From: Candidatus Daviesbacteria bacterium
GTDB taxonomy: Bacteria > Patescibacteriota > Microgenomatia > Daviesbacterales > UBA10151
Direction of reading: 5' to 3'
Length of the DNA stretch: 64,000 nt
Assembly (NCBI GenBank): GCA_016187035.1
Contig: JACPKL010000008.1
Span: forward strand, 35,990-99,989
This document shows positions 1 to 64,000 of this stretch, piece after piece. Positions within the stretch are counted from its first letter, which is position 1. Every line of letters starts with the position of its first letter. The position numbers and the translations under genes were made by a program. The notes below the pieces were generated by a model. The model worked only from the letters and a program-made list of their open reading frames with translations. It was not told the DNA's origin and made no database searches.

Positions 1-2
1 CT

Positions 3-299
3 GGACAAAAGGGTAATTTATATCTTTTTTCCCATTCCACAGATGCTCCCTGGAATATTGTCAGGTTTAATGCTATATTTTATTTACTAAGGGAACTGGT
101 ACCAGGGGATAGGGTAATTATTTTTTATCAAAATAAACGTTATGATTATATAGTTTTTGATAAAACAATAGCTTTTCCTCAAGATGTGTCTTACTTGACT
201 AATAAGTACGATACTCCTGTTTTAACTTTACAAACCTGTGACCCGCCAGGAACCCTTTTAAACAGGCTGGTTGTGAGAGCAAGGCTGGTAAATTCTTAA
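3..299 (+). CDS. Sortase-family transpeptidase, C-terminal part (5' end outside window)
   Basis: Frame open from window edge to TAA 297-299. Translation GNLYLFSHS...YDTPVLTLQTCDPPGTLLNRLVVRA shows sortase His, TLxTC Cys and downstream Arg. Absent from ORF track because it has no start. Confidence 0.75.
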   Translation, partial: GQKGNLYLFSHSTDAPWNIVRFNAIFYLLRELVPGDRVIIFYQNKRYDYIVFDKTIAFPQDVSYLTNKYDTPVLTLQTCDPPGTLLNRLVVRARLVNS

Positions 300-300
300 G

Positions 301-1389
301 ATGAGCAAACGTTTTATCATCACTATCATAACAATACTAACCATCATGATTTCTGCTGGGATAGTGATTATGCTAGCTAAAGGTTATACTTTTTCCCCTA
401 AAGAAATGAAAGTTGTGGGAACCGGCATTATGACCATTTCCTCAGAGCCGGATGCTGCCTCAGTTTTCCTGGATGGACATTTAACAACTGCCACCAATGC
501 CACTGTATCTTCTTTGGCTCCTAAAAGTTATTCAGTTAAAGTGGTTAAAGAGGGTTTTATCCCCTGGGAAAAGTTGGTAGAAGTGAAAGAAGGTTTGGTC
601 ACAGATTTAAAAGTTACCCTTTTTCCAGCCATCCCCACTATTTATCCTTTAACTTTTAATGGTATTGTTAATCCATTGTTATCTCAGGATGGATCAAAAT
701 TAGCCTTTATTGTGCCTAAAGGTAAAAAGGCAGGTGTTTGGGTCTGGACCCAGACCCGCAATCAGCCAATTGCTTTTGCCCGTACTGCAGAGCCACACCA
801 GATTGCCAACAGCACTGTGGCAGATTTTTCCAGCGCCAATCTGCGCTGGTCACCTGACTCTAAACAAGTCCTGGCTACAGTTGACCAAAACAATTATCTG
901 CTTAATGCTGATTCACTAAACACAAATCCCAGGGATATTACTCCCATACTTGCTGCTACTTTAAATGAATGGGAAGAAGATATCAAGCAAACCCAGCAGT
1001 CAAGGATACTGACCATTGGGGATGCAAAGTTTAGAAAAATAGCTTCAGATTCTGCCCTGCTGCGTTGGGCTCCTGATGAGACTAAATTTATGGCCAGTGA
1101 CCAAAATACCAAAATGAAGATATATGATTTAGAGGAAAGAAAAGAATATTCTTTGCCTGAAGCTAAAGCTTATCTGTGGCTGCCTGATTCAAGGCATGTT
1201 ATTTTAGTTGAGGAAGGGGATATTGCTTTAGTTGATTTTGATGGCACTAATAAAGCTATAATTTATGCTGGTAAGTTTGAGGACTCTTTTGTTTTTCCCT
1301 GGCCGGATTCATCCCGTTTAGCTATTATCAGCTCATTCCCCACCCCTACAGCCTCAGAGCCAAACCTGTATGGGATAAACTTAAGGTAG
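301..1389 (+). CDS. Membrane-anchored PEGA-domain / beta-propeller-like protein
   Basis: N-terminal TM helix. PEGA-like segment ASVFLDGHLTTATNATVSSLAPKSYSVKVVKEGFIPW. Repeated LRWSPDSK / LRWAPDETK / LWLPDSRH blade-like motifs. ATG lies 1 nt after the sortase stop. Confidence 0.6.
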   Translation: MSKRFIITIITILTIMISAGIVIMLAKGYTFSPKEMKVVGTGIMTISSEPDAASVFLDGHLTTATNATVSSLAPKSYSVKVVKEGFIPWEKLVEVKEGLVTDLKVTLFPAIPTIYPLTFNGIVNPLLSQDGSKLAFIVPKGKKAGVWVWTQTRNQPIAFARTAEPHQIANSTVADFSSANLRWSPDSKQVLATVDQNNYLLNADSLNTNPRDITPILAATLNEWEEDIKQTQQSRILTIGDAKFRKIASDSALLRWAPDETKFMASDQNTKMKIYDLEERKEYSLPEAKAYLWLPDSRHVILVEEGDIALVDFDGTNKAIIYAGKFEDSFVFPWPDSSRLAIISSFPTPTASEPNLYGINLR

Positions 1390-1446
1390 TTTGACCCATT
1401 TAGTATATCTTGTGAGTGGGTTTTCCCCTTGATAAAATAACACCAG

Positions 1447-1497
1447 TGTCATCCCTGCGAAAGCAGGGATCCATACAAAATCAAGTACGGAATGACA
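1447..1497. repeat. TGTCAT...ATGACA palindromic (MITE-like) element, 51 nt
   Basis: Termini are tgtcatcc / ggaatgaca. Inner perfect stem is ccctgc-GAAA-gcaggg. Intergenic, upstream of mreB. Confidence 0.8.
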
Positions 1498-1507
1498 GAG
1501 GAAGTTT

Positions 1508-2524
1508 ATGTTTAATTTCTCCAAAAGAGTTGGGATTGACCTTGGTACTGCTAATTCCTTAGTTTACCTGGCTGGACAGGGTATTGTGTTAAACGAGCCA
1601 ACAGTGGTAGCTATCACCACAGATGATAACAGGGTTTTGGCTGTTGGGAATGAGGCTAAAGAAATGCTTGGCAGGACTCCCGGGAATATTATGGCCTCCC
1701 GTCCTATGAAAGACGGGGTAATTGCTGATTATGTGATTACTGAAGCTATGATCAGATATTTTTTGGATAAAGCTTGTGGACAAAGCAGGTTGTTTAAACC
1801 TGAGGTGATGGTTTGCGCCCCGGCAGGAGTAACTTCAGTAGAAAAAAGGGCTATTTTAGATGCCACGCTGTCAGCCGGAGCCAAGACTGCTTTTTTAATA
1901 GATGAGCCTTTAGCTGCAGCCATTGGGGCTAAAATTCCTATAGCCAACCCTTCAGGTAACATGATTGTGGATATTGGCGGAGGAACCACAGAGGCAGCAG
2001 TGATTTGTTTAGGAGGAGTAGTGGTTCATTCATCAGTTCGGGTAGGGGGTAATAAGCTGGATGAGGCCATCCAGAATTTTGTCAGAAAAAAGCATAATTT
2101 AGTCATAGGGGATAATATGGCTGAGGAGGTTAAAATTAAGATTGGTTCTGCTACCAAGCTTAAGCCTAGTGAGGTTAGTAAAATGGCAGTCAGGGGAAGG
2201 GATGCTTTTACTGGTTTACCCAGGACAGTGGAGGTCAGCTCTGAGGAAGTTACAGAAGCTCTTTCAGAGATAGCCCAAAAAATTGTTTCAGCAGTTAAAG
2301 GGGTTTTGGAAAATATTCCTCCTGAGCTGGCCTCAGATATTATTGATAAGGGAATAGTGATGAGCGGGGGAACCTCACTGTTAAGAAACTTGGATAAACT
2401 GTTAACAGATTCTTTAGGAGTGCCTGCTTCTTTAGCAGAAAACCCGCTTTTATGTGTAGCCTTGGGAACAGGACTAGCCCTAGAAAACCTGGATCTGTAC
2501 AAAAGATCAGTTTCTAGAAGATAA
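1508..2524 (+). CDS. mreB: Rod shape-determining protein MreB (copy 1)
   Basis: Actin-fold motifs GIDLGTANSLV, DEPLAAAIGA, DIGGGTTE. 338 aa, full length. Confidence 0.9.
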   Translation: MFNFSKRVGIDLGTANSLVYLAGQGIVLNEPTVVAITTDDNRVLAVGNEAKEMLGRTPGNIMASRPMKDGVIADYVITEAMIRYFLDKACGQSRLFKPEVMVCAPAGVTSVEKRAILDATLSAGAKTAFLIDEPLAAAIGAKIPIANPSGNMIVDIGGGTTEAAVICLGGVVVHSSVRVGGNKLDEAIQNFVRKKHNLVIGDNMAEEVKIKIGSATKLKPSEVSKMAVRGRDAFTGLPRTVEVSSEEVTEALSEIAQKIVSAVKGVLENIPPELASDIIDKGIVMSGGTSLLRNLDKLLTDSLGVPASLAENPLLCVALGTGLALENLDLYKRSVSRR

Positions 2525-2531
2525 TAGTTAT

Positions 2532-3782
2532 ATGACTATTGGTTTTGACGGGTCAAGGGCTTTTGGACAAAATAAGCAAAGCTCTTCCTGGAATGAGCAA
2601 AGCTCTTCCTGGAATGAGCAAAGCTCTTCCTGGAATGAGCAAAGCTCTTCCTGGAATAAAACAGGAACAGAAAATTATTCTTATCAGCTGTTAAAAGCAT
2701 TGGCAAAAATTGACAATAAGAATAGCTATATTGTTTATTTAAGACCTGATGTGGTTATTCCTGGTTTTTCTTCTGTCGTTCCGAACGTAGTTATGTTCGC
2801 TCGCAATGACCAGGAGGATTGGCCGGAAAATTTCCAATTTAGGGTTATTCCCTGGCCCAGGTTTTGGACCCAGGGAGGCCTAGCTTTGCAGACTTTTAAA
2901 GACAAGTTGGATGTGCTATTTATTCCTTCCCATACCTTGCCTTTAATCAGGAAAAGAGGGCTTAAGACTATGATTACAGTACATGATTTAGGATCAGAGT
3001 ATCTGCCATCAATGCACCAAATTAAGCAGCGGTTATATTTGTCTTTTATGCAAAAATACCAGCTTAAAACTGCTAGCAAGATAATTGCAGTATCAAAGGC
3101 TACCAAACTAGATCTAATTAACAAAATAGGTATCAAGTCAGATAAAATAACAGTTGTTTATGAAGGATATGATGAAAAAAGATTTAAGATTCAAGATTTA
3201 AGATTTAAGAATGATATAAAAGTTAATAGTTTGAGATACTTTTTGTTTGTAGGGACAGTACAACCAAGGAAGAATTTGGAAAGGGTAATAAGAGCTTTCT
3301 CAACTCACCTCGAAGGTGAAAAAATGCAGTTACACCTTCGAGGTGGATTGAAGCTGCTGATTGCTGGTTCCAAGGGTTGGTTATCTGATGAAATATATAA
3401 ACTCCCTAAAAAACTGGGAATAGAGGATAAAGTCAAGTTTTTAGGCTATGTGCCTGACGAAAAGCTGGCTTATCTTTATAAAGGAGCTATAGCTTTGGTT
3501 TTTCCCTCTCTTTTTGAAGGATTTGGTTTGCCTATTCTGGAAGCCCAAGCTTGTAGTTGCCCGGTGATTACCTCAAACCTCTCATCCATGCCTGAAGTGG
3601 CAGGTAAAGGAGCAATTTTAGTGAATCCGTATTCTGTAGATGATATAGTAAGGGGGATGGTACAAGTTCAAAGTTCAAAGTTCAAAGTTCAAAGTTTGAT
3701 AAAAGCAGGGCTTCAGAATGTTAAAAGATTTAGCTGGGAAAAGGCAGCGAGGGAAACATTGAAAGTGCTATCGTCATCCTGA
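2532..3782 (+). CDS. Glycosyltransferase family 4 (GT-B, GT1-type C-terminal domain)
   Basis: FPSLFEGFGLPILEAQACSCPVITSNLSSMPEVAG (E-x7-E region). N-terminus MTIGFDGSRAF is typical of GT4. Carries several in-frame repeat insertions. Confidence 0.85.
   Translation: MTIGFDGSRAFGQNKQSSSWNEQSSSWNEQSSSWNEQSSSWNKTGTENYSYQLLKALAKIDNKNSYIVYLRPDVVIPGFSSVVPNVVMFARNDQEDWPENFQFRVIPWPRFWTQGGLALQTFKDKLDVLFIPSHTLPLIRKRGLKTMITVHDLGSEYLPSMHQIKQRLYLSFMQKYQLKTASKIIAVSKATKLDLINKIGIKSDKITVVYEGYDEKRFKIQDLRFKNDIKVNSLRYFLFVGTVQPRKNLERVIRAFSTHLEGEKMQLHLRGGLKLLIAGSKGWLSDEIYKLPKKLGIEDKVKFLGYVPDEKLAYLYKGAIALVFPSLFEGFGLPILEAQACSCPVITSNLSSMPEVAGKGAILVNPYSVDDIVRGMVQVQSSKFKVQSLIKAGLQNVKRFSWEKAARETLKVLSSS
2576..2659 (+). 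repeat. Tandem repeat, 21 bp x 4 (gcaaagctcttcctggaatga)
   Basis: Three identical units and a fourth with one mismatch. Encodes (QSSSWNE)x4 near the GT4 N-terminus. Confidence 0.95.
3179..3213 (+). repeat. Heptanucleotide-period array (aagattt family), in frame in GT4
   Basis: aagattt aagattc aagattt aagattt aagaatg. Translated KRFKIQDLRFKND. Confidence 0.85.
3306..3345 (+). repeat. Perfect hairpin element (13-bp stem, 14-nt loop), in frame in GT4
   Basis: cacctcgaaggtg (3306-3318) and caccttcgaggtg (3333-3345) are exact reverse complements. Translated HLEGEKMQLHLRG. A second copy lies at 59238-59307. Confidence 0.9.
3663..3696 (+). repeat. Heptanucleotide-period array (caaagtt), in frame in GT4
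   Basis: caagtt followed by caaagtt x4. Translated VQVQSSKFKVQS. Confidence 0.9.
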
Positions 3783-3796
3783 TACGAATTTCGCAG

Positions 3797-3877
3797 TGTC
3801 ATTGCGAGGAAGGAGTCTTCGACTGACGAAGCAATCTTCCGAGCTGGGAAGATTCCTCGGATGCACTCGGAATGACA
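3797..3877. repeat. TGTCAT...ATGACA palindromic (MITE-like) element, 81 nt
   Basis: tgtcattgcgagg...ctcggaatgaca. Inner stem aatcttcc-gagctg-ggaagatt. Fills the GT4/GT26 intergenic spacer. Confidence 0.8.
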
Positions 3878-3887
3878 GAAAGGGATT

Positions 3888-4661
3888 ATGAAGAAGGATG
3901 TTCTTGGAATCAAAATTGATGATGTTAATATTAACCAAGCTGTGGAAGTAGTATTTGGGTGGTTGAAAGAGGGAGGTAGGCGCTACATTGTTACTCCTAA
4001 TCCTGAGATAGTGGTGATGGCTCAAAAAGACCAAGAACTTAAAAATATTTTGAATAATGCAGATCTGGTAATTCCTGATGGGGTTGGTTTAAAAATAGCA
4101 ACTGATATAGTTTGTAATACTCCAGGAATAGACTTAATGGAAGCATTAATAAAATTAAGCAATGGAAAAGGCTTTACAACAGCCTTTTTAGGAGGCAAAG
4201 AAGGAGTAGCAGAAAAAGCAGCTGAGTGCTTACTGCGGAAGTATCCAAACCTTAAAATCTCATTCACTGGTTCTGGTGGTGAAATAAATGAGAATGGAGA
4301 GTTAATAGGAGAAGATTTAAGATTTAAGATTTATGATTTAAGAGATAAAAACGTTCATAAATCGTTAATCGTTAATCGTAAATCTCTGCCGAAGGCAGAT
4401 CTGCTCTTTATAGGTTTTGGTCCTCCAAAACAGGAAAAATGGATTGCTAAGAATTTAAATAAACTGCCTGTGAAGATAGCTATGGTTGTAGGGGGATCAT
4501 TAGATTATTTGTCTGGCCAAGTGCCAAGAGCTCCTAAATTTATCAGAAGCTTAGGATTGGAATGGCTATTTAGGCTAATAATTCAGCCCTGGAGGATCAG
4601 AAGACAGCTTGCGTTGCTCAAATATCTTTGGTTAATTTGGACAATGGATGGTGGAAAATAG
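3888..4661 (+). CDS. WecB/TagA/CpsF-family glycosyltransferase (GT26)
   Basis: VTPNPEIVVMAQKD, IPDGVGL, FIGFGPPKQEKWI, GGSLDYLSGQVPRAPKFIRSLGLEWLFRLIIQPWRIRR. Confidence 0.85.
   Translation: MKKDVLGIKIDDVNINQAVEVVFGWLKEGGRRYIVTPNPEIVVMAQKDQELKNILNNADLVIPDGVGLKIATDIVCNTPGIDLMEALIKLSNGKGFTTAFLGGKEGVAEKAAECLLRKYPNLKISFTGSGGEINENGELIGEDLRFKIYDLRDKNVHKSLIVNRKSLPKADLLFIGFGPPKQEKWIAKNLNKLPVKIAMVVGGSLDYLSGQVPRAPKFIRSLGLEWLFRLIIQPWRIRRQLALLKYLWLIWTMDGGK
4311..4385 (+). repeat. 75-nt heptamer-based imperfect hairpin, in frame in GT26 gene
   Basis: Left arm is aagattt-type units (4312-4346). Right arm is aaatcgt/taatcgt units (4356-4385), roughly the reverse complement. This is exactly 25 codons (EDLRFKIYDLRDKNVHKSLIVNRKS). 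Confidence 0.8.
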
Positions 4662-4787
4662 AAGATAGTGGTGGAAGGTAGATAATAGATGATAGATAAT
4701 TTCTATCTTCTAAGAGCGAAGCTCGCAAGCTTTGCTTATATTCTATTTTCAAAAATACCATCTTCCATATTCTATCATCTATCGTCT
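4651..4787. repeat. Composite purine-rich / pyrimidine-rich repeat block with central gagcgaagc core
   Basis: gaaaatagaa / ttctattttc and gatgatagata / tctatcatctatc occur as reverse complements. Centre is taagagcgaagctcgcaagctttgcttatattct. Intergenic, overlapping the GT26 stop. Confidence 0.75.
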
Positions 4788-4798
4788 AATATAATAAT

Positions 4799-5302
4799 AT
4801 GATAATCACAAAAAGCGCTAAAGATTTAAAACCAGTGTTAATGAAAGGAGCAAAATCAGGAGTTAAAAACCCCTATTATTTGATTGAAGATCAGGATCAA
4901 GTCATATTTGTAGTTGCTCCTGGGAGAAATGGCATAGAGTTTAATAAAACTTTAGGTTATTTTAGCTTTTTTCCTAATATGCAAACCTATCAGTGTTTAT
5001 ATGGACAAGGGGTAATTGTCATGCAGAGAAATGATGATTTTGGAGCAAAAGAGTTTAAAGTGGTAACTATAAATTCTAATAAACAAATTTTAGTGCCAGC
5101 AGGCTGGGGAATGTGCTTAATTAATACTGGAACTAACTTGTTAGTAGTAATAAGGAGCAGCAGGTTTGATGATAAGTATCTGGATACTAAACCAATTTTA
5201 GAAAAAAAGGGTTTTGCCTATTATATTGTGGAGAAAAAGGGTGAGATCAGTTTTGAGGAAAACCCTAATTATTCCATGCACCCACAGATTACTACAGAGT
5301 GA
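4799..5302 (+). CDS. Cupin-fold protein (cupin-type glucose-6-phosphate-isomerase-like; function uncertain)
   Basis: 167 aa. The beta-rich pattern GIEFNKTLGYF...YGQGVIVMQ...VPAGWGMCLINTG resembles cupin PGI-like proteins, but the metal-binding His residues are not obvious. Confidence 0.35.
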   Translation: MIITKSAKDLKPVLMKGAKSGVKNPYYLIEDQDQVIFVVAPGRNGIEFNKTLGYFSFFPNMQTYQCLYGQGVIVMQRNDDFGAKEFKVVTINSNKQILVPAGWGMCLINTGTNLLVVIRSSRFDDKYLDTKPILEKKGFAYYIVEKKGEISFEENPNYSMHPQITTE

Positions 5303-5334
5303 TAGTTTTTAGCTTTAGGACAACATATCCAAGT

Positions 5335-5550
5335 TTAATTAGCAGAAGATACCTTCTGAGTGATACCCAATAACCAGAGTACTGCTTCCTTTTTGTAGCG
5401 GCGGTCTCCTCTGGAATTTATTCTGATAGCTGGGAGTTTTCCTCTTTTACCCCATCTTTTAATAGTTAAAGGAGAAACTCTGAGAACTTGTGCAACTTCT
5501 CTAACAGTTAATAAATCAGGGAGATGTTCAAGGGAGATTTTATCAGCCAT
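5335..5550 (-). CDS. Excisionase/MerR-type helix-turn-helix DNA-binding protein
   Basis: LLTVREVAQVLRVSPLTIKRWGKRGKLPAIRINSRGDRRYKKEAV matches the excisionase-family HTH pattern. Confidence 0.7.
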   Translation of the reverse strand: MADKISLEHLPDLLTVREVAQVLRVSPLTIKRWGKRGKLPAIRINSRGDRRYKKEAVLWLLGITQKVSSAN

Positions 5551-5613
5551 TCTGTCTCAGAATATATCACATGGTTTCAGAGCATGTCAATACCCAGCCG
5601 TGTTGTTCCAGGG

Positions 5614-6054
5614 TTATTGTAATTCTACAGTAGCACCTGCTGCTGTTAATTTGGTTTTTGCTTCTTCAGCTGTTTGTTTGTTAACATTTTCTAAAACCGG
5701 TTTTGGAGCTGCTTCTACCAAATCTTTAGCTTCTTTAAGTCCTAAAGTAGGTACTAATTCCCTGACAGCTTTAATTACGGCTATTTTATTAGCTCCTGCT
5801 TGAGAAAGGACCACATTAAAGGTTGTTTTCTCCTCTTGCGGCTCACCTGCTGCTTGCCCTGAGTTTGTCGAAGGGGCTACTGCCACAGGCGCTTGAGCTG
5901 ATACACCAAACTTATCTTCCAGAGTATGGACTAAATCTGCCAGTTCTAGAACTGATAATTTCTCAATAGTAGCAATTATTCCTTCTAAGTTTTTACTAAC
6001 TGGTTTCTTTTCAGAAGACTTAGATTTCTGATCTTGTGTATTATCCATGTTCAT
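5614..6054 (-). CDS. rplL: 50S ribosomal protein L7/L12 with about 20-aa K/S-rich N-terminal extension
   Basis: [26 protein letters not shown]...[31 protein letters not shown]...ATVELQ. Confidence 0.9.
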
Positions 6055-6055
6055 T

Positions 6056-6147
6056 TGTCATTCTGAACGAAGTGAAGAATCTCTAGACTTGTTCTAAATA
6101 CATCTGAAATGAATTCAGAGATCCTTCGCTAATCGCTCAGGATGACG
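6056..6147. repeat. TGTCAT...ATGACG palindromic (MITE-like) element, 92 nt
   Basis: Left arm tgtcattctgaacgaagtgaagaatctct. Right arm agagatccttcgctaatcgctcaggatgacg. Fills the rplJ-rplL spacer and overlaps the last codons and stop of rplJ. Confidence 0.85.
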
Positions 6148-6679
6148 CTTGCGTGTCACCCCCCTTCATCTTTTGAATTTCTGAAAGTGCATATACTAAA
6201 TTTCTTAAGTTAGCTTGCAACACTCCCACAATTCCTTGCAAAGGAGCAACTAATACTCCTACTGTTTTAGCTCTTAGCTCCGGTTTTGAAGGAAGGGTGG
6301 AAAGTTGGATAATCTTTGCTTCATCCAGGCTGTCTTTACCTAAAAATCCTGATTTTACTTTACCTAAGCTGGCATCTTTTAATATTTTAACTAATATTTT
6401 AATAGGGGAGATCTCATCATCATAAGCAAAAAGTGCGGCAGTAGGACCTTCTAGATTGGAAGTTGGAAGTTGGAGGCTAGAAGCTGGAAGGGCACGCTCT
6501 AAAAGAGTATTCTTAGTAATACTAAATTCTGCAGATTGTTCCCTGAGTTTATTTCTTAGATCAGAGAGTTGCTTCATGGTCAGACCTTTGTAGTCTGTAA
6601 AAACCACTGCTTTAGCTTTAGCTAATTTTTCCTGTAATTTAATAACCAAATCTTGCTTTTGTTGTCTTGTTTTAGCCAT
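6137..6679 (-). CDS. rplJ: 50S ribosomal protein L10
   Basis: MAKTRQQKQDLVIKLQEKLAKAKAVVFTDYKGLTMKQLSDLRNKLRE. I place the start at ATG 6679. The 33 upstream codons of the track ORF look like non-coding leader. Confidence 0.85.
   Translation of the reverse strand: MAKTRQQKQDLVIKLQEKLAKAKAVVFTDYKGLTMKQLSDLRNKLREQSAEFSITKNTLLERALPASSLQLPTSNLEGPTAALFAYDDEISPIKILVKILKDASLGKVKSGFLGKDSLDEAKIIQLSTLPSKPELRAKTVGVLVAPLQGIVGVLQANLRNLVYALSEIQKMKGGDTQASS
6456..6490. repeat. Heptanucleotide-period array (ttggaag family), in frame in rplJ
   Basis: ttggaag ttggaag ttggagg ctagaag ctggaag on + strand. Read on the minus strand as PASSLQLPTSN. Confidence 0.8.
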
Positions 6680-6752
6680 ATTTGCCTTGGTTGGATTTAT
6701 GCTTCGACTGGTTCGACTACGCTCACCACCAGTCCGCTCAGCACCAACTGTC

Positions 6753-7832
6753 TTAAGCTGAATTATTATTATAACCAATTAACCACCAGAAAGCAAGCAG
6801 GTTAACCACACTTAAAGGATTAAACAGCATAGCAGTCATCAGCCCTAACAAAGCAGTTGTTTCCAGCAGTTTTTTATGCTGGATAAAGCGCTGAAAAGCT
6901 AAATATATCAGTAAAGATATTGAAACAACCCCTACCAGTCCTCCCTGGATCCAAAAATCCAGTAAAAAATTATGGGCACTGTCTACTATCTGATATTGAA
7001 CATTATTATTTAGAGAAACTGCCTCTTTGTGGATTATCTTTTGAATACTGCCAAATCCATGCCCAATAAAAGGAGATTTAAGACCTGCCATCAAAGCTGT
7101 CTGCCAAATTTCAGCACGGTTTTCAAACAGTCTTGGGGTGGCTGCAACAGGTAAGGTCAGACTAAGCATCATTAGTAAAATGCATATTATTGTTGCTTTA
7201 AGAGTTGAGGTTTTGACTCTGATGAGAATAATAAATACTACCTCAATTATTAGACCAATTAATCCAGCCCTGGAGCCTGATAATAAGATCAAAGTGCAGG
7301 TGGCAACCAGTGTCAGAAAACGTATTAATCTTCTGCAATGAGACCAGGTAAAAGGGAAGATAAACAAGGCAGTGGCAGCCAGGGCGTTTGGTTCACCCAG
7401 TGTGCCAAAAGCCCGTCCCTCAAAACTTCCTAAAATTACTGTTCCCATAAAAAGAAAAAGTAAAGACAATTGATACAGAAATTTAGGTATTTGATCTAGT
7501 TGGATATTTTTGGTCATTAGGGAGAAAAGTAATAAAGACATAAACAAAAATTGCCCCTGCAATCTAAAAGCATTACCAAAAAAAGCTCCAGCGCTCTTAA
7601 AAAGCAAGCTGGTATCCAAACTTAAAATAAACAAAATGCCTACAAAAATAATTTGAGGATTGATGAATTGTTTAAGCTGAGGTTTTTTAAAATTAATTAT
7701 TTTTAGGAAAAGCAGGGTATTAATAACTGCCTCTGTTAGAATCACCTTAGGAGTTTCAAAAGGGGAAATGCCGATGGGAATAACTACCAGGGGTAAAAAG
7801 AATAATAAAAAGACAACAAGGTATGCAGCCAC
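6753..7832 (-). CDS. O-antigen ligase / Wzy-like polytopic membrane protein
   Basis: About 10 TM segments. LGEPNALAATALFIFPF and LLSGSRAGLIGLII are typical of the O-antigen ligase family. Confidence 0.65.
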   Translation of the reverse strand: MAAYLVVFLLFFLPLVVIPIGISPFETPKVILTEAVINTLLFLKIINFKKPQLKQFINPQIIFVGILFILSLDTSLLFKSAGAFFGNAFRLQGQFLFMSLLLFSLMTKNIQLDQIPKFLYQLSLLFLFMGTVILGSFEGRAFGTLGEPNALAATALFIFPFTWSHCRRLIRFLTLVATCTLILLSGSRAGLIGLIIEVVFIILIRVKTSTLKATIICILLMMLSLTLPVAATPRLFENRAEIWQTALMAGLKSPFIGHGFGSIQKIIHKEAVSLNNNVQYQIVDSAHNFLLDFWIQGGLVGVVSISLLIYLAFQRFIQHKKLLETTALLGLMTAMLFNPLSVVNLLAFWWLIGYNNNSA

Positions 7833-7848
7833 AATATTAGTGTAGCAT

Positions 7849-10800
7849 TTATCTTTGGAAAAAGTGAATCAAAAGGTTAATGAATCTGTTAAATACATGC
7901 CCGGTTTCAGCAACTATCCTTTGAGGTTTAGCTTGGGTGATTGGTTTAAATTTAATATCAGCCTCAGATGAAGCAGGCTTGTTTTGAGTTGATAATACTC
8001 CAGCTTTGAATCCTTTAGCTGGACCAATTATATTGTCTCCTGATGTTTTAACAGCCAGCTCATTTGAAAATTCCCCTGGCATACAAATGTTACCGGCTCT
8101 GACTTTGAAATAATAAGTCTGACCATTATTTAAGCCCTTAACCACATAGCTGGTAGTATCTTTGCCTCCAATATTAGGATTACCATATTCTGGTTTGCCT
8201 GATTTTGTGCCATAAGCCACTAAATAATAGGTGACTGGATCAGCTGCTTTAGACCAGGTTAAAGTCACCTGGTTTCTGCCAGATGCTTTTGCTGATAAGA
8301 GTTTTGGAGCAGATTGTGGTTTGCTATCTACACAAGATGCAGGAGTAGATGGATTAGAAGGAGATGAAGGATTAGAGGGGGAAGAGGGATTAGATGAATT
8401 AGAGGATGAATTTTGAGTTAGGGTATAAGTGACAAACTTGGTAAAATGCTTGGTCCAGATAACCATATCAGACCCTACACTAATGAAACAGTCTCCATCA
8501 GCTGGTAAATTATCACCTGCAGTTTGTGAATCTTCAGTACAGCTTTGGGCGATTTTAGTAAATGTTGAGCCTCTTTGATAGCCTGTCAGTTTACCGGCTT
8601 GGTTTGGAATTAATATTCTGACAGCTTTATCAAAGCTTAAAGCAATATCACCCAAACCAATTTCCAAAACAACAGATACTGTATTCATTTTGCCGGTTTC
8701 TGAAGGAGGATTGGCCTGATTGTTTGCCAATACTTTTGGAGCATTAATGATGCCTGTCCAACTTAACGGACCTGAAATGGTAGTAGAAGTTGGAATTTCT
8801 ACTTTAATAGTGCCTAAATCAGTATTAGCATTTATATTTAAAATGTTATTGAAGGTAGCTTGTTTAGAAGTAGCTGAAGTTACCATTATATTGCCAAAGT
8901 TTAAAGTTGGATTTGCCACAGATTTTGGAATAGATAAATTAACATTAAAATTGCCATAAGCCATCAGCATTTCCGGATGATCTGAGTCAAGATTAGCCTG
9001 AGGGTCAATTAAGACTTGGTTTGCATTTGGAGTTGCTAAATCCTGGCGCACTGATGGAGCAATAGTCAAATTAAGCTCGTTACTTTTTATGCCATCCTCC
9101 ATAACATATAATTTGTATGTTTGTCCTGCCTGGTAGTTTGTAAAAGCAGGTAAAGTGAAGCTAAGACTGTGGTGGTCTGCAGAGGCTGGTTTGTAAAAAT
9201 CAGAAACAACTAAAGAGTTATCTATATATATTTGAGTAGAGTTAGTTAAGTTTGAACCAGAAATGACAATAACTGTTTGCCAATTAGCAGGATTAGGGAA
9301 GATACTGTTTATCACAGGTGTAGCTACTGGAGTAGGTGATAGTGTGGGTGATGGATTTGGATCTGATTTTGGAGTAGGAGTTGATTTAGCATCAGGACCT
9401 GCTATCAAATTCCACCAGTCGCTTGGCATATTCTGCATCCACCATTTTAACCATCCATCTCCTGTGCAGCCCCAGGAATTACATGTTAATGGTTCGACTT
9501 CACCTGAATTATCATAATTGAAATTTCTACAGTCACTATCGAACCTGTCTGTGTTTGTCCTGTCATATTCAAATCTTGAATTAGGTGGATTATGGACATT
9601 GCTGCAAGAATTTCTGTCACTCCAGTTTGCATACCCGGTTTTAAACTGACCAAATACTCTTTCCAGGTGATGACCATAACTTTCCAAAGCTTCCGTAAGG
9701 CCTCTGGTGTAGTTTAAACCATAAACTACGATTGTTTTGTCTGGGCAATAGGGTAGATTTGCTCCGTTTGTGGTAAAGCCATTGCTTCCGGTGATTGCTG
9801 ATTCCCAGGATCCTCCAGCATACGGGCCTAAACCATCTGCCCAGAGAATGACTGCTTTAATATCATTTTGTTTAGCCAAGTTACAAAGATTATATTTGGT
9901 GAAAAGGGCTTGATAATCATATCTTCCACCTGCTTGTGGAGGAGTATTATATTCTACATGAGCATCAGAGTCAGATAAGGTATAGTTCAAAGCGGGTTGT
10001 GCAGAAGAATTTGAATAACCATGATATTTAGAGGCTTCATTCATGGCTGGTAAAAGCACATTCTGGGTGAATATTTTGTTATCTCCATTGACATGAAAGT
10101 AGTCTCCGCTTGGGTGGTATTCCAGCATCCAGACTTTTATTTGTTGAGGAGCAGGTATAGCTGATGAGGAAGGGGTTGAAGTAGGAGCAGGAATGGTTGA
10201 GGGGGAAGGGGAGGGAACAACAACAGGAGTGGATATTGGAGTTGGACTAAGATCTGGTAAGCAAAGGCGGAAAATCCAGAAATTTAAGCAGTTTGCAGGA
10301 TCATCAGTAATAGGAGAACTGATAGGCTGGGTACTTGGTGTGGCGCTGGCTGTAGCTTGAGGGATGGCTGAAGGAGAAACTGTAGGAGTAGGTTGTGGGG
10401 TAGGTGTAGAGGTTACTGTAGGGAAAGTGATATTAGAGTATAAACAAGGAGTATATTTAGAACAAGATTGGGCATCTGAGGATAAATCATTAGATCTTAA
10501 AGCTATATTTATCATTTCAATTTGTTGGTCAACGCGGTGATAGAAATTAAAATCAGCTGTAAAAAAGGCAATATTTCCATTTTCATCTGATCTCATTTGA
10601 TCTGATCTGACCGGATCATACCCTAAGAAATTGTTATGGACAAACCAAATAGTGTAGAGTGAGTTAGGTGTCAGGTTACTAAATACCCCGTTAACATAAC
10701 CCTTTTCTATTACTCCAACTGAACCAGACGGGCTTCTGTCAGTTAAGGTCACAGTCAATGTGCCATAACCATTTGGAGTTGGGCTTTCAGTAGCAGGTAT

Positions 10801-11055
10801 AAGGTTTACAGCCACAAAATTAGTTTCAGGGTGAGGAGCTGGAGTAGACGTAGGAGCTGGGGTAGGTGTAGCTGATGGGGAAGGGGTTGAGGATGGTTCC
10901 GGAAAGGGGTTCAGATTTTCAATAGCAGAAGTAATTGCAGCAGTTATGGGATTATTTGGATCAGAGGCAACTGCCAAAACAATGTTAGTTTGGACTAGCA
11001 TTAATATCCCAATTAGGGAATAAATAAAGGATGAAAGCAGTATTTTTGATTTCAT
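7849..11055 (-). CDS. Giant secreted surface protein (P/T/S linkers, unknown central domain, IPT/TIG-like, C-terminal FN3)
   Basis: Probable start is ATG 11055 (MKSKILLSSFIYSLIGILMLV signal); the track ORF starts at TTG 11097. FN3-like segment VTLTWSKAADPVTYYLVAYG...GQTYYFKVRAGN. C-terminus is IVAETG plus a short hydrophobic tail ending QR. Confidence 0.7.
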   Translation of the reverse strand: MKSKILLSSFIYSLIGILMLVQTNIVLAVASDPNNPITAAITSAIENLNPFPEPSSTPSPSATPTPAPTSTPAPHPETNFVAVNLIPATESPTPNGYGTLTVTLTDRSPSGSVGVIEKGYVNGVFSNLTPNSLYTIWFVHNNFLGYDPVRSDQMRSDENGNIAFFTADFNFYHRVDQQIEMINIALRSNDLSSDAQSCSKYTPCLYSNITFPTVTSTPTPQPTPTVSPSAIPQATASATPSTQPISSPITDDPANCLNFWIFRLCLPDLSPTPISTPVVVPSPSPSTIPAPTSTPSSSAIPAPQQIKVWMLEYHPSGDYFHVNGDNKIFTQNVLLPAMNEASKYHGYSNSSAQPALNYTLSDSDAHVEYNTPPQAGGRYDYQALFTKYNLCNLAKQNDIKAVILWADGLGPYAGGSWESAITGSNGFTTNGANLPYCPDKTIVVYGLNYTRGLTEALESYGHHLERVFGQFKTGYANWSDRNSCSNVHNPPNSRFEYDRTNTDRFDSDCRNFNYDNSGEVEPLTCNSWGCTGDGWLKWWMQNMPSDWWNLIAGPDAKSTPTPKSDPNPSPTLSPTPVATPVINSIFPNPANWQTVIVISGSNLTNSTQIYIDNSLVVSDFYKPASADHHSLSFTLPAFTNYQAGQTYKLYVMEDGIKSNELNLTIAPSVRQDLATPNANQVLIDPQANLDSDHPEMLMAYGNFNVNLSIPKSVANPTLNFGNIMVTSATSKQATFNNILNINANTDLGTIKVEIPTSTTISGPLSWTGIINAPKVLANNQANPPSETGKMNTVSVVLEIGLGDIALSFDKAVRILIPNQAGKLTGYQRGSTFTKIAQSCTEDSQTAGDNLPADGDCFISVGSDMVIWTKHFTKFVTYTLTQNSSSNSSNPSSPSNPSSPSNPSTPASCVDSKPQSAPKLLSAKASGRNQVTLTWSKAADPVTYYLVAYGTKSGKPEYGNPNIGGKDTTSYVVKGLNNGQTYYFKVRAGNICMPGEFSNELAVKTSGDNIIGPAKGFKAGVLSTQNKPASSEADIKFKPITQAKPQRIVAETGHVFNRFINLLIHFFQR
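8351..8410. repeat. ggattagaagg-family simple repeat, coding (SNPSSPSNPSSPSNPS linker)
   Basis: ggattagaaggagatgaaggattagagggggaagagggattagatgaattagaggatgaa. The same k-mers occur at 45231-45269 and 46862-46892. Confidence 0.75.
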
Positions 11056-11105
11056 GAAGCCGATAGTATAACAGACTATCGGTCCATTGTCAAGCAACTA
11101 TGGGT

Positions 11106-11993
11106 TTATCTGGGGATCCACATCCAATAGCCTTGCTGGCCAGATGGGCCTCCTATAGAAGAGTCATTAACTAGGGATGCAGAAGGAGAGGAAACTTTAG
11201 GAAGAGGTGAAGTCCAAGCGCCGGAAGCGCCAGCTTTGCCCATATTTTTAGAAATAAAGCTTAAATCAAAGGTATTAATTACCCCGTCTTTATTAAAATC
11301 AGCATTTTCATTCCAGTTAGCTGAAGATTTAGTTTTACCTAAAAGATTTTGAATGATATTATAGTCAGCAGTATTAATAATATTATCTTCATTTAAGTCA
11401 CCTGTGAGCATATTAATAGGCTGGCCTTCATTTAAAACAGTGGTAGTAGGGGTCATCACAAAGCTAGATGAGGTAGCAATCTGGACAGAGCCTTTAAGCA
11501 AAGCTGTATATTGGGTCCCTGCTGTTAATCCTGCTAAGGATAAGTTAGAGTACTGCCCTGAGGCAGGTAAATCTACCGAGAAGGTAAGTAAAAATTTAGG
11601 GTTTGAGGTTAGCGCGCCTTCTATAATTCCAATAAATAATTTAGTAGCCCAGGTTTGTTGGGGCCGGCCTTCCAGCAAAGCTGTGAAAGACATAGTAGGG
11701 CCATAAGATGAGGCAATAGTAGGGGAGGAATCAGAAGGAGCAGGGTTTGGTGAAGATGAGGCTGATGGTTTAGATTCTTCAACCAGGCCTAATAATTGCT
11801 TTGCTCCTGAAGACAAGGACTCTTTATCAGGCAAAGGAAGTATAGAGGAGGTTTTAGCAGATTTAGTATTAGTTTCAGAGGCTTTACTTTTATATGTTTG
11901 GGCGTGGGATGCCAAATAAGCTCCAACAGGAATAGATAAGACAATAAAGACATAGATTCCCAGCATGAGACGTTGTTTAAACGTAGAGAACAT
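11106..11993 (-). CDS. Membrane-anchored/secreted protein with C-terminal dockerin-like EF-hand pair
   Basis: N-terminal TM. TGDLNEDNIINTADYNIIQNLLGK and NADFNKDGVINTFDLSFISKNMGK match the duplicated dockerin type I calcium-binding repeat. Confidence 0.65.
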   Translation of the reverse strand: MFSTFKQRLMLGIYVFIVLSIPVGAYLASHAQTYKSKASETNTKSAKTSSILPLPDKESLSSGAKQLLGLVEESKPSASSSPNPAPSDSSPTIASSYGPTMSFTALLEGRPQQTWATKLFIGIIEGALTSNPKFLLTFSVDLPASGQYSNLSLAGLTAGTQYTALLKGSVQIATSSSFVMTPTTTVLNEGQPINMLTGDLNEDNIINTADYNIIQNLLGKTKSSANWNENADFNKDGVINTFDLSFISKNMGKAGASGAWTSPLPKVSSPSASLVNDSSIGGPSGQQGYWMWIPR

Positions 11994-12018
11994 AAGACAA
12001 TTGTACTACAATAGTTAA

Positions 12019-13002
12019 ATGATAAAAATCCTTGTTAACGCATTAATAGGCATAATTCTGATTGTAGCCTGGTCGCGTTTTGTAAACCTTGATCAGATTC
12101 TTTCTACCCTTAAGAAAGTTAACTTAGTTTATTTGTTGCCTGTACTTGGTTTTTTATTCTTTTCTTCCATATTGAGAGCTGTCAGGTTTAAAGTATTTTT
12201 AGCAGAAATTAAAAAAATCAGCCTACAGGACCTGATATTTTTAAATGGGGCAGCTCAGATGCTTAATTTTTTTATCCCTATCAGAGCAGGGGAAATAGCC
12301 AAAGGAGTTTATTTAAATACTCAATATAGCCTAAATTTAGGCAAGTCTATTATCTGGGTTTTTATAGACAGGTTTGTGGATTTTTTGGTGTTATTGCTTT
12401 TGGCTGCTGCACTTTTGTTGGTAGTTCCGACCGCCCTTAGTATAACAATTATAAAAATTATAACCATTATACTAATCACAGTTTTACTAGCCGCTTATTT
12501 AGCAGTTTTTCAACTTAGTTCTGCCAGAAAAATCATTGTTTTTTTGAGGCCTCTCTTAATATTTAATCTTATTAAGATATATTTTGATAAAGTTACATCA
12601 TTCATTTTAGACTCTTTTTCCATTTTAGACAGGCATCCTAAGGATTTAGCTTTAATGGTGATAATTACTGTATTAGCTTATTTTACTGATGCTGCTGTCT
12701 GGTATTTTACTTTTTTATCATTAGGGGTTTCCCAGTCCTTTATAAAAATGTATCTGGGGCAGATGCTGTCTGCTTTGACTTATCTGATTCCTGCAGCCCC
12801 GGGATATGTGGGTTCAGCAGAAGCATCAGGATTATTAATACTTTCAGGAGTTTTTAATATAGAGGCCAATTTAGCCTCAGCCATGATAGTTTTATTCCAT
12901 ATAGTTTCAGCTGTTTTTATTTTAATGTTTGGCTTAATTTCTATATTCAGCCTCAAGATCAATCTTGGGGAAATATTAAAAAGAGCCTTAAATAGAAGCT
13001 AG
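12019..13002 (+). CDS. Lysylphosphatidylglycerol-synthase-TM-like (flippase-like) membrane protein
   Basis: 8 or so TM helices. N-terminal LRAVRFKVFL motif is typical of this family. Confidence 0.55.
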   Translation: MIKILVNALIGIILIVAWSRFVNLDQILSTLKKVNLVYLLPVLGFLFFSSILRAVRFKVFLAEIKKISLQDLIFLNGAAQMLNFFIPIRAGEIAKGVYLNTQYSLNLGKSIIWVFIDRFVDFLVLLLLAAALLLVVPTALSITIIKIITIILITVLLAAYLAVFQLSSARKIIVFLRPLLIFNLIKIYFDKVTSFILDSFSILDRHPKDLALMVIITVLAYFTDAAVWYFTFLSLGVSQSFIKMYLGQMLSALTYLIPAAPGYVGSAEASGLLILSGVFNIEANLASAMIVLFHIVSAVFILMFGLISIFSLKINLGEILKRALNRS

Positions 13003-13899
13003 ATCCAGCTTTATTGATGGGCCCATGGTGGGTGAAAGGGAGACTTTTTTAATCCTGGATTTGCCTATGGTTTGGAGAAGAGTTTTAATATTAGCTGATA
13101 ACTCCTCAGTGGGTTGATTAAGTTTACCTAAACCAAGATGGATAACAGGAGCTTTGGCTTCTGTTTTATATTCTGAGCGAAGCGAAGAATTCAAGCTCTG
13201 CTTATATTCTGTTTTACCAGCCTGGAAAGACTCTACTGCCTTTTTTAAATCAGTCACAATAGTACCGCTCTTAGGATTTGGCATGAGGCCCTTAGGTCCT
13301 AAAATCCGGGCAACTTTAGCCAGTTTAGGCATACCAGCAGGTGTTGTCACAATTAAATCAAAATCTATTTTGCCTTTACTGATATTTTCAATAGTCTCAT
13401 CGTCACCCTCATAAGCTAAGATCCTTAATTTCTTGCCTGAGGCATAGGGGAGGGAAACCAGTCCCCGTAGCCCGGTTTGGATAGTTAAAATATGGGCTTC
13501 CAAAGTGCCTGTAAAGGCTGAGAAAGAATGTTTTTTTACCAGATCTACAGCCTCATTCAGAGGGTAGGTTTTACTTCTATCTAAGTCTTTAGTAGCTTGC
13601 TGGTATTTTTTAGATCTGGGCTTGGATTTAGCAGGTCTCCTGTTATCAGGTTTCTGTTTTCGGTTTTCGGATGTAAGTTTATCAGTTCTCTGTTTGTCTG
13701 TTTCTGAAACTGATAAACTGGTAACAGATTTACCTTTATCTGACAACTGAGAACTGAGAACCGATGACTGATCTTCTCCTTCCAGCTCTGCTTTGAGTTT
13801 TTCCACCAGCTCATCTGTCCTGCCTAGTTTTTTGGCAGGTTTTTTTGGTTCTTTTTGTTGGATGGAATCATCCATTATTTTTGTTTTAGTTTTACCCAT
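12988..13899 (-). CDS. rplA: 50S ribosomal protein L1 with about 95-aa N-terminal extension and an internal 12-aa insertion
   Basis: Core motifs [33 protein letters not shown]...[11 protein letters not shown] overlaps the rplK stop (ATGGGTAA), as in coupled rplKA. Confidence 0.9.
13166..13211. repeat. 36-nt element insertion bounded by 10-bp direct repeat TTATATTCTG, in frame in rplA
   Basis: TTATATTCTG at 13166-13175 and 13202-13211. Between them lies agcgaagcgaagaattcaagctctgc. Duplicates the EYK codons of L1. Confidence 0.85.
13746..13773. repeat. Heptanucleotide-period array (actgaga), in frame in rplA N-terminal extension
   Basis: actgaga actgaga accgatg actgatc. The neighbouring sequence 13649-13670 has ttttcgg units. 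Confidence 0.8.
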
Positions 13900-14317
13900 T
13901 TATCTTCACCCCCATGCTTCTGGCTGTGCCTTCCACAATCTTCATGGCAGCCTCAACATCTTTAGTGTTTAAATCTGGCAGTTTAGCCTCAGCAATGCTT
14001 CTGACCTGTTCTTTAGTCAAGCTTCCAACAACATTCTTTAAAGCTGTGCCAGAGCCTTTTTCTAAATTAAGCATCTTTTTAATCATCTCAGCCATGGGCG
14101 GTTCTTTGGTAATAAAAGAAAAAGTCCTGTCTTCATAAACAGTAATGACCACTGGTAAAATATTGCCCTGTTTGTCTTTGGTTTTTTCATTAAAAGCTTT
14201 GACAAACTCCATAATAGGCAGGCCGTGAGAACCCAATGCAGGACCAACAGGAGGAGCAGCAGTAGCTGTAGCTGCTGGAATGTTTAATTTTATATAAGTT
14301 TTTACTTTTTTAGCCAT
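13892..14317 (-). CDS. rplK: 50S ribosomal protein L11
   Basis: [27 protein letters not shown]...[17 protein letters not shown]. Confidence 0.95.
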
Positions 14318-14351
14318 AATCTGATTTTGATATTTTACCTGACTCCAAACG

Positions 14352-14420
14352 AGATTTAAGATTTAGGAATTAAGATTCAAGATTTTTATTCTTAAATCAT
14401 AAATCTTATCTCTTAAATCT
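14352..14420. repeat. aagattt-family imperfect hairpin in the nusG-rplK spacer
   Basis: agatttaaga (14352-14361) is the exact reverse complement of tcttaaatct (14411-14420). The interior is made of aagattt-like units and their complements. Confidence 0.8.
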
Positions 14421-15108
14421 AGATTTTTTGTACCTGCAGAAAATCCAGTTCAACAGGTGTTTCCCTGCCAAATATAGAAACCAGAACCTTGATCTTTCCT
14501 CTTTCTTCATCCACATGATCTACTTTACCAATAAAGTCTGCAAACGGGCCGTCAACAATTTTAACAGTATCAGAAACAGTAAAAACCTGTTTAAAAGTGG
14601 GAGCTTCCTCTTTGGTGAATTTAACAATAGTAGCTACTTCAGCATCAGAAATTGGGGTAGGTTTATTTCCCATACCCACAAAAGAAGTGACTCCGGGGGT
14701 GGTCCGTACAGCCAGCCAGGATGCTTCATCCAAAATCATTTTTACCAGAATATATCCGGGAAAAATCTTTTCTTTAACTTCTATCTTTTTACCGCTCCTG
14801 ATTTCAATTTTATCCTGCATTGGCACCAGGACTTCCAGGATTTTTTCTTCCAGATGTTCTGATTCAATTCTCTGCTTTAAAGTAGCAGCCACCTTATTTT
14901 CATGGCCTGAATAGGTATGGACTACATACCATTTAGCATTGGGGTTAGAGGATTTGACGGTAGATGGTGGAAGATTGATGGTAGAATCTTGAGGATTGAT
15001 GATAGAAGGTGGATCTTCTTCTTTCGATTTTCCATCTTCTATTTTCAAAGTACTATCTTCTACTTTTCTATCATCTATTGTCTGTTCTTCTGTTTTATTA
15101 TTGTCCAT
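14419..15108 (-). CDS. nusG: Transcription termination/antitermination factor NusG with about 55-aa N-terminal extension
   Basis: WYVVHTYSGHENKV (NGN domain). KOW region VKIVDGPFADFIGKVDHVDEERGKIKVLVSIFGRETPVEL. Confidence 0.9.
   Translation of the reverse strand: MDNNKTEEQTIDDRKVEDSTLKIEDGKSKEEDPPSIINPQDSTINLPPSTVKSSNPNAKWYVVHTYSGHENKVAATLKQRIESEHLEEKILEVLVPMQDKIEIRSGKKIEVKEKIFPGYILVKMILDEASWLAVRTTPGVTSFVGMGNKPTPISDAEVATIVKFTKEEAPTFKQVFTVSDTVKIVDGPFADFIGKVDHVDEERGKIKVLVSIFGRETPVELDFLQVQKI
14959..15083. repeat. gatagaag-family imperfect hairpin, in frame in the nusG 5' extension
   Basis: The left arm ggtagatggtggaagattgatgg...gatgatagaaggtgga is collinear with the reverse complement of the right arm tccatcttctattttcaaag...tctatcatctattgtct. 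The right arm closely matches spacer 4741-4787. Confidence 0.75.
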
Positions 15109-15289
15109 TGTTTCCTACTAAATAAGCTGTTAGAGATGTCAGGATATAATCCAACCCTCCTAAAAAAAGCCCTACAGCCACTGCTACAGCTACTACTAAA
15201 ATAGTGTAGCGGATGGTTTGCCCTCTTGAGGGCCAGGTCACTTTTAACAGCTCCTCTTTAACCTCTTTTAAAAAACTGATTGCATTCAT
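15098..15289 (-). CDS. secE: Preprotein translocase subunit SecE
   Basis: 63 aa. FLKEVKEELLKVTWPSRGQTIRYTILV plus one TM helix. Position is upstream of nusG. Confidence 0.85.
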   Translation of the reverse strand: MNAISFLKEVKEELLKVTWPSRGQTIRYTILVVAVAVAVGLFLGGLDYILTSLTAYLVGNNGQ

Positions 15290-15373
15290 GGTAATAAGGA
15301 CCTTCTCACTCGCAGTATGAGAAATTCTACTGCTCGCTTCGAAGAACCTTGCCTTTTGACTTCGTCAAAACGT

Positions 15374-15397
15374 AAAAAAGGGTCCTATCTTGGACCC
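15374..15397 (-). terminator. Intrinsic-terminator-like hairpin (GGGTCC-AAGATA-GGACCC-TTTTTT on minus strand)
   Basis: Perfect 6-bp GC-rich stem followed by T6. Lies upstream of secE with no minus-strand gene ahead of it. Confidence 0.4.
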
Positions 15398-15471
15398 ACT
15401 TTGTCAAGTATAACAGAAACACCTTGATTTTAGCAAGTAGAGAAACTACACTGAATTTAGATAGATTAAAT

Positions 15472-16185
15472 ATGTTTTGGAAAACTGCCCGAATAAAAGT
15501 TTGGTTTTTGATTGCTTTTTTTGTACTTGGAGTTGTTTTGGGCATTTTTTTAGTCGCTTTTGCTTTGGAGCCAAAATCTGTAATCAAAAGTCTTGTCTTT
15601 TCTAATATCACTGACCATCAGATTACCATCTCCTGGGTAACTGAAAAAGAAACTAAAGGGGTTGTAGTGGTAAGCCAGGGTAAACTTCCTGTTTGGCCAA
15701 TCTTTGTAAAGAATTATTCTAAAGATGACGGAGAAAAAAGTTTAAAAAAAGTTGGCAGGTATATTACTCATCATGTGACTATTACCAACTTAAACCCTGA
15801 CAATAAGTATAAATTCAAAATATTTCAGGGATTAAAAACAGCTTTTAATGGAGAATTTAGAACTTTTAAAACACTTGATTCTCTTGATGGGCCAAATCCG
15901 ATATATGGCAGAGTTCTATCTAAAGATAAAAGACCAGTCATTGGGGCAATTATTTATCTGCAAGCCAAGACAGCTTCCCAGTCATCTTCTTTAATTTCCA
16001 GCCAGACTAATTTAACAGGCAGATGGAGTCTTGATTTAGCAAATTTAAGAACCAGCAATTTAGATGAAGGATTTGATTTAAAAAGCAATACTTTAGAAAT
16101 AGTGATTGTGGAAACAGGGAAAGGCAAGGTTAAAGCTGAAACTAAACAAGGCCAGGATAAACCCTGGCCGGACATTATTATATGA
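15472..16185 (+). CDS. TM-anchored FN3-like + CarboxypepD_reg-like protein (paralog A)
   Basis: Probable start MFWKTARIKVWFLIAFF. ITDHQITISWVTEKETKGVVVV...THHVTITNLNPDNKYKFKIF is FN3/PAP-N-like. IYGRVLSKDKRPVIGAIIYLQ follows. Paralog of 19968-20669. Confidence 0.65.
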   Translation: MFWKTARIKVWFLIAFFVLGVVLGIFLVAFALEPKSVIKSLVFSNITDHQITISWVTEKETKGVVVVSQGKLPVWPIFVKNYSKDDGEKSLKKVGRYITHHVTITNLNPDNKYKFKIFQGLKTAFNGEFRTFKTLDSLDGPNPIYGRVLSKDKRPVIGAIIYLQAKTASQSSSLISSQTNLTGRWSLDLANLRTSNLDEGFDLKSNTLEIVIVETGKGKVKAETKQGQDKPWPDIII

Positions 16186-19100
16186 AAAAAATATTACTCA
16201 GCGCAGTTAATATCCTTGTTATTTTTAACCTGCTATTTTACCAGTTAGCCCCAGCGCTTATCCATGCCCAGGAAGAACCTTTGCCAGAAGAAGCGCCTGC
16301 TGCGGAAACCCAGGAATCAGAAGTACCACAGGAATCAGTTACAGCAGGAGAGGAAGAACAGGTAGCAGCAGCTTTGGCGGATAACGAGGATGATGAAACA
16401 GGTGTTGACTCAGGTATTGGTATTATTGATGTTGCAGATGCTGTGACAGGAGCGCCGGCAGAGGTAATTGAGGCAGTTGTTGATGGTGCGGAATCTGTCG
16501 TTGACGGACTGCAGGGTTTGGGCGGAACTGTACAGCAAGCTTTTGATAATAGCGATCAAGAAGGTATTTTAACAAGGAGAGCAGAAGAACTGGAGGCTGA
16601 GGAGCAGGCAAGACTTGAAGCACAAAGATTGGCTGTAGAAGAGGCTTTAAACAGGTCTCCTGAGGAAAGATCACGTTCTGTTGCCCAAGCTCTTGAACTG
16701 CCGGAGGATACCTCGGCTGAACAGGTTGTAAACGAGCTTAACAACTTGGTTAACCAAACTGGGATAAAGATAGAGGGAGATCCCAGTTCGCTTGTATTGA
16801 CACAGGTTTCTTTGACTGAGGATGAGTTGGTGGAGCAAGTGTCGCTTGCCCTTACTCTTCCTCCGGTAGAAAGAGACGCAGAGCTAGAGCGGATAAAACA
16901 GCAGGTTCTAGGCGGGACAGAGTTTGTTGCCAATCTTGTTACCCAAGACTTCTACAATCTTTTCAAGCACACGACAGATCTTCAGTTCAATGACTTACCA
17001 AGAATTGAAGGGCTGAAAATCCAAGCAGGATTTGATGATGATTACATTAGAAATAATACAGCAGACTATCTTCGACAAACTAAAGACTTACAGAAATTGA
17101 CAAGCGAGCAGCTTGAACAGCAGATTCAAGGTCTTTATACATATTTAGCAGAAGATGAAGCGAATCGCGCAACTGAGCAGTTAAGAGCTAAGAAAGAATA
17201 CGCAGATGCTCTCAAGGAAGTTGAACAAAAAGCTCGAGACCTTCAACAGGAAGCTCAAATCACAGGCGCCCTGGCTCTTGCAGGATATATTCCTGTAGAT
17301 CAGTTGGCAGCACCGGCCATAAAAAGAGTGGCACAATCAGTAGAGACAAGAACAGGTTTACTTATCAGAGCCCAAAGTTTCCTGGGTCAAGCAGGTGATT
17401 TTGCAAATGGACTGTTTGGGAGAGGGACAAACCAAGTAGCAGAGACAGGCACACGCACAGCTTTGAGTAAAGCTGAGCCGGTTTTTGCTATGCCTGCCCG
17501 GGTTGGTGAGTCTGTTGTAGCGGGTACATTTGGAATTCGAGCCGACTCAGTTGCGGGCCCTTTATACTATTCTAGGGAGGTTATACCGAGAGCAGCTAGT
17601 CTCTCGGAAAGGTTATTAGGCCCCCACGACATAATAAATGACGCAGCGGATCAGCAAGTTAAGCAGGCTGTTGAAAATTTGAGAAGAATTTATCCTGACG
17701 AGTATGCTTCTCCTGAAAAGGCAGCAGAAGCGGAAGCTATGCTTAGAGGTGCCCTCTTAGGAAAATTGCAAGCAGAGAGGGAGATGGCTGAGAGGTTAAT
17801 TGCTGACTGGGTTTACAGAGAAGTCCCCGAAGGGGATATTTACTTAGCAATGGATGCGTCCAGAAGGTTAAACAATTTCCTTTTGACTCCCGGTGCAAGC
17901 CTTAAGAATCTCCCGGATGACTTGCGCTATGCATTTAATGCAGGGGTCTATGACTCTAGGGTTGAGAGCGGGCTTTCAACTGTTGTTGGTATGATGGATA
18001 CTGCAGACTCCATACTTACTCAGCAGTATAATGCGTCAAGAATTCAGAATCAGATAAATACATCCTCTGAGATCTTGCTTCGTCTTAAAGAGTATGCTTT
18101 GTCTAACGGAGCTGATGATATTAGTTTCCGAAATTTACATCGTGTTGCCGATCCAAAGTCCATACATATCGTGACTGCAGCAGATATGCAGCGATATTCA
18201 CCAGATGTTCCTGCTGGTGGTTTGTTTCTTTCTCGTGATCAACAAATTCTTTTAAGGGAAGAGGCGGCGGACCGCGTAGGTGTTTTAGCTCATGAGTGTA
18301 TTCACAGGGCTTGTAGTATTAACCGTTTAGATGATGGTACAACCTATCAAGCTATGGTCCAAGCCCTTGGGGGGCAGAATTTGGAGCAGGGTGAAAACAA
18401 CTACAGTAAGCTTGCGGAGGGGCTTACTCAATGGACTCTCACAAAAGGTAGGGAACTAGCTGGTGTTGTTGATGATGCAGGCCCGGGTTACATTCCACAG
18501 GTTGCGGCTGTTGAGGAGATTGTAACAACAATACAAAAGAATGCCCGGGTCTCGAGGGAGCGAGCTGAAGCTATAGTAATAGAGGCGCAAGTTAGCGGGT
18601 ATTATGGTAAGTTGCATGAGCCGCTTGGGCATCGGTGGTTGGGGCCAATAGATCGTGGGAGTGATAAACAGGTTGGGAATGAGATTTTGCGCGATATTCT
18701 CGATAGAACTCCGAAGACTACTTCCAATGTTGATTACAGACAACCTAAGCCCGAGCCAAGTACTGTAATTACCCCGGCGAATATTGGAAGGGCTACTGTA
18801 GCAGTTGGTGGTGCCGGGGTACTGGGGTATCTTAGTCATCTTGCTAATCAGGCTGTGCACCCTATAAAAGAGAGTGATAAAAATCCTTCAAGACGTTTGT
18901 TGCCTATGATTTTAGTTAAACCTGTTTATGCTCAAGGTACTATTTCGCAGAATCAGATGTCTAGTTTGTCGGATTTTGAGCAGCGTATCAGAGTTCAACT
19001 GGTTAAGGATGCTTTGAAGGCAAATGGTGAAGTTAATCAAGTATATCTTGAAAATGCGGCTCGTGTACAAATTTTTGCTCCACAGGTTTTGCAGATTACT

Positions 19101-19964
19101 GATGGTTTTGCTTTTGTAACTGGGGAAGCAGGTAGTTCAGAAGGTCAGTTGCCGGCAGGTACTTATTTGGTAGATGTGTCCGCTTTAGCTAACACTGAGA
19201 TTTCAGTACCGCAGAGTGTTGAAATTGGCGAGAAAGCGGTTACGATCGCGGTTGGCATTAGGGAAGGTTCTGGGAATGTAAAGAAAATAAGAGCAGAAAA
19301 CACTAAGAATTCTCTTGTTGCATATGCAGCAGAACAAAAAGGAAAGCAAAGTGTAAAAGTTTTGACTTACTACGACGAAAATGGGAACGGAAAGTGGGAT
19401 AAGAGTGAGCACTCTGTTCCTTGGGCTGGGGTGCAGGTGGAGTTAAAGAATATGCACCAGGATAAACTCGTTTCCCTACTTTCTGGTTGGAACTTGGTAA
19501 CTTTGACTGCTGTGCCGAGTAAACCATTGACTGCTTCCGGGTTAGTTACGGAGATTGCAAAACAAGAGGGTTATGCAACAACTATTTCGACTTTGGAAAA
19601 TGGGAGTTGGAAATCATTTGTGCAAAGAGGAGACAAGAAATATACAGGGGAAGATTTTGTGATAGAACCAGGGAAGGCATATTTTGTTAAGGCTCTGAAA
19701 AGATCTGCTTTCCTCTATCAAGGTCAAGAGTTTGTTGCCCCAATTAAACTTAACCTAGACTCGGGTTGGAATGGGGTAGGTATCCCTTTTTCTCAAAAAG
19801 ATTATAAAGCCTCAGATTTTAAAGCTGAGGTAGCTGCCAGGTGGGAATCAGGAGCTTGGGATGCTTTTGTTAAACTGGAAGAAGAATATGGCAATAATTT
19901 TCCAATTGAAAATGACAGGGGGTATATTGTCAAGGTAGGGCAAAATACAGAGTTTAAGCCTTAA
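16182..19964 (+). CDS. 1260-aa secreted/membrane protein: signal peptide, acidic region, coiled coil, HExxH motif, C-terminal GWN-repeat modules
   Basis: The ATGA junction couples it to the upstream gene. Signal is MKKILLSAVNILVIFNLLFYQLAPALIHA. HECIH at 18291-18305. Hydrophobic stretch ATVAVGGAGVLGYL. C-terminal LLSGWNLVTL / LDSGWNGVGIP modules. Confidence 0.7.
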   Translation: MKKILLSAVNILVIFNLLFYQLAPALIHAQEEPLPEEAPAAETQESEVPQESVTAGEEEQVAAALADNEDDETGVDSGIGIIDVADAVTGAPAEVIEAVVDGAESVVDGLQGLGGTVQQAFDNSDQEGILTRRAEELEAEEQARLEAQRLAVEEALNRSPEERSRSVAQALELPEDTSAEQVVNELNNLVNQTGIKIEGDPSSLVLTQVSLTEDELVEQVSLALTLPPVERDAELERIKQQVLGGTEFVANLVTQDFYNLFKHTTDLQFNDLPRIEGLKIQAGFDDDYIRNNTADYLRQTKDLQKLTSEQLEQQIQGLYTYLAEDEANRATEQLRAKKEYADALKEVEQKARDLQQEAQITGALALAGYIPVDQLAAPAIKRVAQSVETRTGLLIRAQSFLGQAGDFANGLFGRGTNQVAETGTRTALSKAEPVFAMPARVGESVVAGTFGIRADSVAGPLYYSREVIPRAASLSERLLGPHDIINDAADQQVKQAVENLRRIYPDEYASPEKAAEAEAMLRGALLGKLQAEREMAERLIADWVYREVPEGDIYLAMDASRRLNNFLLTPGASLKNLPDDLRYAFNAGVYDSRVESGLSTVVGMMDTADSILTQQYNASRIQNQINTSSEILLRLKEYALSNGADDISFRNLHRVADPKSIHIVTAADMQRYSPDVPAGGLFLSRDQQILLREEAADRVGVLAHECIHRACSINRLDDGTTYQAMVQALGGQNLEQGENNYSKLAEGLTQWTLTKGRELAGVVDDAGPGYIPQVAAVEEIVTTIQKNARVSRERAEAIVIEAQVSGYYGKLHEPLGHRWLGPIDRGSDKQVGNEILRDILDRTPKTTSNVDYRQPKPEPSTVITPANIGRATVAVGGAGVLGYLSHLANQAVHPIKESDKNPSRRLLPMILVKPVYAQGTISQNQMSSLSDFEQRIRVQLVKDALKANGEVNQVYLENAARVQIFAPQVLQITDGFAFVTGEAGSSEGQLPAGTYLVDVSALANTEISVPQSVEIGEKAVTIAVGIREGSGNVKKIRAENTKNSLVAYAAEQKGKQSVKVLTYYDENGNGKWDKSEHSVPWAGVQVELKNMHQDKLVSLLSGWNLVTLTAVPSKPLTASGLVTEIAKQEGYATTISTLENGSWKSFVQRGDKKYTGEDFVIEPGKAYFVKALKRSAFLYQGQEFVAPIKLNLDSGWNGVGIPFSQKDYKASDFKAEVAARWESGAWDAFVKLEEEYGNNFPIENDRGYIVKVGQNTEFKP

Positions 19965-19967
19965 ATT

Positions 19968-20669
19968 ATGAGTAAATTGATTACCGTCACTGTTCTTTTA
20001 TTATTAATCATTAGCTTGCCTGCGGTTTTGTATCTTGTCAGCAAACAAACTCAATTTTTTTCTAAAGCCTCAGCCGGTTCTGAGCCGAACGAGATCCAGA
20101 TTACCAATTTAGCTGATAATTCTTTTACAGTCAGCTTTACCACTACAGCACAAGTACCCGTCTTTATCCAGTATGGCGCCAGTGAAAGTTTAGGATTTGC
20201 TGCAACTGATGATCAGGATCAATCTAATTCTTCTCCCAGGTTTACTCATCACATTACTTTAAAAAACCTGGATCCTGAAACTGAAATCTATTATAAGATT
20301 AATTCAGGAGGGAAAATATTTGATAAAAGTGGTCAGCCTTTTCAGCAGAGGACTGCTCAAGTGGTCAAAGATACTCCACCACTGCCTTCACCGGTTTTTG
20401 GCAAAGTCATTTTTGAAGACAAATCTACTTTTAAGGAAGCTGTTGTTTACTTAAAATTAAAAGACGGCCAGAAACTATCTTCTTTTATAAGAGAAGGAGG
20501 TAACTTTCTGATCGTTTTAAACAGTGCCAGAACAGAGAATTTATCAAGTTTTGTCAGTCCTAAAGCTGGGGATAACATGAAGATTACTGTACGGTCAGCA
20601 AATAATCAAATCATCAAAGAAACAAAATATAGCGGCGAAAATAAACCATTGTCTGATATTACCATATAG
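19968..20669 (+). CDS. TM-anchored FN3-like + Ig-like protein (paralog B)
   Basis: ITNLADNSFTVSFTT...THHITLKNLDPETEIYYKI, then VFGKVIFEDKSTFKEAVVYLK. Same architecture as 15472-16185. Confidence 0.65.
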   Translation: MSKLITVTVLLLLIISLPAVLYLVSKQTQFFSKASAGSEPNEIQITNLADNSFTVSFTTTAQVPVFIQYGASESLGFAATDDQDQSNSSPRFTHHITLKNLDPETEIYYKINSGGKIFDKSGQPFQQRTAQVVKDTPPLPSPVFGKVIFEDKSTFKEAVVYLKLKDGQKLSSFIREGGNFLIVLNSARTENLSSFVSPKAGDNMKITVRSANNQIIKETKYSGENKPLSDITI

Positions 20670-20681
20670 TATAATTTTAGG

Positions 20682-21071
20682 GTGAAACATTTAGCTATTT
20701 TTAAAGAAGATGGAGCAGATAAAATATTATCAGGGGAGAAAACTATTGAAAGCAGGTTTTCCAGACGGCGGATTGCTCCTTTTGGTCAAGTTAGCAGTGG
20801 AGATTTAGTTTATATAAAGCCAGCTGGGAAAGAGGTTATTGGCCAATTTAGAGTACAAAAAGTGATCTTTTATGATGGGCTGGGGATAGAGGAAATAAGG
20901 GAAATCAGAGAAGAATATGGAAAAAAAATAGCTGTGGAAGAGAGTTATTGGAAAGGGAAAGGAGATTGCCGGTATGGGACTTTAATCTTCATAGGAGAAT
21001 CTGTCCGTTTCATTACCTCACCTATAAGACTTAAGAAAAAAGACCAAAGAGGCTGGGTGGTGTTAAGATAA
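20682..21071 (+). CDS. ASCH-domain protein
   Basis: ILSGEKTIESRF...GDLVYIK...GQFRV pattern of the ASCH/PUA-like fold. GTG start. Confidence 0.6.
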   Translation: MKHLAIFKEDGADKILSGEKTIESRFSRRRIAPFGQVSSGDLVYIKPAGKEVIGQFRVQKVIFYDGLGIEEIREIREEYGKKIAVEESYWKGKGDCRYGTLIFIGESVRFITSPIRLKKKDQRGWVVLR

Positions 21072-21075
21072 AATG

Positions 21076-21084
21076 TGATATAAT
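21076..21084 (+). promoter_or_regulatory. Extended -10 (TGaTATAAT) 6 nt upstream of ATG 21091
   Basis: tgatataat at 21076-21084. The ATG follows after ttttat, implying a leaderless or near-leaderless mRNA. Confidence 0.4.
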
Positions 21085-21090
21085 TTTTAT

Positions 21091-21300
21091 ATGCCTTTAA
21101 TCTGGGATTATGATATAAATGAGCTGAAGAAAACTAAATCAGGCAGGCTCCTGATTTTGGAAAGATTAATTAATTATGGCCCCACCAATAAAAGGGAAAA
21201 AATCAGTTTATCTGAGGTCAAGAAGAATTGGGAAAGACTCAAAGGTAACTTATTCCCATTGCCAAAAAGACTAATGGAACTTCTTATATGGGGAAAGTGA
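21091..21300 (+). CDS. Small protein, putative partner/antitoxin of the downstream AbiEii-like toxin
   Basis: 69 aa. Overlaps the next gene by 13 nt. No recognisable motif. Confidence 0.45.
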   Translation: MPLIWDYDINELKKTKSGRLLILERLINYGPTNKREKISLSEVKKNWERLKGNLFPLPKRLMELLIWGK

Positions 21301-21956
21301 ATCAAAGAATAAATCTTACTCCAAAACAGCAGATCATATTTAATGAGTTCAAAAAAAGCGACTTTTTAAAACAAAACTTCTATTTTACAGGTGGAACCGC
21401 TCTTTCTGCTGTTTATTTAAACCATAGATTATCTGAAGACTTGGATTTTTTCTCTCAAGAAAAGTTTGATACTTTACCAATAGAAAATTTGATAACAGCT
21501 TGGGGGCAGAAATACCAGTTTAAAATTAATTTAAGGGAGGAGGAAGTAGTCAAAGTTTTTCTTCTGCAATTTGAAGATAAAGAGCAACTTAAAGTTGATT
21601 TTGGCTATTATCCTTATAAAAGATTAAGGCCAGGACAGGCCATTGACTGCGTGGAGATTGACAGTTTATTTGATATCGCTGTTAACAAGCTGCAGACCAT
21701 ACATCAAAGAGAGAATGTTAAGGATTTTGTTGATCTTTACTTTTTACTTAAGGATTTCACAGTGTGGGATCTAATAGAAGGTGTGAGGATAAAGTTTCGC
21801 ATGGAAGTAGACCCTTATACTATCGCAGCAGCTTATCTAAAAGCTGAAAGGTTTGATAGTTTGCCAAAAATGCTGGTATCACTGGATTTATCAGAACTTC
21901 AAGCGTTTTATAAAGATTTAGCTAAAAAGCTGGGCAAAAGTGTGGTAAAGCCTTAA
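21288..21956 (+). CDS. Nucleotidyltransferase AbiEii/AbiGii-family toxin (type IV TA / abortive infection)
   Basis: FTGGTALSAVYLNHRLSEDLDFF N-terminal signature. Size 222 aa. Confidence 0.7.
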   Translation: MGKVNQRINLTPKQQIIFNEFKKSDFLKQNFYFTGGTALSAVYLNHRLSEDLDFFSQEKFDTLPIENLITAWGQKYQFKINLREEEVVKVFLLQFEDKEQLKVDFGYYPYKRLRPGQAIDCVEIDSLFDIAVNKLQTIHQRENVKDFVDLYFLLKDFTVWDLIEGVRIKFRMEVDPYTIAAAYLKAERFDSLPKMLVSLDLSELQAFYKDLAKKLGKSVVKP

Positions 21957-22201
21957 GGAGTAAATCTAACTTTAAAGCGGCGTTCATTAACCTTAAAAGT
22001 GGGTACTGGAATTTCATCCTGAATAGTATCTTCAACTCTTTGGAAATCTCCGCTTAATCCATTAGCTGCTTCATTAGTAGCTTTAGGCTTAAAAATCAGG
22101 GGGTGTTTAACCAAATATAATCCCACACTCAAACCAGCCAGTATTATTAATAAAGTAACAATCTTTTTCCAGTTTGCTTGAACTATTTCCATATTCTTCA
22201 T
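21953..22201 (-). CDS. Small TM-anchored protein (last gene of 4-gene operon)
   Basis: 82 aa. TM segment IVTLLIILAGLSVGLYLV. ATGA overlap with the upstream giant gene. Confidence 0.5.
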   Translation of the reverse strand: MKNMEIVQANWKKIVTLLIILAGLSVGLYLVKHPLIFKPKATNEAANGLSGDFQRVEDTIQDEIPVPTFKVNERRFKVRFTP

Positions 22202-25200
22202 ATACCAATCGCTTCAACACTAGGAGCAGGAGTTTGCTCTTCACCTAATGTATAAATTACACTAATACTGTCAGCGCTGCCATCCTCAAAAGTTCTAATC
22301 AAAGAGCAGGTCATGGAAGTTTGGTCCTCAGGAATAGACAACCATATATCTTCCCCTGAGTTCATAATATCACCGGTTGTTTCACCTGGGCACTCCAGCA
22401 CTGCTGAAGAAGTAACTTCTGGTTCATCAGGAGCAGGTGCCGGGGCAGGCAGATTAAAGTTAATAGGATGTGGTTGAATGTTTGTTTCTAAATTATCTGC
22501 GGTGAAAGTTACTGTATATGATCCCGGGTCTAAAGGTTTATATTCTGCATAATAGGTGCAGCCACCTTTGCATAGACTTTGATCAATGTTAGCAGAAATA
22601 GTTTCTTCTCCGTGTGGGCTGGTGACCAAAAACTTAGGGTTTTGGAGGGATTGGCCGTCAGTATATATAAATTTAATAGGTTGGTTAACTGGCACATCAC
22701 CATTATTATCAGGGAAAGGTTCGATACTGACAGTTATCAAGAGGGAATCTAGACTTAATTCTAGTGATTCTCTGGGTAAAGTTACTCTGTCCCAGCCGGT
22801 TGTTGACCTGAATTTATCTGATATTTCAAAAGCCCCTGTCTGGACATCATAATAAAGTATTTCTCCGGAATTGGAAGTTATTACTTCAACAGGGTTGCCG
22901 TTAACTGATTTATCAACCGGGATTTGTGAAGAAGTATTGTTTTGATTTCTGGCATTAATAACCACATCAACCAGCTCTACTGTCTTATCATCTGAAGGGT
23001 TGTTTACCGGAGTGACAAACGGAACTATATGGAAAGAATAATTTTGGTTATTTTTAACTTTTCGGCCGTTTTTCCAGGAAACAGCAGTACATTTAAATGC
23101 AGGCCTTGGGTTAGTTCCCTCAGAATAAAACTCTTCCTGAATCAAATATTCACCATTGGGATCTAAATCATCCAGCCTGGAAGAAAGATTAGTATTAGCT
23201 TCAGCAGTAAACCTTAAAGAATCATTAACATAAATATTAACCCTGTTATATTCAGCAGGCAGCGTTCCTTTAACATCAGGGTAAGAAACAGTAGTGGTAT
23301 CAGTTTGCCCAACCTTTGTTGCACACCAAAGCACAGATCCTATTACCGGTGTTTGGACAAACTGGATATCTGAAAGCAAGGTTAATTTAGCTTTTGCCAG
23401 TGTTTGGTATTGATCAGTGTCCTGGTGGCTTACCCAGAGTTCATATTCTCCTGGGATCAACTTTAAATTCTTAAAATCTAACACATAAGAGTGACAATTG
23501 GCAAAATCAGCATAAGGTAGAGCTATTAATTTAGGGGAGGATTCTTGGATCTGATATAGCTCAAGCTTAATTGATGCATTCTGGCAAGCTTCATCTTCAT
23601 TTTCAGTAAACATTTTCCCGCCGATATTGACAGTTCCGGCAGAAATAGGTACTTCCATTTCCTGTAAACCATTAATATAAGCTTTAACCTGGGCAGTTTT
23701 TTTGATAGAGGCTGGAATTGGAGTTGGGGCAGGTTGTTCAGTTGCAGGAGCTGTTGGTTCAGCACCAACTGGTGCTTGGGCAAATTTGCCTAAGTTATAT
23801 CTTTTTTGAATACATTCTGCAAAAGTGATTGATCTATTAGTTGTTTCTTTTAAAACCAGGGGAGCACAGGTGTTTTCTGCCAGATTATCACAATCTTTTT
23901 CTTTTACCCCTGTTTTACCAGCTTCCCCGCACCAGGCTCCAATAATACTGTCTATACTTACCTGATCTGTCCAGACATTTCTTAGCTGGTCAATAGGAGC
24001 AACTATGGCAGGAGCTGTAAATAATCTTTCTGCTGCTGTTTTGACACAGGATTCCAAATCCTGGAATGCATCTACTTTCAGGTTCTGACAGCCTCTTTGG
24101 ACAACAGTTTGCTCACATCTTCTGCCATTATTGTCATCTAGTCCCTCATCTGGATGATGGGCTTTCCAGACAAACTCGCAATATTGTCCAACATATTCAT
24201 CAAACTTAACTTCACCTTCATCTAATTGCTGCTTTATATTTCTTGGTATATTCTGGTCTTCTTCTGAACAAACCAAAAATTTATCTTTGGTATCTTTCAT
24301 ACAAGTATCAACGTCATCCCCATACCCAGTACAAGTTTGTGTACCTAGATAAGTTCTACAACTTTTGCCTCCACAAGTGTTTGTTACATTAGTACAGTAA
24401 TAATCAGTTTTTTGCTTAATTTGGCAATCTCTATCACAAGGAGCTGCTGCAGCCGGAGCAGCTGCAGGGGGCGGCGGTGGGGTTGCTGGGGCTGGTGGAG
24501 CAGCCGGTGGTGGAGTAGCTGGTGCTGCTACTGGAGCTACCGGGGCAGCATTAGACAGCAATGAATACTGGTAGTCTGACATACACTTGTTTTTGTCTGC
24601 ATCAGATTTGCACATCTCAAAAGTCTGCCAGCAGATTTCGTCTGTAGGACTACAAAAATCTGAAGCTGTTAGGGTAACAGGTCCTGCTGCAGGTGGGGGA
24701 GCTGGAGGTGCTGGTGGAGCAGCAGGGGGTGGAGCTGCAGGTGGTGGGGGAGGGGCTGCTCCTGAACCTCCAGTTGCTGCGGCTGATGAAGCTGCTTCTT
24801 CTCTGGCTTTATTTATTGCTTCCTGACGTGATGATAATACACACTCATTAAAAGCATCCAGGTATATATCCTCATCATAGCAATTATTAGCTTGGTTATA
24901 TCCTAAACACACTTGAGGATTATAATCAGGGACACTCTGAGGTTTATTATTGCAAGTTTCCTCAATCCTGATTTTTGCTTGTTCTTTTTTGCGTTGTGTA
25001 TTTATACCTGCAAAATGATCTGTGACACATTCTTTAGGGACAATAGCAGGATCTTCTAATATTTTACTGGTACATTCAGCTATTACTGATGATTTACAAG
25101 CAGAATCTTTCTGACACTTATTATCGCTTACGCTGATTAATTGATCAAATTTATCTGGATATCCAATATAAAGCCCATGAAGCCTGAGAGTATCTTCGCT

Positions 25201-26685
25201 GACTGTTCCAGCTTTTGGTAAACAAACTGGTTTGCTGCCAATTGCCATTTGAATACATTCCTCAGCTGCCAAACAGTATTTTGTCTCTAAAAATAGACAA
25301 AAAGAGGGATTCTCTCCCAGAATACTTTTGAGTGTTGTATTCTGATTAGCTTTTGTCTTAGCTGCTGCTATAGCATTATTAATTTCTGTTTGCTTGGTTT
25401 GTTCAGCTTCCCGCGCTTCTACTAAGGCACAGTCTTCAGTGCTGGTTGCATCAACACAAGCGCTTTTACCTGAACATGTCCGCCATGCACAATTTTCAGC
25501 GCTTGATATACATACATCTGGAGATTTAATGGTAGTATCATTGCAACTGTTTGGAGAACCTGGATTGGTCAGGTTTTTTATCTCATAAAAAACTGGTTTA
25601 AGTAGTCCTGTTCGGTGATCGATTAAGCCTAAATTTCGCCATTCAAGCTGCCCATCGCTTACTCTAGCTTGTCTAACATCATGGAGGCTAAACAAAAACG
25701 CCTTTTCAATCTCTGGTCGGCCTTGAAAGAAAGCAGTTGCATCTTTATCATAATCAGCCTGATTTTTTGGTGAATAATTTTTTTGTTTTTGTATTTCCTG
25801 TTGAATTTGATCATCACTGAAAGAATCTAAATAATCAGGAGCTGATCTCCAACCGTATTCTGTCACCCAGAATTTGCTGTTTTGGTAACCCTGCAAATTC
25901 TTAATAGCATTTATAAAAGCATTTAACCTGTCTCTATTATATGGGGGACCGCCGTTTTTCTGTCCTTCATTAATATAAAAATTAAGGCCAATTCTTAAGG
26001 CTTGCTCATCTGATAGGATATCAGTACGGCCTAGCCTACGGAGTTCTGTGTAAAAACGGGTAAAATAATTTATCACAAAGTTATATATTTTAAAGTTTTT
26101 AGAAGTTTGATAACCAGCTTGTCTATTAGTAGGATCCACATTAAACATATTTTGTAAATAATCGTCTGATATATAAAGGCCACCAGATACAATAGTTTTA
26201 TTAGAGTCTTTAAGGCCATCATAAAAGTGGATTACTTGTTGAACATAACCCTCAGGAGTGCAGTTGAAAAAATCATCTCCAATTTTTGGTGGATCTGGTT
26301 CTTTATTTTGTTCATTACCCACCTGCACTGCTTGAATAGCCTGGTTGTTTTTGATCTTGTCAATAAAGACTTGTTCATCATTAGGATTTCCACAATTATC
26401 TTGGTAAACTGCCAGCACATTTGTGCCTGTAAGACCGTAATTTTTAGGATTAAAGCCAGTATTATCAACAGGTTTGACAGTTAAAACTGTTCTGATCCAG
26501 TTAATATTTAATAAAGAGAATATATCAGATGTTTTCGATGTAGGTTTCCCCGAGGCATCATATTGTTGGACTGTCAGTGGTTGATATTGTCCTCCTACAT
26601 CAATACCAATCTCCCCAGCAAAAGCTGACTTTGGGAAACTGACTAAAAGACTTAATAAAAATAGATAGATAAATTTTTTAATCAT
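22198..26685 (-). CDS. 1495-aa secreted protein: clan GH-A-like glycosidase domain, Cys-rich modules, Pro/Ala linkers, C-terminal Ig-like repeats
   Basis: Signal peptide ...FPKSAFA. AVQVGNEQN and FWVTEYGW resemble clan-A acid/base and nucleophile motifs. Dozens of Cys. AAPPPPPAAPPPAAPPAPPAPPPAAGP and a second PA linker. Confidence 0.7.
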   Translation of the reverse strand: MIKKFIYLFLLSLLVSFPKSAFAGEIGIDVGGQYQPLTVQQYDASGKPTSKTSDIFSLLNINWIRTVLTVKPVDNTGFNPKNYGLTGTNVLAVYQDNCGNPNDEQVFIDKIKNNQAIQAVQVGNEQNKEPDPPKIGDDFFNCTPEGYVQQVIHFYDGLKDSNKTIVSGGLYISDDYLQNMFNVDPTNRQAGYQTSKNFKIYNFVINYFTRFYTELRRLGRTDILSDEQALRIGLNFYINEGQKNGGPPYNRDRLNAFINAIKNLQGYQNSKFWVTEYGWRSAPDYLDSFSDDQIQQEIQKQKNYSPKNQADYDKDATAFFQGRPEIEKAFLFSLHDVRQARVSDGQLEWRNLGLIDHRTGLLKPVFYEIKNLTNPGSPNSCNDTTIKSPDVCISSAENCAWRTCSGKSACVDATSTEDCALVEAREAEQTKQTEINNAIAAAKTKANQNTTLKSILGENPSFCLFLETKYCLAAEECIQMAIGSKPVCLPKAGTVSEDTLRLHGLYIGYPDKFDQLISVSDNKCQKDSACKSSVIAECTSKILEDPAIVPKECVTDHFAGINTQRKKEQAKIRIEETCNNKPQSVPDYNPQVCLGYNQANNCYDEDIYLDAFNECVLSSRQEAINKAREEAASSAAATGGSGAAPPPPPAAPPPAAPPAPPAPPPAAGPVTLTASDFCSPTDEICWQTFEMCKSDADKNKCMSDYQYSLLSNAAPVAPVAAPATPPPAAPPAPATPPPPPAAAPAAAAPCDRDCQIKQKTDYYCTNVTNTCGGKSCRTYLGTQTCTGYGDDVDTCMKDTKDKFLVCSEEDQNIPRNIKQQLDEGEVKFDEYVGQYCEFVWKAHHPDEGLDDNNGRRCEQTVVQRGCQNLKVDAFQDLESCVKTAAERLFTAPAIVAPIDQLRNVWTDQVSIDSIIGAWCGEAGKTGVKEKDCDNLAENTCAPLVLKETTNRSITFAECIQKRYNLGKFAQAPVGAEPTAPATEQPAPTPIPASIKKTAQVKAYINGLQEMEVPISAGTVNIGGKMFTENEDEACQNASIKLELYQIQESSPKLIALPYADFANCHSYVLDFKNLKLIPGEYELWVSHQDTDQYQTLAKAKLTLLSDIQFVQTPVIGSVLWCATKVGQTDTTTVSYPDVKGTLPAEYNRVNIYVNDSLRFTAEANTNLSSRLDDLDPNGEYLIQEEFYSEGTNPRPAFKCTAVSWKNGRKVKNNQNYSFHIVPFVTPVNNPSDDKTVELVDVVINARNQNNTSSQIPVDKSVNGNPVEVITSNSGEILYYDVQTGAFEISDKFRSTTGWDRVTLPRESLELSLDSLLITVSIEPFPDNNGDVPVNQPIKFIYTDGQSLQNPKFLVTSPHGEETISANIDQSLCKGGCTYYAEYKPLDPGSYTVTFTADNLETNIQPHPINFNLPAPAPAPDEPEVTSSAVLECPGETTGDIMNSGEDIWLSIPEDQTSMTCSLIRTFEDGSADSISVIYTLGEEQTPAPSVEAIGI

Positions 26686-27068
26686 TTTGGTAGTTTAAAG
26701 TCCTCTTCTTTAAATTGGGGGAAAGGTCTTAGGTATGCCCTTAGTTTAATTACAGCTTTTTTAATCTCTATAGTAGCTGAATTCTGATACCTTTGGTAAA
26801 TTAGCTGGTAAGCCTTGCTGTAATCAATATATTTGGTTTCCAAGGTCCTGTCTTTGGAAGCAAAAGAAACATACCTGACTATATCCTGGTCTTTTGGGTC
26901 TTTAAATGTTTGTTTAATGGTTTGCTCCAGATCTTCTTTGGTAGAAAAAGTTTTTAATGGTGTACTAACAGGTTTAATCATCTGTTTTTTAATCAAAACA
27001 GCACCTGTAACAGCCAGAATAATCAATAAACTGATAGATATGATAAAAATAATAATTTTTTTGTTCAT
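26682..27068 (-). CDS. TM-anchored small protein (paralog 2)
   Basis: 128 aa. Shares ...DIV.Y...A...........Y......Y......Y......L.......PQFK..DF..P with 27065-27463. ATGA overlaps at both ends. Confidence 0.55.
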   Translation of the reverse strand: MNKKIIIFIISISLLIILAVTGAVLIKKQMIKPVSTPLKTFSTKEDLEQTIKQTFKDPKDQDIVRYVSFASKDRTLETKYIDYSKAYQLIYQRYQNSATIEIKKAVIKLRAYLRPFPQFKEEDFKLPK

Positions 27069-27463
27069 GGTGATGGGAAATCTGTATCTTTAAACTGGGG
27101 ATAGATTTTGCTGTACTGTTTAACTCTTAATAAAACCAGATTATATTGGGGATTTTTGGAAGATTTATAAGCTTTGAGGATTTTGGAGTAAATGGTTGTA
27201 TAATAGGAATAGCTTTTATCAGGACTTTTCTCATTAAAAGCTAAAGTAGTATAGCCAACAATATCTTTATACCTGGAAGCAGTAAAAGTAGTTTTGATAA
27301 GTTTTTCCAGAGTTAATGTGGGGCTGGTTATTTTTGGTTTATTAATTAACTTAGGTACAGGTTTTGGTAAAAGCAAAGCTGCAGCTAAGACTACTGTTAA
27401 GACTACTGTTAAGACTATCCCAATACCAACCAGTAGTTTAAGATTCTTTTTAAGAATCCACAT
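27065..27463 (-). CDS. TM-anchored small protein (paralog 1)
   Basis: 132 aa. Tandem paralog of 26682-27068. The TM helix contains a 12-bp duplication (LTVVLTVVL). Confidence 0.55.
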   Translation of the reverse strand: MWILKKNLKLLVGIGIVLTVVLTVVLAAALLLPKPVPKLINKPKITSPTLTLEKLIKTTFTASRYKDIVGYTTLAFNEKSPDKSYSYYTTIYSKILKAYKSSKNPQYNLVLLRVKQYSKIYPQFKDTDFPSP

Positions 27464-27590
27464 ATCTTACATCTTGCTCATATAATAATAATGTTGTCAA
27501 GATAAGACGTGCTTGACAGAAACTAATACATATAGCTTCCAACCCCAGGGGTTTGAACGTAATATTTTTCTCATAGTTTTAATGATAAAA

Positions 27591-29882
27591 CTAATAGTTT
27601 CTAATTCCATCCAGGGTGGCTTGTTGGGCTGAGGGGGAGGCTAAAGTGGAAAAAGGATCAGAAAAAATCATCTTTTCCTCTTTACGCGCTACCCTGACCA
27701 GACTTTTGGGAATAACAGTGGCAATAACCAGATCTTTTCTGCCATCAACATTAGCCTCAACAATGCCTGCAGGACGCTCAAACGGATGATCGCTCCTGCC
27801 TGCCAGTAGTAACTTCATAATTCCATTCCAGATTGGAGCAGCTCCTGTCACACCTGAAGCTAAAGCTGGATTCATGGGGGAATTATTATTATTACCAACC
27901 CAAACTCCCACCACAAAATCAGGAGTGTAACCAAAGGTCCAATTATCCCTTTTATTATCTGAGGTGCCGGTTTTAACTGCGAGAGTTTTCCCTTCAATTT
28001 TTAATAAAGAGTCTAATCCAAAAGCGCTCTTTCTGGCCTCATTATCAGTTAAAATACTGGTTATTAAATATGCCACCTCTTTAGGAACAACCTGGATAGG
28101 ATGAGGTTCATATTCCTCCAAAACATTACCGTCTGAATCAGTTACTTTCAAAATTGGAGTGGAAATGTTTTTATTGCCCATCTGGGATAGTGTGTCATAA
28201 AGGGTCATCATATCTATCATTTTGACTTCAGCTGCTCCCAAGGTTAAAGCCAAACCATATCTTTTTGGATCAGTAAAAGTTGTCACACCCATATCTTTAG
28301 CAGTTTGGATTACCTCCTCCACCCCAACTATTGCTTCTACTTTAACAGCAGGCACATTATATGATGAGCCTAAAGCCTGCCTGATAGAAACAGCTCCATG
28401 ATATGACCCGTCATAATTAACAGGGGAGTAGCTGTTTCCCCAATTATCCCTAAAAGCAACCGGTACATCCAAAACAGTATTGCCGGGAGAAAAGCCTTGT
28501 TTAAAAGCAGTAGCATAAGTAGCCACTTTAATGGAAGAGCCTGGCTGTCTTAGAGAAAGAGTCACATTAAATGCTCCAAACTCCTCATTATGGTAGTCTT
28601 TGCTTCCTACCATGGCTAGAATTTGGCCTGTTTTAGCCTCTACCACCATCGCTGCCCCGTTTTTAACATTTAAAGGGCCTAACTTGTTTACTTCCTCAGC
28701 CACAATTTTTTCAACTTTTTCCTGCATATTTAAATCAATAGTAGTAATGATTTTTAATCCTCCTTGTGACACAGATCTTTGGCCATATTTTTGGGAAAGG
28801 GAATCTTTAACAAACATCACAAAATGCGGGGCCTTGATATTATTTTGAGCAGGTTTTAAATATAAGTCCTCTGAATAGGCTGAATTAGCCTTATTTTGGG
28901 TTAAGAATTTATTTTCCACCATTCTTCTTAACACTTCTTTTTGCCTGTCTTTACCAAGTTCAGGATTTGAGCCATAAGGGGAAAATTGAGTTGGGGAAGC
29001 TGGCAAGCCTGCCAAGTAAGTTGCTTGAGCCAGGGTCAAATCTTTGGCTGGTACCCCAAAATAAGTTTCTGCAGCTGCTTCAACACCCCATGCTGTACCG
29101 CCATACGGAGCTTCATTGACATACATTTGTAAAATCTGATCTTTTTTATAAAGCCTTTCAGCCCAAAGAGCCAGAATAATCTCTTTAACTTTACGGATAT
29201 AAGTTTTTTCCGGAGTAAGCAGGGTGTTTTTAATCAGCTGCTGGGTGATGGTAGAGGCGCCTTCTAAATTCTCGTTGTCAGGGCGTTTTTGAAAATTTGC
29301 CAAAGCAGCTCTGAGAATAGCTCTGATATCTATTCCCGGATGTGAATAAAAATTCCTGTCTTCAGCAGCAATGGTTGCTTGAATAAAGTAAGAAGGGAGG
29401 GAATTAAGATTAGCCAGGCTGCGGTTTCTGCCTTCATACATTCTATATAAAAGTTTTCCATTCCTGTCATAAAATTCAGTGGTTAAAGCTCTGTCCGGGG
29501 AAATTAGCTTTTCAGGAGAGGGGAGCTGGTAAGCGGCAATAAAAACAAAAGAAGTATAAAAATATACTAAAATAGCTATCAAGCTTAAGGCAAAGCTTAT
29601 TTTAATTTTTTTGGATACTCTTTTTCTATAATAAAATTTAAGCTTATTTAAGTAGTAGGGGATAAACCACTCTTTTCTGGGCCTGCCCCTGCTTCTATGA
29701 AGCAGATGGAGGTTGGGGATTGGCAGTAAATAGATTACAACTTTAAGAGCATATACAGGGAGTTTGACAGTGTGTTTAACTAACCAGATTTCTGCCTGCC
29801 CGATTTTTATTAAAATATATTGCACGAACAAAAGAACCGTTTTAACAGGATTTAAGTTGTTCAATATTTGTCCTCTAGGCAT
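27591..29882 (-). CDS. Bifunctional class A penicillin-binding protein (GT51 transglycosylase + transpeptidase)
   Basis: EDRNFYSHPGIDIRAILRAA, GASTITQQL, RQPGSSIKV (SxxK), KTGTSDN. Confidence 0.9.
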   Translation of the reverse strand: MPRGQILNNLNPVKTVLLFVQYILIKIGQAEIWLVKHTVKLPVYALKVVIYLLPIPNLHLLHRSRGRPRKEWFIPYYLNKLKFYYRKRVSKKIKISFALSLIAILVYFYTSFVFIAAYQLPSPEKLISPDRALTTEFYDRNGKLLYRMYEGRNRSLANLNSLPSYFIQATIAAEDRNFYSHPGIDIRAILRAALANFQKRPDNENLEGASTITQQLIKNTLLTPEKTYIRKVKEIILALWAERLYKKDQILQMYVNEAPYGGTAWGVEAAAETYFGVPAKDLTLAQATYLAGLPASPTQFSPYGSNPELGKDRQKEVLRRMVENKFLTQNKANSAYSEDLYLKPAQNNIKAPHFVMFVKDSLSQKYGQRSVSQGGLKIITTIDLNMQEKVEKIVAEEVNKLGPLNVKNGAAMVVEAKTGQILAMVGSKDYHNEEFGAFNVTLSLRQPGSSIKVATYATAFKQGFSPGNTVLDVPVAFRDNWGNSYSPVNYDGSYHGAVSIRQALGSSYNVPAVKVEAIVGVEEVIQTAKDMGVTTFTDPKRYGLALTLGAAEVKMIDMMTLYDTLSQMGNKNISTPILKVTDSDGNVLEEYEPHPIQVVPKEVAYLITSILTDNEARKSAFGLDSLLKIEGKTLAVKTGTSDNKRDNWTFGYTPDFVVGVWVGNNNNSPMNPALASGVTGAAPIWNGIMKLLLAGRSDHPFERPAGIVEANVDGRKDLVIATVIPKSLVRVARKEEKMIFSDPFSTLASPSAQQATLDGIRNY

Positions 29883-30074
29883 GTTTTTTATTAAGTAGGA
29901 CAGTTGGAGCTTTGTGAGCGTATTCTAAGATATTTTTCTTAAAGCTTCAAGAGGGTAAATTGAAATGATTATAGGATGTGGTAAAATGCAGAATAACTAT
30001 GATACAAGTTTCGCTGGAATGACAGGAAAGTAAGAATGATGCTGGAGAAAACTGAACTCATGCTGCTATAAAAG

Positions 30075-30103
30075 TTGACTTTTAAAAACCTATAGTGTAG
30101 AAT
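30075..30103 (+). promoter_or_regulatory. Sigma70-like promoter TTGACT-17 nt-TAGAAT
   Basis: TTGACT at 30075-30080 and TAGAAT at 30098-30103. ATG 30112 follows 8 nt later, making this a leaderless candidate. Confidence 0.5.
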
Positions 30104-30111
30104 GTATAAAT

Positions 30112-30402
30112 ATGGGTATTTGGAGTAAAGAAACTGTTAATATTGAACATGGGCTGCCAATAGGCAAGTTAGCAGAACGGGAAGTGGCAAAAAGTCCTTT
30201 TTTAAGCACCGTGAAAAGGACTCGTAGCATCACTGGTGGCGCTCCTCAGGTATTGCTAGTCATAGGTGGTGTAGCCTTATCTATGCTTTTTGCGACAGGG
30301 ATCACTGAATGTAATCTGCGTTCAGCTGAAAAGGATGTAGCAGCAGCCAAAGCCATTGCTGTGAGGTTAGCTACTCCTACTCCTCAACTAACCAGCAGAT
30401 AA
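30112..30402 (+). CDS. Hypothetical small membrane protein
   Basis: 96 aa with one TM (VLLVIGGVALSMLFATGI). Supported mainly by the well-placed promoter. Confidence 0.35.
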   Translation: MGIWSKETVNIEHGLPIGKLAEREVAKSPFLSTVKRTRSITGGAPQVLLVIGGVALSMLFATGITECNLRSAEKDVAAAKAIAVRLATPTPQLTSR

Positions 30403-31301
30403 AGTCCAACTCCCAAAAGTCCTATTCCTGCTAGTTTAGATAGCAGTATCAGGAAAGAGTATTTTTCTTTAAACAGCCATAAACTAAATAAAAATAAAAA
30501 CACATATTGAATCCCTTGCAGGGAATTGACTAAAGCAGGGGAGGTTAGAGAAATAGCATAAGTTAACAGCAGCTGTTGGGTACCTCCCAGAGCCTGCCCA
30601 AACAGAAACAAAAATCCCGTTTTCTTGCCACCCTGGATAACAGAATGATTGTTGGAAGAAAGGACTATTTTGCGCAAAGAAGGAATCACTAAAATACTTA
30701 AAATAAGAGGAATTAAGATTATTCTTGAATAAACTAAAACTGTTAAAAAGTTAGACTCTAAGTAAGCCTGTCTCAAAACTAGATAAGAAACAGCGAACAA
30801 GAGAGCAGAGAGTATCCCCAGTAACAGCTCACCTCCGAGGAGTGGCTTTGTCCCTTCACCGGAGGTGTTGGTACCCATACATATATACGATCGTATCAAT
30901 GTATGGGAATTGAGGGTGATTAATCCTAAGATTAAAACTGCTACTGCTGCCAATTGAGTTTGGGAGATGCTTGAAAAAATTGCAGCATGGATCAAAAGCA
31001 AGAGGGGAACAAAAGTTCCAATTGTTGGCACTACCTTGGATACTTGCCCAATTTTGATGGCAGCAAACATGAAATAAGCGCCTGAGGTCCAAAGTATGGT
31101 TGAGACAGATGCTAAAAGTAAGGTATAGGAGTTAGGGATGGGGGTAAAAGGTAAAGCCAGAAGAATTAATAAGCTAAATAAAGAAATATAAATAACATAG
31201 CTTAAAGGGTTGGGGATGGATTTGGCCAGTAAGAATTTATCAATTGTTACAGCAATGCTGTTTAAAAGGTAAGCTAGGATGGTAAAAGGTAGATAAGACA
31301 T
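30384..31301 (-). CDS. EamA/DMT-family transporter
   Basis: 10 TM helices in two halves. TAATG junction with the upstream GH1 gene. Confidence 0.7.
   Translation of the reverse strand: MSYLPFTILAYLLNSIAVTIDKFLLAKSIPNPLSYVIYISLFSLLILLALPFTPIPNSYTLLLASVSTILWTSGAYFMFAAIKIGQVSKVVPTIGTFVPLLLLIHAAIFSSISQTQLAAVAVLILGLITLNSHTLIRSYICMGTNTSGEGTKPLLGGELLLGILSALLFAVSYLVLRQAYLESNFLTVLVYSRIILIPLILSILVIPSLRKIVLSSNNHSVIQGGKKTGFLFLFGQALGGTQQLLLTYAISLTSPALVNSLQGIQYVFLFLFSLWLFKEKYSFLILLSKLAGIGLLGVGLYLLVS
30830..30907. repeat. Two adjacent palindromes, in frame in the central loop of the EamA gene
   Basis: cacctccg (30830-37) pairs with cggaggtg (30860-67). cccatacat (30874-82) pairs with atgtatggg (30899-907), enclosing the perfect 12-nt palindrome atacgatcgtat (30885-96). 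Confidence 0.85.
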
Positions 31302-32581
31302 TATTTTCCTTTTATAATTTCTTTATACCTTTTCTCTAACACTTCTTCAGCATCAACAGTGTGACCTAAAAATCTAAGCAGGGAATGGGGAATCCCATTA
31401 TGTTGAATAATATCTGTATACACCAGCGCTGAAGGTCTGATTTTTCTTTCCTGGGTAGTATAATCCACCTCAATCAGACCAAACCTGGGATCAAAACCTC
31501 TGTGCCATTCAAAATTATCAATTAAAGACCAATAGAAAAATCCTCTGACATTCACTCCTGCCCTGATAGCCCTAAACACTTCCTGCAAATAAGCAATCAG
31601 AAAGCGGTTGCGTCTGTCATCATTAGTTGAAGCAATCCCGCACTCAGTAATATAAATAGGTATGTCATCAGAAAGATCAGTTAACACTTCAAATAACCCT
31701 TCAGGATAAATTTCCCAGCCCAAATCTGAAACATCATGAGTTTGCTGAAGTAAATTAACCTGCTTGGGCACTAAACCATGAGTGGTAAACCTGACATGGA
31801 AATAATAATTAATGCCTAAAAAATCATGAGTGCCTTTAGTTAAAAAATAGAATAAATGATTTGCTGCTAAATCATTTAAAGATACAGCTGCCTGTTCTAA
31901 GATTGAGTGTTTATGATAAGACTCAAAAGATAACACATTATTAGCAATTCCAATAGGTTTGCCAGCCGGGAAACTTTGATGCAAAAATTTATAAATTCTT
32001 TTGTGGGCTGAAGCTAAATTAAGGGTAGTTTTTATTTGTCCAAGAAAACTTTTTTTAAGCTGGGGCCATTCTTTCCTAATATAAGTTTCATAAATATAAA
32101 CACCTGGTTCATTTAAAGTAATCCAAAAATCAACATACTCAGCCAGTTCCGGGACCACTCTTTTAACAAATTCTTCAAAATATTTAATAGTTGCCCTGTT
32201 TTCCCAACCGCCTAATTTAGCTACCCATTTAGGCAAAGTAAAATGCCAAAGGGTTAAAAAGACAGTCATCTTAAGAGACTTAAGGTACTTGAGCATCTTA
32301 ACATAATGCTCTATTTCTTCAGGGTCAAATTTACCCTGTTCAGGCTCTATCCTGGACCATTCAATAGACAAACGGTGGGCATTATGATTAAGCTGTTTTG
32401 CTAAGCAGAAGTCTTTCTCATAAAGATGATACTCGTCACAAGCTTTACCTGCGCTTTTAAAATCTTCCCAATCAGCATTTAGATTGTTTCCTTCTACCTG
32501 ATAAGCTGAGGTAGCAGCCCCCCATAAAAAATCAGGAGGAAACTTTAAAGTATCATGGTCGTGTTTTTCTTGAGGAGGCAT
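31301..32581 (-). CDS. Glycoside hydrolase family 1 (beta-glucosidase-like)
   Basis: FLWGAATSAYQVEGN, TLNEPGVY (acid/base), YITECGIA (nucleophile region), WSLIDNFEW. Confidence 0.85.
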   Translation of the reverse strand: MPPQEKHDHDTLKFPPDFLWGAATSAYQVEGNNLNADWEDFKSAGKACDEYHLYEKDFCLAKQLNHNAHRLSIEWSRIEPEQGKFDPEEIEHYVKMLKYLKSLKMTVFLTLWHFTLPKWVAKLGGWENRATIKYFEEFVKRVVPELAEYVDFWITLNEPGVYIYETYIRKEWPQLKKSFLGQIKTTLNLASAHKRIYKFLHQSFPAGKPIGIANNVLSFESYHKHSILEQAAVSLNDLAANHLFYFLTKGTHDFLGINYYFHVRFTTHGLVPKQVNLLQQTHDVSDLGWEIYPEGLFEVLTDLSDDIPIYITECGIASTNDDRRNRFLIAYLQEVFRAIRAGVNVRGFFYWSLIDNFEWHRGFDPRFGLIEVDYTTQERKIRPSALVYTDIIQHNGIPHSLLRFLGHTVDAEEVLEKRYKEIIKGK

Positions 32582-32651
32582 GATATATTATATTTATTAT
32601 GTACTATTCAAAGGTAAGTAGCAATCAATATCTTAATCAAACTACAAAAAG

Positions 32652-33371
32652 ATGATTAAATTGCTGCCCTTTATCTTAATACCTGTTCTAATCATAGGGG
32701 TTTTAGGCTACTGGCGTTTTTCAGCCTCATCCAAGAATTTAACTACTCCACAAACTGAAAGTGATGTTCCTATTGAAGTTCCCAAAACCTTACCTCAAGC
32801 CAGTTTAGAAGATAGGGTTAAAGCTTTGGAAGAAGTGGTGAATAAATTAGTTGCTCAGGTGAATAATTTAAAAGCTCAACCAAGTCCGGCTTCATCTGCT
32901 AACTCTTCAAGCTCTAACCCAAATGATCTGGATTCTCAGGTAACGCAGTTAAAAGTAAGGGTGTCTGCTTTGGAAAAAGCCACTCCAGCGCCTGTTTCTG
33001 GCAGCTCTAAATATCCTTTATATATTCCCTTGGGTTCCAGCGCAGGGCCTTGGAGCAACCAGGATTGGGTCAGCGCCTCAGAGTATGAGACAGTTATTGA
33101 TCCTGGTAATTATGCCAATTATACCAGTATGCAGCTAGAGGTTAATTTTAGATTAATAGAAACAGCAGGAACAGGTTCTGTCAGGCTGTATAATGCTTCT
33201 GATAATTCTGCCATTTCTTCCCAGGTAGATACCACCTCTTCCAGTTTTAGTTTGAAAACCTCATCTACTTTTACTTTACCCTCAGGCAGCAAAACATATA
33301 AATTACAAACCAAAAGCTCCCAAGGAAAAGATCTATATATCCAATCTGCCAGGATTAAAGTTAATTTTTAA
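32652..33371 (+). CDS. TM-anchored hypothetical protein (coiled coil + beta-rich C-terminal domain)
   Basis: 239 aa. N-terminal TM, then LEDRVKALEEVVNKLVAQVNNLK coiled coil. Confidence 0.5.
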   Translation: MIKLLPFILIPVLIIGVLGYWRFSASSKNLTTPQTESDVPIEVPKTLPQASLEDRVKALEEVVNKLVAQVNNLKAQPSPASSANSSSSNPNDLDSQVTQLKVRVSALEKATPAPVSGSSKYPLYIPLGSSAGPWSNQDWVSASEYETVIDPGNYANYTSMQLEVNFRLIETAGTGSVRLYNASDNSAISSQVDTTSSSFSLKTSSTFTLPSGSKTYKLQTKSSQGKDLYIQSARIKVNF

Positions 33372-34093
33372 AGGGTAATAACCAGGTCATCAGTAGCACA
33401 GATGGTGTTGGGGAAAATAGATTGGGCTGCTTTTTCTGCTTCTCCTCTTTGTTTTAAGCTGGTATAAAGGCTGGCATCAAAGTGAGTTAAAACCAGCTTG
33501 TTAACTCCTGTTTCTTTGGCCAGTGTAGCTGCCTCATCTGGACCAACATGGCCCCAGCTGCTTTTTGGATGATCTAACAAATAAGAACTTTCATGGATCA
33601 ACAAATCAGCATTTTCAGCCAGTTTGTAGCTGGCCTTAGAAATTCCTGCATCTCCTGAATAAGCAATTATTTTTCCATCAAGAGTAATCCTAAATCCATG
33701 GTCTTTATAAGCATGGAAAAGCTCTATTATTTCAACCGGGAAAGGCAAATCCTCACAAAAATTTACCTTCATCTTATATTTATTAGTAGGAGTGGTAAAA
33801 GGAGGGGTAACTAACTTGTCAAAATCCTGCTTTCTGCCTTCAGGCAAACAAATATTTATCCCTTGGGCAAAGGTAAATTTATTTAAAACATGCAGTCCTT
33901 CAACATGGTCAAGATGGAAATGGGAAATAAACAGGTAAATTGGTTTTGTTTCTTTAATATGTTGGTCTAATTTATAGATGCCATTTCCCCCGTCAAAGAT
34001 TACATAATAATCTTTGCTGTCTATCAAGATACAAGCAGTATTTCCGGTCTGAGTTGTATACCAACCATTAGTTCCCAAAAAAATAATTTTCAT
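33368..34093 (-). CDS. MBL-fold metallo-hydrolase (RNase Z-like)
   Basis: MKIIFLGTNGW...FISHFHLDHVEGL. Start moved to ATG 34093 because the track ORF's first 21 codons overlap tRNA-Trp. Confidence 0.8.
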   Translation of the reverse strand: MKIIFLGTNGWYTTQTGNTACILIDSKDYYVIFDGGNGIYKLDQHIKETKPIYLFISHFHLDHVEGLHVLNKFTFAQGINICLPEGRKQDFDKLVTPPFTTPTNKYKMKVNFCEDLPFPVEIIELFHAYKDHGFRITLDGKIIAYSGDAGISKASYKLAENADLLIHESSYLLDHPKSSWGHVGPDEAATLAKETGVNKLVLTHFDASLYTSLKQRGEAEKAAQSIFPNTICATDDLVITL

Positions 34094-34096
34094 TTG

Positions 34097-34171
34097 TGGC
34101 AGGGGCGGGAGGAATCGAACCTCCAGGGTCGGATTTGGAGTCCGATCGTTTGCCAATTAACGGACGCCCCT
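34097..34171 (-). tRNA. trnW: tRNA-Trp (anticodon CCA), CCA end encoded
   Basis: Acceptor AGGGGCG/CGCCCCT. Anticodon arm TCGGA-CTCCAAA-TCCGA. T arm GGAGG-TTCGATT-CCTCC. Ends G-CCA. 75 nt. Confidence 0.9.
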
Positions 34172-34822
34172 AGATTTACTGAAAACATTATATATTGCCT
34201 CAAGTTCCTTAGCAACGCTGGCATCATAATATACTAGGGCGAGACACCCTGGATAATTTTCCTTAAATCTCTTTCCTGTATTCGGTTTTAAATAACTCCT
34301 ATGAAATTGGTTTAGGGGGATATCCGTTATCTTACTCCAAAATTGTTTTTGAGTTTCATTGTTGTGGTATTCATGTATATGTACTAGCGCTCGTAATTTA
34401 GACTCATCTACCTTAAAACCAACTCTTAAAAGGTAGAGAAAGTTACTTATTAGAGAAGGATCGGAACTAGTAAATTTTACTGAAGTCAAATTTTTATTTC
34501 CCTCACACCACCAAATCAAGGAACAACAAAGTTTAGCTAACATTTTAGAAAAAGGTATGGTGGATAACATCTCAGAGGCTGTTCTTTCCAGAATTACTCT
34601 ATTTTCCTCACGGGCCTTTTTTCTGATGAAAATACTTTTATATTGACCAATAATCTTTCGTTGTGATAAACGCTCTTGGGCCTTAGAGGACAAAATAATG
34701 CTTGAAAGCCATAATGAGGAAGTACTTTGTGCAATACTAAGTTTAGCTGCGACTTCTTTTATTGAATATCCCCGTTTTCTAAGAAGAATAGCCTCTTCTT
34801 TTACATCAATGGGGTAGGGCAT
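34157..34822 (-). CDS. HTH-domain protein, possibly LAGLIDADG-like homing-endonuclease relative (uncertain)
   Basis: N-terminal HTH GYSIKEVAAKLSIAQSTSSLWL. Later LIWWCEGNKN...FTSSDPSLISNFLYLLRVGF is loosely LAGLIDADG-like. The 3' end overlaps the tRNA-Trp 5' end by 15 nt. Confidence 0.5.
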   Translation of the reverse strand: MPYPIDVKEEAILLRKRGYSIKEVAAKLSIAQSTSSLWLSSIILSSKAQERLSQRKIIGQYKSIFIRKKAREENRVILERTASEMLSTIPFSKMLAKLCCSLIWWCEGNKNLTSVKFTSSDPSLISNFLYLLRVGFKVDESKLRALVHIHEYHNNETQKQFWSKITDIPLNQFHRSYLKPNTGKRFKENYPGCLALVYYDASVAKELEAIYNVFSKSRGVR

Positions 34823-34890
34823 AAGGTTATATAACCATCATAAATGGTTCGAAAATTGTTGTCAAGACTGATCTAAATTGAATTTACATT

Positions 34891-34940
34891 TGATCATTGT
34901 AACATTGAAAACTCACTGAAAATTAGAAATTGAAAATTTA
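34891..34940. repeat. Dispersed about 45-nt repeat (atcattg..cattgaa.actca.tg.aaatt...), copy 1
   Basis: tgatcattgtaacattgaaaactcactgaaaattagaaattgaaaattta. Close match to 37219-37265. Confidence 0.75.
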
Positions 34941-35105
34941 TAACTTTACTTCATTATGGGGAGTAGTTTTCCTGCAGTGTTTACAGAATTTACTCAAAGT
35001 CAGCTTTTCTTTTATCTCTACTGTGTTTTTGCTGTTTGTATAGTTTTTGTTTTTACAAACAGAACACATGAATATAAATAATTGTCTGTTACCCTTTTTA
35101 GCCAT
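34938..35105 (-). CDS. rpmG: 50S ribosomal protein L33 (55 aa; below ORF-track size cut-off)
   Basis: MAKKGNRQLFIFMCSVCKNKNYTNSKNTVEIKEKLTLSKFCKHCRKTTPHNEVKL. Has the two CxxC pairs and the KFC..C.K.T.H.E.K tail of L33. Confidence 0.85.
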   Translation of the reverse strand: MAKKGNRQLFIFMCSVCKNKNYTNSKNTVEIKEKLTLSKFCKHCRKTTPHNEVKL

Positions 35106-35130
35106 AATCAAGTGATTATATCACACTGGG

Positions 35131-35202
35131 AGCCGAAGACGGGAATCGGACCCGTGACCTGCTCCTTACCATGGAGCTGCTCTGCCACTGAGCCACTTCG
35201 GC
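35131..35202 (-). tRNA. trnT: tRNA-Thr (anticodon GGT)
   Basis: Acceptor GCCGAAG/CTTCGGC. D arm GCTC-AGTGGC-AGAGC. Anticodon arm GCTCC-ATGGTAA-GGAGC. T arm ACGGG-TCCGATT-CCCGT (C at position 55 is unusual). CCA not encoded. Confidence 0.8.
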
Positions 35203-35235
35203 GTAAAAACATTTTAGCATAAATCTGTTAAACTT

Positions 35236-35814
35236 ATGATTATGTTATTTGCACCATATATTCTATTGGCTGGGACTGTTTTGGGTATCAATGTGGTGCC
35301 TGTATTAATGCCGCCTACCTGGACTATCCTGGCTTTTTTTGTGACTAAATATGACTTGTCACTCTTGCCGGTAGTCTTAATTGGAGCTACTTGTGCTACC
35401 TTGGGAAGAATTATTTTAGCTGCTATGGCTGGTTCTTTTAGAAGATTTTTGTCAAAAGAGTCTCAGGACAATTACGCCTCAATTGGGGTCTATCTTAATA
35501 CTCATGAGCATATAACAATCCCCCTGGTTATTACCTATGCTTTTATTCCTATTCCATCAAACCATGTTTTTATAGCTGCTGGATTAGCTAAGGTTAGAAT
35601 AAAGCTTTTAGCAGGAGCTTTTTTTGTGGGCAGGTTGATAAGTTATACTTTTTGGGTTAGTTTAACTAGTAGGCTGGCTGATAATTTAGCAGATATTTTT
35701 AGCAGCCATTATTCTAAAATAGGATCTGTGGTGGTTGAAATAGCAGGACTAGCTGCCCTTTATTTTATAGGCAAAATTGCCTGGAAAAAGATTTTAAAAA
35801 GAATAGAGAGATGA
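35236..35814 (+). CDS. Polytopic membrane protein (DedA/VTT-like?)
   Basis: 192 aa, 5 or so TM helices. Family assignment is weak. Confidence 0.5.
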   Translation: MIMLFAPYILLAGTVLGINVVPVLMPPTWTILAFFVTKYDLSLLPVVLIGATCATLGRIILAAMAGSFRRFLSKESQDNYASIGVYLNTHEHITIPLVITYAFIPIPSNHVFIAAGLAKVRIKLLAGAFFVGRLISYTFWVSLTSRLADNLADIFSSHYSKIGSVVVEIAGLAALYFIGKIAWKKILKRIER

Positions 35815-35884
35815 GCCTCCTGGCAGAATCGAACTGCCGTCGACGGTTTACAAAACCGCTACTTTACCACTAAGTTAAGGAGGC
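35814..35884 (-). tRNA. trnT: tRNA-Thr (anticodon TGT)
   Basis: Acceptor GCCTCCT/AGGAGGC. Anticodon arm GCGGT-TTTGTAA-ACCGT. T arm GGCAG-TTCGATT-CTGCC. 71 nt. Confidence 0.85.
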
Positions 35885-35960
35885 AATAGGGTTATATTCT
35901 ACCAGTTTTCAGTTATCAGTTTCTAGTTCTAGAGTATTATGGAAAGAGATACAGGAGTTA

Positions 35961-36014
35961 ACAAAAACTGGAAGATCCGCTATACTCAGTTAGCGGCAGG
36001 TTAAATTCTTCCAG
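35961..36014 (-). terminator. Terminator-like stem-loop followed by TTTTTGT on minus strand
   Basis: Outer stem ctggaaga/tcttccag (35968-75 / 36007-14). Inner stem ccgcta/tagcgg. A5 on the + strand (35963-67) is a T-run on the minus strand. Confidence 0.4.
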
Positions 36015-36064
36015 AAACTTAATGAATAATTTCTCCCTACTAAGTCGTTAGCCAGATTTTCTCC

Positions 36065-36283
36065 TCAGTAGTCTGAGGTGGGTATCCTATGCATTATTCC
36101 TAAGAAGTAATGCAACAGCAGATGTCCCTTAAATTTAAAAAACAGTGAAGAAAAATATTCTGGCTTTAAACGTGCTAAGCAGGGCAGTCCTTCGACTCCA
36201 CCAAGATGACTTGGCTTCGCCTCAGGATTATAATCCTTTAGGCCATCTACTAAATGCCCTTCAGGTACTCTAATCATAACCAT
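36065..36283 (-). CDS. Doubtful 72-aa ORF, partly made of repeat-element sequence
   Basis: HLGGVEGLPCLA is encoded by a cttcgac-type repeat (36190-36230). The only support is the downstream terminator-like hairpin. Confidence 0.2.
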   Translation of the reverse strand: MVMIRVPEGHLVDGLKDYNPEAKPSHLGGVEGLPCLARLKPEYFSSLFFKFKGHLLLHYFLGIMHRIPTSDY

Positions 36284-36322
36284 TTTTTAGTCCTCTTGTC
36301 AAGAGGGATTTTAACAAAGTAA

Positions 36323-36351
36323 TTGACAAAAAAAGATGTGCATGTTAATAT
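36323..36351 (+). promoter_or_regulatory. Sigma70-like promoter TTGACA-17 nt-TAATAT with TGCATGT direct repeats (possible operator)
   Basis: TTGACA at 36323-28 and TAATAT at 36346-51. TGCATGT occurs at 36338-44 and 36351-57. ATG 36360 lies 8 nt after the -10. Confidence 0.55.
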
Positions 36352-36359
36352 GCATGTGT

Positions 36360-36560
36360 ATGTTAAACAAAAGGGTTCACGTTCTTTTTGATAAAGATTT
36401 ATGGAACAATCTAAACAAAGCAGCAAGAGCTGAAAAAGTCTCTGCAGGGGAATTCATCAGAAGAGCTGTTAAACAAGGACTAGAACACAAAAAGGAACTT
36501 CTTAAGCAAAAACAAACACTACCCTTTAAAGGACTTTTTAAACCCAGAGACAGTAAGTAA
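36360..36560 (+). CDS. Ribbon-helix-helix (CopG/Arc-type) DNA-binding protein
   Basis: MLNKRVHVLFDKDLWNNLNKAARAEKVSAGEFIRRAVKQGL is the RHH beta-strand plus two-helix pattern. No toxin gene follows. Confidence 0.65.
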   Translation: MLNKRVHVLFDKDLWNNLNKAARAEKVSAGEFIRRAVKQGLEHKKELLKQKQTLPFKGLFKPRDSK

Positions 36561-36561
36561 T

Positions 36562-37197
36562 CTAAAATCCTAAAGCAGAACTAAATAAGTTGACAAAATA
36601 TCCCAAAAGAGTTTGAAGTAATGTAGATCTCCCAAAGGGAATCATTAAAAAGATTAATAGAATCAAAAAGCCATATCTTTCCAATCTTTGGTACTCCTTG
36701 GCTAAATTAAAAGGTAAAAGTGATAAAAGGATTTTTGATCCATCTAATGGGGGTATAGGGAAAAGGTTAAATATCCCTAATATTAAATTAATCTTAACAC
36801 TAAATTGTAAAATTGCTCCAAGCAGAGAAGGGAAAATCTGAGGTAAAGCATTTAACAAATGAAAGATTAATGCAGCTATAATAGCTAAAATAAAGTTTGA
36901 TAAAATTCCAGCAGCAGCTACAAATAATTCTCCGCGTCTAATATTGGAGAAATTCAATGGATTTACCGGAACTGGCTTGGCCCAACCTAAAAGAATAGGG
37001 GAACCGCTAACTATCAGCAGAATGGGTAATAAAATTGTTCCAAAAAGATCTATATGAGGTATAGGATTTAGAGTTAATCTGCCCATCTTTTGGGCAGTAT
37101 GATCTCCAAACTTTAATGCTACAAGTCCATGCATAACCTCATGGGTGATAACTGAAAAAAGCATTATTATTATTGATAAAGCAAGTAATTCTGGCAT
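36562..37197 (-). CDS. Site-2 protease family (M50) membrane metalloprotease
   Basis: HEVMHGLVA (HExxH) and NLFPIPPLDGSK motifs. Multiple TM segments. Confidence 0.85.
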   Translation of the reverse strand: MPELLALSIIIMLFSVITHEVMHGLVALKFGDHTAQKMGRLTLNPIPHIDLFGTILLPILLIVSGSPILLGWAKPVPVNPLNFSNIRRGELFVAAAGILSNFILAIIAALIFHLLNALPQIFPSLLGAILQFSVKINLILGIFNLFPIPPLDGSKILLSLLPFNLAKEYQRLERYGFLILLIFLMIPFGRSTLLQTLLGYFVNLFSSALGF

Positions 37198-37212
37198 AAG
37201 ATTAATTTTAAA

Positions 37213-37272
37213 TTTTCAATCATTGAATCATTGAACACTCATTGTAAATTGTAAATTGTAAATTGTAAATTG
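37213..37272. repeat. Dispersed repeat copy 2 plus gtaaatt heptamer array (x4)
   Basis: aatcattgaatcattgaacactcattg followed by gtaaatt x4 (37244-37271). Lies in the divergent spacer between the M50 gene and rpmB. Confidence 0.85.
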
Positions 37273-37291
37273 GTATGTTAAACTTAGCCTC

Positions 37292-37504
37292 ATGTTAATA
37301 TGTTCAAGATGCGGTAAGGGAAAAAATACCCTCTCATTTTCCCGTCATAAAAAGGGTTCCTCTGGAGCTGGAGGAGTGTGGGCTTTGCGCGCCCCAATCC
37401 ACAAAAGAGTCCAAAAACCCAACCTCCATATTTATAATGGAAAAAAATACTGCACTAAATGTTTAAGAATAGTTAAAAAAGACGTGTCCGCAATAACTGC
37501 TTAA
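37292..37504 (+). CDS. rpmB: 50S ribosomal protein L28
   Basis: CSRCGKG...SFSRHKKGSSGAGGVWALRAPIHKRVQKPNLH pattern of bL28. Confidence 0.65.
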   Translation: MLICSRCGKGKNTLSFSRHKKGSSGAGGVWALRAPIHKRVQKPNLHIYNGKKYCTKCLRIVKKDVSAITA

Positions 37505-38405
37505 GAGGAAAATCAGGGTAGCCGTTTAAGAAGTCTTTGAAGGATATTGGTTTTTTCCCCTCCATTTGCAATAAATGTTCATCCTTCCTGTCATTCTGAG
37601 CGATTAGCGAAGAATCTTCCATGGATCGGGAAGATTCCTCACTCTGTTTTGGATAACGTATGGGTGGCAAAAATTTAATAATTTTGTTATTCCATTTTGT
37701 CCATACCCCTGGCCAGGGATAATAAGCGCGGATCTCTCTGTCTAATTTTTCAGGTTGGGGAGGATTATTAATATTAAAATAACCATCTTCTTTAACAAAG
37801 TGTTTAGTGTAAGTAGCCTTGGAATGATCTTGGGGGGTAGGATTAATTGATCCTTCCAAGTATTGTTTTATTACCTTTAAAATTAGTTGTCCTCCTAGTT
37901 CATTTAGCTTAGTCAATAAAGTATCTCTAGTTTCTTTGGGAGTCAGTATATATTCCTGTTGGGCTAGTATATCTCCGCTATCTACCTCATCAGTTATTTG
38001 AATGATAGTAACTCCTGAAATCTTGTCTCCATTAAGAATAGCAGTAGGAGCAGGGGAAGGACCTCTATATTTGGGTAAAAGTGAATGATGGATATTTAAT
38101 GGAGCATATTTTGGTAAGGTTAGCAAGTCTTTAGACAGGATTAATCCATAATCTTCCACTACCAAAAAATCACTCTTCAGCTTGGCAATTTTATTTATTA
38201 CTTCCTTGTCTAATTTACTTGTTTCCAAAGTTGGAATATTTAATTCACTGGCTAATTTTTTAACAGGACTATCAGGAATTGTGATAACTAACGATACAGG
38301 AAAGATTGAATAGACAATCTTTAATCCAATAATTGAGTACTTTGTATTCCCAAAAAAAACTAGTTTAAGTTTTGAGTTTTGATTTGAAGTTTTAACATTT
38401 GACAT
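37473..38405 (-). CDS. fmt: Methionyl-tRNA formyltransferase
   Basis: VFFGNT..., NIHHSLLPKYRGPSPAPTAIL, C-terminal LQMEGKKPISFKDFLNGY. Position is downstream of def. Confidence 0.85.
   Translation of the reverse strand: MSNVKTSNQNSKLKLVFFGNTKYSIIGLKIVYSIFPVSLVITIPDSPVKKLASELNIPTLETSKLDKEVINKIAKLKSDFLVVEDYGLILSKDLLTLPKYAPLNIHHSLLPKYRGPSPAPTAILNGDKISGVTIIQITDEVDSGDILAQQEYILTPKETRDTLLTKLNELGGQLILKVIKQYLEGSINPTPQDHSKATYTKHFVKEDGYFNINNPPQPEKLDREIRAYYPWPGVWTKWNNKIIKFLPPIRYPKQSEESSRSMEDSSLIAQNDRKDEHLLQMEGKKPISFKDFLNGYPDFPLKQLLRTRLF
37589..37646. repeat. TGTCAT-type palindromic element, in frame in the fmt C-terminal domain
   Basis: tgtcattctgagcgattagcgaagaatcttcc-atggatc-gggaagattcctcactctg. The arm nearly matches the reverse complement of the right arm of the 6056-6147 element. 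Translated (minus) as about QSEESSRSMEDSSLIAQNDRK. Confidence 0.8.
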
Positions 38406-38422
38406 TTGAGTTTTGAGTTAAA
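38367..38422. repeat. Heptanucleotide-period array, 8 units, spanning fmt codons 1-13, the fmt/def spacer and the def stop
   Basis: aagtttt gagtttt gatttga agtttta acatttg acatttg agttttg agttaaa. The sense strand of fmt reads MSNVKTSNQNSKLK. Confidence 0.85.
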
Positions 38423-39020
38423 TTGTGATTTCTTCAAACATATCTGTACCTGTTTTGTCTTTACCAATAAATTTATAAAATCTGCCTTTTTGCTCAAGGA
38501 CTCTGTCTGAAAATAATATTCCATTTAAATGATCAACCTCATGCTGGAAAATCCAGGCAGCAATACCTTTTAATGTTTTAGTAACCTGGTTACCATTAAT
38601 ATCCTGGTAAGCAACTTTAATGCTGATATGTCTTTTCAACTGGCCCCAGATATTTAGAACAGAAAGGCATCCTTCAAAATAAGTTTTAGTAGCTTTTGAA
38701 TAAGATAAAATTTTGGGATTTATAATAGCAACAAAATCTTTATTGTAGTTTTTCCATCTGGAAGACCTTTGTCCAGGTTCTGGGGGAGGGATATTTTTTG
38801 AATCATGAATTCTGGCTACAAAAAAGCTTTCTTTTAGCCCAACCTGAGTAGCTGCTAATCCAACTCCTTCAGGATCTTGAAAGGTCTGAGTTAGTTTTAC
38901 CATCTCCTTTAAGGTATCTAAAAGAGATGGGTTAAATTTTTTAACCTGTTTACACTGGATTCTAAGTCTTGAGTCAGGCGCTTTCACAACTTTTAAACTG
39001 AGAGAAGTCGGATCTTGCAT
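38418..39020 (-). CDS. def: Peptide deformylase
   Basis: GVGLAATQVG, EGCLS, QHEVDHLNG. Confidence 0.9.
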   Translation of the reverse strand: MQDPTSLSLKVVKAPDSRLRIQCKQVKKFNPSLLDTLKEMVKLTQTFQDPEGVGLAATQVGLKESFFVARIHDSKNIPPPEPGQRSSRWKNYNKDFVAIINPKILSYSKATKTYFEGCLSVLNIWGQLKRHISIKVAYQDINGNQVTKTLKGIAAWIFQHEVDHLNGILFSDRVLEQKGRFYKFIGKDKTGTDMFEEITI

Positions 39021-39097
39021 GAAAGAATTTTAACAGAAAAATTCCTATATTGCATGTATCCTGCTATCCTACCTCGGAGGTAGGAATGAAGCTACAC

Positions 39098-39367
39098 CTA
39101 GGGTCTTCTATTATTTTGAAGTTGATGTAACCGCCACATAAATATTTTGGCTTTGGATTTGGCAGAAGTGTATCCTTTGGTAAAACTCAAAGTTTCCTCC
39201 AAGAGCCTTCTATCCAGCTGTTTGGCCAGTTTAATATATAGGGAATAACGCTTAGTATCTCCTAAGCTTTCTGCTAAGTATATCCCATATTCCTGAAATT
39301 CATGTGCTATATTCTTGGGTCTATCTTTAAACTTAGCATCAGCTATAGCTGTTTTGATGGACTTCAT
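39098..39367 (-). CDS. Hypothetical 89-aa protein
   Basis: ATGA-type 4-nt overlap with the upstream gene. No motif recognised. Confidence 0.45.
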   Translation of the reverse strand: MKSIKTAIADAKFKDRPKNIAHEFQEYGIYLAESLGDTKRYSLYIKLAKQLDRRLLEETLSFTKGYTSAKSKAKIFMWRLHQLQNNRRP

Positions 39368-41403
39368 GGACTTCCTGATTTTGTTGCCTCTTTTAATTGT
39401 TCTAATGCTTCCAGATAATCTGGTTTTAAGTTTAAGGTAGTTTTTAGATTTTCAATTTCTTCATCCTTTTTACCGATACTTTCTAAAATTAAAGCCTTAT
39501 TATAATAAAGCTTAGGATCAGTTGGGGCCAGCTTGATAGCCATATCTAAAGCTTCCAAAGTTTTGTTAACATACTTTTTATCTAAACTAGCTAATTCATA
39601 ATATGTCCTAATAGCTGTTCTCCAAAAAGAAACGTTTTTAGGGCTAATTGTTAAACTGATTTTTAATTGATTTAAAGCCTCATCTTCTAAAGCAGCAGAA
39701 AGAGAAGCGTCAGTTTCTTTTAAAGCAGCAGCAGCCGCAGCTGCAGAATAGCTAAGTTCAGAACGGTAGAACGGCTCTCCTTTATTTAAGTCAGAAGCCA
39801 TGCTTAATAAATTATATGCTTTGCCAGGATTACCTAAATCTGAGGCTTTTTGACCTTGATTGAACAGTGTATCAGCATACCAAAGCTGGAAGATAGAATA
39901 TAGAAGATAGAGGGTGGAAAAAATCACAATCCCTTTAGCTATATTAGTATAAATTTTCCGACGGTAGATGATAGAAAATAGATGATGGAATTTTGAAGCT
40001 GGAAGATGGAAGGTAGAAATAGAATCAGTAGCAACAAAAACCAAAGCAGGAAAAAGGTAAAAAAAGACAGCTATGATAACTACTGAGAATAGGAAGAAGT
40101 TATAGATAAGATAGGAGATATATGAGGCAAGAATACTATAAAGTAGCAGATTTTTGGTTCCTTTGCGTTTTAGTATAAGCGAAGCTTGATACTTCGTATT
40201 AACAATTATAAATTTTATAAAAATTATAATAATTATCAAATAAGTTCCAAATCCTACAATGCCTGTGGTAGCTAGATAATTCAAATACTCATTATGGGCT
40301 TTATTGTATAAAAAATCCCACTCAGAGGTTAAGTTATGCTCCTTTGGCCTGAATTGATAATATGAATAAGCAAATGTCTCCACTCCTGAGCCAAACAAGG
40401 GATAATGTTTAAAAATATCCAGGGCTCCATGCCAGACAATAAACCTGATTTGTCCTGATTCTGTGCCGCCATTTTCCAGTTGTGTACCTACAGAAGGATT
40501 GGAAGGTAAGCTGATGGTAGGTCTTGCTGGAGCAGCAAATTTAGAGACTAACCTGAAAGAGGTTAAAGCAGACCCAAAAAGAACATTAATAACCAGAAAA
40601 CTTAATATTACTATAAGTAATGATTTCAACTTAACTATATTTACGATTCCACCCTTAGGGTGGAGCCTTAGAATATAGAGACCGATAAGAGTGATAAATC
40701 CAACTATTAGGCCTAATGTTGGACCTCTTGAGTAGGTAAAGGTAAAAGCCAGGTAATAAATAACAAGTAGTAAGTAGTAAGTAGTAAGTAGTAAGGGGGA
40801 AGGAGCAGATAAGAAGAAATACAGGGCAGGGAAGATCAACATGGCAAGGTAGGCTGCCATCCAGTTTGGCTGGCCTAAGGTGGCAAAAACTCTTTCATAA
40901 ACTTTTTGCACCCAGCAGTCAGCATTAAATTCTCCTCTTAAAATTACACAGGAAGGTGATACCTGAAAGTGTTCTAAAATTCCCCAGACAGCAATAATCA
41001 GACCTGAAGCTAAGCCTATTTTTAAAAGGGGCTTAATTTTATCTGCTGTAACATTAGATACAAAGGCCCAGTAAAGCAAAAGATAACAGATTATGGATAA
41101 GAGGCCTCCATTGGAGCGTGAATAATAACCCCAGATAGAAGTATGAAGGTCTATTGAGAAAATAGTTGATAAAATATTAGCCCCTAAAAACAGCAGTAAT
41201 GGAATGTCCAAGGGTGTACGATTTAAGATTAAAGATTTATGATTTATGATTTTAAGAAGCCAACTCCCTACTATAACTACAGTCAATCCATAAGTTAAAA
41301 TCATCTTGTTATATTCAAAAAGCTCATAATTTAAAGAGGTCCAAAAAAGAGGAGTTAGAAAAAAGAGAGTATAAAAAGAATAGGAAATAATTTTATCAAG
41401 CAT
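39364..41403 (-). CDS. O-antigen-ligase-like polytopic membrane protein with C-terminal TPR repeats
   Basis: YSRGPTLGLIVGFITL (Wzy_C-like) and NEYLNYLATTGIVG. The C-terminal 150 aa are TPR-like (AYNLLSMASDLNKGEPFY..., YYNKALILESIGKKDEEI). Confidence 0.65.
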   Translation of the reverse strand: MLDKIISYSFYTLFFLTPLFWTSLNYELFEYNKMILTYGLTVVIVGSWLLKIINHKSLILNRTPLDIPLLLFLGANILSTIFSIDLHTSIWGYYSRSNGGLLSIICYLLLYWAFVSNVTADKIKPLLKIGLASGLIIAVWGILEHFQVSPSCVILRGEFNADCWVQKVYERVFATLGQPNWMAAYLAMLIFPALYFFLSAPSPLLLTTYYLLLVIYYLAFTFTYSRGPTLGLIVGFITLIGLYILRLHPKGGIVNIVKLKSLLIVILSFLVINVLFGSALTSFRLVSKFAAPARPTISLPSNPSVGTQLENGGTESGQIRFIVWHGALDIFKHYPLFGSGVETFAYSYYQFRPKEHNLTSEWDFLYNKAHNEYLNYLATTGIVGFGTYLIIIIIFIKFIIVNTKYQASLILKRKGTKNLLLYSILASYISYLIYNFFLFSVVIIAVFFYLFPALVFVATDSISTFHLPASKFHHLFSIIYRRKIYTNIAKGIVIFSTLYLLYSIFQLWYADTLFNQGQKASDLGNPGKAYNLLSMASDLNKGEPFYRSELSYSAAAAAAALKETDASLSAALEDEALNQLKISLTISPKNVSFWRTAIRTYYELASLDKKYVNKTLEALDMAIKLAPTDPKLYYNKALILESIGKKDEEIENLKTTLNLKPDYLEALEQLKEATKSGSP
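39884..40025. repeat. gatagaag/ggaagat-family repeat blocks, in frame in a TM region
   Basis: agctggaagatagaatatagaagatagagggtgg (39884-39917) and ggtagatgatagaaaatagatgatgg...ggaagatggaaggtagaaatagaat (39963-40025). The antisense strand is read as FSTLYLLYSIFQLW / DSISTFHLPASKFHHLFSIIY. Confidence 0.75.
40767..40794. repeat. Heptanucleotide array gtagtaa x4, in frame in a TM region
   Basis: Four exact gtagtaa units, read on the minus strand as LLLTTYYLL. Confidence 0.9.
41221..41255. repeat. aagattt-family heptamer array, in frame
   Basis: atttaag attaaag atttatg atttatg attttaa, read on the minus strand as LKIINHKSLILN. Confidence 0.85.
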
Positions 41404-41465
41404 AAAATACTACCATTATGCTAACAGATAGAATAGATTCAGAGCAAGAGCAGAAGCCTAAAACA

Positions 41466-41474
41466 TGATATAAT
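41466..41474 (+). promoter_or_regulatory. Extended -10 (TGaTATAAT) upstream of VIT-family gene
   Basis: tgatataat at 41466-74, followed by an AGAGGG Shine-Dalgarno and ATG 41496. Confidence 0.4.
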
Positions 41475-41495
41475 CTTTCTAAGAGGGATTCATTA

Positions 41496-41993
41496 ATGAA
41501 GTTCAACCTGCATGAGGACTATCTTAGAAGTATAATGTTTGGGTTGCAGGATGCATTAGTTTCTATAACCGGGGTAGTGGTTGGAATCAGCGCCGGAGTT
41601 TCTAATCAGGCGATTATTATCTTAGCCTCTTTTGTGGCAGTGTCTGTAGAAGCTTCTTCTATGGCTGCAGGTCAATATACTTCAGAAAAAGCGGTTCATC
41701 AGATGGATAAAACCGGCAGGCATACAGATGCTCTGATCATCGGAGCGCTACTTATGTTTTTCTCATATCTTGGGGCAGGTCTAATTCCCATCATACCATT
41801 TTTAATTTTTCCTGCTGATTCTGCCAGAGTTATTAGTATCACGGCTGCGTTGGCAGGTCTTTTTGTAGTTGGTTATTTGAAAGGCAAGATTGTTAAAGAT
41901 GGTGCTTTAAGAAGCGCTATTGAGATCTTTATTATTGGAGGATTAGCAACAGTAATTGGTTTAGCGGTTGGTAATCTCTTAAAAGTCTACTAA
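41496..41993 (+). CDS. VIT1/CCC1-family iron/manganese transporter-like membrane protein
   Basis: IMFGLQDALVSITGVVVGISAG and C-terminal TM helices. Confidence 0.65.
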   Translation: MKFNLHEDYLRSIMFGLQDALVSITGVVVGISAGVSNQAIIILASFVAVSVEASSMAAGQYTSEKAVHQMDKTGRHTDALIIGALLMFFSYLGAGLIPIIPFLIFPADSARVISITAALAGLFVVGYLKGKIVKDGALRSAIEIFIIGGLATVIGLAVGNLLKVY

Positions 41994-42167
41994 AAACCGT
42001 TGTGATAAGTTAACCTATTAGCCATAGGGAGAGAAGCCAAAAGGATGTAAGGATTAGATCTAGGAGCGATAGCAAAAGAAACAGGCAACTCATCCCCAGC
42101 TGATTTACAAAATCTTAAAAGATAAAACTGTTGTGGATTTATAATCTTGTGTGTTACACTCCCTTCA

Positions 42168-43226
42168 ATGTTTGATATCTGGAAATATTTATCTTTTGAT
42201 ATTGGTATAGATTTGGGGACAGTTAATACCCTGGTGCTGGTTAAAAGCAAAGGAATAGCCATCAGAGAACCTACTGTAGTAGCACTTCATAAAAAAACCA
42301 GGCAAATTTTAGCAATTGGAGCTGATGCTAAAAGGATGTTAGGCAGGACTCCTGTTTCTATTGAAGCGATCAGGCCTTTAAGGGGCGGAGTAATTTCAGA
42401 CTTTGATACAACCGAGGCTATGCTCCGTTACTTTATTCATAAAGTGCATGAAACTCCTGTAAACAGATGGTCTTTGCCCAAAATCCCCAAACCAAGAGTA
42501 GTAGTGGGAATTCCTTCAGGTGTGACAGAGGTAGAAAGGAGAGCTGTACAGGATGCCTGTTTATCTGCTGGAGCCAGGGAAGCTTTTCTGATTGAAGAAC
42601 CTATGGCAGCAGCTATTGGAGCAAAACTGCCTGTTGAGGAACCAGATGGAGTGATGGTAGTAGATATAGGCGGAGGAACTTGCGAGATTGCAGTTATTTC
42701 TTTAGGAGGTATGGTTATTAACAAATCAATGAGAATAGCTGGGGATGAGTTGGATGAGTCAATTGTTTCTTATATGAGGTTAAGATATGGAATGTTAATT
42801 GGGGAAAAAACTGCAGAAGATGTCAAAATTGAGATTGGTTCAGCTTATCCTTTAGACAAAGGAGACTGCTTAGCAACAGTAGTCAGGGGTAGAGATTTAC
42901 AAACAGGTTTGCCAAAATCTTTAAAAATTACAGCTGCGGAAATCAGAGAGGCTTTATCACCAATTATTACCCAAATAATTTCAGGGGTCCAAGAAGTTTT
43001 GGAAGAAACTCCGCCGGAACTTTTAACAGATATAGTGGAAAGGGGGATATTTTTAGCAGGGGGAGGGGCGCTGCTTCGGGGTTTGGATAAAAGAATTGCG
43101 GAAGAGACAAAACTGCCAATTTATATCACAGATGATCCTTTAACAACGGTAGTTAGGGGTTGTGGTGAAGTATTAAATAACTTGGATTTACTATCCAAAG
43201 TCAAAGTGACAGGCGGATTAAGATAA
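42168..43226 (+). CDS. mreB: Rod shape-determining protein MreB (copy 2)
   Basis: Start taken at ATG 42168 (MFDIWKYLSFDIGIDLGTVNT); the track ORF starts at TTG 42147. EEPMAAAIGA, DIGGGTCE. Confidence 0.9.
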   Translation: MFDIWKYLSFDIGIDLGTVNTLVLVKSKGIAIREPTVVALHKKTRQILAIGADAKRMLGRTPVSIEAIRPLRGGVISDFDTTEAMLRYFIHKVHETPVNRWSLPKIPKPRVVVGIPSGVTEVERRAVQDACLSAGAREAFLIEEPMAAAIGAKLPVEEPDGVMVVDIGGGTCEIAVISLGGMVINKSMRIAGDELDESIVSYMRLRYGMLIGEKTAEDVKIEIGSAYPLDKGDCLATVVRGRDLQTGLPKSLKITAAEIREALSPIITQIISGVQEVLEETPPELLTDIVERGIFLAGGGALLRGLDKRIAEETKLPIYITDDPLTTVVRGCGEVLNNLDLLSKVKVTGGLR

Positions 43227-43230
43227 TATG

Positions 43231-43239
43231 TGTTATAAT
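43231..43239 (+). promoter_or_regulatory. Extended -10 (TGtTATAAT) for the antitoxin-doc operon
   Basis: tgttataat at 43231-39, then the strong SD AAGGGGGTGA, then ATG 43268. Confidence 0.45.
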
Positions 43240-43267
43240 TATGTTCTAACACAAAGGGGGTGAAGAC

Positions 43268-43516
43268 ATGTTACAAAAAATTATTCAAGTAGGTAATTCA
43301 TATGCAATAACTATTCCTAAAAGTATCATTGACGCGTATGGTGTGGCAAAGGAAAAATTTGTCAATCTTTATGAGGAGCCTAAAAATAAAAGAGTAGTTA
43401 TTAGTTTTTTAACCGAAGACTCAACAGATGAAATTATAGACCCTGAAGTTTATATGGTAGCAAAAAAACTCCTAAAAAGATATTTGCCTGCCTTTAAAGA
43501 GCTTGCAAGAAAATAA
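43268..43516 (+). CDS. AbrB/MazE/SpoVT-fold antitoxin (Phd-like partner of Doc)
   Basis: IIQVGNSYAITIPKSIIDAYGV swapped-hairpin motif. Lies directly upstream of doc. Confidence 0.7.
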   Translation: MLQKIIQVGNSYAITIPKSIIDAYGVAKEKFVNLYEEPKNKRVVISFLTEDSTDEIIDPEVYMVAKKLLKRYLPAFKELARK

Positions 43517-43529
43517 TTCGAGATGATTA

Positions 43530-43922
43530 ATGAAGTACTTATCTGTTAAAGATGTATTGCTTTTGCATAGTATGGCAGTTGATGAGAGCGGCGGTTCTCA
43601 CGGATTACGTGATTTAGGGCTTTTGGAATCAGCTGTCGCCAGACCTCAATCCTCATTTGGTGGAGAGGATTTGCATCCAGACATGTTTTTGAAAGTAGGA
43701 GCCTTAATTCATGGACTCTTGAGAAATCATCCGTTTGTGGATGGGAATAAACGTACCTCAATGTTTTCAGCCATGACATTTCTAGAATTAAATGGTTATC
43801 TCTTCGATGCAAGGCAAAAAGAAGTAGTTAATTTTGCTTTAAAAGTGGAAAATGAGAAATTATCTGTAGAGGAAATTGCAAAATGGTTAAAAGAGCACAC
43901 CAAAATTAGAAAATTAAAATAA
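43530..43922 (+). CDS. doc: Doc (death-on-curing) Fic-fold toxin
   Basis: LLESAVARPQ...HPFVDGNKRTS (Fic/Doc motif). Confidence 0.85.
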   Translation: MKYLSVKDVLLLHSMAVDESGGSHGLRDLGLLESAVARPQSSFGGEDLHPDMFLKVGALIHGLLRNHPFVDGNKRTSMFSAMTFLELNGYLFDARQKEVVNFALKVENEKLSVEEIAKWLKEHTKIRKLK

Positions 43923-43925
43923 ATA

Positions 43926-43934
43926 TGTTAATAT
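43926..43934 (+). promoter_or_regulatory. Extended -10 (TGtTAATAT) 8 nt upstream of ATG 43943
   Basis: tgttaatat at 43926-34, then actaacaa, then ATG. Leaderless candidate. Confidence 0.35.
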
Positions 43935-43942
43935 ACTAACAA

Positions 43943-45013
43943 ATGCTACATACTCCTTTTTATGATCCAAGTAAAAGTTATGAAGAAAATTATGATAAGG
44001 GGCCATATGGTGCATTTGCAGATGGGCAAGTTTACCAACAGATTAACAAACCAACTTATGACTTTCTAGGTCAAAAAGTGTATTTGCCTTTTGGTATTCC
44101 GGCAGGACCGCTTTTGAATTCTAACTTTTGTAAGAGCGCTTTTGAAAAGGGGTTTGATATTTGTGTTTATAAAACTGTCAGGGCAGAAAGTTTTCCCTGC
44201 CATCCATTTCCAAATATTTTGGCTGTAAAAATTGAAGGTGATTTAACCGCTGTAAAAGCCCGGAGTAAACTGACTGCTGATAATGAATACTGCGAACCTT
44301 TAAGTATTACCAACTCTTTTGGGGTACCTTCTAAAGAGCCTTCTGTTTGGCAGGAAGATGTTAAAAAGGCTATCAGATATGCAGGAAAAGGCCAATGTTT
44401 AGTTTTAAGCTTTATGGGTACTGTTAAACAAAACCAGACAGCAGATGAATTTGTGGCAGATTTTGCTAAAGCTGCCAAGAAGGCCAAAGAAACAGGGGCA
44501 AAAATATTAGAAGCTAACTTATCCTGTCCAAATATTGGGAATGAGGGGCTGGTTTGTTATAACCTGGAAATGACTCAGAAGGTTTGTGAGGCTCTCAGGA
44601 GAGAAATTGGTAATACCCCTTTAATATTAAAAGTAGGTTACTTTCAAAATAATGAAGACTTAAACAAACTGGTTGAGGTTGCTTCAAAATATGCCCAAGG
44701 CATTGCTGCTATTAATACTGTTTCAGCTGAGGTGGTGGATAAAGCAGGTAATCAGGTTTTACCTGGAAAGAACAGGCTCAGATCAGGAGTATGTGGGACT
44801 GCTATTAAATGGGCAGGTTTGGATATGGTGAGAAAACTTAAATTCAAAATTCAAAATTCAAAATTCAAAATTCAAATTATAGGGGTAGGGGGAGTGATGA
44901 AGCAAGAGGATTATTTTGAATATATTGAAGCCGGGGCAGACTGTGTGATGAGTGCCACCGGAGCCATGTGGAACCCTTATTTGGCCCAGGAGATTAAAAA
45001 GATATTACGTTAG
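43943..45013 (+). CDS. pyrD: Dihydroorotate dehydrogenase-like (class 1) flavoenzyme
   Basis: FGIPAGP, LEANLSCPNIGNEG, IIGVGGV...GADCVMSATG. Confidence 0.7.
   Translation: MLHTPFYDPSKSYEENYDKGPYGAFADGQVYQQINKPTYDFLGQKVYLPFGIPAGPLLNSNFCKSAFEKGFDICVYKTVRAESFPCHPFPNILAVKIEGDLTAVKARSKLTADNEYCEPLSITNSFGVPSKEPSVWQEDVKKAIRYAGKGQCLVLSFMGTVKQNQTADEFVADFAKAAKKAKETGAKILEANLSCPNIGNEGLVCYNLEMTQKVCEALRREIGNTPLILKVGYFQNNEDLNKLVEVASKYAQGIAAINTVSAEVVDKAGNQVLPGKNRLRSGVCGTAIKWAGLDMVRKLKFKIQNSKFKIQIIGVGGVMKQEDYFEYIEAGADCVMSATGAMWNPYLAQEIKKILR
44837..44878 (+). repeat. Heptanucleotide array tcaaaat, six units = 42 nt = 14 codons, in frame in pyrD-like gene
   Basis: cttaaat tcaaaat tcaaaat tcaaaat tcaaaat tcaaatt. 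Translated LKFKIQNSKFKIQI. Confidence 0.95.
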
Positions 45014-45604
45014 TTAGCTGTTTTTGTATTTGTAAGCCAAACGCTTTTTAAGAAGATTTTCTGAATAACCACCTTCTGTTTCATGTTTTCTCTCTAAAGC
45101 ATTCATCTGTTTATCCAAAAGATAACCTTCTCTGATTAAAACGTCAATCAAATAATTGACTATTCCCTCTATTCCTTCTTTTCCACCTAATCCCTCTTTA
45201 TTAATCTTGAGGATAGCCTTGACTGAAGTTAAAGAAGAGGGATAAGAAGGATTAGGAGAATTAGAGGGGTAATTTTCTATAGCTAGGCGAAGTCTAAATA
45301 AACGAGGATCTCCTTTGTCCCAAAAGGGGAGATTTTCTAATTTTAAAATATCTTCAAAATCCTCCAAAGCCTCCATACCAGATGATTTAGCTACATCATA
45401 AAGCTTAAGTTTGGTAGATAAACTTCTTTCAGAGCAACCTTCCACAATATTTTGCTTATTTGACCTTAGAGCTTGTTTAATCTGGTCTCTTTGACGGTGG
45501 TCCTCGTATTTATGATAGTAGAGAGGGACAAATTCCCAACCTATTAAAAAGGCAATTTCAGATAATTTATAAGAAAGAAGCTGTTTGTAACCTGGGACAG
45601 CCAT
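45014..45604 (-). CDS. Four-helix-bundle protein (23S rRNA-IVS-protein-like family)
   Basis: YKLSEIAFLIGWEF...QALRSNKQNIVEGCSERSLSTKLKLYDVAKSSGMEALEDFEDIL. Confidence 0.6.
   Translation of the reverse strand: MAVPGYKQLLSYKLSEIAFLIGWEFVPLYYHKYEDHRQRDQIKQALRSNKQNIVEGCSERSLSTKLKLYDVAKSSGMEALEDFEDILKLENLPFWDKGDPRLFRLRLAIENYPSNSPNPSYPSSLTSVKAILKINKEGLGGKEGIEGIVNYLIDVLIREGYLLDKQMNALERKHETEGGYSENLLKKRLAYKYKNS
45165..45269. repeat. 105-nt imperfect hairpin (ggattagaagg family), in frame (35 codons)
   Basis: The left arm ccctctattccttcttttccacctaatccctcttt faces the right arm aaagaagagggataagaaggattaggagaattagagggg. Confidence 0.8.
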
Positions 45605-46323
45605 TAGATTCTCTTTGATTGTTTTAAATATTCAACACTCTCATTATACTGCTCTTGGGTTATTGTACTTTTTTCCAGGTAATAATCTAAAATCCCTTTT
45701 AATGTCAAAGGCGCATAGAATTGATAACCTGCTTGTTCAATCATTTCTTTTCCACCCTCACCTCTATCAATCAGCACAATTAGTCCTAGGACTTTATAAC
45801 CCAACTGTTCAGCCACTTGAAAGCTTCTGAATTTGGATTCTCCTTTGGTGATAACATCATCAATAATAAGTATAGTTTTGCCCTTACCTTTTGGCGCATC
45901 TTTGGCAGGTAAAATTCTGGGGCTGCCAGGCTGGTCATCTTTCTCAAAGATTGTCAAATAAGGGATTTTAGTCACAGTGGCAAATTCTTTAGCATAAGGT
46001 ATGGCTGCATTAGGTATGCCTGTACAAGATTGGGGAATTTGTTTAAGGGTCATTTTTGCCATGCATTCGGCGATCTTTTTGTTTAGGCTGTCAGGAAGAT
46101 TTCTTAAATTAACAATAATTGGAGAAAGCGGAGCTTCAGGGTGTTTTTCATGGTATACAAAAGCAAATTCAGATGGGTCAATCCGAAAGTCAATAGGGCT
46201 GGTATCCCTTATTACATAATAAAATTCATAACTACCATCAGGATTTTGTTTTTTCCTCCTGACTTTGGCATGAGTTTTAGTGCTGATTAATAAGTCAGCT
46301 AATTTTTTCTCTGATTGTTTCAT
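45604..46323 (-). CDS. pyrE: Orotate phosphoribosyltransferase-like
   Basis: PRPP-binding motif TILIIDDVITKGES. Lies between pyrF and the four-helix-bundle gene. Confidence 0.6.
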   Translation of the reverse strand: MKQSEKKLADLLISTKTHAKVRRKKQNPDGSYEFYYVIRDTSPIDFRIDPSEFAFVYHEKHPEAPLSPIIVNLRNLPDSLNKKIAECMAKMTLKQIPQSCTGIPNAAIPYAKEFATVTKIPYLTIFEKDDQPGSPRILPAKDAPKGKGKTILIIDDVITKGESKFRSFQVAEQLGYKVLGLIVLIDRGEGGKEMIEQAGYQFYAPLTLKGILDYYLEKSTITQEQYNESVEYLKQSKRI

Positions 46324-47047
46324 GTAATTTTAAAACAGCTTCTCTGGGGTTAGCTGCAAAAATAATATCCCTTGAGGAGTTTATTATCAAACCCTGCTTT
46401 TTGCTATCAAGGCCATTTTCCAATGTAGCTTTTAAGTTTCCACCCTGGGCCCCAATTCCTGGAACTAATATTGGCATATCGCCTATGATTTCCCTGACCT
46501 TTTTTAACTGCTTAGGATATGTTGCTCCCACCACCACTCCTACATTATTATTTTTATTCCAACTCTTAACATGTTCAGCTACTACCTGGTACAGTGGTTT
46601 ATCACCCACTTTTAAATCCTGGAATTCTGCTGCTCCTGGATTTGAAGTTCTCACAAGTATAATGACCCCTTTATCTGCTCTATCCAGGAAAGGCTGTAAA
46701 GATTCCCTACCCAAATAAGGGGAAACAGTTACTCCGTCAACTCCTAAAGTGTCAAAAATAGCCTTAACATAAGCTTTATTGGTGGAGGCCACATCACCTC
46801 TTTTAGCATCTAAAATAATGGGAACTTCCGGATATTTTTCTTTAATGTATTTAATTGTTTTTTCTAATCCTTCTAATCCTTCTAATCCTTCTGCTTCATA
46901 AAAAGCTGATTGGGGTTTATAGCAACAGACTAAGTCTGAGGTTTGATCAATTATAGACTTATCAAACTTAAAATCACCAATGTCTAGCCCCACACACACA
47001 AACTTTCCCTCAGCCCATTTAGCTTTTAATTTAGTTAAAAAGTCCAC
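46295..47047 (-). CDS. pyrF: Orotidine-5'-phosphate decarboxylase
   Basis: VCVGLD..., ILDAKRGDVASTN, PGIGAQGG. Confidence 0.8.
   Translation of the reverse strand: MDFLTKLKAKWAEGKFVCVGLDIGDFKFDKSIIDQTSDLVCCYKPQSAFYEAEGLEGLEGLEKTIKYIKEKYPEVPIILDAKRGDVASTNKAYVKAIFDTLGVDGVTVSPYLGRESLQPFLDRADKGVIILVRTSNPGAAEFQDLKVGDKPLYQVVAEHVKSWNKNNNVGVVVGATYPKQLKKVREIIGDMPILVPGIGAQGGNLKATLENGLDSKKQGLIINSSRDIIFAANPREAVLKLHETIREKIS
46862..46892. repeat. 9-bp tandem repeat ttctaatcc x3, in frame in pyrF
   Basis: Read on the minus strand as EGLEGLEGLE. The k-mers are shared with 8351-8410 and 45231-45269. Confidence 0.9.
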
Positions 47048-47089
47048 GCAGACAATATACCATACCTGTGATATATTGTCTTAAGCTTT

Positions 47090-47878
47090 ATGGACAAAGT
47101 AATTCCTGACCTCAAACTTTTCCTGTACTTATTAATTATCAGCATTTTAATTTTGGTTTTAGATCAATTCCGTTTGCTCAATCTTACTAAAAGTCTTATT
47201 TCTTATCTAACAAACCCAATTTCTTTTGGTCTTTATCAAACTAACCAGAAATTAAGCAGGCAGTTTTATTTTGTTTTTGAAGCCCGTTTTGCAGCTCAAG
47301 AGAACAAGGCGTTAAAAGAGCAAATTGGTAAATTATTATCTGAAAACACCCAGCTTAGAAAGAAATTAGCTGAGACAGAGAGTTTGGTTTCTCAGTCAAA
47401 ATATTTAGATACTCCAAATTACAATCTAATAGTTACTAGGCCGATTGGCTTATCAAGATTTTTAAAAGTTGATAAAGGTTCGAATTCAAACTTAAAATTA
47501 GGGGAAGCGGTTATTTTTAATAATAATTATATAGGAAAGATAGTCCAAATTTTCCCAAAATCAGCTAACGTTCAACTTTTAATTGATCCTGATTCTAAAG
47601 TAGCTGCATTTTCTCAAGGATTAGAAGGCAGGGCTAAAGGTGTGTTAGCTGGTCAGTTTGGTACTGAGATGTTAATGGATAAAATCCTGCATGAGGAAAA
47701 AATTAAACTTGGGGATTTAGTTTACTCAGAAGGAACAGAAGGGTTTTTACCAAGGGGATTAATTTTAGGTCGGGTTAGTCAAATTCTAGAAAGAGAAAAC
47801 GAAGTTTTTAAACAAGCTAAAGTTCAACCTGTTTTTGATATCAGAGACTTAGAATTAGTATTTGTAATAGGAGAATGA
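47090..47878 (+). CDS. mreC: Rod shape-determining protein MreC
   Basis: N-terminal TM, coiled coil (ENKALKEQIGKLLSENTQLRKKLAE), beta-rich C-terminal domain. Precedes mreD and PBP2. Confidence 0.7.
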   Translation: MDKVIPDLKLFLYLLIISILILVLDQFRLLNLTKSLISYLTNPISFGLYQTNQKLSRQFYFVFEARFAAQENKALKEQIGKLLSENTQLRKKLAETESLVSQSKYLDTPNYNLIVTRPIGLSRFLKVDKGSNSNLKLGEAVIFNNNYIGKIVQIFPKSANVQLLIDPDSKVAAFSQGLEGRAKGVLAGQFGTEMLMDKILHEEKIKLGDLVYSEGTEGFLPRGLILGRVSQILERENEVFKQAKVQPVFDIRDLELVFVIGE

Positions 47879-47879
47879 T

Positions 47880-48326
47880 ATGAAAACACTAATTTTTATC
47901 TTAATCATTGCTTCTTTTATCCAAACTACTATCCTCTCGGTAGATTTGGTTTTACTTATTTTGATCTGTAGAGCATATATTAGGACTGATAAAAATAATT
48001 TATACCTGGCATTTGGTTTTGGAATATTAATTTCATACCTAGATTTAAGGCCTGTAGGTAACATAAGTATAATTTATTTAATTTTGACAGAACTTGCTCA
48101 AACTTTATCCAAATCAAGGCTGGCTGGAAATTCCTTACTAATTATTCCACTAAGCTTTGTTTTCTTAATGATAAATCAAATTGTAAATACCTTGTTGTCT
48201 TTTGATCAGCTGCAGCTTTTTCCAAAGATAGTGGTTGAAAGTCTGTTATCTTTACCTATTTTATATTTTCTAAGACTTTGGGAGGAAAGATTTATTGTTA
48301 GAAAAGAGCTGAAACTCAAAATTTAG
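47880..48326 (+). CDS. mreD: MreD-like small polytopic membrane protein
   Basis: 148 aa, 4-5 TM segments. Called by position between mreC and PBP2. Confidence 0.5.
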   Translation: MKTLIFILIIASFIQTTILSVDLVLLILICRAYIRTDKNNLYLAFGFGILISYLDLRPVGNISIIYLILTELAQTLSKSRLAGNSLLIIPLSFVFLMINQIVNTLLSFDQLQLFPKIVVESLLSLPILYFLRLWEERFIVRKELKLKI

Positions 48327-48341
48327 AAATTAAATTCCACT

Positions 48342-50144
48342 ATGCTTAAAAAAAGGAAATTCTTAGGATTTGGATTCCCGGATGAAGTAGCTAAAGTTAC
48401 TTCAAAGATTGGGCATTTCAGCAAAAAAAATGAATCTGATTGGGTAGATAATTTGTTGCCTAATTTTGATCCAGGCTATACTCACTTAACCAAAAGCCCC
48501 TGGTTGCTTTTACCTTTTTCTGCTTCTTGCATAATATTGTTTTTCATAATATTTATACGCCTTTTCCATCTGCAAATTATTGAGGGAGAAACAAACAGAA
48601 GTTTAGCTGATGAAAACCGTATTCAGATTAAAGTCATCCATGCCCAAAGGGGAGTGATATTTGATCGGAATGGTAAAATCCTGGCAGCTAATTCCCCAGC
48701 ATTCAGGTTATTTGAGAAAGATTTAAAAAAAGTTAAGTTAATCAGCAGGGAAAAGGCTTTGGAAATGGAGGTTAAGAAGGATACGAGGACCTCTGATTTA
48801 GAGGTTGATAATGTCCGTACTTATCCAATGGCTGAAAAATTTGCTCATGTGATCGGGTACGTAGGTGAAGTTTCCCAAACACAGCTTAAGGAAAGCGGGT
48901 ATCGTTTAGGTGACAGGATCGGGCAGATTGGAATCGAAGCGCAATATGAAAAATTACTTAAAGGGAAAGATGGGGGAGAGATTATTGAGGTAGATTCTAA
49001 GGGGGTTAAACTTCGCACCTTAAGACGGGATCCTCCAGTCCCTGGGCAAAACGTTTATTTAACAATTGACGCTGATTTACAAGATAAGGTTTACAATGAG
49101 TTAAAGCAAGCTTTAACTAAAGCAGAAAGTTGTTGCGGTTCAGCAGTTGCCATGGATCCCGCAAATGGCCAAATTCTGGCATTAGTTTCTTATCCGTCAT
49201 TTAACCCAAATGTTTTTACCAAAGATTACGATGAAGGGAGAATAGCCCAAATCTTTTCTCAAAAAGAGGCTCCTATCTTAAATCGCGCTATTTCCGGCAC
49301 TTACCAACCAGGCTCCACATTTAAAATAGTTTCCTCTTTGGCAGCCTTGTCTTCTGGTAAAGTTAATGCCAGTACCACTATTTTGGATAATGGAGCAATT
49401 TTCTTAGGTCCATACAAATTTACTAATTGGTATTTTACTGAATATGGAAAAGTAGAAGGTAATGTGGATTTAGTTAAAGCTATTAAGCGTTCTAATGATA
49501 TATATTTTTATGAAGTTGGCAGAATGATTGGAGAAGGTAAGCTTATTGAATGGGCTAAAAAGTTAAATTTGGGAGAGAAGTTAGGTATTGATTTGCCTGC
49601 TGAAGCAGAGGGTTTAGTGCCTTCTGATGAGTGGAAAAGAAAAACTTATAATCAAGTTTGGTATCCTGGGGATACCTTGCATATGGCAATAGGTCAGGGA
49701 TTTGTGTTGACCTCACCTTTGCAAGTTTTAGGAATAACTTCTTTTATAGCCTCAGATGGAATTTTGTATAAACCACAATTGATGCTTACAAACTTCAAGC
49801 CAAAAATCTTAGTTTCAAATGTAATTTCAGCTGATAAAATTGAATTAGTAAAGAGAGGGTTAAAGTTAGTTCCCAAAGATGGTGGTACTGCCTGGCCATT
49901 TTTTACTTTTCCTATTCCTACTGCTGGAAAAACTGGTACAGCAGAATTTGGGGATCCTAAAGGAAAAACTCATGCCTGGTATACCTCTTTTGCGCCAGCA
50001 GAAAAGGCTAAAATTACTTTAACAGTTCTAGCAGAAGCTGCAGGAGAAGGGTCAAACGTGGCAGCTCCAGTAGCTAAAGAAGTATACCGTTGGTATTTTT
50101 CAGAAAATAAAGCTGATTTGATTAAAGATATTTACACCCAATAG
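48342..50144 (+). CDS. mrdA: Penicillin-binding protein 2 (class B transpeptidase)
   Basis: RGVIFDRNGKILA, GSTFK (SxxK), KTGTAE. Confidence 0.85.
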   Translation: MLKKRKFLGFGFPDEVAKVTSKIGHFSKKNESDWVDNLLPNFDPGYTHLTKSPWLLLPFSASCIILFFIIFIRLFHLQIIEGETNRSLADENRIQIKVIHAQRGVIFDRNGKILAANSPAFRLFEKDLKKVKLISREKALEMEVKKDTRTSDLEVDNVRTYPMAEKFAHVIGYVGEVSQTQLKESGYRLGDRIGQIGIEAQYEKLLKGKDGGEIIEVDSKGVKLRTLRRDPPVPGQNVYLTIDADLQDKVYNELKQALTKAESCCGSAVAMDPANGQILALVSYPSFNPNVFTKDYDEGRIAQIFSQKEAPILNRAISGTYQPGSTFKIVSSLAALSSGKVNASTTILDNGAIFLGPYKFTNWYFTEYGKVEGNVDLVKAIKRSNDIYFYEVGRMIGEGKLIEWAKKLNLGEKLGIDLPAEAEGLVPSDEWKRKTYNQVWYPGDTLHMAIGQGFVLTSPLQVLGITSFIASDGILYKPQLMLTNFKPKILVSNVISADKIELVKRGLKLVPKDGGTAWPFFTFPIPTAGKTGTAEFGDPKGKTHAWYTSFAPAEKAKITLTVLAEAAGEGSNVAAPVAKEVYRWYFSENKADLIKDIYTQ

Positions 50145-50185
50145 TAATTTCAATTAGGTAGCTGTGCTACAATTTGACTATTGTA

Positions 50186-51262
50186 ATGAATAATGTAGTT
50201 TATCTGTTAGCGCTACATTCTATTGATGGCCTTGGGCCAATAAGACTTAAGGCAATTATTGATTATTTTAAAGATCCAAAACTAGCTTGGGAAGCGAAGG
50301 CAGAAGAAGTCAGAAACTTAGGATTACCACAAAATGTAATAAATCTTTTTCTGGAAACCAGAAAGAGATTGGATCCAGAAAGTTATGCACAGTCAATTAA
50401 AAATTCTGGTATTAACTGGGTAACAATTTTTGATGATGATTATTCAAGTCTTTTAAGGCAAATATATGACCCGCCAATAGTTTTATATTACAAGGGAAAA
50501 ATAAAAAACTGGAATAACCCGGCTATAGCTATAGTAGGAAGCAGGAAAATGACTGGATATGGCAGGGTAGTGACTGAAAGATTTACCAAAGAACTGGTTG
50601 CTTCTGGGTTAACTATTGTTTCTGGGTTGGCTAGAGGAGTAGATGCTAAGGCTCACTGGACAGCAGTTAAAGAAAAAGGTCAAACTCTGGCTGTTTTAGG
50701 AGGTGGTTTAAATCAAATATATCCTCCGGAAAACAGACAACTGGCAGAAGAAATTGAACAGCAGGGGGCTGTGATTTCTGAGTTTCCTCCTGACTACCCA
50801 TCACTTCCGGGTAATTTTCCCCAAAGAAATAGAATTATTGCTGGATTATCAAAAGCAGTATTAGTAACTGAAGCAGCTTCAGATTCTGGTTCTTTAATTA
50901 CTGCAAGGTTAGCTGTAGAAGGAGGTAGGGAGGTTTTTGCTGTACCCGGTCCTATCACCTCCTCTTTGTCTAAAGGACCAATTGATTTAATTAAAGCAGG
51001 AGCAAAGCCTATTTTTGAGCCTCAGGAGATTTTAGAGGAATTAGGAATTCAAAATAAGGTAAAAGCCACCTTTCATAAGGAACTACAACTTTCTGAGGAT
51101 GAAAGAAAAGTGTTAGAGTATTTAGGAGAAGAAAGCCATCATATTGATGAGATAGGCAGGATGTTAAGTTTTCCTGCTGCAAAGATTTCTGCAATTTTAT
51201 TAAAAATGGAGATTTCTGGCTTGGTGCAAGGTTTGGGTAGTGGTAATTATTGTAAATCTTGA
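50186..51262 (+). CDS. dprA: DNA-processing protein DprA
   Basis: GSRKMTGYG, GLARGVDAKAH, GSLITA. ATG 50186 is preferred over the track's TTG 50174. Confidence 0.85.
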   Translation: MNNVVYLLALHSIDGLGPIRLKAIIDYFKDPKLAWEAKAEEVRNLGLPQNVINLFLETRKRLDPESYAQSIKNSGINWVTIFDDDYSSLLRQIYDPPIVLYYKGKIKNWNNPAIAIVGSRKMTGYGRVVTERFTKELVASGLTIVSGLARGVDAKAHWTAVKEKGQTLAVLGGGLNQIYPPENRQLAEEIEQQGAVISEFPPDYPSLPGNFPQRNRIIAGLSKAVLVTEAASDSGSLITARLAVEGGREVFAVPGPITSSLSKGPIDLIKAGAKPIFEPQEILEELGIQNKVKATFHKELQLSEDERKVLEYLGEESHHIDEIGRMLSFPAAKISAILLKMEISGLVQGLGSGNYCKS

Positions 51263-51274
51263 TACCATAAAAGT

Positions 51275-51625
51275 ATGGACAAAAATTTTCTATTAATATT
51301 CTCCTTAATTGTAATTTTGCTGGCAGCTTATCTAACTTTGGCTTTCAATAATAATTTATCTCAAACTGTTTCCAAAAGCGGGATAGACACTGCTATCAAC
51401 CAATCTAAACATCTTTACAGGCAGGAGAAGGAAAAGGGCAGGGATTTTTCAAATGGACTATGTTTATCAGATGCTTTAATGCCTAATTGGGTAGTTGATA
51501 TTGTTCATGATCCAAGACTGCCTATTGATGATCTTGCAGAAAACCAATGTACTTCATACAGGGAAGGAAGGTCAAAGCATTTTGTGGAGCTGGATCTTGA
51601 TGGGAATTTGGTAAGGGCTAAATAA
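51275..51625 (+). CDS. TM-anchored hypothetical protein
   Basis: 116 aa with an N-terminal TM helix. No motif recognised. Confidence 0.5.
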   Translation: MDKNFLLIFSLIVILLAAYLTLAFNNNLSQTVSKSGIDTAINQSKHLYRQEKEKGRDFSNGLCLSDALMPNWVVDIVHDPRLPIDDLAENQCTSYREGRSKHFVELDLDGNLVRAK

Positions 51626-51640
51626 TGCTGACTTAAAATC

Positions 51641-54157
51641 GTGAAATACCTAATGCTGCCCATACATTTGATTGAATTTTGGTATCCGGAAGGGATTGCT
51701 TTTTTTATTAGAATTTGGAGAAACTTAATGCTTCTTTTAGAAGAAGATCTGGCAGTTGGTCTAATGCTGAAGCTTTTATTTGTACCTCTTTTCCATGATG
51801 CAACTATAGTTGGAAGAGTACTTAGCTTTCTTTTTAGGATAATCAGGATATTTATAGGAGTTTTTGCCTTTACTTTAGCTACTCTGATTCTTTTTTTAAT
51901 TGGAGGTTATTGGTTTTCTTTACCAGTTTTGGCTTTTTTTGATACACCGCCCTTAATGTCACGGATTTTATTTTTTTCAGGATCATCCCTTTTTCTCATC
52001 CACGTTTTTACTCATCCTCATAAGAAAGTTTGGTCGATCAGGTCTTCTGATAATCCAGAAGATATTTGGCAAGCTTGTCAAGTGAAGCCAAAAGATTTAA
52101 GTTTAAAGAAACTTTTATCTACTTTTGAAGTTTCGGATTTACTATCAAATTTGGAAGTTCAACTTAATGGTTTTCCTGATTTTGAAATTACTGATAAAGA
52201 TAAAACTATCAAAAAGGCTTTTGAACTGGCTAAGAATAGCAGCAGTAAGTATATAGGAGCCCGCCACTTTTTTGTAGCAGCGCTGTTTGAAATTCCTAAT
52301 ATAGACCAATTTTTATTAAAATTAGGCCTAATCCCAACTGATTTTGTAAAAGCTTTGTCTTTTTTAGAAAAAAAGAGACAGACTTGGAGAAGGGTTTGGA
52401 TCTGGGATGAAGATTTTGCAGTCCGCCATCTTAAAGGAGTAAATAGGGGATGGTTAGGTGCGCCAACTCCCCAATTAGATTTAGCGGGGGAGGATTTAAC
52501 TAAAAGTGCTGCAAAATCTGCTGACTCCGAATTCATTAGAACTAATACTGTAGTTTCTGATGTAGTTAATATTCTTTCTCAAACCTCTGGCAGGAATATT
52601 ATTTTAGTCGGACCTAGTGGTTGCGGCAAATCTGCTTTAATCAGGCATTTGGCTAAGATGATAGTTTTAGGTGATGCTCCGCCATCTTTAGCTACTAAGA
52701 GATTAGTGATGTTAGATCTGACAAAACTCTTATCAGGAATCAGCAATCAAGGAGAACTGGCATTAAGAGTTAAAAATATTTTTGAAGAAGTAGAATTTGC
52801 TCAAAATGTCATTATTGTAATTGAAGAAATTCACCAGTTAGGTATGGGAGAAGCAGGTAATAGTTTCAATTTATATTCTCTGATGCAGCCTTACATTGAA
52901 TCAAACACTTTTCAGTTCATTGGTATTACAGAATTAGAAAACTACTCTAAAATTTTGGAAAAAAATGCCTCTTTTGCAAGAAACTTTAGAAAAGTAGAAA
53001 TGCCGCCAGCCACAGAAGTTGAGACTCTGGATATATTGGAATATAGAAGTATTGACACAGAAAGGAAAAGCAAAACCAAGGTAACTTTTATTGCTTTAAA
53101 GGAAGCTATCGAACTTTCCAAAAAATTTATCAAGGATAGAGTATTACCTGACAGCGCTATTTCAGTTATCAAAGAGGCGGTAGTTCAAGCTGCTAATGGA
53201 TGGGTAACCAAGGGAGTGGTAAAGAGAGTTGTTTCCTCAAGAGTGAAGATACCTTTACTGGAAGTTGGAACTGTCCAAAAGGATAAACTATTAAACTTGG
53301 AGTCAGAAATACACAAAATAATGATTGACCAGGAGCAAGCAGTAAAAGTGATTTCAGATACATTAAGACGATCTGTAGTCGGGCTTAGAGAGGAAGCTAG
53401 ACCAATTGGCTCATTTTTATTTGTAGGCCCAACCGGAGTTGGTAAAACTGAAATGGCTAAAACCTTAGCCCAGGTATATTTTGGAGACAAGGATACTTTT
53501 ATCAGGTTTGATATGTCTGAATACCAGAATCCCGAGTCTGTGGCTAGGTTAATAGGAAAGGACGGGGAAGGTGGTTTATTAACAGAGGCTGTCAGAAACA
53601 GACCCTATGCTTTAATTCTTTTAGATGAGTTTGAAAAAGCTAATGAAAAAATATTAACTTTGTTTTTACAGGTACTAGATGATGGGAGATTAACTGATGG
53701 TATGGGTAGAACTATCGGTTTTGAAAATACTATTATAATTGCCACTTCTAATATTGGGTCGCTTCTAATTGCTCAGGGTCTGCAAAGTGGGAAAGGTATG
53801 GATGAGATTGAAAGATGGGTGAATGATGAGATGTTAAAAGTTTTAAGGCCAGAGTTGGTTAACCGTTTTGACGATATAATCATTTTTAAACCACTCTCTG
53901 AAGGAGATTTAGGAAAAATTGTTGCTTTAAAACTAAAGGTATTACAGGATCAGATGAGACAAAAGGGGTTTGTAATAGAGTTTACTCCGCAACTAGTTGC
54001 AGAATTAGGAAAGAGAGGTTTTGATCCGGTTCTAGGAGCAAGACCCTTAAGAAGATTAATCCAAGATACCCTGGAAGCTGAGTTATCTAAACTTATCTTA
54101 GAAAATAAACTATCCAAAGGCCAACCATTTGAAGCAGGAGTGGAGCTGTTGGGATGA
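51641..54157 (+). CDS. Membrane-anchored double-AAA+ Clp/Hsp100-family ATPase (no N-domain, no M-domain seen)
   Basis: N-terminal about 130 aa with 3-4 TM helices. D1 has GPSGCGKSAL and IIVIEEIH. D2 has GPTGVGKTEMAKTLA, ILLDEFEKA and RPELVNRFD. Confidence 0.8.
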   Translation: MKYLMLPIHLIEFWYPEGIAFFIRIWRNLMLLLEEDLAVGLMLKLLFVPLFHDATIVGRVLSFLFRIIRIFIGVFAFTLATLILFLIGGYWFSLPVLAFFDTPPLMSRILFFSGSSLFLIHVFTHPHKKVWSIRSSDNPEDIWQACQVKPKDLSLKKLLSTFEVSDLLSNLEVQLNGFPDFEITDKDKTIKKAFELAKNSSSKYIGARHFFVAALFEIPNIDQFLLKLGLIPTDFVKALSFLEKKRQTWRRVWIWDEDFAVRHLKGVNRGWLGAPTPQLDLAGEDLTKSAAKSADSEFIRTNTVVSDVVNILSQTSGRNIILVGPSGCGKSALIRHLAKMIVLGDAPPSLATKRLVMLDLTKLLSGISNQGELALRVKNIFEEVEFAQNVIIVIEEIHQLGMGEAGNSFNLYSLMQPYIESNTFQFIGITELENYSKILEKNASFARNFRKVEMPPATEVETLDILEYRSIDTERKSKTKVTFIALKEAIELSKKFIKDRVLPDSAISVIKEAVVQAANGWVTKGVVKRVVSSRVKIPLLEVGTVQKDKLLNLESEIHKIMIDQEQAVKVISDTLRRSVVGLREEARPIGSFLFVGPTGVGKTEMAKTLAQVYFGDKDTFIRFDMSEYQNPESVARLIGKDGEGGLLTEAVRNRPYALILLDEFEKANEKILTLFLQVLDDGRLTDGMGRTIGFENTIIIATSNIGSLLIAQGLQSGKGMDEIERWVNDEMLKVLRPELVNRFDDIIIFKPLSEGDLGKIVALKLKVLQDQMRQKGFVIEFTPQLVAELGKRGFDPVLGARPLRRLIQDTLEAELSKLILENKLSKGQPFEAGVELLG

Positions 54158-54501
54158 TAACTTTATTAGCCTTTATAGTATTTGCCCAATCAATTACTTT
54201 GGATCAGGTAAACCAAAAGGTCAGTGACAGGTTTGAGGAAGATGTGTTTAAGATGGCTGCAATTATGGAGCAGGTCAGGGAGAGAAAAGGTATTACAGAA
54301 ACAAGAGTTGCTTTTGGGGGTTCTGATACACCAATCAAGCAGGCTGATTATTGGGTCAATTTTGCAGCAGAAGCAGTTGCATATCAAAGGGTGCAGAAAT
54401 ATTCTTCTAAAAGTCAACTAAGATCCAGCCTGGAAATATTAAAAAATAAGCTGTTGCAGGCCAAAAGTAAGGTAAGAAAGGCTTTAGTTGATATACAGTA
54501 A
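54154..54501 (+). CDS. Small secreted/TM-anchored hypothetical protein
   Basis: 115 aa. ATGA overlap with the ATPase gene. Confidence 0.5.
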   Translation: MITLLAFIVFAQSITLDQVNQKVSDRFEEDVFKMAAIMEQVRERKGITETRVAFGGSDTPIKQADYWVNFAAEAVAYQRVQKYSSKSQLRSSLEILKNKLLQAKSKVRKALVDIQ

Positions 54502-54733
54502 ACATACATTGTTAACAGTCGTATTAGTAATATTACTGGCAACAATTTTAACGATCGCATTTTTTGTTTCCAAGTTTGCACATCCAATAAAAACAGTATT
54601 GGTAAATCCATCATTGGTGAGTTCATCCTCACCGGTACCTACTCCTAAACAATACCAATTTGATGTTTCCACTGATTTAAAACAGGAACTTGAATCTATT
54701 AACCCCCAGGTTTTAGATAGCGATTTTGAATAA
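54488..54733 (+). CDS. Small TM-anchored hypothetical protein
   Basis: 81 aa, TTG start, TM segment LLTVVLVILLATILTIAFFV. Overlaps the upstream gene by 14 nt. Confidence 0.4.
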   Translation: MIYSKHTLLTVVLVILLATILTIAFFVSKFAHPIKTVLVNPSLVSSSSPVPTPKQYQFDVSTDLKQELESINPQVLDSDFE

Positions 54734-54787
54734 GTTTAAAAACGTAATACTTGACAGGTGGGTTAAAATCCCTTTAAGGTTAAACAT

Positions 54788-56815
54788 ATGCAGAATTTAG
54801 TTGTAGTGGAAAGCCCTACGAAGGCCCGCACGCTACAGAAATTTCTTGGAGATAAATATCAAATCGAAGCTTCAATGGGACATATTAGGGATTTGCCAAA
54901 GTCTGACTTTGGGGTAGATATTCTTCATGATTTTGAGCCACAATATGTTATCCCTCGCGATAAAAGGAAGAAAGCATTTGAGTTAAAAAGAATAGCTAAT
55001 AAGGCTCAGACTTTATATTTGGCAACAGATCCTGATCGGGAAGGTGAGGCTATAGCCTGGCATATAGCAGAGTTGCTACGCAATTCTGAACTCAAAACTC
55101 AAAACTCAAAAGTGAAAAGTGAAAACATAAGACGTGTGGTTTTTCATGAAATCACAGAAGAGGCTATTAAAGAAGCATTTAAGCATCCTAGAGAACTAAA
55201 CATGCAGCTGGTTGATGCCCAGCAAGCCAGAAGAGTATTGGACAGGCTGGTTGGTTATAAACTGTCTCCTTTGCTTTGGCAAAAAGTTAGAAAAGGTTTA
55301 TCAGCAGGAAGGGTGCAGTCTGTAGCTTTAAGGTTAATTGCAGAAAGGGAAAGGGAGATCCAGGCATTTAAAGCAGTGGAGTATTGGGTTATTGAAGCAG
55401 AGCTGCAGGCAGAAAAGGGGATGTTTTTAGCCACCTTAATTGAATTAAATGATAAAAAATTAGAAATTAAAAATGAGCAGGAAGCTAAAACCCATGTATC
55501 CAATTTAGAAAAAGCAAATTACATTGTAGAAAAGGTTATTCAAAGGCAGGTCCGCCGTTACCCTTATCCTCCATTTACCACTTCTACCTTGCAGCAAACT
55601 GCAGCCAATAGACTTGGTATGTCAGCAAAAAAAACCATGATGTTAGCCCAAGCTTTATATGAAAGAGGATTAATTACTTATATGAGGACAGATTCTGTTA
55701 ATTTATCCGTTCAGGCAGTTGGGTCTGTTAGATTATATATTGAAAATTATATTGGTAAGTCTTACATACCAAATACTCCCAGGATTTTTAAATCTAAATC
55801 CAAAAACGCCCAGGAAGCCCATGAGGCGATACGTCCTACGGACGTCAAATTCGAAATTCGAAATGTTTCGCAACGCAAAACTGTCCTCGGCAGAGCGAAA
55901 TTCGAAAATTCTTTAAATAGGGATCATTTAAGGCTTTATGATTTGATTTGGAAAAGGTTTGTAGCCTGCCAGATGAGTGAGGCATTAATTGATCAGACTA
56001 CGGTTGATGTAAAAGCAGCTGAATATTTACTGAGAGCCACAGGCAGTGTGATTAAATTTGAAGGTTGGCTTAAGTTATATGAAAAAGATTTAGAAGATAA
56101 AGAGGAAAAGAAACAAGTATTACCAAACTTATCAGAAGATCAGAACCTTAATTTAAATAAACTTTTACCTACACAGCATTTTACAGAGCCTCCTCCAAGG
56201 TTTAATGAGGCTTCTTTAATAAAAAAATTAGAGGAACTTGGTATTGGCAGGCCTTCCACCTATGCACCTATTTTATCTACTATCCAGGAAAGGTTTTATG
56301 TTGAGAAAATGGAGCGGAAATTTGTCCCAACCGCCTTAGGGTTTGCTGTAATTGATTTTTTACTAAAATATTTTCCGGATGTTTTCGACTATTCTTTTAC
56401 TGCCCGGATGGAAAATGAGCTGGACGATATTTCAAGAGGGGAGAGACAGTGGAAACCAACTATAAGAGAGTTTTATGGGCCTTTTGAGAAAAAATTAGAA
56501 GAAGTAGTAAAAACAGCAGAAAAAGTTAAAATGGAAGTTACTTTAGCCGGTAAAAAATGTCCAAAGTGTGATAAGGATTTAATAATCAGAATAGGCAGGT
56601 TTGGCAAGTTTTTAGCATGCTCGTCTTTTCCTGAGTGTAAGCATACAGAAAGCTTGGAAGAAAAGGTTAATGTCAGATGCCCGACAGACGCAGGAGAGGT
56701 TGTTATTAGAAAAACCAGGCGCGGTAAAACTTTTTATGGCTGCAAAAACTGGCCTGGTTGTAAGTTTGCCTCTTGGACCAAGCCAAAAAGCCCGTCAGTT
56801 GACACTAAAGCCTAA
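54788..56815 (+). CDS. topA: DNA topoisomerase I
   Basis: VVVESPTKA, DPDREGEAIAWH, YMRTDS, EAHEAIRPT. C-terminal Cys4 zinc ribbons (CPKCDK...CSSFPEC). Confidence 0.95.
   Translation: MQNLVVVESPTKARTLQKFLGDKYQIEASMGHIRDLPKSDFGVDILHDFEPQYVIPRDKRKKAFELKRIANKAQTLYLATDPDREGEAIAWHIAELLRNSELKTQNSKVKSENIRRVVFHEITEEAIKEAFKHPRELNMQLVDAQQARRVLDRLVGYKLSPLLWQKVRKGLSAGRVQSVALRLIAEREREIQAFKAVEYWVIEAELQAEKGMFLATLIELNDKKLEIKNEQEAKTHVSNLEKANYIVEKVIQRQVRRYPYPPFTTSTLQQTAANRLGMSAKKTMMLAQALYERGLITYMRTDSVNLSVQAVGSVRLYIENYIGKSYIPNTPRIFKSKSKNAQEAHEAIRPTDVKFEIRNVSQRKTVLGRAKFENSLNRDHLRLYDLIWKRFVACQMSEALIDQTTVDVKAAEYLLRATGSVIKFEGWLKLYEKDLEDKEEKKQVLPNLSEDQNLNLNKLLPTQHFTEPPPRFNEASLIKKLEELGIGRPSTYAPILSTIQERFYVEKMERKFVPTALGFAVIDFLLKYFPDVFDYSFTARMENELDDISRGERQWKPTIREFYGPFEKKLEEVVKTAEKVKMEVTLAGKKCPKCDKDLIIRIGRFGKFLACSSFPECKHTESLEEKVNVRCPTDAGEVVIRKTRRGKTFYGCKNWPGCKFASWTKPKSPSVDTKA
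55085..55126 (+). repeat. Heptanucleotide array tcaaaac/tgaaaag, six units = 42 nt = 14 codons, in frame in topA
   Basis: tctgaac tcaaaac tcaaaac tcaaaag tgaaaag tgaaaac. Translated SELKTQNSKVKSEN. Confidence 0.95.
55844..55912 (+). repeat. 69-nt cgaaatt-type repeat block, in frame in topA directly after EAHEAIRPT
   Basis: cgaaattcgaaa at 55852-63 and 55896-907 brackets tgtttcgcaacgcaaaactgtcctcggcagag. Translated VKFEIRNVSQRKTVLGRAKFENS (23 codons). Confidence 0.8.
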
Positions 56816-56872
56816 TTTTAGTATGATGATGAGGGCCTCAAATTCCCCCAAGAGCAGAATTGTCCAAAACAA

Positions 56873-58522
56873 ATGAAGTACATTTTTGTTAGTGGTGGTG
56901 TAATAAGTGGAATTGGCAAAGGCACAACAGCTGCCTCTATTGCTTTCCTTCTTAAATCTGCTGGTTTACGAGTTGCCCCTATTAAATTTGAAAATTACCT
57001 TAATTTAGACGCCGGCACAATTAACCCTATTGAACATGGTGATCCATTCCTTTGTGAAGACGGGACTGAAGCTGATATGGATATTGGCACTTATGAAAAG
57101 TTCTTGAATGAGGATATGGGTAAAGACAACTTTGTCACTATGGGCAGAATTTACCAATCAGTCATAGAAAGAGAAAGAAGGTTTGAATATAACGGTGAAG
57201 ATGTGGAAGCTATTCCTCATCTAACCAATGAAATTATAGGCAGAATAAAAAATCTTGGCAGATTAAAAAAAGCTGATATTGTCATTATAGAATTAGGTGG
57301 AACAGCAGGGGAATATCAAAATGTCTTCTATTATGAAGCATCCAGGATTATGACTTTGGCAAACAGGGGGGATGTTTTGCATATTCATGTTTCTTATGTG
57401 CCTACACCGCGCCATCTGGGAGAGCCAAAAACAAAACCTACCCAATTATCTGTCAGGACATTAAACTCTTTAGGGATTCAGCCTGATTTTGTGATTACCC
57501 GCTCAGAAAAATATTTAGACCAAAGAAGAAGGGAAAGATTTGCCTTATTTTGTAATATGAGGCCGGAGGATATTATCTCCAATCCGGATCTTTCATCTGT
57601 TTACGAAATTCCCTTAGTTTTGCATAAGCAGAATCTGGAAGAAAGAATACTGCAAAAACTAGGGTTGAAACTAAGAAAGCCTGACCTAAAGTCTTGGGAA
57701 AAACTGGTTGAGAAAATTCACACTAAGAAAGACAAGGGAATTGAAATTGCCATAGTGGGTAAGTATTTTGGCACAGGAGATTATCAGCTGAAAGATTCTT
57801 ATGCAGCTTTATTTGACGCTATAGACCATGCCTGTTATTCCATAGGGGTAGGAGTAAAAACTAAATGGGTTGATGCGGAGAAAGTTGAGAGAGAAGGGGC
57901 GGAGATTATAGGTAAACCGGATGGGATAATTGTGCCAATTGGCTGGGGAGAAAGAGGCTCTGAAGGGATGATTGCAGGAGCCTCGTATGCCAGAAAGCAT
58001 TTAGTTCCTTATCTGGGTTTATGTTATGGGATGCAGCTGGCTGTTATTGCATATGCACGGGATATTTTAGGTTGGCAAGATGCAGATACAACAGAGAATA
58101 ATTCTAAAACTACGCATCCGGTGATTGATTTAATACCAAAACAAAAAGAGTATATGGAAAGAAGGGCTTATGGGGGTACTATGAGATTAGGCGCCTGGGA
58201 TGCAACTGTTAAAAAAGGAACCAGGGCTTTTGAAATATATCAGCAAGCTGGAAGCTTCGCTTCTCAAACCCAGCATACCTCAGAAAGACACAGGCACAGA
58301 TATGAGTTTAATAATAAATATGCTAAGGATTTTGAAAATAATGGTTTGGTGATTAGCGCCAGGTCAGTTGCAGAAAATCTGGTAGAGATAATAGAACTGC
58401 CTAAAGATGTACATCCATTTTATATGGGCACCCAGGGCCACCCTGAATATAAATCAAGACCGCTTTCTCCCCACCCCATCTTTTTAGCCTTTATTAAAGC
58501 CACCTCTGAAAACAAAAAATAA
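56873..58522 (+). CDS. pyrG: CTP synthase
   Basis: MKYIFVSGGVISGIGKG. GATase domain GLCYGMQ, HRHRYE. Confidence 0.95.
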   Translation: MKYIFVSGGVISGIGKGTTAASIAFLLKSAGLRVAPIKFENYLNLDAGTINPIEHGDPFLCEDGTEADMDIGTYEKFLNEDMGKDNFVTMGRIYQSVIERERRFEYNGEDVEAIPHLTNEIIGRIKNLGRLKKADIVIIELGGTAGEYQNVFYYEASRIMTLANRGDVLHIHVSYVPTPRHLGEPKTKPTQLSVRTLNSLGIQPDFVITRSEKYLDQRRRERFALFCNMRPEDIISNPDLSSVYEIPLVLHKQNLEERILQKLGLKLRKPDLKSWEKLVEKIHTKKDKGIEIAIVGKYFGTGDYQLKDSYAALFDAIDHACYSIGVGVKTKWVDAEKVEREGAEIIGKPDGIIVPIGWGERGSEGMIAGASYARKHLVPYLGLCYGMQLAVIAYARDILGWQDADTTENNSKTTHPVIDLIPKQKEYMERRAYGGTMRLGAWDATVKKGTRAFEIYQQAGSFASQTQHTSERHRHRYEFNNKYAKDFENNGLVISARSVAENLVEIIELPKDVHPFYMGTQGHPEYKSRPLSPHPIFLAFIKATSENKK

Positions 58523-58904
58523 TTCCTTCTATTTTTGATACTATTAAGATATGCAAAAAGGATATACTCGAATTCTTATCTTCTTTGTAACCATTTTATT
58601 ATTGAGTAGTTTTGTGTATATTAAAAAAGAATGGTAAGGTTATTGTCCTTATCTATCCTGGCAGATGGGGTACTGAAGGACCAACATATACAGAAAAAGA
58701 ACCTTTATATATTAGATGAAGTTATCTGTGATCGAGTAGCTTCCACGATAAGATTTACTTCTAAAGAAAAGACATGATGTTAAAAGAATCCAAAGGTCTT
58801 TGCATGGAGTATCTGAATCTTAAAAAGAAAAAAGAAGCCATTTATTGCTTGCTATTCAGAAAATGGGCTAGAAATTATCCATTGATCTGTTATTATTAGT
58901 GCTG

Positions 58905-59621
58905 ATGGATAAAGGATTGCTAATTGTTATAGATGGAATTGATGGGGCTGGCAAGACTACCCAAGTTGAGCTTTTAAAACAGTCTTTAGCCTCGCAAGGT
59001 CGGATTTGGGAGGCTATCAGTTTCCCAAGGTATGAGGATAATTTGTATGGCAAATTAATTAAAAGATATTTGGAAGGGGAATTTGGGAATATAAATGAAG
59101 TTAATCCATATTTGATGGCTCCTATCTTTGCTGGAGATAGGATCTTAGCAAAGCCTCTGATAGAAGTTTGGTTGAGTACTGGGAAATTAGTTATTGCTAA
59201 CAGATATGTTTCTGCCAGTAAAGCCCATCTTGGAGCTCACCTCGAAGTCTTCGACCCTGAGGCTCAGACCCGAAGGGGTGAAAAAATGCGATTACACCTT
59301 CGAGGTGTGCATTATCAAAGAGAAAACTTTATGAGATGGTTAGATAAGTTAGAATATGAAACTAATGGATTACCTAAACCAGATTTAACAATTCTCTTGG
59401 ATGTTGATCCAAAGGTAGGACAACATAATGTCCAGGATAAAAATGTTAAAGATATCCATGAAGATAGTATTAAACACTTGGAAGAGGCAGCTAAAATTTA
59501 TCTGGAGCTTGCCCAAGCTGAGCCAAATTGGCAGGTTGTAAACTGCATGATTTCTGATAAGATGAGAAGCAAAGAAGATATCCATAAAGAAATAACTGCC
59601 CTAATTGATAGATTAGTATGA
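58905..59621 (+). CDS. tmk: Thymidylate kinase
   Basis: LIVIDGIDGAGKTTQ (P-loop), NRYVSAS, PDLTILLDVDP. ATG 58905 is preferred over the track's GTG 58899. Confidence 0.85.
   Translation: MDKGLLIVIDGIDGAGKTTQVELLKQSLASQGRIWEAISFPRYEDNLYGKLIKRYLEGEFGNINEVNPYLMAPIFAGDRILAKPLIEVWLSTGKLVIANRYVSASKAHLGAHLEVFDPEAQTRRGEKMRLHLRGVHYQRENFMRWLDKLEYETNGLPKPDLTILLDVDPKVGQHNVQDKNVKDIHEDSIKHLEEAAKIYLELAQAEPNWQVVNCMISDKMRSKEDIHKEITALIDRLV
59238..59307 (+). repeat. Second copy of the 13-bp-stem hairpin element, carrying a nested 30-nt insertion, in frame in tmk
   Basis: cacctcgaag [tcttcgaccctgaggctcagacccgaaggg] gtgaaaaaatgcgattacaccttcgaggtg. Translated HLEVFDPEAQTRRGEKMRLHLRG. Confidence 0.9.
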
Positions 59622-59636
59622 CTATTAGGAAATTAG

Positions 59637-60122
59637 ATGACTAAGAAAACCAAAACTCAATTAGGAGCAATATTTATCTTGGCAGTTCTGGTTCTAAGTT
59701 TAATCCTATCCCAAACAGCCAGCCCAGATTCTCAATTATTCTGGGGTTTAAAAAGAATCCAAGAAAAAGTTTATTTAAAGCTAAAATCTAACCCTAATGA
59801 AAAATTAGATTATATGAGGTTTCTGCTGGATCGGCGTTTGCAGGAATTAAAAAGCCAAGTAGAAAGACAAAGTTATGGTTATATTTTGCCCTCAGCTTTA
59901 AGATATTCTACATTAGCTGGACAGATTACAGACATTATCATTGTTAATAATATGAAAGATCAAGTTGCTTCCATCATCAATCAATTTAAAGATCATCAAA
60001 AAGCGCTATATGAGATTTATGTAATTTATCCTAAGAATACTGATAATTTGGAATATAAATATATTGAAGATGACATTAATTATCTCAAACTTTATTTAGA
60101 TAAATTAACAAAGATTCAATAA
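59637..60122 (+). CDS. TM-anchored hypothetical protein
   Basis: 161 aa with an N-terminal TM helix and a helical remainder. Confidence 0.5.
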   Translation: MTKKTKTQLGAIFILAVLVLSLILSQTASPDSQLFWGLKRIQEKVYLKLKSNPNEKLDYMRFLLDRRLQELKSQVERQSYGYILPSALRYSTLAGQITDIIIVNNMKDQVASIINQFKDHQKALYEIYVIYPKNTDNLEYKYIEDDINYLKLYLDKLTKIQ

Positions 60123-60140
60123 ATTCTTATCTCATTTGAT

Positions 60141-61487
60141 ATGATTGTAGCCAAATTTGGTGGGACATCTGTCAGCAGTAAAGAAAGAATCTATGCCATC
60201 TGCCAGGTAATTAAAAGTCAGTTAGAAAAAGAGCCAATTATAGTGGTGTCTGCTTTATCAGGAGTGACAGACTTATTACTATCTTTCTTACTCGTCAAGT
60301 CCAAAGCCCAAACAGTAAAAAAACTACAAGAGCTAAAAACCCTGCATAAGAAATTAATAGATAGCTTATGGGACGGTGAAAAAGCACAGCAAACCTTAAA
60401 ATTCATTGATAACAACCTTGAAAAGATAACCAAACTTTTAAAAAAGAAAACCAATACCAAAAGATTTTCCGATAAACTGGTTTCTTTTGGTGAGATAATG
60501 TCTTCCTATATTATTGCCCAGGTTTTAGAAAGCCAGGGGATTAGAGCAAGCCAAATAATTGCTACAGAACTAATTGTTACTGATGAAAACTACTCTTCTG
60601 CTGAATTTTTACCTTTGCCGACCAAAAGAAATGTAAAAAAAATATTAACTCCATTAATCAAGAAAAAGGTCGTTCCGGTAATAACGGGTTTTATAGGTTC
60701 AACAAAAAAAGGCCAGACTACTACTTTAGGCAGGGGCGGATCTGATTATTCTGCCTCAATTATTGGGTTTTGTTTAGGAGTATCGGAAATCCAAATCTGG
60801 ACAGACGTGGATGGCATCTTTAGCGCTGATCCGCGTCTTTTGGCTAATGCCAAACGTTTACTGGTAGTTTCTTTCAAAGAAGCATCAGAACTAGCAAGCT
60901 TTGGCGCAAAAATATTACACCCCAGAACAATCCGTCCTGCTATTGGAGCTGGAATACCTGTCAGGGTTTTAAATACTTTTAATATTAATAATCCCGGTAC
61001 TAAAATTTGCGAAAAGACAAATATGCCTTCAGGGCTTAAAGCAATCTCTTTTAAACGTAAAGTAACACTAATAAATATTTATTCCAGTGAAATGCTTTTA
61101 CAAAAAGGGTTTTTAGCCCGTATTTTCCAAGTTTTTGCTGACAATAATATTTCTGTGGATTTAGTCAGCGTCTCGGAAGTTAGTGTATCAGTTACTTTGG
61201 ATAATGAACAAGGTTTTGCTAATGCAGTTAAACAACTTTCCTTATTTGCCACAGTTTCTGTAAGTGAGAATTTAGGGATTGTTTCTTTGATTGGAGAAGG
61301 TATTACTTCATCACCTGATTTTATAAACATGGTTTTTACAATCCTGGCAAAGGCAAAAATATTAGTCAGGATGGTTTCTTTAGGTGCTACTAATATAAAT
61401 ATCAGTATTGTGGTAGAGTCTAATCAAATAGAACAAGCAGTTATAAAACTGCATAATAATTTACTAGAAAGGTCGATTTCATCTTGA
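60141..61487 (+). CDS. lysC: Aspartate kinase
   Basis: MIVAKFGGTSV, TTLGRGGSDYSA, C-terminal ACT repeats. Confidence 0.9.
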   Translation: MIVAKFGGTSVSSKERIYAICQVIKSQLEKEPIIVVSALSGVTDLLLSFLLVKSKAQTVKKLQELKTLHKKLIDSLWDGEKAQQTLKFIDNNLEKITKLLKKKTNTKRFSDKLVSFGEIMSSYIIAQVLESQGIRASQIIATELIVTDENYSSAEFLPLPTKRNVKKILTPLIKKKVVPVITGFIGSTKKGQTTTLGRGGSDYSASIIGFCLGVSEIQIWTDVDGIFSADPRLLANAKRLLVVSFKEASELASFGAKILHPRTIRPAIGAGIPVRVLNTFNINNPGTKICEKTNMPSGLKAISFKRKVTLINIYSSEMLLQKGFLARIFQVFADNNISVDLVSVSEVSVSVTLDNEQGFANAVKQLSLFATVSVSENLGIVSLIGEGITSSPDFINMVFTILAKAKILVRMVSLGATNINISIVVESNQIEQAVIKLHNNLLERSISS

Positions 61488-62224
61488 AAATAGCTTTAGT
61501 AGGTTTTGGTAATATGGGTCAGGAGGTGGAAAGAGTAATTAAAGACTCTAATTTACACCAGGTAGTTTCCATCAGCTTAAAAACTATTAATGGTGATTGG
61601 GATAATAAAGGATTAAAGCAGGCAGATGTAGTGATAGATTTTACCAATCCCAAGGTAGTTTTGGGAAATATTAAAAAAGTGGCTGCTTTGGGTAAAAATA
61701 TGGTAGTTGGTACAACCGGCTGGTATGACCAAATTAATGTAGTAAAAAGAATTGTGAAACAAAAGAAGATTGGTTTAATTTATGCCCAAAATTTTTCCAT
61801 CGGGGCTAATATTTTCTTTAAAATCATCAAAGATGCCAGCGGGCTTTTTGCCGGATTTGAAGATTATGATGTATATGGTCTTGAGGTTCACCACAGCGGT
61901 AAAAAAGACAGTCCTTCCGGTACTGCTGTTAGGATTGCCAGGGAGATTTTAGACAAATTCCCGTCCAAGAAAAAATTACAAACAGAGAAATTAGATAGGC
62001 AAATAGCAAAAGATGAGCTGCATTTTGCATCTGTCAGGGGAGGCAGAAATCCCGGTTTTCATCAGGTCACTTTTGACAGCCAGGCAGATTCTATTACTTT
62101 ATCTCATCAAGCCCATAACAGGACAGGATTTGCCCGGGGGGCTATTTTAGCTGCAGAGTTTATTAAAGGCAAAAAAGGCTTTTACAAATTTGACCAGGTT
62201 TTTGAGGGAGGTGATAAAAGATGA
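61484..62224 (+). CDS. dapB: 4-hydroxy-tetrahydrodipicolinate reductase
   Basis: KIALVGFGNMG, VVGTTGW, EVHHSGKKDSPSGTA. The TTG start overlaps the lysC stop. Confidence 0.85.
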   Translation: MKIALVGFGNMGQEVERVIKDSNLHQVVSISLKTINGDWDNKGLKQADVVIDFTNPKVVLGNIKKVAALGKNMVVGTTGWYDQINVVKRIVKQKKIGLIYAQNFSIGANIFFKIIKDASGLFAGFEDYDVYGLEVHHSGKKDSPSGTAVRIAREILDKFPSKKKLQTEKLDRQIAKDELHFASVRGGRNPGFHQVTFDSQADSITLSHQAHNRTGFARGAILAAEFIKGKKGFYKFDQVFEGGDKR

Positions 62225-63108
62225 GTAAAAAATTTAAAGGAGCAATAACAGCTTTGGTAACCCCTTTTCTGGAAGATGGTAAAGTTGATATTGAAAGTTT
62301 AAAGAATTTAGTACGCTTTCAAATCAAAAGCCGTATAGATGGATTAGTGCCTTGTGGTACAACCGGTGAGACACCTACTTTAAGTGAAGATGAATATAGG
62401 CTGGTAATTGAGACTGTAGTAAAAGAAGTTAAAGGCAGGATACCAATTATAGCCGGTGCAGGCAGTAATGATACCCAGAAAGCCATTCATCATTCCCAGA
62501 TTGCCAAAAAATTGGGAGCAGATGCGCTTTTGCATGTAACTCCTTACTATAATAAACCAACTCCTGCCGGGTTAGTAGCCCATTTTAAGGCCATTACCAG
62601 AGCAGTTGATTTACCAGTTATTTTATACAATGTTCCGGGCAGAACAGGTTCTAATGTATCAGCTGCTACTTTAATTAAAATAATTAAAGAAGTTCCCCAA
62701 GTAGTGGGGGTCAAAGAAGCATCAGGTAATATTACCCAGATGATGGATATTATTAAGGGTGTGCCTGCAAATTTTTCAGTGTTGTCAGGGGATGATGCTT
62801 TTACTTTGCCTTTAATGGCAGTAGGGGGTGTGGGGATAATTTCTGTTGCTTCAAACCAGATACCAAAAGCAATGCATGATTTGACGGGTGCAGCTTTGGA
62901 GGGAAATTTTATCAAAGCCAGGAAGCTGCATTATCAGTGGCTTGATTTAATGAATATTAATTTTATAGAATCAAACCCAATTCCTGTTAAAACTGCGCTG
63001 TCTATGATGGGAAAAATCAAAGAAGTTTTCAGGCTGCCTTTGGTTTCCATGGAGGAGAAAAATAGGGAAGCACTAAAAGCAGTTTTAGTTGCCCATAAAT
63101 TAATATGA
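62221..63108 (+). CDS. dapA: 4-hydroxy-tetrahydrodipicolinate synthase
   Basis: LVPCGTTGE, TPYYNKP, GVKEASGN. ATGA overlap with dapB. Confidence 0.9.
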   Translation: MSKKFKGAITALVTPFLEDGKVDIESLKNLVRFQIKSRIDGLVPCGTTGETPTLSEDEYRLVIETVVKEVKGRIPIIAGAGSNDTQKAIHHSQIAKKLGADALLHVTPYYNKPTPAGLVAHFKAITRAVDLPVILYNVPGRTGSNVSAATLIKIIKEVPQVVGVKEASGNITQMMDIIKGVPANFSVLSGDDAFTLPLMAVGGVGIISVASNQIPKAMHDLTGAALEGNFIKARKLHYQWLDLMNINFIESNPIPVKTALSMMGKIKEVFRLPLVSMEEKNREALKAVLVAHKLI

Positions 63109-64000
63109 AAAAAATACCAGTGGGAATAATAGGCGCCACCGGTATGGTTGGGCAACGTTTTATTACCCTGCTAAATTATCATCCTTGGTTTGAAGTTACT
63201 TGTGTGGCAGCATCTCCTAGGTCTGCTAATAAGAAATATAAAGAAGCAGTAAAAGACAAATGGGTAATAGAAGGAAAAATACCAGATTCTATTGCTAAGA
63301 TGACTGTTTCGGCAGTGGAAAGGGATATAGAGCAAGTTGCCAAACAAGCGAGATTAATTTTTTCTGCCTTGGATATGGATAGAGGCCAAATCAGGGAAAT
63401 TGAAAAAGAGTATGCTTCTTTAGGAATGGCTGTAGTGTCCAACAATTCTGCTCATAGATGGACTGAAGATGTGCCAATGATTATGCCTGAAATAAATCCA
63501 GAGCATTTAGAATTAATCTCCTCTCAAGATCACGGATTCATCGTGGTGAAACCAAATTGCTCAATTCAGTCTTATGTGCCAATGTTAACTCCTCTTTTAA
63601 AATTTGGTATTAAAAAAGTGGTAGTGACCACTTTGCAGGCAGTATCAGGCGCCGGTAAAACTTTAAAAGGATGGCCTGATATGCAGGATAATGTCATTCC
63701 ATTTATCGGCGGTGAGGAAGAAAAGAGCGAATTAGAACCTTTAAAGATTTGGGGGCAAGCAGTAAATGGCAGGATAAAAATGGCTAAGATAAATATCAGC
63801 GCTACCTGTATCAGGGTGCCTGTTGAGGATGGGCATATGGCATCTGTCAGTGTTTATTTTAATAAAAAAGTCAGTAAAAAAGAAATTTTAAAGATTTGGA
63901 AAAATTTCAATCCTTTAAAAAAACTTAATTTGCCATCTGCTCCTGATCCTTTTATTACTATAATGGAAGAAGAAAACAGGCCACAAACCAGATTGGACAG
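63105..64000 (+). CDS. asd: Aspartate-semialdehyde dehydrogenase (3' end outside window)
   Basis: MKKIPVGIIGATGMVGQRF..., KPNCSIQ (active-site Cys). The ATG overlaps the dapA stop (ATGA). Open to the window edge, hence absent from the ORF track. Confidence 0.85.
   Translation, partial: MKKIPVGIIGATGMVGQRFITLLNYHPWFEVTCVAASPRSANKKYKEAVKDKWVIEGKIPDSIAKMTVSAVERDIEQVAKQARLIFSALDMDRGQIREIEKEYASLGMAVVSNNSAHRWTEDVPMIMPEINPEHLELISSQDHGFIVVKPNCSIQSYVPMLTPLLKFGIKKVVVTTLQAVSGAGKTLKGWPDMQDNVIPFIGGEEEKSELEPLKIWGQAVNGRIKMAKINISATCIRVPVEDGHMASVSVYFNKKVSKKEILKIWKNFNPLKKLNLPSAPDPFITIMEEENRPQTRLD

Follow-up and report, generated by a model that had tools for sequence, protein, structure and literature searches.

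In a Candidatus Daviesbacteria bacterium, the essential transcription factor NusG has an N-terminal tail of which about 42 residues are encoded by an old, partly decayed member of a dispersed family of palindromic repeats; members of this family also lie in intergenic spacers, in rRNA operons and, read in frame, within many other conserved genes of related bacteria. The best explanation overall, to which we give a probability of roughly 85%, is that this segment of nusG is a family palindrome that was inserted from non-coding DNA, is translated, and is tolerated in a permissive tail. On this reading, an essential and universally conserved transcription factor would have gained about 40 residues from non-coding repeat DNA, which makes for a concrete and checkable case. 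Coordinates below are those of the window, by which we mean the whole stretch of 64,000 nucleotides that was analysed.

The nusG gene lies at 14419-15108 on the minus strand and encodes 229 residues. Pfam places an NGN domain at residues 59-161 and a KOW domain at 179-208, and the preceding tail (residues 1-58) is predicted to be disordered, AlphaFold2 giving it a pLDDT of 36-48 and no secondary structure. The palindrome in this tail, which we call copy B, spans 127 nt (14956-15082, minus strand) and encodes residues 10-51 (TIDDRKVEDSTLKIEDGKSKEEDPPSIINPQDSTINLPPSTV) of the 59-residue stretch before W60 of the NGN domain. It is flanked by the conserved start of the protein (MDNNKTEEQ) on one side and by the NGN domain (NPNAKWYVVHT) on the other. 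On the sense strand, a 5' arm (15082-15024) is followed by a loop (about 15023-15016) and a 3' arm (15015-14956); the mRNA (minus) strand folds with −29.5 kcal/mol (z −3.8) and the plus strand with −50.4 kcal/mol.

A preliminary description of this DNA had flagged only a 47-nt block at 15037-15083 (minus strand), noting its likeness to a non-coding sequence at 4741-4787 and proposing that the N-terminal extension of NusG was built from repeat DNA. Both quoted sequences are present where they were said to be, and the nusG peptide had been translated correctly. The likeness is real, local alignment giving about 42 identical columns of 50 with one gap in each sequence, in place of the estimated 40 or so of 47 with a single indel. 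The partner arm that had been proposed in nusG also exists: on folding, 14956-15015 pairs with 15024-15082 in an imperfect hairpin. What has to be revised is the extent of the repeat, as the block amounts to one arm only, covering the greater part of the 5' arm of copy B in the sense orientation, while the units are 14956-15082 in nusG and 4640-4786 (147 nt) at the other site. The reading as a whole, that the extension derives from repeat DNA and is translated, is supported, and its first half is borne out by a dispersed family with sharp termini and many copies. Beyond that description, our analysis adds the full 127-nt palindrome, in-frame insertion in many genes including rplA, and the occurrence of the element as the stem of elements of the rRNA intervening-sequence type.

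The 147-nt unit, copy A, is a hairpin of the same family in the spacer between wecG and a GPI-cupin gene, with a left arm at 4640-4700, a right arm at 4735-4786 and an RNA fold of −61.8 kcal/mol (z −8). The wecG gene ends within the left arm, the first 22 nt of which provide its seven final codons and its stop codon (C-terminus TMDGGK, then TAG at 4659-4661); 4741-4787 is indeed non-coding, lying between this stop and the next ATG at 4799. Copy A owes its extra length to a small GC-rich hairpin (GAGCGAAGCTC…; 4714-4737, plus strand) nested in the loop. This hairpin scores terminator-like, and is the only element-specific result of promoter and terminator scans. The nusG-type family is represented in the window by two full copies and by one or two solo arms: one such arm (39960-40017, plus strand) lies inside a Wzy_C/TPR membrane-protein gene (39364-41403, minus strand), with a weaker second arm nearby at 39884-39913. 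An Rfam scan of the whole window returned only three tRNAs, and no RNA family matching either element.

Copies of the family measure 113-147 bp and have sharp termini (GACGRTAGATGRTAGAA…TTCTAYCATCTAYCGTC, that is, GACG…CGTC) and terminal inverted repeats. The arms, of about 58 nt, are made up of about 4-7 tandem heptamers (GAWGATA), and lag-7 identity across 108 arms is 0.61, other lags giving about 0.25. The flanks of 54 copies show no target-site duplication. The family is also present in the Daviesbacteria genomes L001, L002, L010 and L018, and a metagenome scan (at least 120 loci without taxonomic assignment, 0.77 Mb of sampled DNA) yielded at least 232 arms and at least 64 hairpins, with local densities of up to four hairpins per 12 kb (loci L096 and L100). 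At least 41 unique copies are intergenic; they fill short spacers and carry stop codons at conserved positions (TAG/TGA), and as a result the consensus of the family does not form an ORF. Among the loci listed, the canonical frame is open in only 3 of 82 intergenic readings, and only 4 of the 41 have an open frame of any kind. For the copies that no ORF spans (at least 42), we considered ribosomal bypass and gene splitting; these copies appear to lie between separate genes, 3-14 nt away from them. The distribution of the copies suggests that the family is mobile; we found no polymorphic empty site within one population, and a non-systematic look noticed no transposase.

At least 13 unique copies are coding, all of them open and in unrelated genes. 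The host genes include topA, gdh (one gdh gene holding three copies), radA-like, mnmA, wecG and rplA, and Pfam domains run on in the same frame across the insertion in TopA, GDH, MnmA, WecG, RadA-like, Pyr_redox_2, ATP-grasp, MBL-fold and GT1 glycosyltransferase proteins. The encoded peptides are alike, of the type (K/Q/T)T(I/V)DDRK…PSST…, most being read in one frame and some in a shifted one. The N-terminal tails of rplA in L010 and L149 carry the nusG-type element. A model in which element length plus duplication equals 3n was dropped, since the lengths of coding copies (118-137) follow no consistent modulo 3 rule. A profile of the element peptide, searched against 5.8 billion proteins, gave only one match at E ≤ 1e-3; this search is uninformative because a 45-residue profile cannot reach significance in a collection of that size.

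The nusG case is not isolated, for this family and at least two sister families lie in frame in ribosomal protein L1, topoisomerase I, glutamate dehydrogenase, MnmA, RadA-like and WecG proteins of CPR bacteria. Within the window, a second heptamer family (CAGTTCT units) forms an in-frame hairpin at 13640-13775 (minus strand) in the N-terminal tail of rplA, about 80% identical in DNA to the element that locus L007 carries in its nusG tail. A third family (AGATTTA units) forms an in-frame hairpin at 4305-4384 (plus strand) inside wecG, in the same loop that holds a nusG-type element in locus L141; another hairpin of this third family, at 14347-14425, fills the nusG-rplK spacer and overlaps the nusG stop. 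The genomes of CPR bacteria are small, and such clutter is unexpected in them.

A long form of the repeat carries in its loop a gene of roughly 120 codons for a four-helix-bundle protein of PF05635/TIGR02436, the "23S rRNA intervening-sequence protein"; the ORFs match PF05635 with E-values of 1e-21 to 5e-27 and also match TIGR02436. In at least eight loci the arms closely flank such a gene, the ORF filling the loop exactly with gaps of 4-18 nt. The CAGTTCT family likewise flanks a PF05635 gene in L091. These long forms are found inside 23S rRNA (L105, L091) and in the spacers of rRNA operons (L083, L183, L131). The PF05635 ORF is absent from copy B and from all short forms, and copy B, being located in a protein gene, is not itself an rRNA intervening sequence. 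To our knowledge, the PF05635 protein is not a known transposase.

We tentatively suggest, while holding the odds to be somewhat against it, that PF05635/TIGR02436 genes with heptamer-repeat inverted arms make up an autonomous selfish superfamily in CPR bacteria. The ORF-less hairpins would have spread in the manner of MITEs into rRNA, spacers and essential genes (nusG, rplA, topA, gdh, radA, mnmA) and would be translated in the latter, and RNase III-sensitive stems would influence how operons are processed and how the coding copies evolve. The elements in question have so far been known only as "23S rRNA intervening sequences". If true, this would be the first role proposed for the S23p family.

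Returning to nusG, the copy is common to at least seven sequenced relatives. In at least seven species that retain it, synonymous sites of the NusG core are saturated (dS 1.2-2.8), and the copy has a mean column identity of 81%. Variability at four-fold sites is 0.33 in the copy against 0.61 in the core (Fisher p = 0.03, 0.007 and 0.046 for three independent pairs), and because its synonymous sites are thus about half as variable as those of the core, pure neutral decay does not explain the nusG copy. These are the observations that speak for the element being functional in nusG, either as a disordered acidic peptide module or as a hairpin signal for secE-nusG translational coupling, RNase III processing or transcription. 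The nusG peptide is, moreover, more acidic than the family peptide, and the intergenic copies lie as close to their flanking genes as processing sites would.

Against such a function, ω is 0.3-1.4 in the element compared with 0.05 in the core. Relatives with 94% identity in the NusG core lack the element entirely and others show progressive deletions, the element being lost in other lineages by deletion of its centre, by disappearance of an arm or by nearly precise excision; in other lineages the content of the tail is unrelated. For the seven orthologous nusG copies, RNAalifold returned a weak consensus (−16.6 kcal/mol) with a covariation term of +1 and no compensatory support for a sense-strand structure, and we therefore claim no conserved mRNA structure. 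In six of seven nusG copies, and likewise in 10 of the 12 coding copies elsewhere, the sense hairpin is also the weaker of the two strands, while among the loci listed the weaker strand of intergenic copies splits 11 to 10. Weighing both sets of observations, we consider a function of the element in nusG unlikely.

Our preferred reading, insertion followed by tolerance, would account for the same data as follows. A non-coding palindrome would have arrived in nusG by insertion, and would persist because the tail tolerates it. We infer that the tail is a permissive site because it is hypervariable among relatives, where it ranges from 4 to 150 residues, and is predicted to be disordered. The 3' arm of coding copies, read on the sense strand, would have accumulated U-to-C changes that weaken the mRNA hairpin and so lessen RNase III cleavage or ribosome stalling, if there is any, and that turn hydrophobic codons into Pro, Ser or Thr codons. 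Comparison of the N-termini of NusG among relatives, as the preliminary description had proposed, reveals element-bearing alleles, deletion derivatives and element-free tails. In a neighbour-joining tree of the NusG core the element-bearing alleles are scattered among element-free ones, a pattern from which one gain with many losses and lateral exchange cannot be told apart, given that the core is too conserved.

There are two versions of a second alternative. The first is that the direction is reversed and the coding version is the source, as in a PARCEL-like mobile coding repeat, while the second is that the arrangement is modular, the PF05635 gene homing into pre-existing hairpin loops and the short hairpins not being derivatives. 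In keeping with the former, similar peptides are produced from either orientation of the palindrome; in keeping with the latter, different PF05635 lineages occupy different heptamer families, which homing explains as well as co-evolution. Set against the former is that most copies are intergenic, and that their conserved stops were changed differently each time in the coding copies (to TGG, TTG or TCG, or by a frameshift). Since the intergenic copies have stops in the frame of the coding copies, three of which are dodged in nusG by a 1-nt insertion with the frame restored further on, the likely direction is from non-coding element to coding sequence. The exact fit of the PF05635 ORF to the loop argues against the modular version. 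We regard this alternative, in either version, as distinctly improbable.

Could the repeat in nusG simply not be translated, the true start lying downstream, or the hairpin being removed or bypassed at the level of the RNA or the ribosome, so that the long tail is an artefact of annotation? Some gene callers do start relatives at Met codons within the element (P0014, P0015), and the hairpin is near the 5' end of the gene. However, the window offers a single alternative start, the TTG of codon 21 within the 5' arm, and no in-frame ATG, GTG or TTG follows it; the preliminary description was correct that no Met codon stands between the repeat and WYVVHT. The probable start is the ATG at 15108, upstream of the repeat, with an AGGA motif 5' of it. 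The last codons and TAA stop of secE (15098-15289, minus strand) overlap this ATG by 11 nt, an arrangement that is the same in all relatives, and an MDDNK/MEDNK N-terminus is kept in more than 100 (about 120) homologues whatever the length of the tail. All of the coding copies (at least 13 of 13) and all nusG and rplA copies are free of stops, against the 4 of 41 intergenic copies open in any frame among the loci listed, which argues for selection for an open frame; the uninterrupted domains of the other host genes point the same way. Conservation of the reading frame and the lack of alternative starts together suggest that the tail is translated, and we consider an untranslated repeat very improbable. 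Two predicted peptides that would attest translation of the tail are TIDDRKVEDSTLK and IEDGKSKEEDPPSIINPQDSTINLPPSTVK.

The remaining alternative, that the similarity is compositional and heptamer periodicity arose independently in low-complexity purine- or pyrimidine-rich DNA without a common element, has in its favour that the arms are low in complexity and heptamer-periodic and that the window holds several unrelated heptamer tracts, but it is effectively refuted: the 47-mer scores 32 (+1/−1 scoring) against 4731-4800, its best match in the window besides its own site, while dinucleotide-preserving shuffles of the query reach at best 17.3±1.2 and never more than 20 (n = 60), the five arms in the window have nhmmer E-values of 1e-10 to 1e-14, the sharp GACG…CGTC termini are common to more than 50 copies, and the loop sequence (AAATCGAAA…) is common to copies as well.

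Among known systems, the Rickettsia palindromic elements (RPE; Ogata et al.) are alike in being dispersed, multi-copy palindromes of about 100-150 bp that occupy intergenic DNA as well as, in frame, many unrelated conserved genes, adding a segment of peptide without destroying the host protein, and in having no known associated transposase. The Daviesbacteria family belongs to another phylum (CPR/Microgenomates) and there is no evidence of a sequence relationship; homology to RPE families is unlikely given the difference in phylum. Its arms are tandem heptamers and, unlike RPEs, it has a PF05635 long form and is found in rRNA operons. Furthermore, an RPE is expected to carry the element ORF in every copy, coding or not, whereas here the intergenic readings are open in 3 of 82 cases among the loci listed.

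The 23S rRNA intervening sequences with an S23p/PF05635 ORF (Coxiella burnetii, Leptospira, Salmonella; PMC4990558) share a long stem made by terminal inverted repeats and a loop with a four-helix-bundle ORF (in the long form, in Daviesbacteria); some members of the present family (L105, L091) also lie inside 23S rRNA. The Coxiella intervening sequence combines terminal inverted repeats, an S23p ORF and tandem heptamers (PMC4990558), the stem heptamer being GACAGAT there and GAWGATA here. Suspicions that intervening sequences are selfish or mobile are of long standing. The classical ones have been described from rRNA alone, and RNase III excises them, whereas here the same stem also occurs without an ORF in dozens of spacers, and in frame in protein genes including nusG.

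MITEs with in-frame intragenic copies (ERIC, Coxiella QMITE, Neisseria Correia; PMC10969869, PMC5896051) are similarly short and non-autonomous, with terminal inverted repeats, a longer gene-carrying relative and occasional translational fusions. They differ in that our family has no target-site duplication, that its long form with the same arms encodes a PF05635 protein and no known transposase, and that the element is a hairpin throughout, not a pair of inverted repeats around unrelated DNA. REP/BIME sequences, including CGTC-tagged REPs (PMC3733652), are also palindromic, lie mostly between co-directional genes with some intragenic, and have a CGTC end. REPs are 20-40 bp long with an unpaired tetranucleotide tag, the GTAG type being linked to RAYT transposases (PMC3733652), whereas the present units are 113-147 bp, their terminal CGTC pairs with GACG, and a non-systematic look noticed no RAYT. 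The actinobacterial NusG extension (bioRxiv 10.1101/2022.10.21.513233) is likewise a lineage-specific disordered appendage before the NGN domain, of unknown function; it is not reported as repeat-derived, and the Daviesbacteria tail is hypervariable even among close relatives. Finally, the coding palindromes of Nematomorpha mitochondria (PMC6649704) and PARCELs (PMC2996958) are inverted repeats in coding sequence of which both arms are translated, but in organellar or surface-protein contexts; their families have no members in spacers or rRNA and no heptamer architecture. In the part of the literature covered, we found nothing describing such a case on palindromic elements in CPR coding genes, CPR NusG extensions or S23p as a mobile element.

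These results connect the rRNA intervening sequences that bear the enigmatic S23p/PF05635 gene with palindromic "selfish DNA" in protein genes, and because of this connection the mobility of intervening sequences and the role of S23p become testable by comparative genomics. At a practical level, such insertions in tails and loops make the proteins of CPR proteomes look more novel than they are, mislead gene callers (some nusG starts being called inside the element) and disturb the alignments used in phylogeny. As a minor observation on the elements themselves, the strand polarity of their G·U and A·C mismatches is 2.67, weakly above the 2.22±0.23 expected at random.

The preliminary description held that a 47-nt block in nusG (15037-15083) recurs in non-coding DNA at 4741-4787. 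Both sequences are present at these positions, and the similarity is real, with ∼42 of 50 aligned columns identical. It is not compositional, given that the 47-mer scores 32 (+1/–1 scoring) against 4731-4800, its top match in the window apart from itself, whereas the best scores of 60 dinucleotide-preserving shuffles were 17.3±1.2, with a maximum of 20. Each block is a single arm of a long imperfect hairpin. The first of these, copy A (4640-4786, 147 nt), folds at –61.8 kcal/mol (z –8); the second, copy B (14956-15082, 127 nt), gives –29.5 for the mRNA strand and –50.4 for its complement, which bears out the pairing of the nusG block with a partner arm. Copy A occupies the spacer separating wecG from a GPI-cupin gene, and its opening 22 nt supply the C-terminal residues (TMDGGK) and TAG stop codon of wecG; the right arm, which includes 4741-4787, is indeed non-coding. 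Across the window, a profile derived from the arms detects both arms of each copy and a solo arm within a Wzy-like gene (39960-40017), five in all, with a weak sixth match at 39887-39916. The ATG at 4799 has no recognisable Shine-Dalgarno motif upstream (taatataataatATG; 4787-4801), and downstream genes often begin just 4-13 nt past the element end, both here and at intergenic copies in loci L084-L192.

Four other Daviesbacteria genomes also contain arms of this family: a single arm in the orthologous wecG/cupin spacer of L001, an intergenic hairpin in L018 with an L002 hairpin at the orthologous site, and, in L010, a full hairpin lying in frame within the N-terminal tail of ribosomal protein L1 (peptide QTIEDRKSKVVVEDRESKIEEKEKVHPQPSTIKKPSSTIHHPSS). 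Scanning metagenomes with a 27-nt degenerate arm pattern returned at least 120 loci (0.77 Mb); in the 120 loci listed, at least 232 arms form at least 64 hairpins of 113-137 bp, with up to four hairpins per 12 kb in some stretches. Elements begin and end sharply (GACG…CGTC), with no visible target duplication in 54 copies. The arms are tandem heptamers, with consensus GACGaTA GATGATA GAAgATa GAAGaTA and an identity at lag 7 of 0.61, against ∼0.25 at other lags. Across 51 family hairpins from L081-L200, 292 of 390 arm mismatches are A/G transitions, and arms of the same element are complementary at fewer positions (20.35 of 28) than arms taken from different elements (21.74±0.21). Perfect palindromes may be selected against, or the pattern search may have produced this difference by ascertainment.

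Among the matches listed, ∼41 of 54 unique hairpins are intergenic, often within 3-14 nt of both flanking genes or overlapping the upstream stop. Such copies carry stops, the canonical frame being open in just 3 of 82 readings. Thirteen unique copies among these matches are open within long ORFs and encode mutually similar peptides. Pfam identifies the hosts, whose domains run on across the insertion: topoisomerase I (between the Toprim and core domains), glutamate dehydrogenase (one gdh gene having three copies), MnmA, WecG, a RadA-like protein, a Pyr_redox_2 enzyme, an ATP-grasp protein, an MBL-fold protein and a GT1 glycosyltransferase. A second rplA tail with the element is found in L149. 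That the in-frame copies are assembly artefacts is argued against by orthologous insertions in independent assemblies, in topA (L189 and L183) and in gdh (L096, L100 and L159).

In the window, nusG (14419-15108, minus strand) encodes an NGN domain at residues 59-161 and a KOW domain at residues 179-208 (Pfam). The protein matches, at 100% identity, one that NCBI assigns to Candidatus Daviesbacteria (CPR/Microgenomates), the taxon of this sequence. Since copy B, a member of the dispersed family, encodes residues 10-51, the proposal that the N-terminal extension was built from repeat DNA stands. A translation start downstream of the repeat would undermine it, and here the evidence places the start upstream. 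The ATG at 15108 has AGGA a few bases before it and lies within the final secE codons, an 11-nt overlap present also in relatives. Listing start-like codons up to W60 reveals, besides this ATG, a TTG at codon 21 (in the 5' arm), some ATA/ATC and no others, in agreement with the earlier observation that no in-frame Met separates the repeat from WYVVHTYSG. Among 120 homologues, the MDDNK/MEDNK N-terminus and the NPNAKWYVVHT motif are conserved, and the segment between them ranges from 4 to 150 residues, open in all cases. In an AlphaFold2 model built with a 62-sequence alignment, residues 1-58 have a pLDDT of 36-48 and lack secondary structure. Confidence is reasonable for NGN and KOW, where means over 10-residue blocks are mostly 65-87, with dips of 55-61. 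These results lead us to consider the NusG tail probably translated, predicted to be disordered and, judging from the homologues, hypervariable. Two database entries for relatives (P0014 and P0015) begin NusG at an internal Met within the repeat (MEDGESK…, MENREID…), unlike P0006 and P0008; gene callers' disagreement on the start is thus due to the element. The region upstream of secE (15380-15436, minus strand) contains a TG-extended promoter-like site (TTGCTA-18-TATACT) and, after it, a GC-rich hairpin that resembles a terminator and has a T-run (15397-15380).

The orthologous nusG copy is present in seven genomes (the window, L001 and L203-L207), which have nusG-specific features in common, among them a 1-nt insertion (AAAAGTAGAAG, where the family has AAAATAGAAG). 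In the family's usual frame, intergenic copies read K*KIVF*K*K over the corresponding stretch; the extra G shifts this to the open KVEDSTLKIED, and the frame is restored further along the element. Other relatives form a deletion series: P0019 and P0065 have central deletions; L003/P0038 and P0025, reading QTINPPSSTV, lack the 5' arm; L201/P0115 keeps the outermost bases of both arms in a footprint-like site, CAGAC|TCACAAT; and L202, whose core is 94% identical, has no trace of the element. Element-bearing alleles are not grouped in a neighbour-joining tree of the core, although this tree is poorly resolved.

Synonymous sites of the NusG core are saturated (dS 1.2-2.8) and its ω is ∼0.05; for the element, ω is 0.3-1.4. 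The fraction of differing synonymous sites is lower in the element, at 0.33 vs 0.61 in the core for 4-fold sites and 0.18 vs 0.29 for 2-fold sites, the synonymous difference having Fisher p values of 0.03, 0.007 and 0.046 in three independent pairs. Thus, protein-level constraint on the element is weak, yet its nucleotides are more conserved than neutrally expected. There are two possible explanations: constraint at the nucleic-acid level, or a more recent common ancestor of the tail via recombination. RNAalifold found no compensatory support for a sense-strand structure of the nusG copy. The sense fold is weaker than the antisense fold in 6 of 7 nusG copies and in 10 of 12 coding copies in other genes, a bias absent from intergenic copies (11 vs 10). 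Mismatches in coding copies, which appear as A·C in the mRNA and as G·U in its complement, amount to U-to-C changes in the sense 3' arm, which also turn hydrophobic codons into Pro, Ser or Thr codons. We infer that selection on coding copies has disfavoured a stable mRNA hairpin, hydrophobic residues, or both.

We have established that the nusG element belongs to a dispersed family, has a conserved frame and lies in a hypervariable tail predicted to be disordered. Its history may have begun with insertion of a non-coding palindrome into the permissive tail, where only frame-preserving variants would have survived. The mRNA hairpin and hydrophobic codons would later have eroded, and the element would eventually be lost through palindrome-stimulated deletion.

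At no fewer than eight loci, two arms tightly flank (gaps of 4-18 nt) an ORF of ∼120 aa matching PF05635, "23S rRNA-intervening sequence protein", and TIGR02436, "four helix bundle protein". These long forms are situated in rRNA operons: inside 23S rRNA (L105 and L091, the latter also with ORF-less hairpins in 23S), in the 16S-23S spacer (L183 and L131) and in the 23S-5S spacer (L083). In L083 (1-6020), a 23S rRNA gene containing a group I intron (2410-2928) precedes two nearly identical arm-gene-arm modules in tandem (3996-4501 and 4927-5432), which are followed by 5S rRNA. PF05635 homologues number 14 in the arm-selected loci (0.77 Mb), against one in 80 nusG-selected loci (∼1.1 Mb). Other heptamers also flank PF05635 genes, namely CAGTTCT units in L091, around a gene inside 23S rRNA, GAAGTGA in L162 and L193, and GTATATA in L207. 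The closest structural relative is the 23S rRNA intervening sequence (IVS) with its S23p (PF05635) ORF. The Coxiella IVS is described as selfish, having inverted repeats at its ends, an S23p ORF and tandem heptameric repeats (GACAGAT) adjoining the RNase III site, and its mobility is an old hypothesis (PMC4990558). This likeness, together with the arms flanking PF05635 ORFs in rRNA operons, argues that the nusG repeat is the stem of an IVS-type element family. In behaviour, the closest analogue is the Rickettsia palindromic element (PMC10969869), which differs in having a conserved ORF in all copies; nor do our elements show the target duplication of MITEs, and the long form with the same arms encodes a PF05635 protein, which is not a known transposase. 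In actinobacteria, NusG carries a disordered extension at its N terminus whose function is unknown (bioRxiv 10.1101/2022.10.21.513233), and for which a repeat-DNA origin is not reported. In the literature searched, a subset of journals, no paper describes the translation of IVS-type or other palindromic elements within CPR genes.

Further heptamer families are present in the window. A CAGTTCT hairpin (13640-13775, minus strand) lies in frame in the N-terminal tail of rplA (ribosomal protein L1), and is ∼80% identical in DNA to the nusG-tail element of L007; L1 tails range from 2 to 110 aa across relatives. Hairpins of a third family, AGATTTA, lie in frame in WecG (4305-4384) and fill the nusG-rplK spacer (14347-14425), with tracts inside two other ORFs (3171-3218 and 41211-41256). 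The WecG site is the loop that holds a nusG-type element in L141, and L001 has nothing there. The last of these tracts is one of four heptamer-periodic tracts, of at least three families, in a Wzy_C/TPR membrane-protein gene (39364-41403, minus strand), the others being 39883-39918, 39960-40017 and 40750-40809. Five more, at 3652-3705, 6453-6492, 37232-37282, 38382-38421 and 55076-55135, have units AAGTTCA, GGAAGTT, TGTAAAT, TTTGAGT and AACTCAA/AAGTGAA; 38383-38419 and 55089-55125 are 81% complementary. Of the window's 12 heptamer tracts, a greedy gene map places 9 within ORFs. A 28-nt pair (GTCATTCTGAGCGATTAGCGAAGAATCT; 6119-6146 and 37590-37617), 93% complementary and 31 kb apart, looks like another small dispersed repeat; in other lineages, peptides of the NusG and L1 tails (VIASE…AKQS and IATSPSAPRND, for example) suggest that similar small repeats are translated there too. 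Close to the 5' end of an ORF at 2532-3782, a 21-nt unit (AATGAGCAAAGCTCTTCCTGG) is repeated four times in tandem (2571-2675). A repetitive Gly/Ala-type tract at 23720-24780 has a GC content of ∼0.6, against ∼35% for the AT-rich genome, and is an outlier in predicted folding energy.

Follow-up and report, generated by a model that had tools for sequence, protein, structure and literature searches.

We report that the methionyl-tRNA formyltransferase gene (fmt) on a contig of Candidatus Daviesbacteria very probably carries a selfish, REP-type palindromic repeat, which would have inserted within the reading frame and be translated as a tolerated loop; its mobility is read from copy number and distribution. 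In-frame insertion of this kind is already known from Rickettsia. What is new here is a host from the Candidate Phyla Radiation (CPR), a variant of the repeat unit whose stem contains tandem G·A/A·G, and a hot spot at one turn of Fmt. Coordinates below are those of the window, the whole stretch of 64,000 nucleotides that was analyzed.

A repeat dimer in the reading frame of fmt

The host gene, the extra segment and the parts of the element are located as follows.

37473–38405, minus strand: fmt, methionyl-tRNA formyltransferase, 310 aa; host gene (ORF, Pfam, PDB, Foldseek, synteny)
37575–37664, minus strand: extra segment PIRYPKQSEESSRSMEDSSLIAQNDRKDEH, codons 248–277; a GG two-residue turn in empty-site orthologs (alignments A1/A3)
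37589–37658, no strand assigned: palindromic element proper, 70 nt; two REP-type units in inverted orientation, each with its tag at the outer end (sequence, fold, dissection)
37589–37618, plus strand: unit A, intact; tag TGTC (37589–37592), tail CTT; fmt-strand reading DSSLIAQND (covariance model R1)
37619–37630, no strand assigned: spacer CCATGGATCGGG between the two tails; contains the loop of the long hairpin (sequence, fold)
37631–37658, minus strand: unit B, decayed; CGTT ATCCA AA AC AGA GT GA GGAAT CTT; reading RYPKQSEES

The gene encodes Formyl_trans_N and Formyl_trans_C domains (Pfam, 1.8e-30 and 1.1e-08), its product matches PDB entry 1fmt (8.7e-35), and the predicted structure resembles 1fmt, 2fmt and 4iqf (Foldseek, TM 0.76–0.79). 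The catalytic Asn, His and Asp are present, N104, H106 and D142 being invariant in alignment A3. Relatives carry the NCBI name methionyl-tRNA formyltransferase [Candidatus Daviesbacteria], and the gene order def-fmt-M50 peptidase is common to the window and four related loci (L082, L083, L206 and L207).

Across the element, Fmt reads ...KFLP-PIRYPKQSEESSRSMEDSSLIAQNDRKDEH-LLQMEGKK, with 30 residues in place of two, a net gain of 28 aa and 84 nt. The initial annotation had described a 58-nt string with a 9-bp stem in fmt on the minus strand; the string matches exactly at 37589–37646, and the stem, gaatcttcc (37612–37620) with ggaagattc (37629–37637), is part of 15 pairs on the fmt sense strand. 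Its start at 37589 stands, but its end was set too short, as the element reaches 37658. Likewise, FLPPIRYP had been taken as conserved flank; conservation runs to KFLP (P247), and PIRYP belongs to the insert. Some 20 nt of the extra segment (37575–37588 and 37659–37664) fall outside recognizable units. Folding of a 106-nt region yields −27.2 kcal/mol (z = −2.6), which 2 of 200 shuffles also attain.

The two units differ in preservation. Unit A, with its stem ATTCT/AGAAT, tandem GA..GA, inner stem GC/GC and 5-nt loop GATTA, scores 39.4 bits (E = 4.8e-7) in a search of the window with R1, the covariance model of the unit, while the same search finds no match for unit B at E ≤ 10. Four substitutions within the first 10 nt of unit B have removed its tag and two of five outer pairs: the outer end is CGTTATCCAAAAC in place of TGTCATYCYGAAC, and the tag reads CGTT. 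By reference to intact units at the same site in L014, L019 and L207, an intact unit B would encode CHSEQSEES. Judged by its sequence, the fmt copy thus comprises one intact unit, near-identical to an intergenic copy, and one that is decaying.

Only one of the three sense frames is free of stops across the element, and fmt stays open because the insertion adds a net 84 nt and is read in the stop-free frame. We infer that the insert is translated with Fmt, the predicted product including the peptide SEESSRSMEDSSLIAQNDR. An intein, an intron and programmed frameshifting were considered and set aside: the insert is 90 nt long, its frame is open and the hallmarks are absent. In an AlphaFold2 model of Fmt (mean pLDDT 91.7), residues 247–271 form a coil between strands 241–246 and 278–281, with block mean pLDDT of 54–58 over residues 251–270. 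Such low values are weak evidence of disorder, because the alignment is uninformative for an insert unique to the window sequence; the model suggests that the insert, which is rich in Ser, Glu and Asp and has a net charge of about −2, is probably a disordered surface loop.

A misjoined contig could in principle mimic this arrangement, fmt itself being free of the element and the assembly having been joined at a repeat. L081, which is 99% identical and comes from another run, does depart inside unit A into unrelated DNA. Yet L081 is identical to the window at the left junction and throughout unit B and the spacer; this independent run agrees at 100% with the junction and with the ~71 nt of inserted sequence that come first. 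Both flanks are moreover fmt in frame, the downstream part encoding the conserved LLQMEGKKPISFKDFLNGYPDFP end, the def-fmt-M50 order matches relatives, and elements lie at the same place in eight other lineages. We find an artifact hardly credible. L081 (protein P0001) was also considered as an empty-site or polymorphic allele and rejected as such: it has the same left junction and then switches, inside unit A, to DNA absent from the window. Probably the L081 contig switched between two repeat copies. Assemblers can be misled at these TGTC/CGTC repeats, so that contigs end or change over there.

Sister copies and the repeat family

Five significant units are found in the 64 kb with the covariance model, and the sequence GTCATTCTGAGCG, allowing up to two mismatches, occurs five times in the window against 0.65 expected, a count reached in none of 100 shuffles. 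The sister copies and related palindromes are listed below.

6056–6147, no strand assigned: sister inverted dimer at rplJ/rplL; z = −4.85, 47.9 and 35.0 bits (fold, covariance model)
3797–3877, no strand assigned: sister dimer, flanked by one gene for a GT4 glycosyltransferase and one of the WecG family; 3849–3877 scores 31.6 bits
1447–1473, plus strand: canonical CGTC-1-type unit, TGTC-ATCCCTGC-GAAA-GCAGGGAT-CCA, immediately upstream of mreB
13168–13192, plus strand: tag-less unit in rplA (ribosomal protein L1), in frame, NSSLRSEY; 13170–13190 scores 28.9 bits, E = 1.4e-4
2774–2811, no strand assigned: short in-frame palindrome of the GT4 glycosyltransferase ORF (SSVVPNVVMFARND), its termini GTC(A/G)T; z = −3.0

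The closest relative of unit A is the right unit of the rplJ/rplL dimer (6118–6147, minus strand, tag CGTC), with 26 of 30 positions identical and one compensatory pair change; compared with 6117–6147, the fmt element matches over 28 nt at 93%. The initial annotation had noted this second arm as lying in non-coding DNA. The match is real, but the DNA is not purely non-coding, since the final codons of the rplJ ORF and its TGA stop come from the tag and stem. The dimer at 3797–3877 and the fmt copy have a common inner stem, GAAGCAATCTTCC/GGGAAGATTCCTC, and a solo unit remnant at 3772–3797 gives the GT4 ORF its stop codon. The unit upstream of mreB has a clean 8-bp stem, a GAAA loop and a CCA tail (1471–1473), is marginal with the model of the GA-type variant described below (E = 0.31), and has a degenerate partner with the tag GGAATGACA at 1489–1497 (whole feature, 1447–1497).

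In-frame copies thus occur also in rplA and in a glycosyltransferase of the window. The rplA insert is 36 nt long, with a 9-nt direct repeat, AGAATATAA, on either side (13166–13174 and 13202–13210). Where fmt had been called the second essential gene with an in-frame copy, rplA is most likely the other core-translation case; "essential" is somewhat strong. Several bacteria can dispense with fmt at a cost in growth.

The units form a family with a conserved hairpin. In an alignment of 52 distinct units, pairing holds in 99.5% of cells, and two-sided changes occur at five of seven pairs, which none of 500 shuffles matches; the first two pairs are A:T and T:A in all 52, and columns 2–4 of alignment A4 (GTC) are invariant and lie outside the stem. 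In a metagenome sample, stem triplets are complementary in 106 of 108 arms, against one in eight by chance. The commonest form, the GA-type variant, is found there in DNA of 30–67% GC; two of the nine positions of its stem are G·A/A·G, leaving seven Watson-Crick pairs, and the inner stem has 2–6 bp. Its loops are mostly of 3 nt, some with long inner hairpins (5 nt in unit A), and its tails are CTC, CTG, CTT or CTA, a tail count partly imposed by the scan pattern. The metagenome sample includes 17 dimers with spacers of 2–55 nt; in the window, tags point outward in the dimers at fmt, 6056–6147 and 3797–3877. The only bias 5′ of the tag is toward pyrimidines (positions −2 and −8 to −7), the −1 position being imposed by the scan pattern.

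This anatomy is close to that of the CGTC-tagged REPs, which have the tag CGTC with variants TGTC and CCTC, a stem of 8–9 bp starting A,T, a loop of 4–5 nt and an unpaired 3-nt tail with consensus CCA; they occur mostly as inverted dimers, their intragenic units encode 8–30 residues, and they have no associated transposase (Di Nocera, De Gregorio & Rocco 2013, BMC Genomics 14:522; PMC3733652). The elements described here have in common with them the TGTC/CGTC tag, the outward-tag dimers and the intragenic units. Their stem starts A,T and spans nine positions, and a 3-nt tail follows it, but the commonest unit has the tandem G·A/A·G, often a 3-nt loop, and a CTC/CTT rather than CCA tail. A further difference is that the host belongs to CPR/Microgenomates, beyond the five phyla listed as hosts in that study, which left the mode of movement open. 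At the peptide level, VIPAKAGI, CHSRESGNP, DSRFRGND and RHPGLDPGS match entries in the consulted part of its Additional file 3, where VIPAKAGI is given for R. conorii CGTC-1 and an intragenic VIPAKAGI...IPAFAGMT has the same dimer arrangement (PMC3733652). On sequence grounds, the fmt element fits the CGTC-tagged superfamily, which includes RPE-6 (CGTC-1 units) and RPE-4 (CGTC-4 units) of Rickettsia (PMC3733652). A very common and apparently unnamed metagenomic repeat (TGTCATYCTGAGCG...GAAGRATCT) is thereby tied to a published superfamily, and for annotation, CHPERSEGS, VILSEAKDL, DSSLRSE and ...QND in CPR proteins stem from the repeat and are not domain features. Literature searches returned nothing relevant on the unit sequence or on CHPERSEGS/VILSEAKDL, and no link between REPs and CPR.

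A biological precedent is the Rickettsia palindromic elements (RPEs), in-frame palindromic repeats scattered over housekeeping genes that are unrelated to one another, in a small genome; they are translated with the host protein, presumably at sites tolerated by the fold (Ogata et al. 2000, as summarized in PMC10969869 and PMC3733652). As there, a palindromic repeat sits in frame in a coding gene and is absent from orthologs. Unlike RPE-1, summarized in those sources as ~150 bp with a conserved peptide, the element here is 70 nt long, and what is conserved in it is the hairpin in DNA or RNA. The RPE-6-type unit TGTCATTCCCGCGAAAGCGGGAATC, reading VIPAKAGI in the same sources, is matched only in L206 and approximately at 1447–1473, and the fmt copy of the window is a GA variant. 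The R. conorii CGTC rows in the consulted part of Additional file 3 do not include fmt, and repeated hits on one turn across lineages are not reported in the sources as consulted, PMC3733652 mentioning only recB in two Xanthomonas species. The present observations would extend Rickettsia-style repeats in housekeeping proteins to the Candidate Phyla Radiation, whose genomes are also small and dense.

Two other kinds of mobile palindrome were compared. REPINs, formed of GTAG REPs with RAYT (Bertels & Rainey 2011, PMC3116915), also pair inverted palindromes into a larger hairpin and are non-autonomous and dispersed chiefly between genes; here, however, the tag is TGTC/CGTC and not GTAG, and a search of 50 of the 64 window ORFs yielded no RAYT, no Y1_Tnp and no gene of the IS200/IS605 type. 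The same Pfam search, which covered all but four very large and about ten very small ORFs, returned no transposase. MITEs (PMC10969869) are likewise small, non-coding and multicopy, with terminal inverted repeats and occasional in-frame fusions, but about ten inspected copies have no target-site duplication, including the fmt copy, three other window dimers and the fmt copies of L014, L019, L082, L083, L206 and L207, although the rplA remnant does have its 9-nt direct repeat. No IS with matching ends or autonomous partner was found in the window.

The conserved hairpin could alternatively act as RNA or DNA in the def-fmt operon, for instance by affecting mRNA stability, by making ribosomes pause or by serving as a site for gyrase or a nuclease, with translation a by-product. 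The strong covariation that maintains the hairpin of each unit is what such a role predicts, and copies lie at gene ends in operons (rplJ-rplL, upstream of mreB, between two glycosyltransferase genes), a placement that has been taken as a sign of RNA-level roles (PMC3733652). Covariation is equally expected, however, if a protein recognizes the DNA hairpin during mobilization; unit B in fmt has lost both hairpin and tag, and the nearest relatives have no element here. Rfam gave nothing at gathering thresholds across the window beyond three tRNAs, and even at E ≤ 1 no family matches around the fmt copy or across 2700–6300. We regard a role of this kind as very improbable.

Empty and filled sites in related Fmt proteins

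The site of the element is typically occupied by two residues (KFLP-GG-LLQMEGKK type; KFLP-xx-LLQMEGKK), as in 101 of 120 related Fmt proteins, among them the closest complete relatives: P0002, 69% identical by BLASTP, and P0010. Over aligned columns, the identities are 75% for P0002 and 74% for P0010. The empty site reads AAATTCTTACCA-GGAGGT-TTACTGCAA in the DNA of L085. Because these 101 relatives, the closest included, have two residues there, the segment, which the alignments size at codons 248–277, is an insertion and not ancestral. The initial proposal of a repeat-family "spacer" that sits within the C-terminal domain of Fmt and preserves the reading frame is therefore upheld: orthologs lack the segment, its DNA matches intergenic copies, and structure prediction renders it as a low-confidence coil.

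Unrelated Fmt proteins had been expected to lack a homologous segment at this position. Those of E. coli (1fmt) and B. anthracis (4iqf) do have ~35 residues here, but these align with near-zero HMMER confidence and have no identity to the insert, which is not a retained canonical segment because 101 of 120 Daviesbacteria-type Fmt have two residues in its place. The insert might still be useful, refilling a C-terminal barrel segment of ~35 residues that the lineage has lost, for example in binding initiator tRNA: the E. coli and B. anthracis segments are of similar length and lie exactly here, and 19 of the 120 relatives (16%) hold at least 12 residues at the turn. Against this, the inserts of different lineages are wholly different in length (11–49 residues) and sequence, the Ser/Glu/Asp-rich composition and negative charge are poorly suited to binding RNA, the segment is modeled as coil, two residues suffice in most relatives, and what is kept is a DNA palindrome and not a peptide motif. 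A gain of function of this sort seems to us most improbable.

Insert-bearing Fmt proteins are scattered over a neighbor-joining tree, which is crude, with at least 18 state changes. In eight filled sites read as DNA, the unit subtype, the length (one unit to 138 nt) and the junction all vary. The Fmt turn of L206 (P0013) contains TGTCATTCCCGCGAAAGCGGGAATCT, read as VIPAKAGI, a canonical CGTC-1 unit with a GAAA loop and a clean 8-bp stem. Among 80 loci (496,635 nt) picked solely by Fmt similarity, two of about seven elements sit in the Fmt turn. The genome-contig matches listed are mostly to distant Fmt, and close relatives were added individually. The sequence comparison points to a clear hot spot at one Fmt turn in related lineages.

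A single ancient insertion in an ancestor of Microgenomates, inherited vertically and lost precisely many times, would require no hot spot. Palindromes are prone to slipped-strand deletion, and some filled sites do go together: L207 and L019 agree in their units and resemble each other in the right flank, L082 and L083 also form a pair, and the window units are like those of L014 in type and order. However, subtypes such as the CGTC-1 unit of L206 with its GAAA loop and the GA-type with its varied inner stems cannot interconvert as perfect hairpins, single units stand against dimers of 59–138 nt, junctions differ by 1–5 codons, and a clean return to a two-residue turn would be needed in each of the 101 empty relatives, besides the many state changes on the tree. 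The units of L014 and the window are ~93% identical (27 of 29 positions in the right unit) and their Fmt proteins only 45%, so the elements would be younger than the split or separately constrained. A lone ancient insertion appears distinctly unlikely. Still, the likeness of both window units to their L014 counterparts casts doubt on any count of independent insertions, since these two elements may have come from one source or even be related by descent.

We favor recurrent entry of a selfish element. In the mechanism we propose, this element would be an inverted dimer of two ~28-nt hairpin units, each with an unpaired TGTC/CGTC tag, of which one copy would have entered Fmt at the tight beta-turn that joins the final two strands of its reduced C-terminal domain. 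The net addition of 84 nt, read in the sole sense frame that avoids the stops of the element, would have kept the gene open and made the repeat a loop of 28–30 residues rich in Ser, Glu and Asp, leaving the catalytic N-terminal domain and the LLQMEGKK...FLNGY end untouched. In so compact a genome (~93% ORF-covered), purifying selection would purge insertions from core genes save those that are stop-free and lie in permissive loops, and a target preference of the element may contribute to recurrence at the Fmt turn. Both the near-neutrality of the insert and the way the element moves are what we infer from these comparisons.

A stronger proposal is that the KFLP|GG|LLQMEGKK turn is a true landing site, its recurrence reflecting target-directed integration of REP dimers rather than mere survival; we hold this to be unlikely. 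Two candidate target features were rejected. The empty site (AAATTCTTACC) has microhomology to the unit (AGATTCTTCGC), but this is not general, as filled alleles use other KFL codons. A Shine-Dalgarno-like target (GGAGG at the empty site) fares no better: purine-rich, Shine-Dalgarno-like sequence follows three window copies and does not follow the fmt copies of other lineages. Should the landing site be real, the many metagenomic fmt alleles that are empty or were filled independently would record a natural series of integrations, from which the movement of transposase-less REPs could be traced, and REP insertion would be a regular source of new loops in CPR core proteins. In either case, the repeated use of one Fmt turn offers a concrete system for weighing tolerance against targeting in the persistence of repeats. 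Other inserts are found in relatives at the preceding turn of Fmt.

A palindromic dimer in frame within fmt, probably translated

The string that the initial annotation read as a TGTCAT-type element matches exactly at 37589-37646 on the + strand and lies, as proposed, within fmt, a 310-codon minus-strand ORF (37473-38405) encoding methionyl-tRNA formyltransferase (Pfam Formyl_trans_N, 1.8e-30; Formyl_trans_C, 1.1e-08; 8.7e-35 against E. coli Fmt, 1fmt). The predicted fold of the product resembles 1fmt, 2fmt and 4iqf (TM 0.76-0.79), and the catalytic residues N104, H106 and D142 show no variation among 120 relatives. The relatives with the most specific names are Candidatus Daviesbacteria (Microgenomates, CPR). 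The window has a G+C content of 37.7% and an ORF coverage of ~93%. The stem described in the element is present and reaches 15 pairs when extended along the fmt sense strand; the 106-nt region around it folds at -27.2 kcal/mol (z = -2.6). The span first assigned falls within the element but is too short, the true extent being 70 nt (37589-37658), in which two hairpin units lie in inverted orientation to each other, tags outermost:

37589-37618, + strand: unit A, intact; tag TGTC, outer stem ATTCT/AGAAT, tandem GA opposite GA, inner stem GC/GC, loop GATTA, tail CTT
37619-37630: 12-nt spacer between units A and B
37631-37658, - strand: unit B, decayed; CGTT-ATCCA-AA-AC-AGA-GT-GA-GGAAT-CTT

The inner half of unit B is perfect, and because of four substitutions in its first 10 bases the unit has lost its tag and two outer pairs; it is no longer detected by our unit model. 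On the fmt strand the element reads RYPKQSEES-SRSME-DSSLIAQND, while the whole extra segment comprises codons 248-277 (37575-37664), ~20 nt of which fall outside recognizable units. Passage without a stop is possible in one of three sense frames and one of three antisense frames, and the tag region, GTCATYCTGA, holds a TGA in one frame. From the open frame and the conserved downstream C-terminal residues, we infer that the insert is translated. The original finding is correct and well explained: a REP/RPE-type palindromic repeat lies in frame inside Fmt and is probably translated with it.

The extra segment as an insertion

We aligned the window Fmt with 119 relatives sharing 55-75% identity over aligned columns. 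The turn KFLP-xx-LLQMEGKK has two residues in 101 of the 120 proteins and 30 in the window. The suggested comparison with sister genomes agrees, as the nearest complete relatives, the proteins P0002 (69% by BLASTP, 75% over aligned columns) and P0010, have no insert; at the DNA level, the empty site is seen in the related locus L085 as AAATTCTTACCA-GGAGGT-TTACTGCAAATGGAAGGC. Judged by this alignment, the segment is an insertion. It sits in frame between conserved flanks, as first described, except that "PIRYP" belongs to the insert and not to conserved Fmt. An alternative is that it represents a segment of canonical Fmt, since the E. coli and B. anthracis proteins have ~35 residues at this position, onto which HMMER overlays the insert. 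These unrelated orthologs share no identity with it there, however, and the posterior confidence of the overlay is near zero; as those residues have been lost from Daviesbacteria-type Fmt, the insert does not represent a canonical remnant, and the homologous segment in unrelated bacteria that would have refuted the initial annotation is not seen.

An AlphaFold2 model built on the 120-sequence alignment (mean pLDDT 91.7, pTM 0.88) places residues 247-271 in a predicted coil between strands 241-246 and 278-281, with block mean pLDDT values of 54-58 over 251-270. The structure prediction called for by the initial annotation thus returns a low-confidence coil, which hints at a disordered insert, although low pLDDT speaks weakly for disorder in a query-only insertion that has no alignment support. 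The inserted peptide is Ser/Glu/Asp-rich with a net charge of about -2, a composition that speaks against a role in tRNA binding.

An independent Logan contig, L081 (SRR12113383, 1577 nt, 99% identical to the window def-fmt region), matches the window exactly across the left junction and through unit B and the spacer, and departs inside unit A into DNA not found in the window; its positions ~1479-1577 carry a different unit variant (TGTCATTCTGAAGCGACTGCGAAGAATCTT) with an unrelated flank and would truncate Fmt. Most simply, this contig switched between two repeat copies; otherwise, it represents a real rearranged allele. The window join is supported by the in-frame conserved C-terminus and by the def-fmt-M50 gene order in relatives.

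Recurrent occupation of the Fmt turn

The turn is a hot spot: at least 12 residues occupy it in 19 of the 120 proteins, and in ~15 of these 19 they are repeat-type peptides (CHPERSEGS...PQND, RHSERSEES, SHPALDAGS, RHSDPGLDPGEES, VILNKRSAVKDL...DQND). On a rough NJ tree the filled turns do not cluster together, and at least 18 state changes are needed. Eight filled alleles are available as DNA (the window and loci L082, L083, L084, L206, L207, L014 and L019), the smallest a single unit and the largest a dimer of 138 nt that contains nested hairpins; their unit subtypes are unlike, and their junctions lie 1-5 codons apart. L207 and L019 clearly share one event, as do L082 and L083. When the unit model was run on 80 loci (496,635 nt) selected by Fmt similarity alone, it found 11 units, forming ~7 elements; two of these ~7 lie in this turn, a share that we estimate uniform placement would give with a chance of ~1e-3 or less. 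We favor a scenario in which insertion happened repeatedly and selection let through those copies that lay in frame, free of stops and at permissive positions; the element may also prefer this turn as a target.

The window units resemble those of L014 both in type and in their order, and the right units agree at 27 of 29 positions, yet the Fmt proteins are only 45% identical. Either the element therefore postdates the divergence of the hosts, or it is under a constraint of its own.

The beta-turn just before this one in the small domain (W235-K244 in the window protein) is a second hot spot, with extra residues in 27 of the 120 relatives. Peptides recurring there include SPSAKATGDK, RQGSSGQAK and NPSTSSGQVK, types that may derive from another repeat family; two cases are REP-like (SPSRHPES...CHPERLA).

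The repeat family and its other copies

REPs have been divided into GTAG- and CGTC-tagged superfamilies, the latter comprising mostly dimeric units that also occur inside genes, have no associated transposase and include R. conorii RPE-6 (CGTC-1) and RPE-4 (CGTC-4) (Di Nocera et al., 2013, PMC3733652). Peptides given there for intragenic units include VIPAKAGI, CHSRESGNP, SFPRKRES, DSRFRGND and RHPGLDPGS, and PMC10969869 has in-frame translation of palindromic repeats first described for Rickettsia RPEs. We file the fmt element in the CGTC-tagged superfamily as a variant unit type. A canonical unit is present in the window (1447-1473), the relative L206/P0013 carries TGTCATTCCCGCGAAAGCGGGAATCT, read as VIPAKAGI, in the same Fmt turn, and the window unit has in common with the family its tag, a stem that begins A,T and a dimer whose tags point outward. 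Its stem spans 9 positions, of which seven are Watson-Crick pairs, and the loop of unit A has 5 nt, as against 3 nt in the commonest GA-type units. The window unit differs in its tandem G·A/A·G within the stem (GA-type), a variable-length inner stem and a CTC/CTT tail. A MITE was rejected, as a target-site duplication was not found at any of ~10 inspected copies, and so was a RAYT-type REPIN, given the wrong tag and no Y1 transposase in 50 of the 64 window ORFs. In-frame translation of REP/RPE-type repeats is already known; new here are the CPR host, the G·A-containing variant, the occurrence in fmt and the fact that a single turn has been used time and again.

A scan of public metagenomes with the pattern TGTCATYSYGAN{4,30}GARSRATCT, which does not impose complementarity, returned at least 80 loci of 30-67% G+C (median 57%) among the matches listed, so the repeat is common in environmental DNA and occurs well beyond CPR bacteria. 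Among the same matches, the stem triplets are fully complementary in 106 of 108 arms, in four different versions (1/8 expected by chance), and 80 of 108 arms have a pairable inner stem. Across 52 distinct equal-length units, 99.5% of cells are paired and five of seven pairs show changes on both sides, a pairing approached by none of 500 shuffles and by no slid register; every unit is thus a hairpin that compensatory changes have maintained. No Rfam family matches the repeat. In the sampled metagenome loci, ~29% of elements lie inside long open frames versus 70% of random positions, a crude measure in GC-rich DNA.

Five occurrences of the core motif were counted in the window, where 0.65 would be expected. 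Apart from the fmt element, copies of the repeat in the window are:

6056-6147: inverted dimer between rplJ and rplL
3797-3877: dimer between two glycosyltransferase genes; solo remnant at 3772-3797
2774-2811: short palindrome inside the GT4 glycosyltransferase gene
1447-1473: canonical CGTC-1-type unit, TGTC-ATCCCTGC-GAAA-GCAGGGAT-CCA (8-bp stem, GAAA loop, CCA tail)
13168-13192: tag-less unit in frame in rplA (ORF 12988-13899, minus), ATATTCTGAGCGAAGCGAAGAATTC, read as NSSLRSEY

The noted likeness of the fmt arm to 6117-6147 holds (93% over 28 nt; 26/30 for the whole unit), and the differences between unit A and this closest relative (6118-6147) include a compensatory double change. The canonical unit is accompanied by a degenerate partner, and the pair (1447-1497) immediately precedes the mreB Shine-Dalgarno sequence and start (1508); a purine-rich SD-like sequence also follows the copies at 3877 and 37589. 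Two genes take their final codons and TGA stop from repeat units, namely rplJ (...TQASS*, from GCGTCATCCTGA, 6137-6147) and the GT4 glycosyltransferase (...VLSSS*, from TCGTCATCCTGA, 3772-3782). In rplA, an intact tag would read TGA in this frame and is here TAT. Direct repeats of 9 nt, AGAATATAA, flank the 36-nt insert (13166-13174 and 13202-13210).

Part of the rplA insert is similar to intergenic 4715-4749. The L1 protein (12988-13899) has 303 aa, with a Pfam Ribosomal_L1 match only at residues 165-294 and a Lys/Ser/Asp-rich N-terminal extension over its first ~100 residues. Near its 5' end, the GT4 glycosyltransferase ORF holds a 21-nt unit repeated four times in tandem (2571-2654), read as QSSSWNE x4. 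Two dispersed repeat families other than the TGTC-tagged units also occur, both with a period of 7 nt (GATTTAA-type and GGAAG/TAGAAG-type):

3175-3217, 4308-4350, 14347-14420, 41214-41256; and 6438-6490, 14956-15013, 39882-40026: copies of 7-nt-period repeats

Some of these lie in apparent 5' parts of ORFs (nusG, 14419-15108; a Wzy_C/TPR ORF, 39364-41403).

What the first reader, a model, noticed from the sequence alone, without database searches (positions are those of the whole stretch)
44837..44878. Heptanucleotide-period micro-arrays, inside genes in frame as well as in spacers (STRR-like)
More than ten loci show short arrays with a strict 7-nt period. The unit families are:
- tcaaaat x6 (44837-44878, pyrD-like)
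- tcaaaac/tgaaaag x6 (55085-55126, topA)
- aaaactc-type x8 (38367-38422, fmt start and def stop)
- aagattt (3179-3213 GT4; 4312-4346 GT26; 14352-14420 spacer; 41221-41255 membrane protein)
- caaagtt (3663-3696)
- ttggaag (6456-6490, rplJ)
- actgaga (13746-13773, rplA)
- gtagtaa x4 (40767-40794)
- gtaaatt x4 (37244-37271, spacer)
The two cleanest coding arrays are each exactly six units, which is 42 nt or 14 codons, the smallest even multiple that keeps frame. The TCAAAAY family gives the recurring peptide QNSK in three unrelated proteins: topA LKTQNSKVK, pyrD-like FKIQNSKFKIQ and fmt TSNQNSKLK. Heptamer tandem repeats are known from cyanobacteria (STRR), but I am not aware of them being described as in-frame components of housekeeping genes.
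Basis: partly seen in the sequence, partly recalled or inferred. Interest (0 to 1): 0.7.

Follow-up and report, generated by a model that had tools for sequence, protein, structure and literature searches.

The report
Seven-base tandem repeats inside Daviesbacteria genes
This uncultured groundwater bacterium (Candidatus Daviesbacteria) and its close relatives carry many short tandem repeats of exactly seven bases, mostly in frame inside ordinary genes; they stay at the same spots across species while their sequence turns over, and look like a lineage-specific by-product of DNA copying filtered by selection, not a switch.

Summary
The window has 10-11 period-7 arrays; 50 shuffles gave none, and no other period from 4 to 15 behaves this way. 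The window comes from a Candidatus Daviesbacteria MAG. Nearly all Daviesbacteria-like relatives sampled share the trait, and about 50 other Patescibacteria loci of similar GC lack it. About 84% of arrays lie in intact ORFs, including PyrD-like, TopA, L10, L1, Fmt, GT4, WecG and Wzy-like genes. At two orthologous sites the segment length is constant across species while the repeat unit differs, and outgroups carry non-periodic sequence of the same length. Where length does change within the array, it is by exactly 21 nt. Stop-creating units are broken at the would-be stops, and units are G-poor on the sense strand. No out-of-frame alleles were seen. My best reading is STRR-like heptanucleotide microsatellites, made and homogenised by register-7 slippage or template switching and filtered by selection. 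The cause of the 7-nt step is unknown. I rate this a new variant of a known kind, of moderate interest.

The parts
44837..44881 (+). Focal array, (AAATTCA)5.3 perfect plus ragged ends. It is in frame in the PyrD-like gene and encodes LKFKIQNSKFKIQII (aa 299-313).
   Evidence: The AF2 model places it at the end of helix 286-304, a loop, and the start of strand 311-315, with pLDDT above 90.
43943..45013 (+). Host gene, a DHO_dh-family (PyrD-like) TIM-barrel protein of 356 aa. NCBI names it tRNA-dihydrouridine synthase.
   Evidence: Pfam PF01180. It matches P0001 at 100% identity, from Candidatus Daviesbacteria. An ortholog sits next to pyrC-, pyrE- and pyrF-type genes.
55082..55126 (+). Array AACTCAA x3.3 then AAGTGAA, in the TopA Toprim domain, encoding NSELKTQNSKVKSEN.
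   Evidence: It lies in a hypervariable loop whose length varies among orthologs, several of which carry their own 7-aa-periodic peptides.
38364..38422 (-). Array of about 8 CTCAAAA-type units. It spans the def stop codon, the 12-nt spacer and the first 14 codons of fmt (MSNVKTSNQNSKLK).
   Evidence: It is identical in an independent assembly, L084.
3178..3214 (+). AAGATTT array in the GT4 glycosyltransferase, in the inter-domain linker. The one would-be in-frame TAA is broken to CAA.
3659..3700 (+). (AAGTTCA)4.7 perfect array near the C-terminus of GT4, encoding VQVQSSKFKVQS.
4310..4385 (+). Opposed double array inside the WecG/TagA (GT26) gene: AAGATTT x4.6 followed by its near reverse complement AATCGTT x3.6. 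The arms are 31 nt and 81% complementary. The would-be TAA is broken to TAT.
6456..6490 (-). TTGGAAG x5 array (82% matches) inside the Ribosomal_L10 domain of rplJ, encoding LPASSLQLPTSN. There is no net insertion relative to the Pfam model.
   Evidence: NCBI's start makes it aa 64-75 of a 180-aa L10. It is 100% identical in four independent contigs.
13740..13773 (-). Short CTGAGAA array (about 3 copies) in the N-terminal low-complexity extension of L1 (rplA).
14347..14425 (.). Opposed double array in the nusG-rplK spacer: AGATTTA-type units followed by AAATCTT-type units. The arms are 36 nt and 78% complementary, so it could form a hairpin.
   Evidence: The RNA fold gives -21.7 kcal/mol with z = -3.0. 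Its left arm is 93.5% identical to the WecG arm.
37238..37276 (.). Intergenic perfect array (ATTGTAA)4.6, downstream of fmt.
40758..40803 (-). (ACTTACT)4.4 array in a transmembrane segment of the Wzy_C/TPR membrane protein, encoding LLLTTYYLLL.
   Evidence: The orthologous site has constant length with different units across species.
41220..41257 (-). AAATCAT/AAATCTT array near the N-terminus of the Wzy_C/TPR protein, encoding LKIINHKSLILN. The would-be stop is broken.
   Evidence: The length is the same as in the non-periodic outgroup L045.

Best explanation
These are STRR-like heptanucleotide microsatellites, and they are a genome-wide trait of a clade of Candidatus Daviesbacteria (Patescibacteria).

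Inferred mechanism. During replication or repair in this lineage, nascent strands tend to realign out of register by 7 nt or multiples of it, and sometimes onto the opposite strand. A local 7-mer is thereby copied over its neighbours, and existing arrays are repeatedly re-homogenised (concerted evolution).

Shown outcome. Because the genome is about 90% coding, most arrays arise inside genes, where selection acts as a filter:
- Frameshifted states are not seen.
- The one clean array-length difference traced at the DNA level between orthologs is exactly 21 nt (3 units).
- Many arrays replace ancestral codons with no net length change.
- Units that would create a stop in one of the three frames are broken at that position.
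- Units are biased towards sequences whose seven codons, read in all three frames, are all tolerable. They are G-poor and rich in TCA, TTA and CTA on the sense strand.
- Arrays persist at a few permissive sites: helix-loop-strand junctions, a transmembrane segment, hypervariable loops and N-terminal extensions.

I judge the arrays to be near-neutral passengers rather than regulatory or phase-variation devices. Their main consequence is rapid block-wise turnover of 7-aa peptide segments.

Why the step is 7 nt is not explained. The only published idea is that about 7 nt is the polymerase-DNA contact length (Mrazek 2007, as summarised in PMC4679880).
For: Period specificity and excess:
- The window has 10 arrays against 0 in 50 shuffles, and none at other periods.
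- Exact lag-7 tracts of 17 nt or more number 64 in 426 kb of Daviesbacteria-like DNA and 5 in 711 kb of other Patescibacteria. Tracts of 21 nt or more number 27 against 0. Other periods are equal in the two sets.

Lineage specificity: arrays occur in the window, most of L001-L019, L025, L028 and L031. Loci L032-L080 have none, including the low-GC ones.

Sequence-agnostic: there are at least 40 distinct unit classes, and none of the canonical STRR, TAACTGA or G-rich units.

No avoidance of genes: 65 of 77 arrays lie in ORFs of at least 100 codons, against 89% coding density.

In-place replacement and unit turnover, seen at two sites:
- At the PyrD-like site the segment is 21 aa in 91 of 117 orthologs. 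At least 9 different 7-aa-periodic families occupy it, alongside a widespread non-periodic type that resembles the outgroups.
- At the Wzy-like TM site the length is constant in 19 orthologs. The units are CTTACTA, CATTGTA, TTGTTAC and CTATACG, and the outgroup is non-periodic.
- Between species, the identical-codon fraction is 0.80 inside the array and 0.49 in the rest of the gene.
- Several units equal 7-mers already present in the ancestral-type segment (inference).

Quantised indel: L081 has 1 unit where L083 has 4, a clean 21-nt gap.

Stop patching: 18 of 65 coding arrays have a stop-containing consensus unit. Of 222 mismatches to consensus, 25 fall in would-be stop codons, against 3.1% expected.

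Strand asymmetry: 28% of units contain a stop on the sense strand and 77% on the antisense strand, against a 38% background for both.

Ordered structural context: AF2 pLDDT is above 90 over the array-coded residues.

Opposed double arrays, a signature of strand switching: 15 of 77 arrays exceed the control 95th percentile, against about 4 expected.

No off-phase alleles: 0 of 18 Wzy-like and 0 of 117 PyrD-like orthologs are out of frame.

Precedent: heptanucleotide units are the commonest long-SSR class in many prokaryotes, and slippage has been proposed as the cause (PMC4679880).
Against: - No slippage event was observed directly. There are no reads and no near-identical strains with different copy numbers.
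- Simple plus or minus 7-nt slippage cannot by itself turn non-periodic coding sequence into an array without lethal frameshift intermediates. A zero-net-length conversion, or paired events, must be assumed.
- Arrays are strongly over-represented in envelope-glycan genes: 6 of 11 in 6.4% of the window, p = 2e-5, and 39 of 65 in the Wzy-like gene across loci. A purely neutral model must attribute this to tolerance.
- Three giant hypothetical ORFs (11.5 kb), which might be expected to be tolerant, carry no arrays.
- The related loci were all fetched around one gene, so array counts outside the window are not independent samples.
- The stop-patching test is partly circular, because 'coding' was defined by an open frame.
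- The gene tree is too star-like to tell one ancient array from repeated origins.
Confidence: 0.6

Rival explanations
1. The arrays are contingency loci. Heptanucleotide arrays in envelope-biogenesis genes (Wzy-like, GT4, WecG) would act as slippage-driven switches: plus or minus 1 unit gives a frameshift (on/off), and plus or minus 3 units gives an in-frame peptide variant. This would diversify the cell surface of an episymbiotic bacterium, and the arrays in housekeeping genes would be spill-over from the same mutational process.
For: - The unit length is not a multiple of 3, and the arrays are inside CDS.
- Arrays are strongly enriched in envelope-glycan genes: 6 of 11 window arrays in 6.4% of the sequence, p = 2e-5.
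- 39 of 65 coding arrays across loci lie in the Wzy-like gene.
- neuO in E. coli K1 works exactly this way, with a similar unit (AAGACTC) (PMC13001214).
Against: - All 18 Wzy-like orthologs are full length, even though each carries 1-4 arrays.
- 0 of 117 PyrD-like orthologs are out of frame. In neuO, 66% of genomes are phase-OFF (PMC13001214).
- The arrays are short, mostly 4-6 units, whereas neuO has 3-53.
- Most arrays are not near the 5' end; relative positions run from 0.02 to 0.92.
- Arrays also sit in TopA, L10, L1 and Fmt, where on/off switching is not plausible.
- Segment length is conserved at the TM-segment site.
Confidence: 0.12
2. The 7-nt periodicity is itself selected as a DNA or RNA element. 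Examples would be phased binding sites for an abundant single-strand-binding or cold-shock-type protein (one OB fold per heptamer), hairpin-forming double arrays acting as transcript-stability or attenuation signals, or a nucleoid or replication signal.
For: - Periodicity is maintained at fixed sites across species while the unit sequence changes. This is what selection on periodicity rather than on sequence would give.
- Codon identity is higher inside arrays, 0.80 against 0.49.
- About 20% of arrays are opposed pairs able to form hairpins. The one in the nusG-rplK spacer folds better than shuffles, z = -3.0.
- CspB binds heptamer direct repeats with weak sequence specificity (as reviewed in PMC4679880).
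Against: - At least 40 unrelated unit classes rule out a sequence-specific reader.
- Arrays are scattered through gene bodies with no consistent position relative to starts, stops or operon structure.
- Concerted evolution by slippage explains homogeneity without invoking function.
- The unit composition follows protein-coding tolerance, with sense/antisense asymmetry, rather than a structural rule.
- There are no matches to known RNA families.
Confidence: 0.1
3. Selection acts at the protein level for 7-residue (heptad-like) peptide repeats such as FKIQNSK, and the nucleotide periodicity is a by-product.
For: The repeats translate to 7-aa periodic peptides at structurally defined places. neuO's heptad repeats increase enzyme activity with copy number (PMC13001214).
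Against: - A 7-aa peptide repeat needs only 21-nt periodicity. Here the DNA is periodic at 7 nt, so the three frames of one unit encode unrelated residues.
- Perfect arrays include all synonymous positions.
- Intergenic arrays exist (37241-37272; 14347-14425).
- Orthologs carry chemically different peptides at the same site.
Confidence: 0.03
4. The arrays are chance low-complexity sequence in an AT-rich genome, or an assembly artefact.
For: The genome is AT-rich (37% GC), and many units are A-rich.
Against: - All 50 dinucleotide-preserving shuffles gave 0 arrays.
- Other periods are absent.
- Other Patescibacteria of equal or lower GC have none.
- The arrays recur in about 20 MAGs from different projects.
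- They are base-identical in independent assemblies.
- The arrays are shorter than a sequencing read.
Confidence: 0.01

Closest known systems
Cyanobacterial STRR (short tandemly repeated repetitive heptanucleotides; Calothrix, Anabaena, Nostoc)
   Same: Both are strictly 7-nt tandem units, present in many dispersed copies per genome, with several unit families in one genome. Both are lineage-restricted and have no established mechanism. STRR are also known inside a functional gene (RNase P RNA; mentioned in PMC2858038, details from my own knowledge).
   Different: The host is a small-genome Patescibacterium. The canonical STRR units are absent, and there are at least 40 AT-rich unit classes. 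Arrays are short (4-9 units). 84% are inside protein-coding ORFs, whereas described heptamers in Anabaena are 68% intergenic and under-represented on the coding strand (PMC4692102).
Heptanucleotide class of prokaryotic long simple sequence repeats (Mrazek, Guo & Shah 2007, as summarised in PMC4679880 and PMC4692102)
   Same: Heptanucleotide units dominate over all other unit lengths from 5 to 11 nt. The phylogenetic distribution is sporadic, and slippage linked to a polymerase footprint of about 7 nt has been proposed.
   Different: That survey reported units that are multiples of three as the ones found in coding regions, and long-unit SSRs mainly in large, GC-rich genomes. Here a low-GC, reduced genome carries them mostly in CDS, at conserved orthologous sites.
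E. coli K1 neuO heptanucleotide VNTR (AAGACTC)n (PMC13001214)
   Same: It is an in-frame heptanucleotide array inside a CDS that is translated in all three frames of the unit into a 7-aa repeat. It is only functional when the frame is kept. The unit is nearly the same as the AAAACTC/TCAAAAC family here; my own translation of the neuO unit gives LKTQDS-like residues, against LKTQNSK in TopA.
   Different: neuO is one phage-borne, dispensable gene. Its array sits at the 5' end, has 3-53 units, and is phase-OFF in 66% of genomes. Here arrays are short and scattered through about 1 gene in 6 of the window, including essential genes, with no out-of-frame alleles seen.
G-rich heptamers GGGAATC / GGGGA(C/T)T of Xanthomonas and Nostoc (PMC4692102) and TAACTGA repeats of Beggiatoaceae and Microcystis (PMC4679880)
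   Same: These are genome-wide tandem heptamers typical of particular lineages.
   Different: Those have one dominant unit per lineage, are mainly intergenic near gene ends, and have proposed G-quadruplex or translational roles. Here there is no dominant unit, no G-richness, and the arrays are mainly intragenic.

Membership tests
Cyanobacterial STRR sensu stricto | Tandem repeats with a 7-nt unit | tested here: met
   TRF and custom lag-7 scans.
Cyanobacterial STRR sensu stricto | Many dispersed arrays per genome | tested here: met
   10-11 arrays in 64 kb, and about 1.6 per 10 kb across related loci.
Cyanobacterial STRR sensu stricto | Canonical units: STRR1 CCCCA(A/G)T, STRR2 TT(G/T)GTCA, STRR3 CAACAGT | tested here: not met
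   There are 0 tandem occurrences in the window. The units here are AT-rich and diverse. The canonical unit sequences are quoted from my own knowledge of Mazel et al. 1990.
Cyanobacterial STRR sensu stricto | Host is a (heterocystous) cyanobacterium | tested here: not met
   The proteins are 100% identical to Candidatus Daviesbacteria MAG entries, and the relatives are all Patescibacteria.
Prokaryotic heptanucleotide long SSRs (Mrazek 2007 class) | Tandem 5-11-nt units longer than the genome's composition predicts, with 7 nt the dominant unit length | tested here: met
   The class is as described in PMC4679880.
Prokaryotic heptanucleotide long SSRs (Mrazek 2007 class) | Units that are not multiples of 3 are depleted in coding regions (a typical feature, not a definition) | tested here: not met
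   65 of 77 arrays are in ORFs, against 89% coding density.
Phase-variable contingency locus (neuO type) | SSR whose unit is not a multiple of 3, inside a CDS | tested here: met
Phase-variable contingency locus (neuO type) | Out-of-frame (OFF) alleles common among genomes, with widely varying copy number | tested here: not met
   0 of 18 Wzy-like and 0 of 117 PyrD-like orthologs are out of frame. Segment length is constant in most.
Phase-variable contingency locus (neuO type) | Host genes are dispensable surface or antigen genes | tested here: inconclusive
   6 of 11 window arrays are in GT4, WecG and Wzy-like genes. The others are in TopA, L10, L1, Fmt and the PyrD-like gene.
Phase-variable contingency locus (neuO type) | Unit-number polymorphism within a population | not testable with these tools
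   No reads are available. The only independent assemblies of the species are identical at the two arrays they cover.
Mobile insertion (MITE-like element) as the source of the arrays | The array adds length relative to empty orthologous sites and shares sequence with other copies | tested here: not met
   There is no net length change at the PyrD-like site or at the two Wzy-like sites. Units differ between loci. Only the AAGATTT-type double arrays share a 31-nt arm, and just 2 copies of it were found in about 480 kb.

The most novel reading that the evidence does not exclude
Daviesbacteria (and a few neighbouring Patescibacteria lineages) possess a distinct, lineage-specific mutational process: a register-7 templated 'overwrite', meaning gene conversion between adjacent heptamers or transient strand switching. 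It would rewrite short stretches of DNA in place without changing their length. It would be concentrated in envelope-biogenesis proteins and would act as a built-in local diversifier, changing whole 7-aa blocks at once. The reduced replication and repair gene set of these tiny genomes could point to the enzyme responsible for the long-noted excess of heptanucleotide repeats in prokaryotes.
Probability: 0.15. Interest if true: 0.8.

Novelty: new variant of a known kind. Interest (0 to 1): 0.55.

Why it matters
Heptanucleotide repeats have been known since 1990 in cyanobacteria, and since 2007 as the commonest long microsatellite class in prokaryotes. Neither their origin nor the reason for the 7-nt step has been explained. 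The described cases are mostly intergenic.

This clade offers three things:
- Small genomes (an inference from the group; not measured here), which are about 90% coding in this window, in which the process is forced to act inside core genes.
- Orthologous sites where array birth, unit turnover and 3-unit contraction can be read directly from comparative data.
- Closely related lineages with and without the trait. A presence/absence comparison of replication and repair genes could therefore nominate the responsible enzyme.

It also shows that essential, well-folded proteins can carry segments whose sequence is dictated by a DNA-level repeat process. In the PyrD-like TIM barrel this is a helix-loop-strand junction, and L10 and TopA are further examples. 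This matters for annotation, alignment and phylogenetics of candidate-phyla proteins, because these segments evolve in concert and not site by site.

Tried and rejected
- The primary survey paper (Mrazek 2007, PMC1895974) is not held. I rely on its description in PMC4679880 and PMC4692102.
- Literature searches for heptanucleotide or tandem repeats together with Patescibacteria, Daviesbacteria or 'candidate phyla radiation' returned nothing relevant.
- Looking for strain-level copy-number variants failed. The 90%-identity clusters of the array-bearing proteins are singletons, except Fmt. The second Fmt member and four Logan contigs with L10 are identical at the arrays. Polymorphism is therefore untested, not excluded.
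- The neighbour-joining tree of PyrD-like orthologs, with the array segment masked, is star-like. It cannot tell a single ancient array from repeated origins.
- The stop-patching enrichment is partly circular, because coding arrays were defined by an open frame. I use it only as a consistency check.
- I tested whether the AAGATTT-family loci are copies of a high-copy mobile palindrome. BLAST found only the spacer element itself and the WecG arm in about 480 kb, so I rejected a general origin of this kind.
- I looked for a 'tolerance' pattern among the large ORFs. ClpB-like, PBP, CTP synthase and aspartate kinase genes lack arrays, but so do three giant hypothetical ORFs. This is inconclusive.
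- The Rfam scan found only three tRNAs, and no array lies in a known RNA.
- I did not use the metagenome scan or the third protein search. The species is absent from JGI sources, so the expected gain was small.
Full report
**1. The observation**

The focal locus is as described. Window 44840-44876 is a perfect 37-nt run of AAATTCA (5.3 copies), with ragged ends over 44837-44881. TRF reports 23 period-7 rows among 70. A lag-7 scan requiring at least 18 of 21 matches finds 10 arrays in the window. All 50 dinucleotide-preserving shuffles gave none. Periods 4-15 also gave none, apart from one 9-mer repeat. Perfect tracts of 3 or more copies number 6 at period 7 and 0 at periods 5, 6, 8 and 10-15. 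Some are weaker than stated: the rplA array has about 3 copies, and the fmt/def array has 78% matches with an indel.

**2. Host genes and organism**

The arrays lie in ORFs with strong Pfam matches on both sides:
- GT4 (two arrays) and WecG/GT26 (two arrays)
- L10 and L1
- Fmt, where the array spans the def stop, the spacer and fmt codons 1-14
- a Wzy_C+TPR membrane protein (two arrays)
- a DHO_dh-family protein
- TopA

Two arrays are intergenic, at 37241-37272 and in the nusG-rplK spacer.

The proteins are identical to entries from one Candidatus Daviesbacteria MAG, on a 183-kb contig. NCBI's gene starts keep the L1 and L10 arrays inside the CDS. Independent SRA assemblies of the same species are base-identical across the def-fmt array and the L10 array. 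The arrays are therefore not assembly artefacts.

**3. A lineage trait**

I fetched 80 loci from one genome per species around the PyrD-like ortholog. Period-7 arrays, and only period 7, occur in the window, most of L001-L019, L025, L028 and L031. Loci L032-L080 have none, including a dozen with GC of 39% or below.

Exact lag-7 tracts of 17 nt or more number 64 in 426 kb of Daviesbacteria-like DNA, against 5 in 711 kb of other Patescibacteria. Tracts of 21 nt or more number 27 against 0. All other periods are equally frequent in both sets. The excess therefore runs continuously from two-unit proto-repeats up to nine-unit arrays.

A caveat applies. The related loci all surround one gene, so array counts there are not independent. 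The window is the only unbiased sample.

**4. Anatomy in coding DNA**

65 of 77 arrays lie in ORFs of at least 100 codons, against a coding density of 89%. Coding DNA is not avoided. Tract lengths run continuously from 26 to 63 nt, with a median of 33, and are not multiples of 21.

There are at least 40 unit classes. Many fit NTCAAAA, which explains the shared QNSK peptides.

Units are mildly depleted of stop triplets on the sense strand (28% against a 38% background). They are strongly enriched on the antisense strand (77% against 38%, p = 1.6e-10; 28 of 40 distinct classes). Sense-strand composition is A 37, T 33, C 20, G 10%.

My interpretation is an inference. In an array every base is read at codon positions 1, 2 and 3. 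A G next to T gives TGA or Cys, while C gives Ser or Thr. A three-frame tolerance filter would therefore favour units rich in TCA, TTA and CTA.

18 of 65 coding arrays have a consensus unit that would create a stop, and the deviations sit at those codons. In the window, ATT-TAA is changed to ATT-CAA in GT4 and to ATT-TAT in WecG. That test is partly circular.

**5. Orthologous sites**

At the focal site, the distance between the conserved KWAG and GVGG motifs is 21 aa in 91 of 117 orthologs and 90 nt in most loci. Different Daviesbacteria nevertheless carry arrays of different units there:
- TTCAAAA (window, L003)
- AAATCAA (L005)
- AAAGTCA (L010)
- ACGATTN (L007, L012, L015)
- AGCYAAY (L002, L019)
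- AGGCARY (L006, L008)
- ACAGGKN (L014, L017, L025)
- AAGGGGA (L018)

A non-periodic 'VKIRQEAGVDLKII' type is widespread in the clade and resembles the outgroups. Several units equal 7-mers already present in that ancestral-type DNA, for example AAAATCA from the Lys-Ile codons. This suggests in-situ spread (inference).

The AF2 model has mean pLDDT 83. It places residues 299-313 at the end of helix 286-304, a loop, and the start of strand 311-315, with pLDDT above 90. This is ordered TIM-barrel structure, not a linker.

The same pattern recurs in a transmembrane segment of the Wzy-like protein. Length is constant in 19 orthologs. The units are CTTACTA (nine genomes), CATTGTA, TTGTTAC and CTATACG, and the outgroup is non-periodic. 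Between carriers, identical codons at identical residues reach 0.80 in the array and 0.49 elsewhere.

In TopA the array instead occupies a hypervariable Toprim loop whose length varies widely. Other orthologs have their own 7-aa-periodic peptides there, so this one is a net insertion.

**6. Dynamics**

Two PyrD-like orthologs are exactly 7 aa shorter. At the DNA level, L081 has one ACGATGA unit where L083 has four ACGATAA units. This is a clean 21-nt gap in an otherwise collinear region, and it is the in-frame quantum expected for slippage under frame selection.

No out-of-frame allele was seen in 18 Wzy-like genes (1-4 arrays each) or in 117 PyrD-like genes.

About 15 of 77 arrays, against roughly 4 expected, have an opposed partner array forming a hairpin-capable inverted repeat. 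In the window these are WecG 4313-4385 and the nusG-rplK spacer 14347-14425 (RNA fold -21.7 kcal/mol, z = -3.0). Their left arms are 93.5% identical over 31 nt. Opposed arrays are what strand-switching during synthesis would produce (inference).

**7. Explanation**

I conclude that these are STRR-like heptanucleotide microsatellites. They are generated and kept homogeneous by out-of-register (7-nt) slippage or template switching that is peculiar to this lineage. Selection on reading frame, stop codons, three-frame amino-acid tolerance and protein length then filters them.

Shown:
- period specificity and lineage specificity
- in-place replacement of ancestral codons
- unit turnover at fixed sites
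- a 21-nt indel within an array
- absence of off-phase alleles

Inferred:
- the slippage or conversion mechanism
- near-neutrality

Unknown:
- why the step is 7 nt; the only published idea is a polymerase contact length (Mrazek 2007, via PMC4679880)
- how non-periodic coding sequence becomes periodic without a frameshifted intermediate

**8. Rivals**

- Phase variation is the main rival. Arrays are enriched in envelope-glycan genes: 6 of 11 in 6.4% of the window, p = 2e-5, and 39 of 65 in the Wzy-like gene. E. coli neuO uses a very similar unit. However, neuO has 3-53 units at the 5' end and is OFF in 66% of genomes (PMC13001214). Here no OFF allele was seen, the arrays are short, and they also sit in essential genes.
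- A selected DNA or RNA periodicity is not excluded. It lacks any positional logic, and the unit diversity rules out a sequence-specific reader.
- Protein-level heptad selection fails because the DNA period is 7 nt, not 21, and intergenic arrays exist.
- Chance and artefact are excluded.

**9. Comparison with known systems and novelty**

The broad class is known:
- cyanobacterial STRR
- the heptanucleotide class of prokaryotic long SSRs
- G-rich heptamers of Xanthomonas and Nostoc, and TAACTGA repeats of Beggiatoaceae

Those are mostly intergenic, usually have one dominant unit, and are reported as under-represented in ORFs (PMC4692102, PMC4679880). A 2015 paper noted that no detailed literature on heptameric repeats existed (PMC4692102).

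The following features are not described in anything I could search:
- The host is a reduced, low-GC Patescibacterium.
- The arrays are predominantly intragenic, including in core genes.
- Orthologous sites persist with unit turnover and no length change.
- There is an opposed-array sub-class.

I rate this as a new variant of a known kind, of moderate interest. Its main value is as a tractable comparative system for the unexplained 7-nt bias.

Noticed in passing
window 6057-6146 (rplJ-rplL spacer) and about 37590-37650 (inside fmt, minus strand); also L001, L009, L017 and L019 inside the Wzy-like gene: There is a palindromic MITE-like element (GTCATTCTGAACGAAGTGAAGAATCTC ... GAGATCCTTCGCTAATCGCTCAGGATGAC). 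One copy is intergenic. One partial copy is in frame in the Fmt C-terminal domain (peptide ...EDSSLIAQNDRK...). Further copies sit in frame in a variable loop of Wzy-like orthologs (peptides HPEGKARRI / RFFASLRMT). All four independent Logan contigs carrying rplJ terminate inside the 6057-6146 copy, as expected for a dispersed repeat. In-frame palindromic insertions recall Rickettsia palindromic elements.
   Followed up: partly
window 2571-2657: A near-perfect 21-nt tandem repeat (4.1 copies, 98%) encodes (NEQSSSW)x4. It is inserted in the N-terminal loop of the GT4 glycosyltransferase, between FDGSRAF and GTENY. The period is 3 x 7 nt, but the three 7-mers are unrelated.
   Followed up: partly
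window 43943-45013; L083 1471-4048: NCBI names the array-bearing DHO_dh-family protein tRNA-dihydrouridine synthase. In one ortholog's contig it sits next to DHOase (pyrC-type), a phosphoribosyltransferase (pyrE-type) and OMP decarboxylase (pyrF). It is therefore more likely a dihydroorotate dehydrogenase.
   Followed up: partly
L002 Wzy-like gene (peptide DKQSLRPDGLKRL) and P0089 PyrD-like ortholog (KKVTGDKQSLRPGGLRLQG): The same 9-10-aa insertion (QSLRP[DG]GL) appears next to or inside heptamer-array sites of two unrelated proteins in different genomes. This may be another small dispersed in-frame element.
   Followed up: no
L028 (7768-8101) and L031 (seven arrays over 21 kb): In the PyrD-like tree, two loci fall outside the Daviesbacteria clade. 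Their records are mislabelled 'uncultured Gammaproteobacteria'. They also carry period-7 arrays, though not at the PyrD-like site. The trait is therefore patchy across neighbouring Patescibacteria lineages.
   Followed up: no
window 12988-13899 (rplA): Ribosomal protein L1 has an N-terminal low-complexity extension of about 90 residues, rich in K, S, D and E. It precedes the canonical start of the L1 fold ([22 protein letters not shown]...). NCBI annotates 295 aa.
   Followed up: partly
window 7849-11097, 16182-19964 and 22198-26685: Three very large ORFs (1082, 1260 and 1495 aa) have no Pfam match, or only an fn3 domain. The largest contains Gly/Ala-rich 15-33-nt repeats at 24493-24752. None carries a heptamer array.
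   Followed up: no
window 46862-46892: A perfect 9-nt tandem repeat (TTCTAATCC x3.4) is the only non-heptamer array to pass the same threshold. It lies in the ORF at 46295-47047, minus strand.
   Followed up: no
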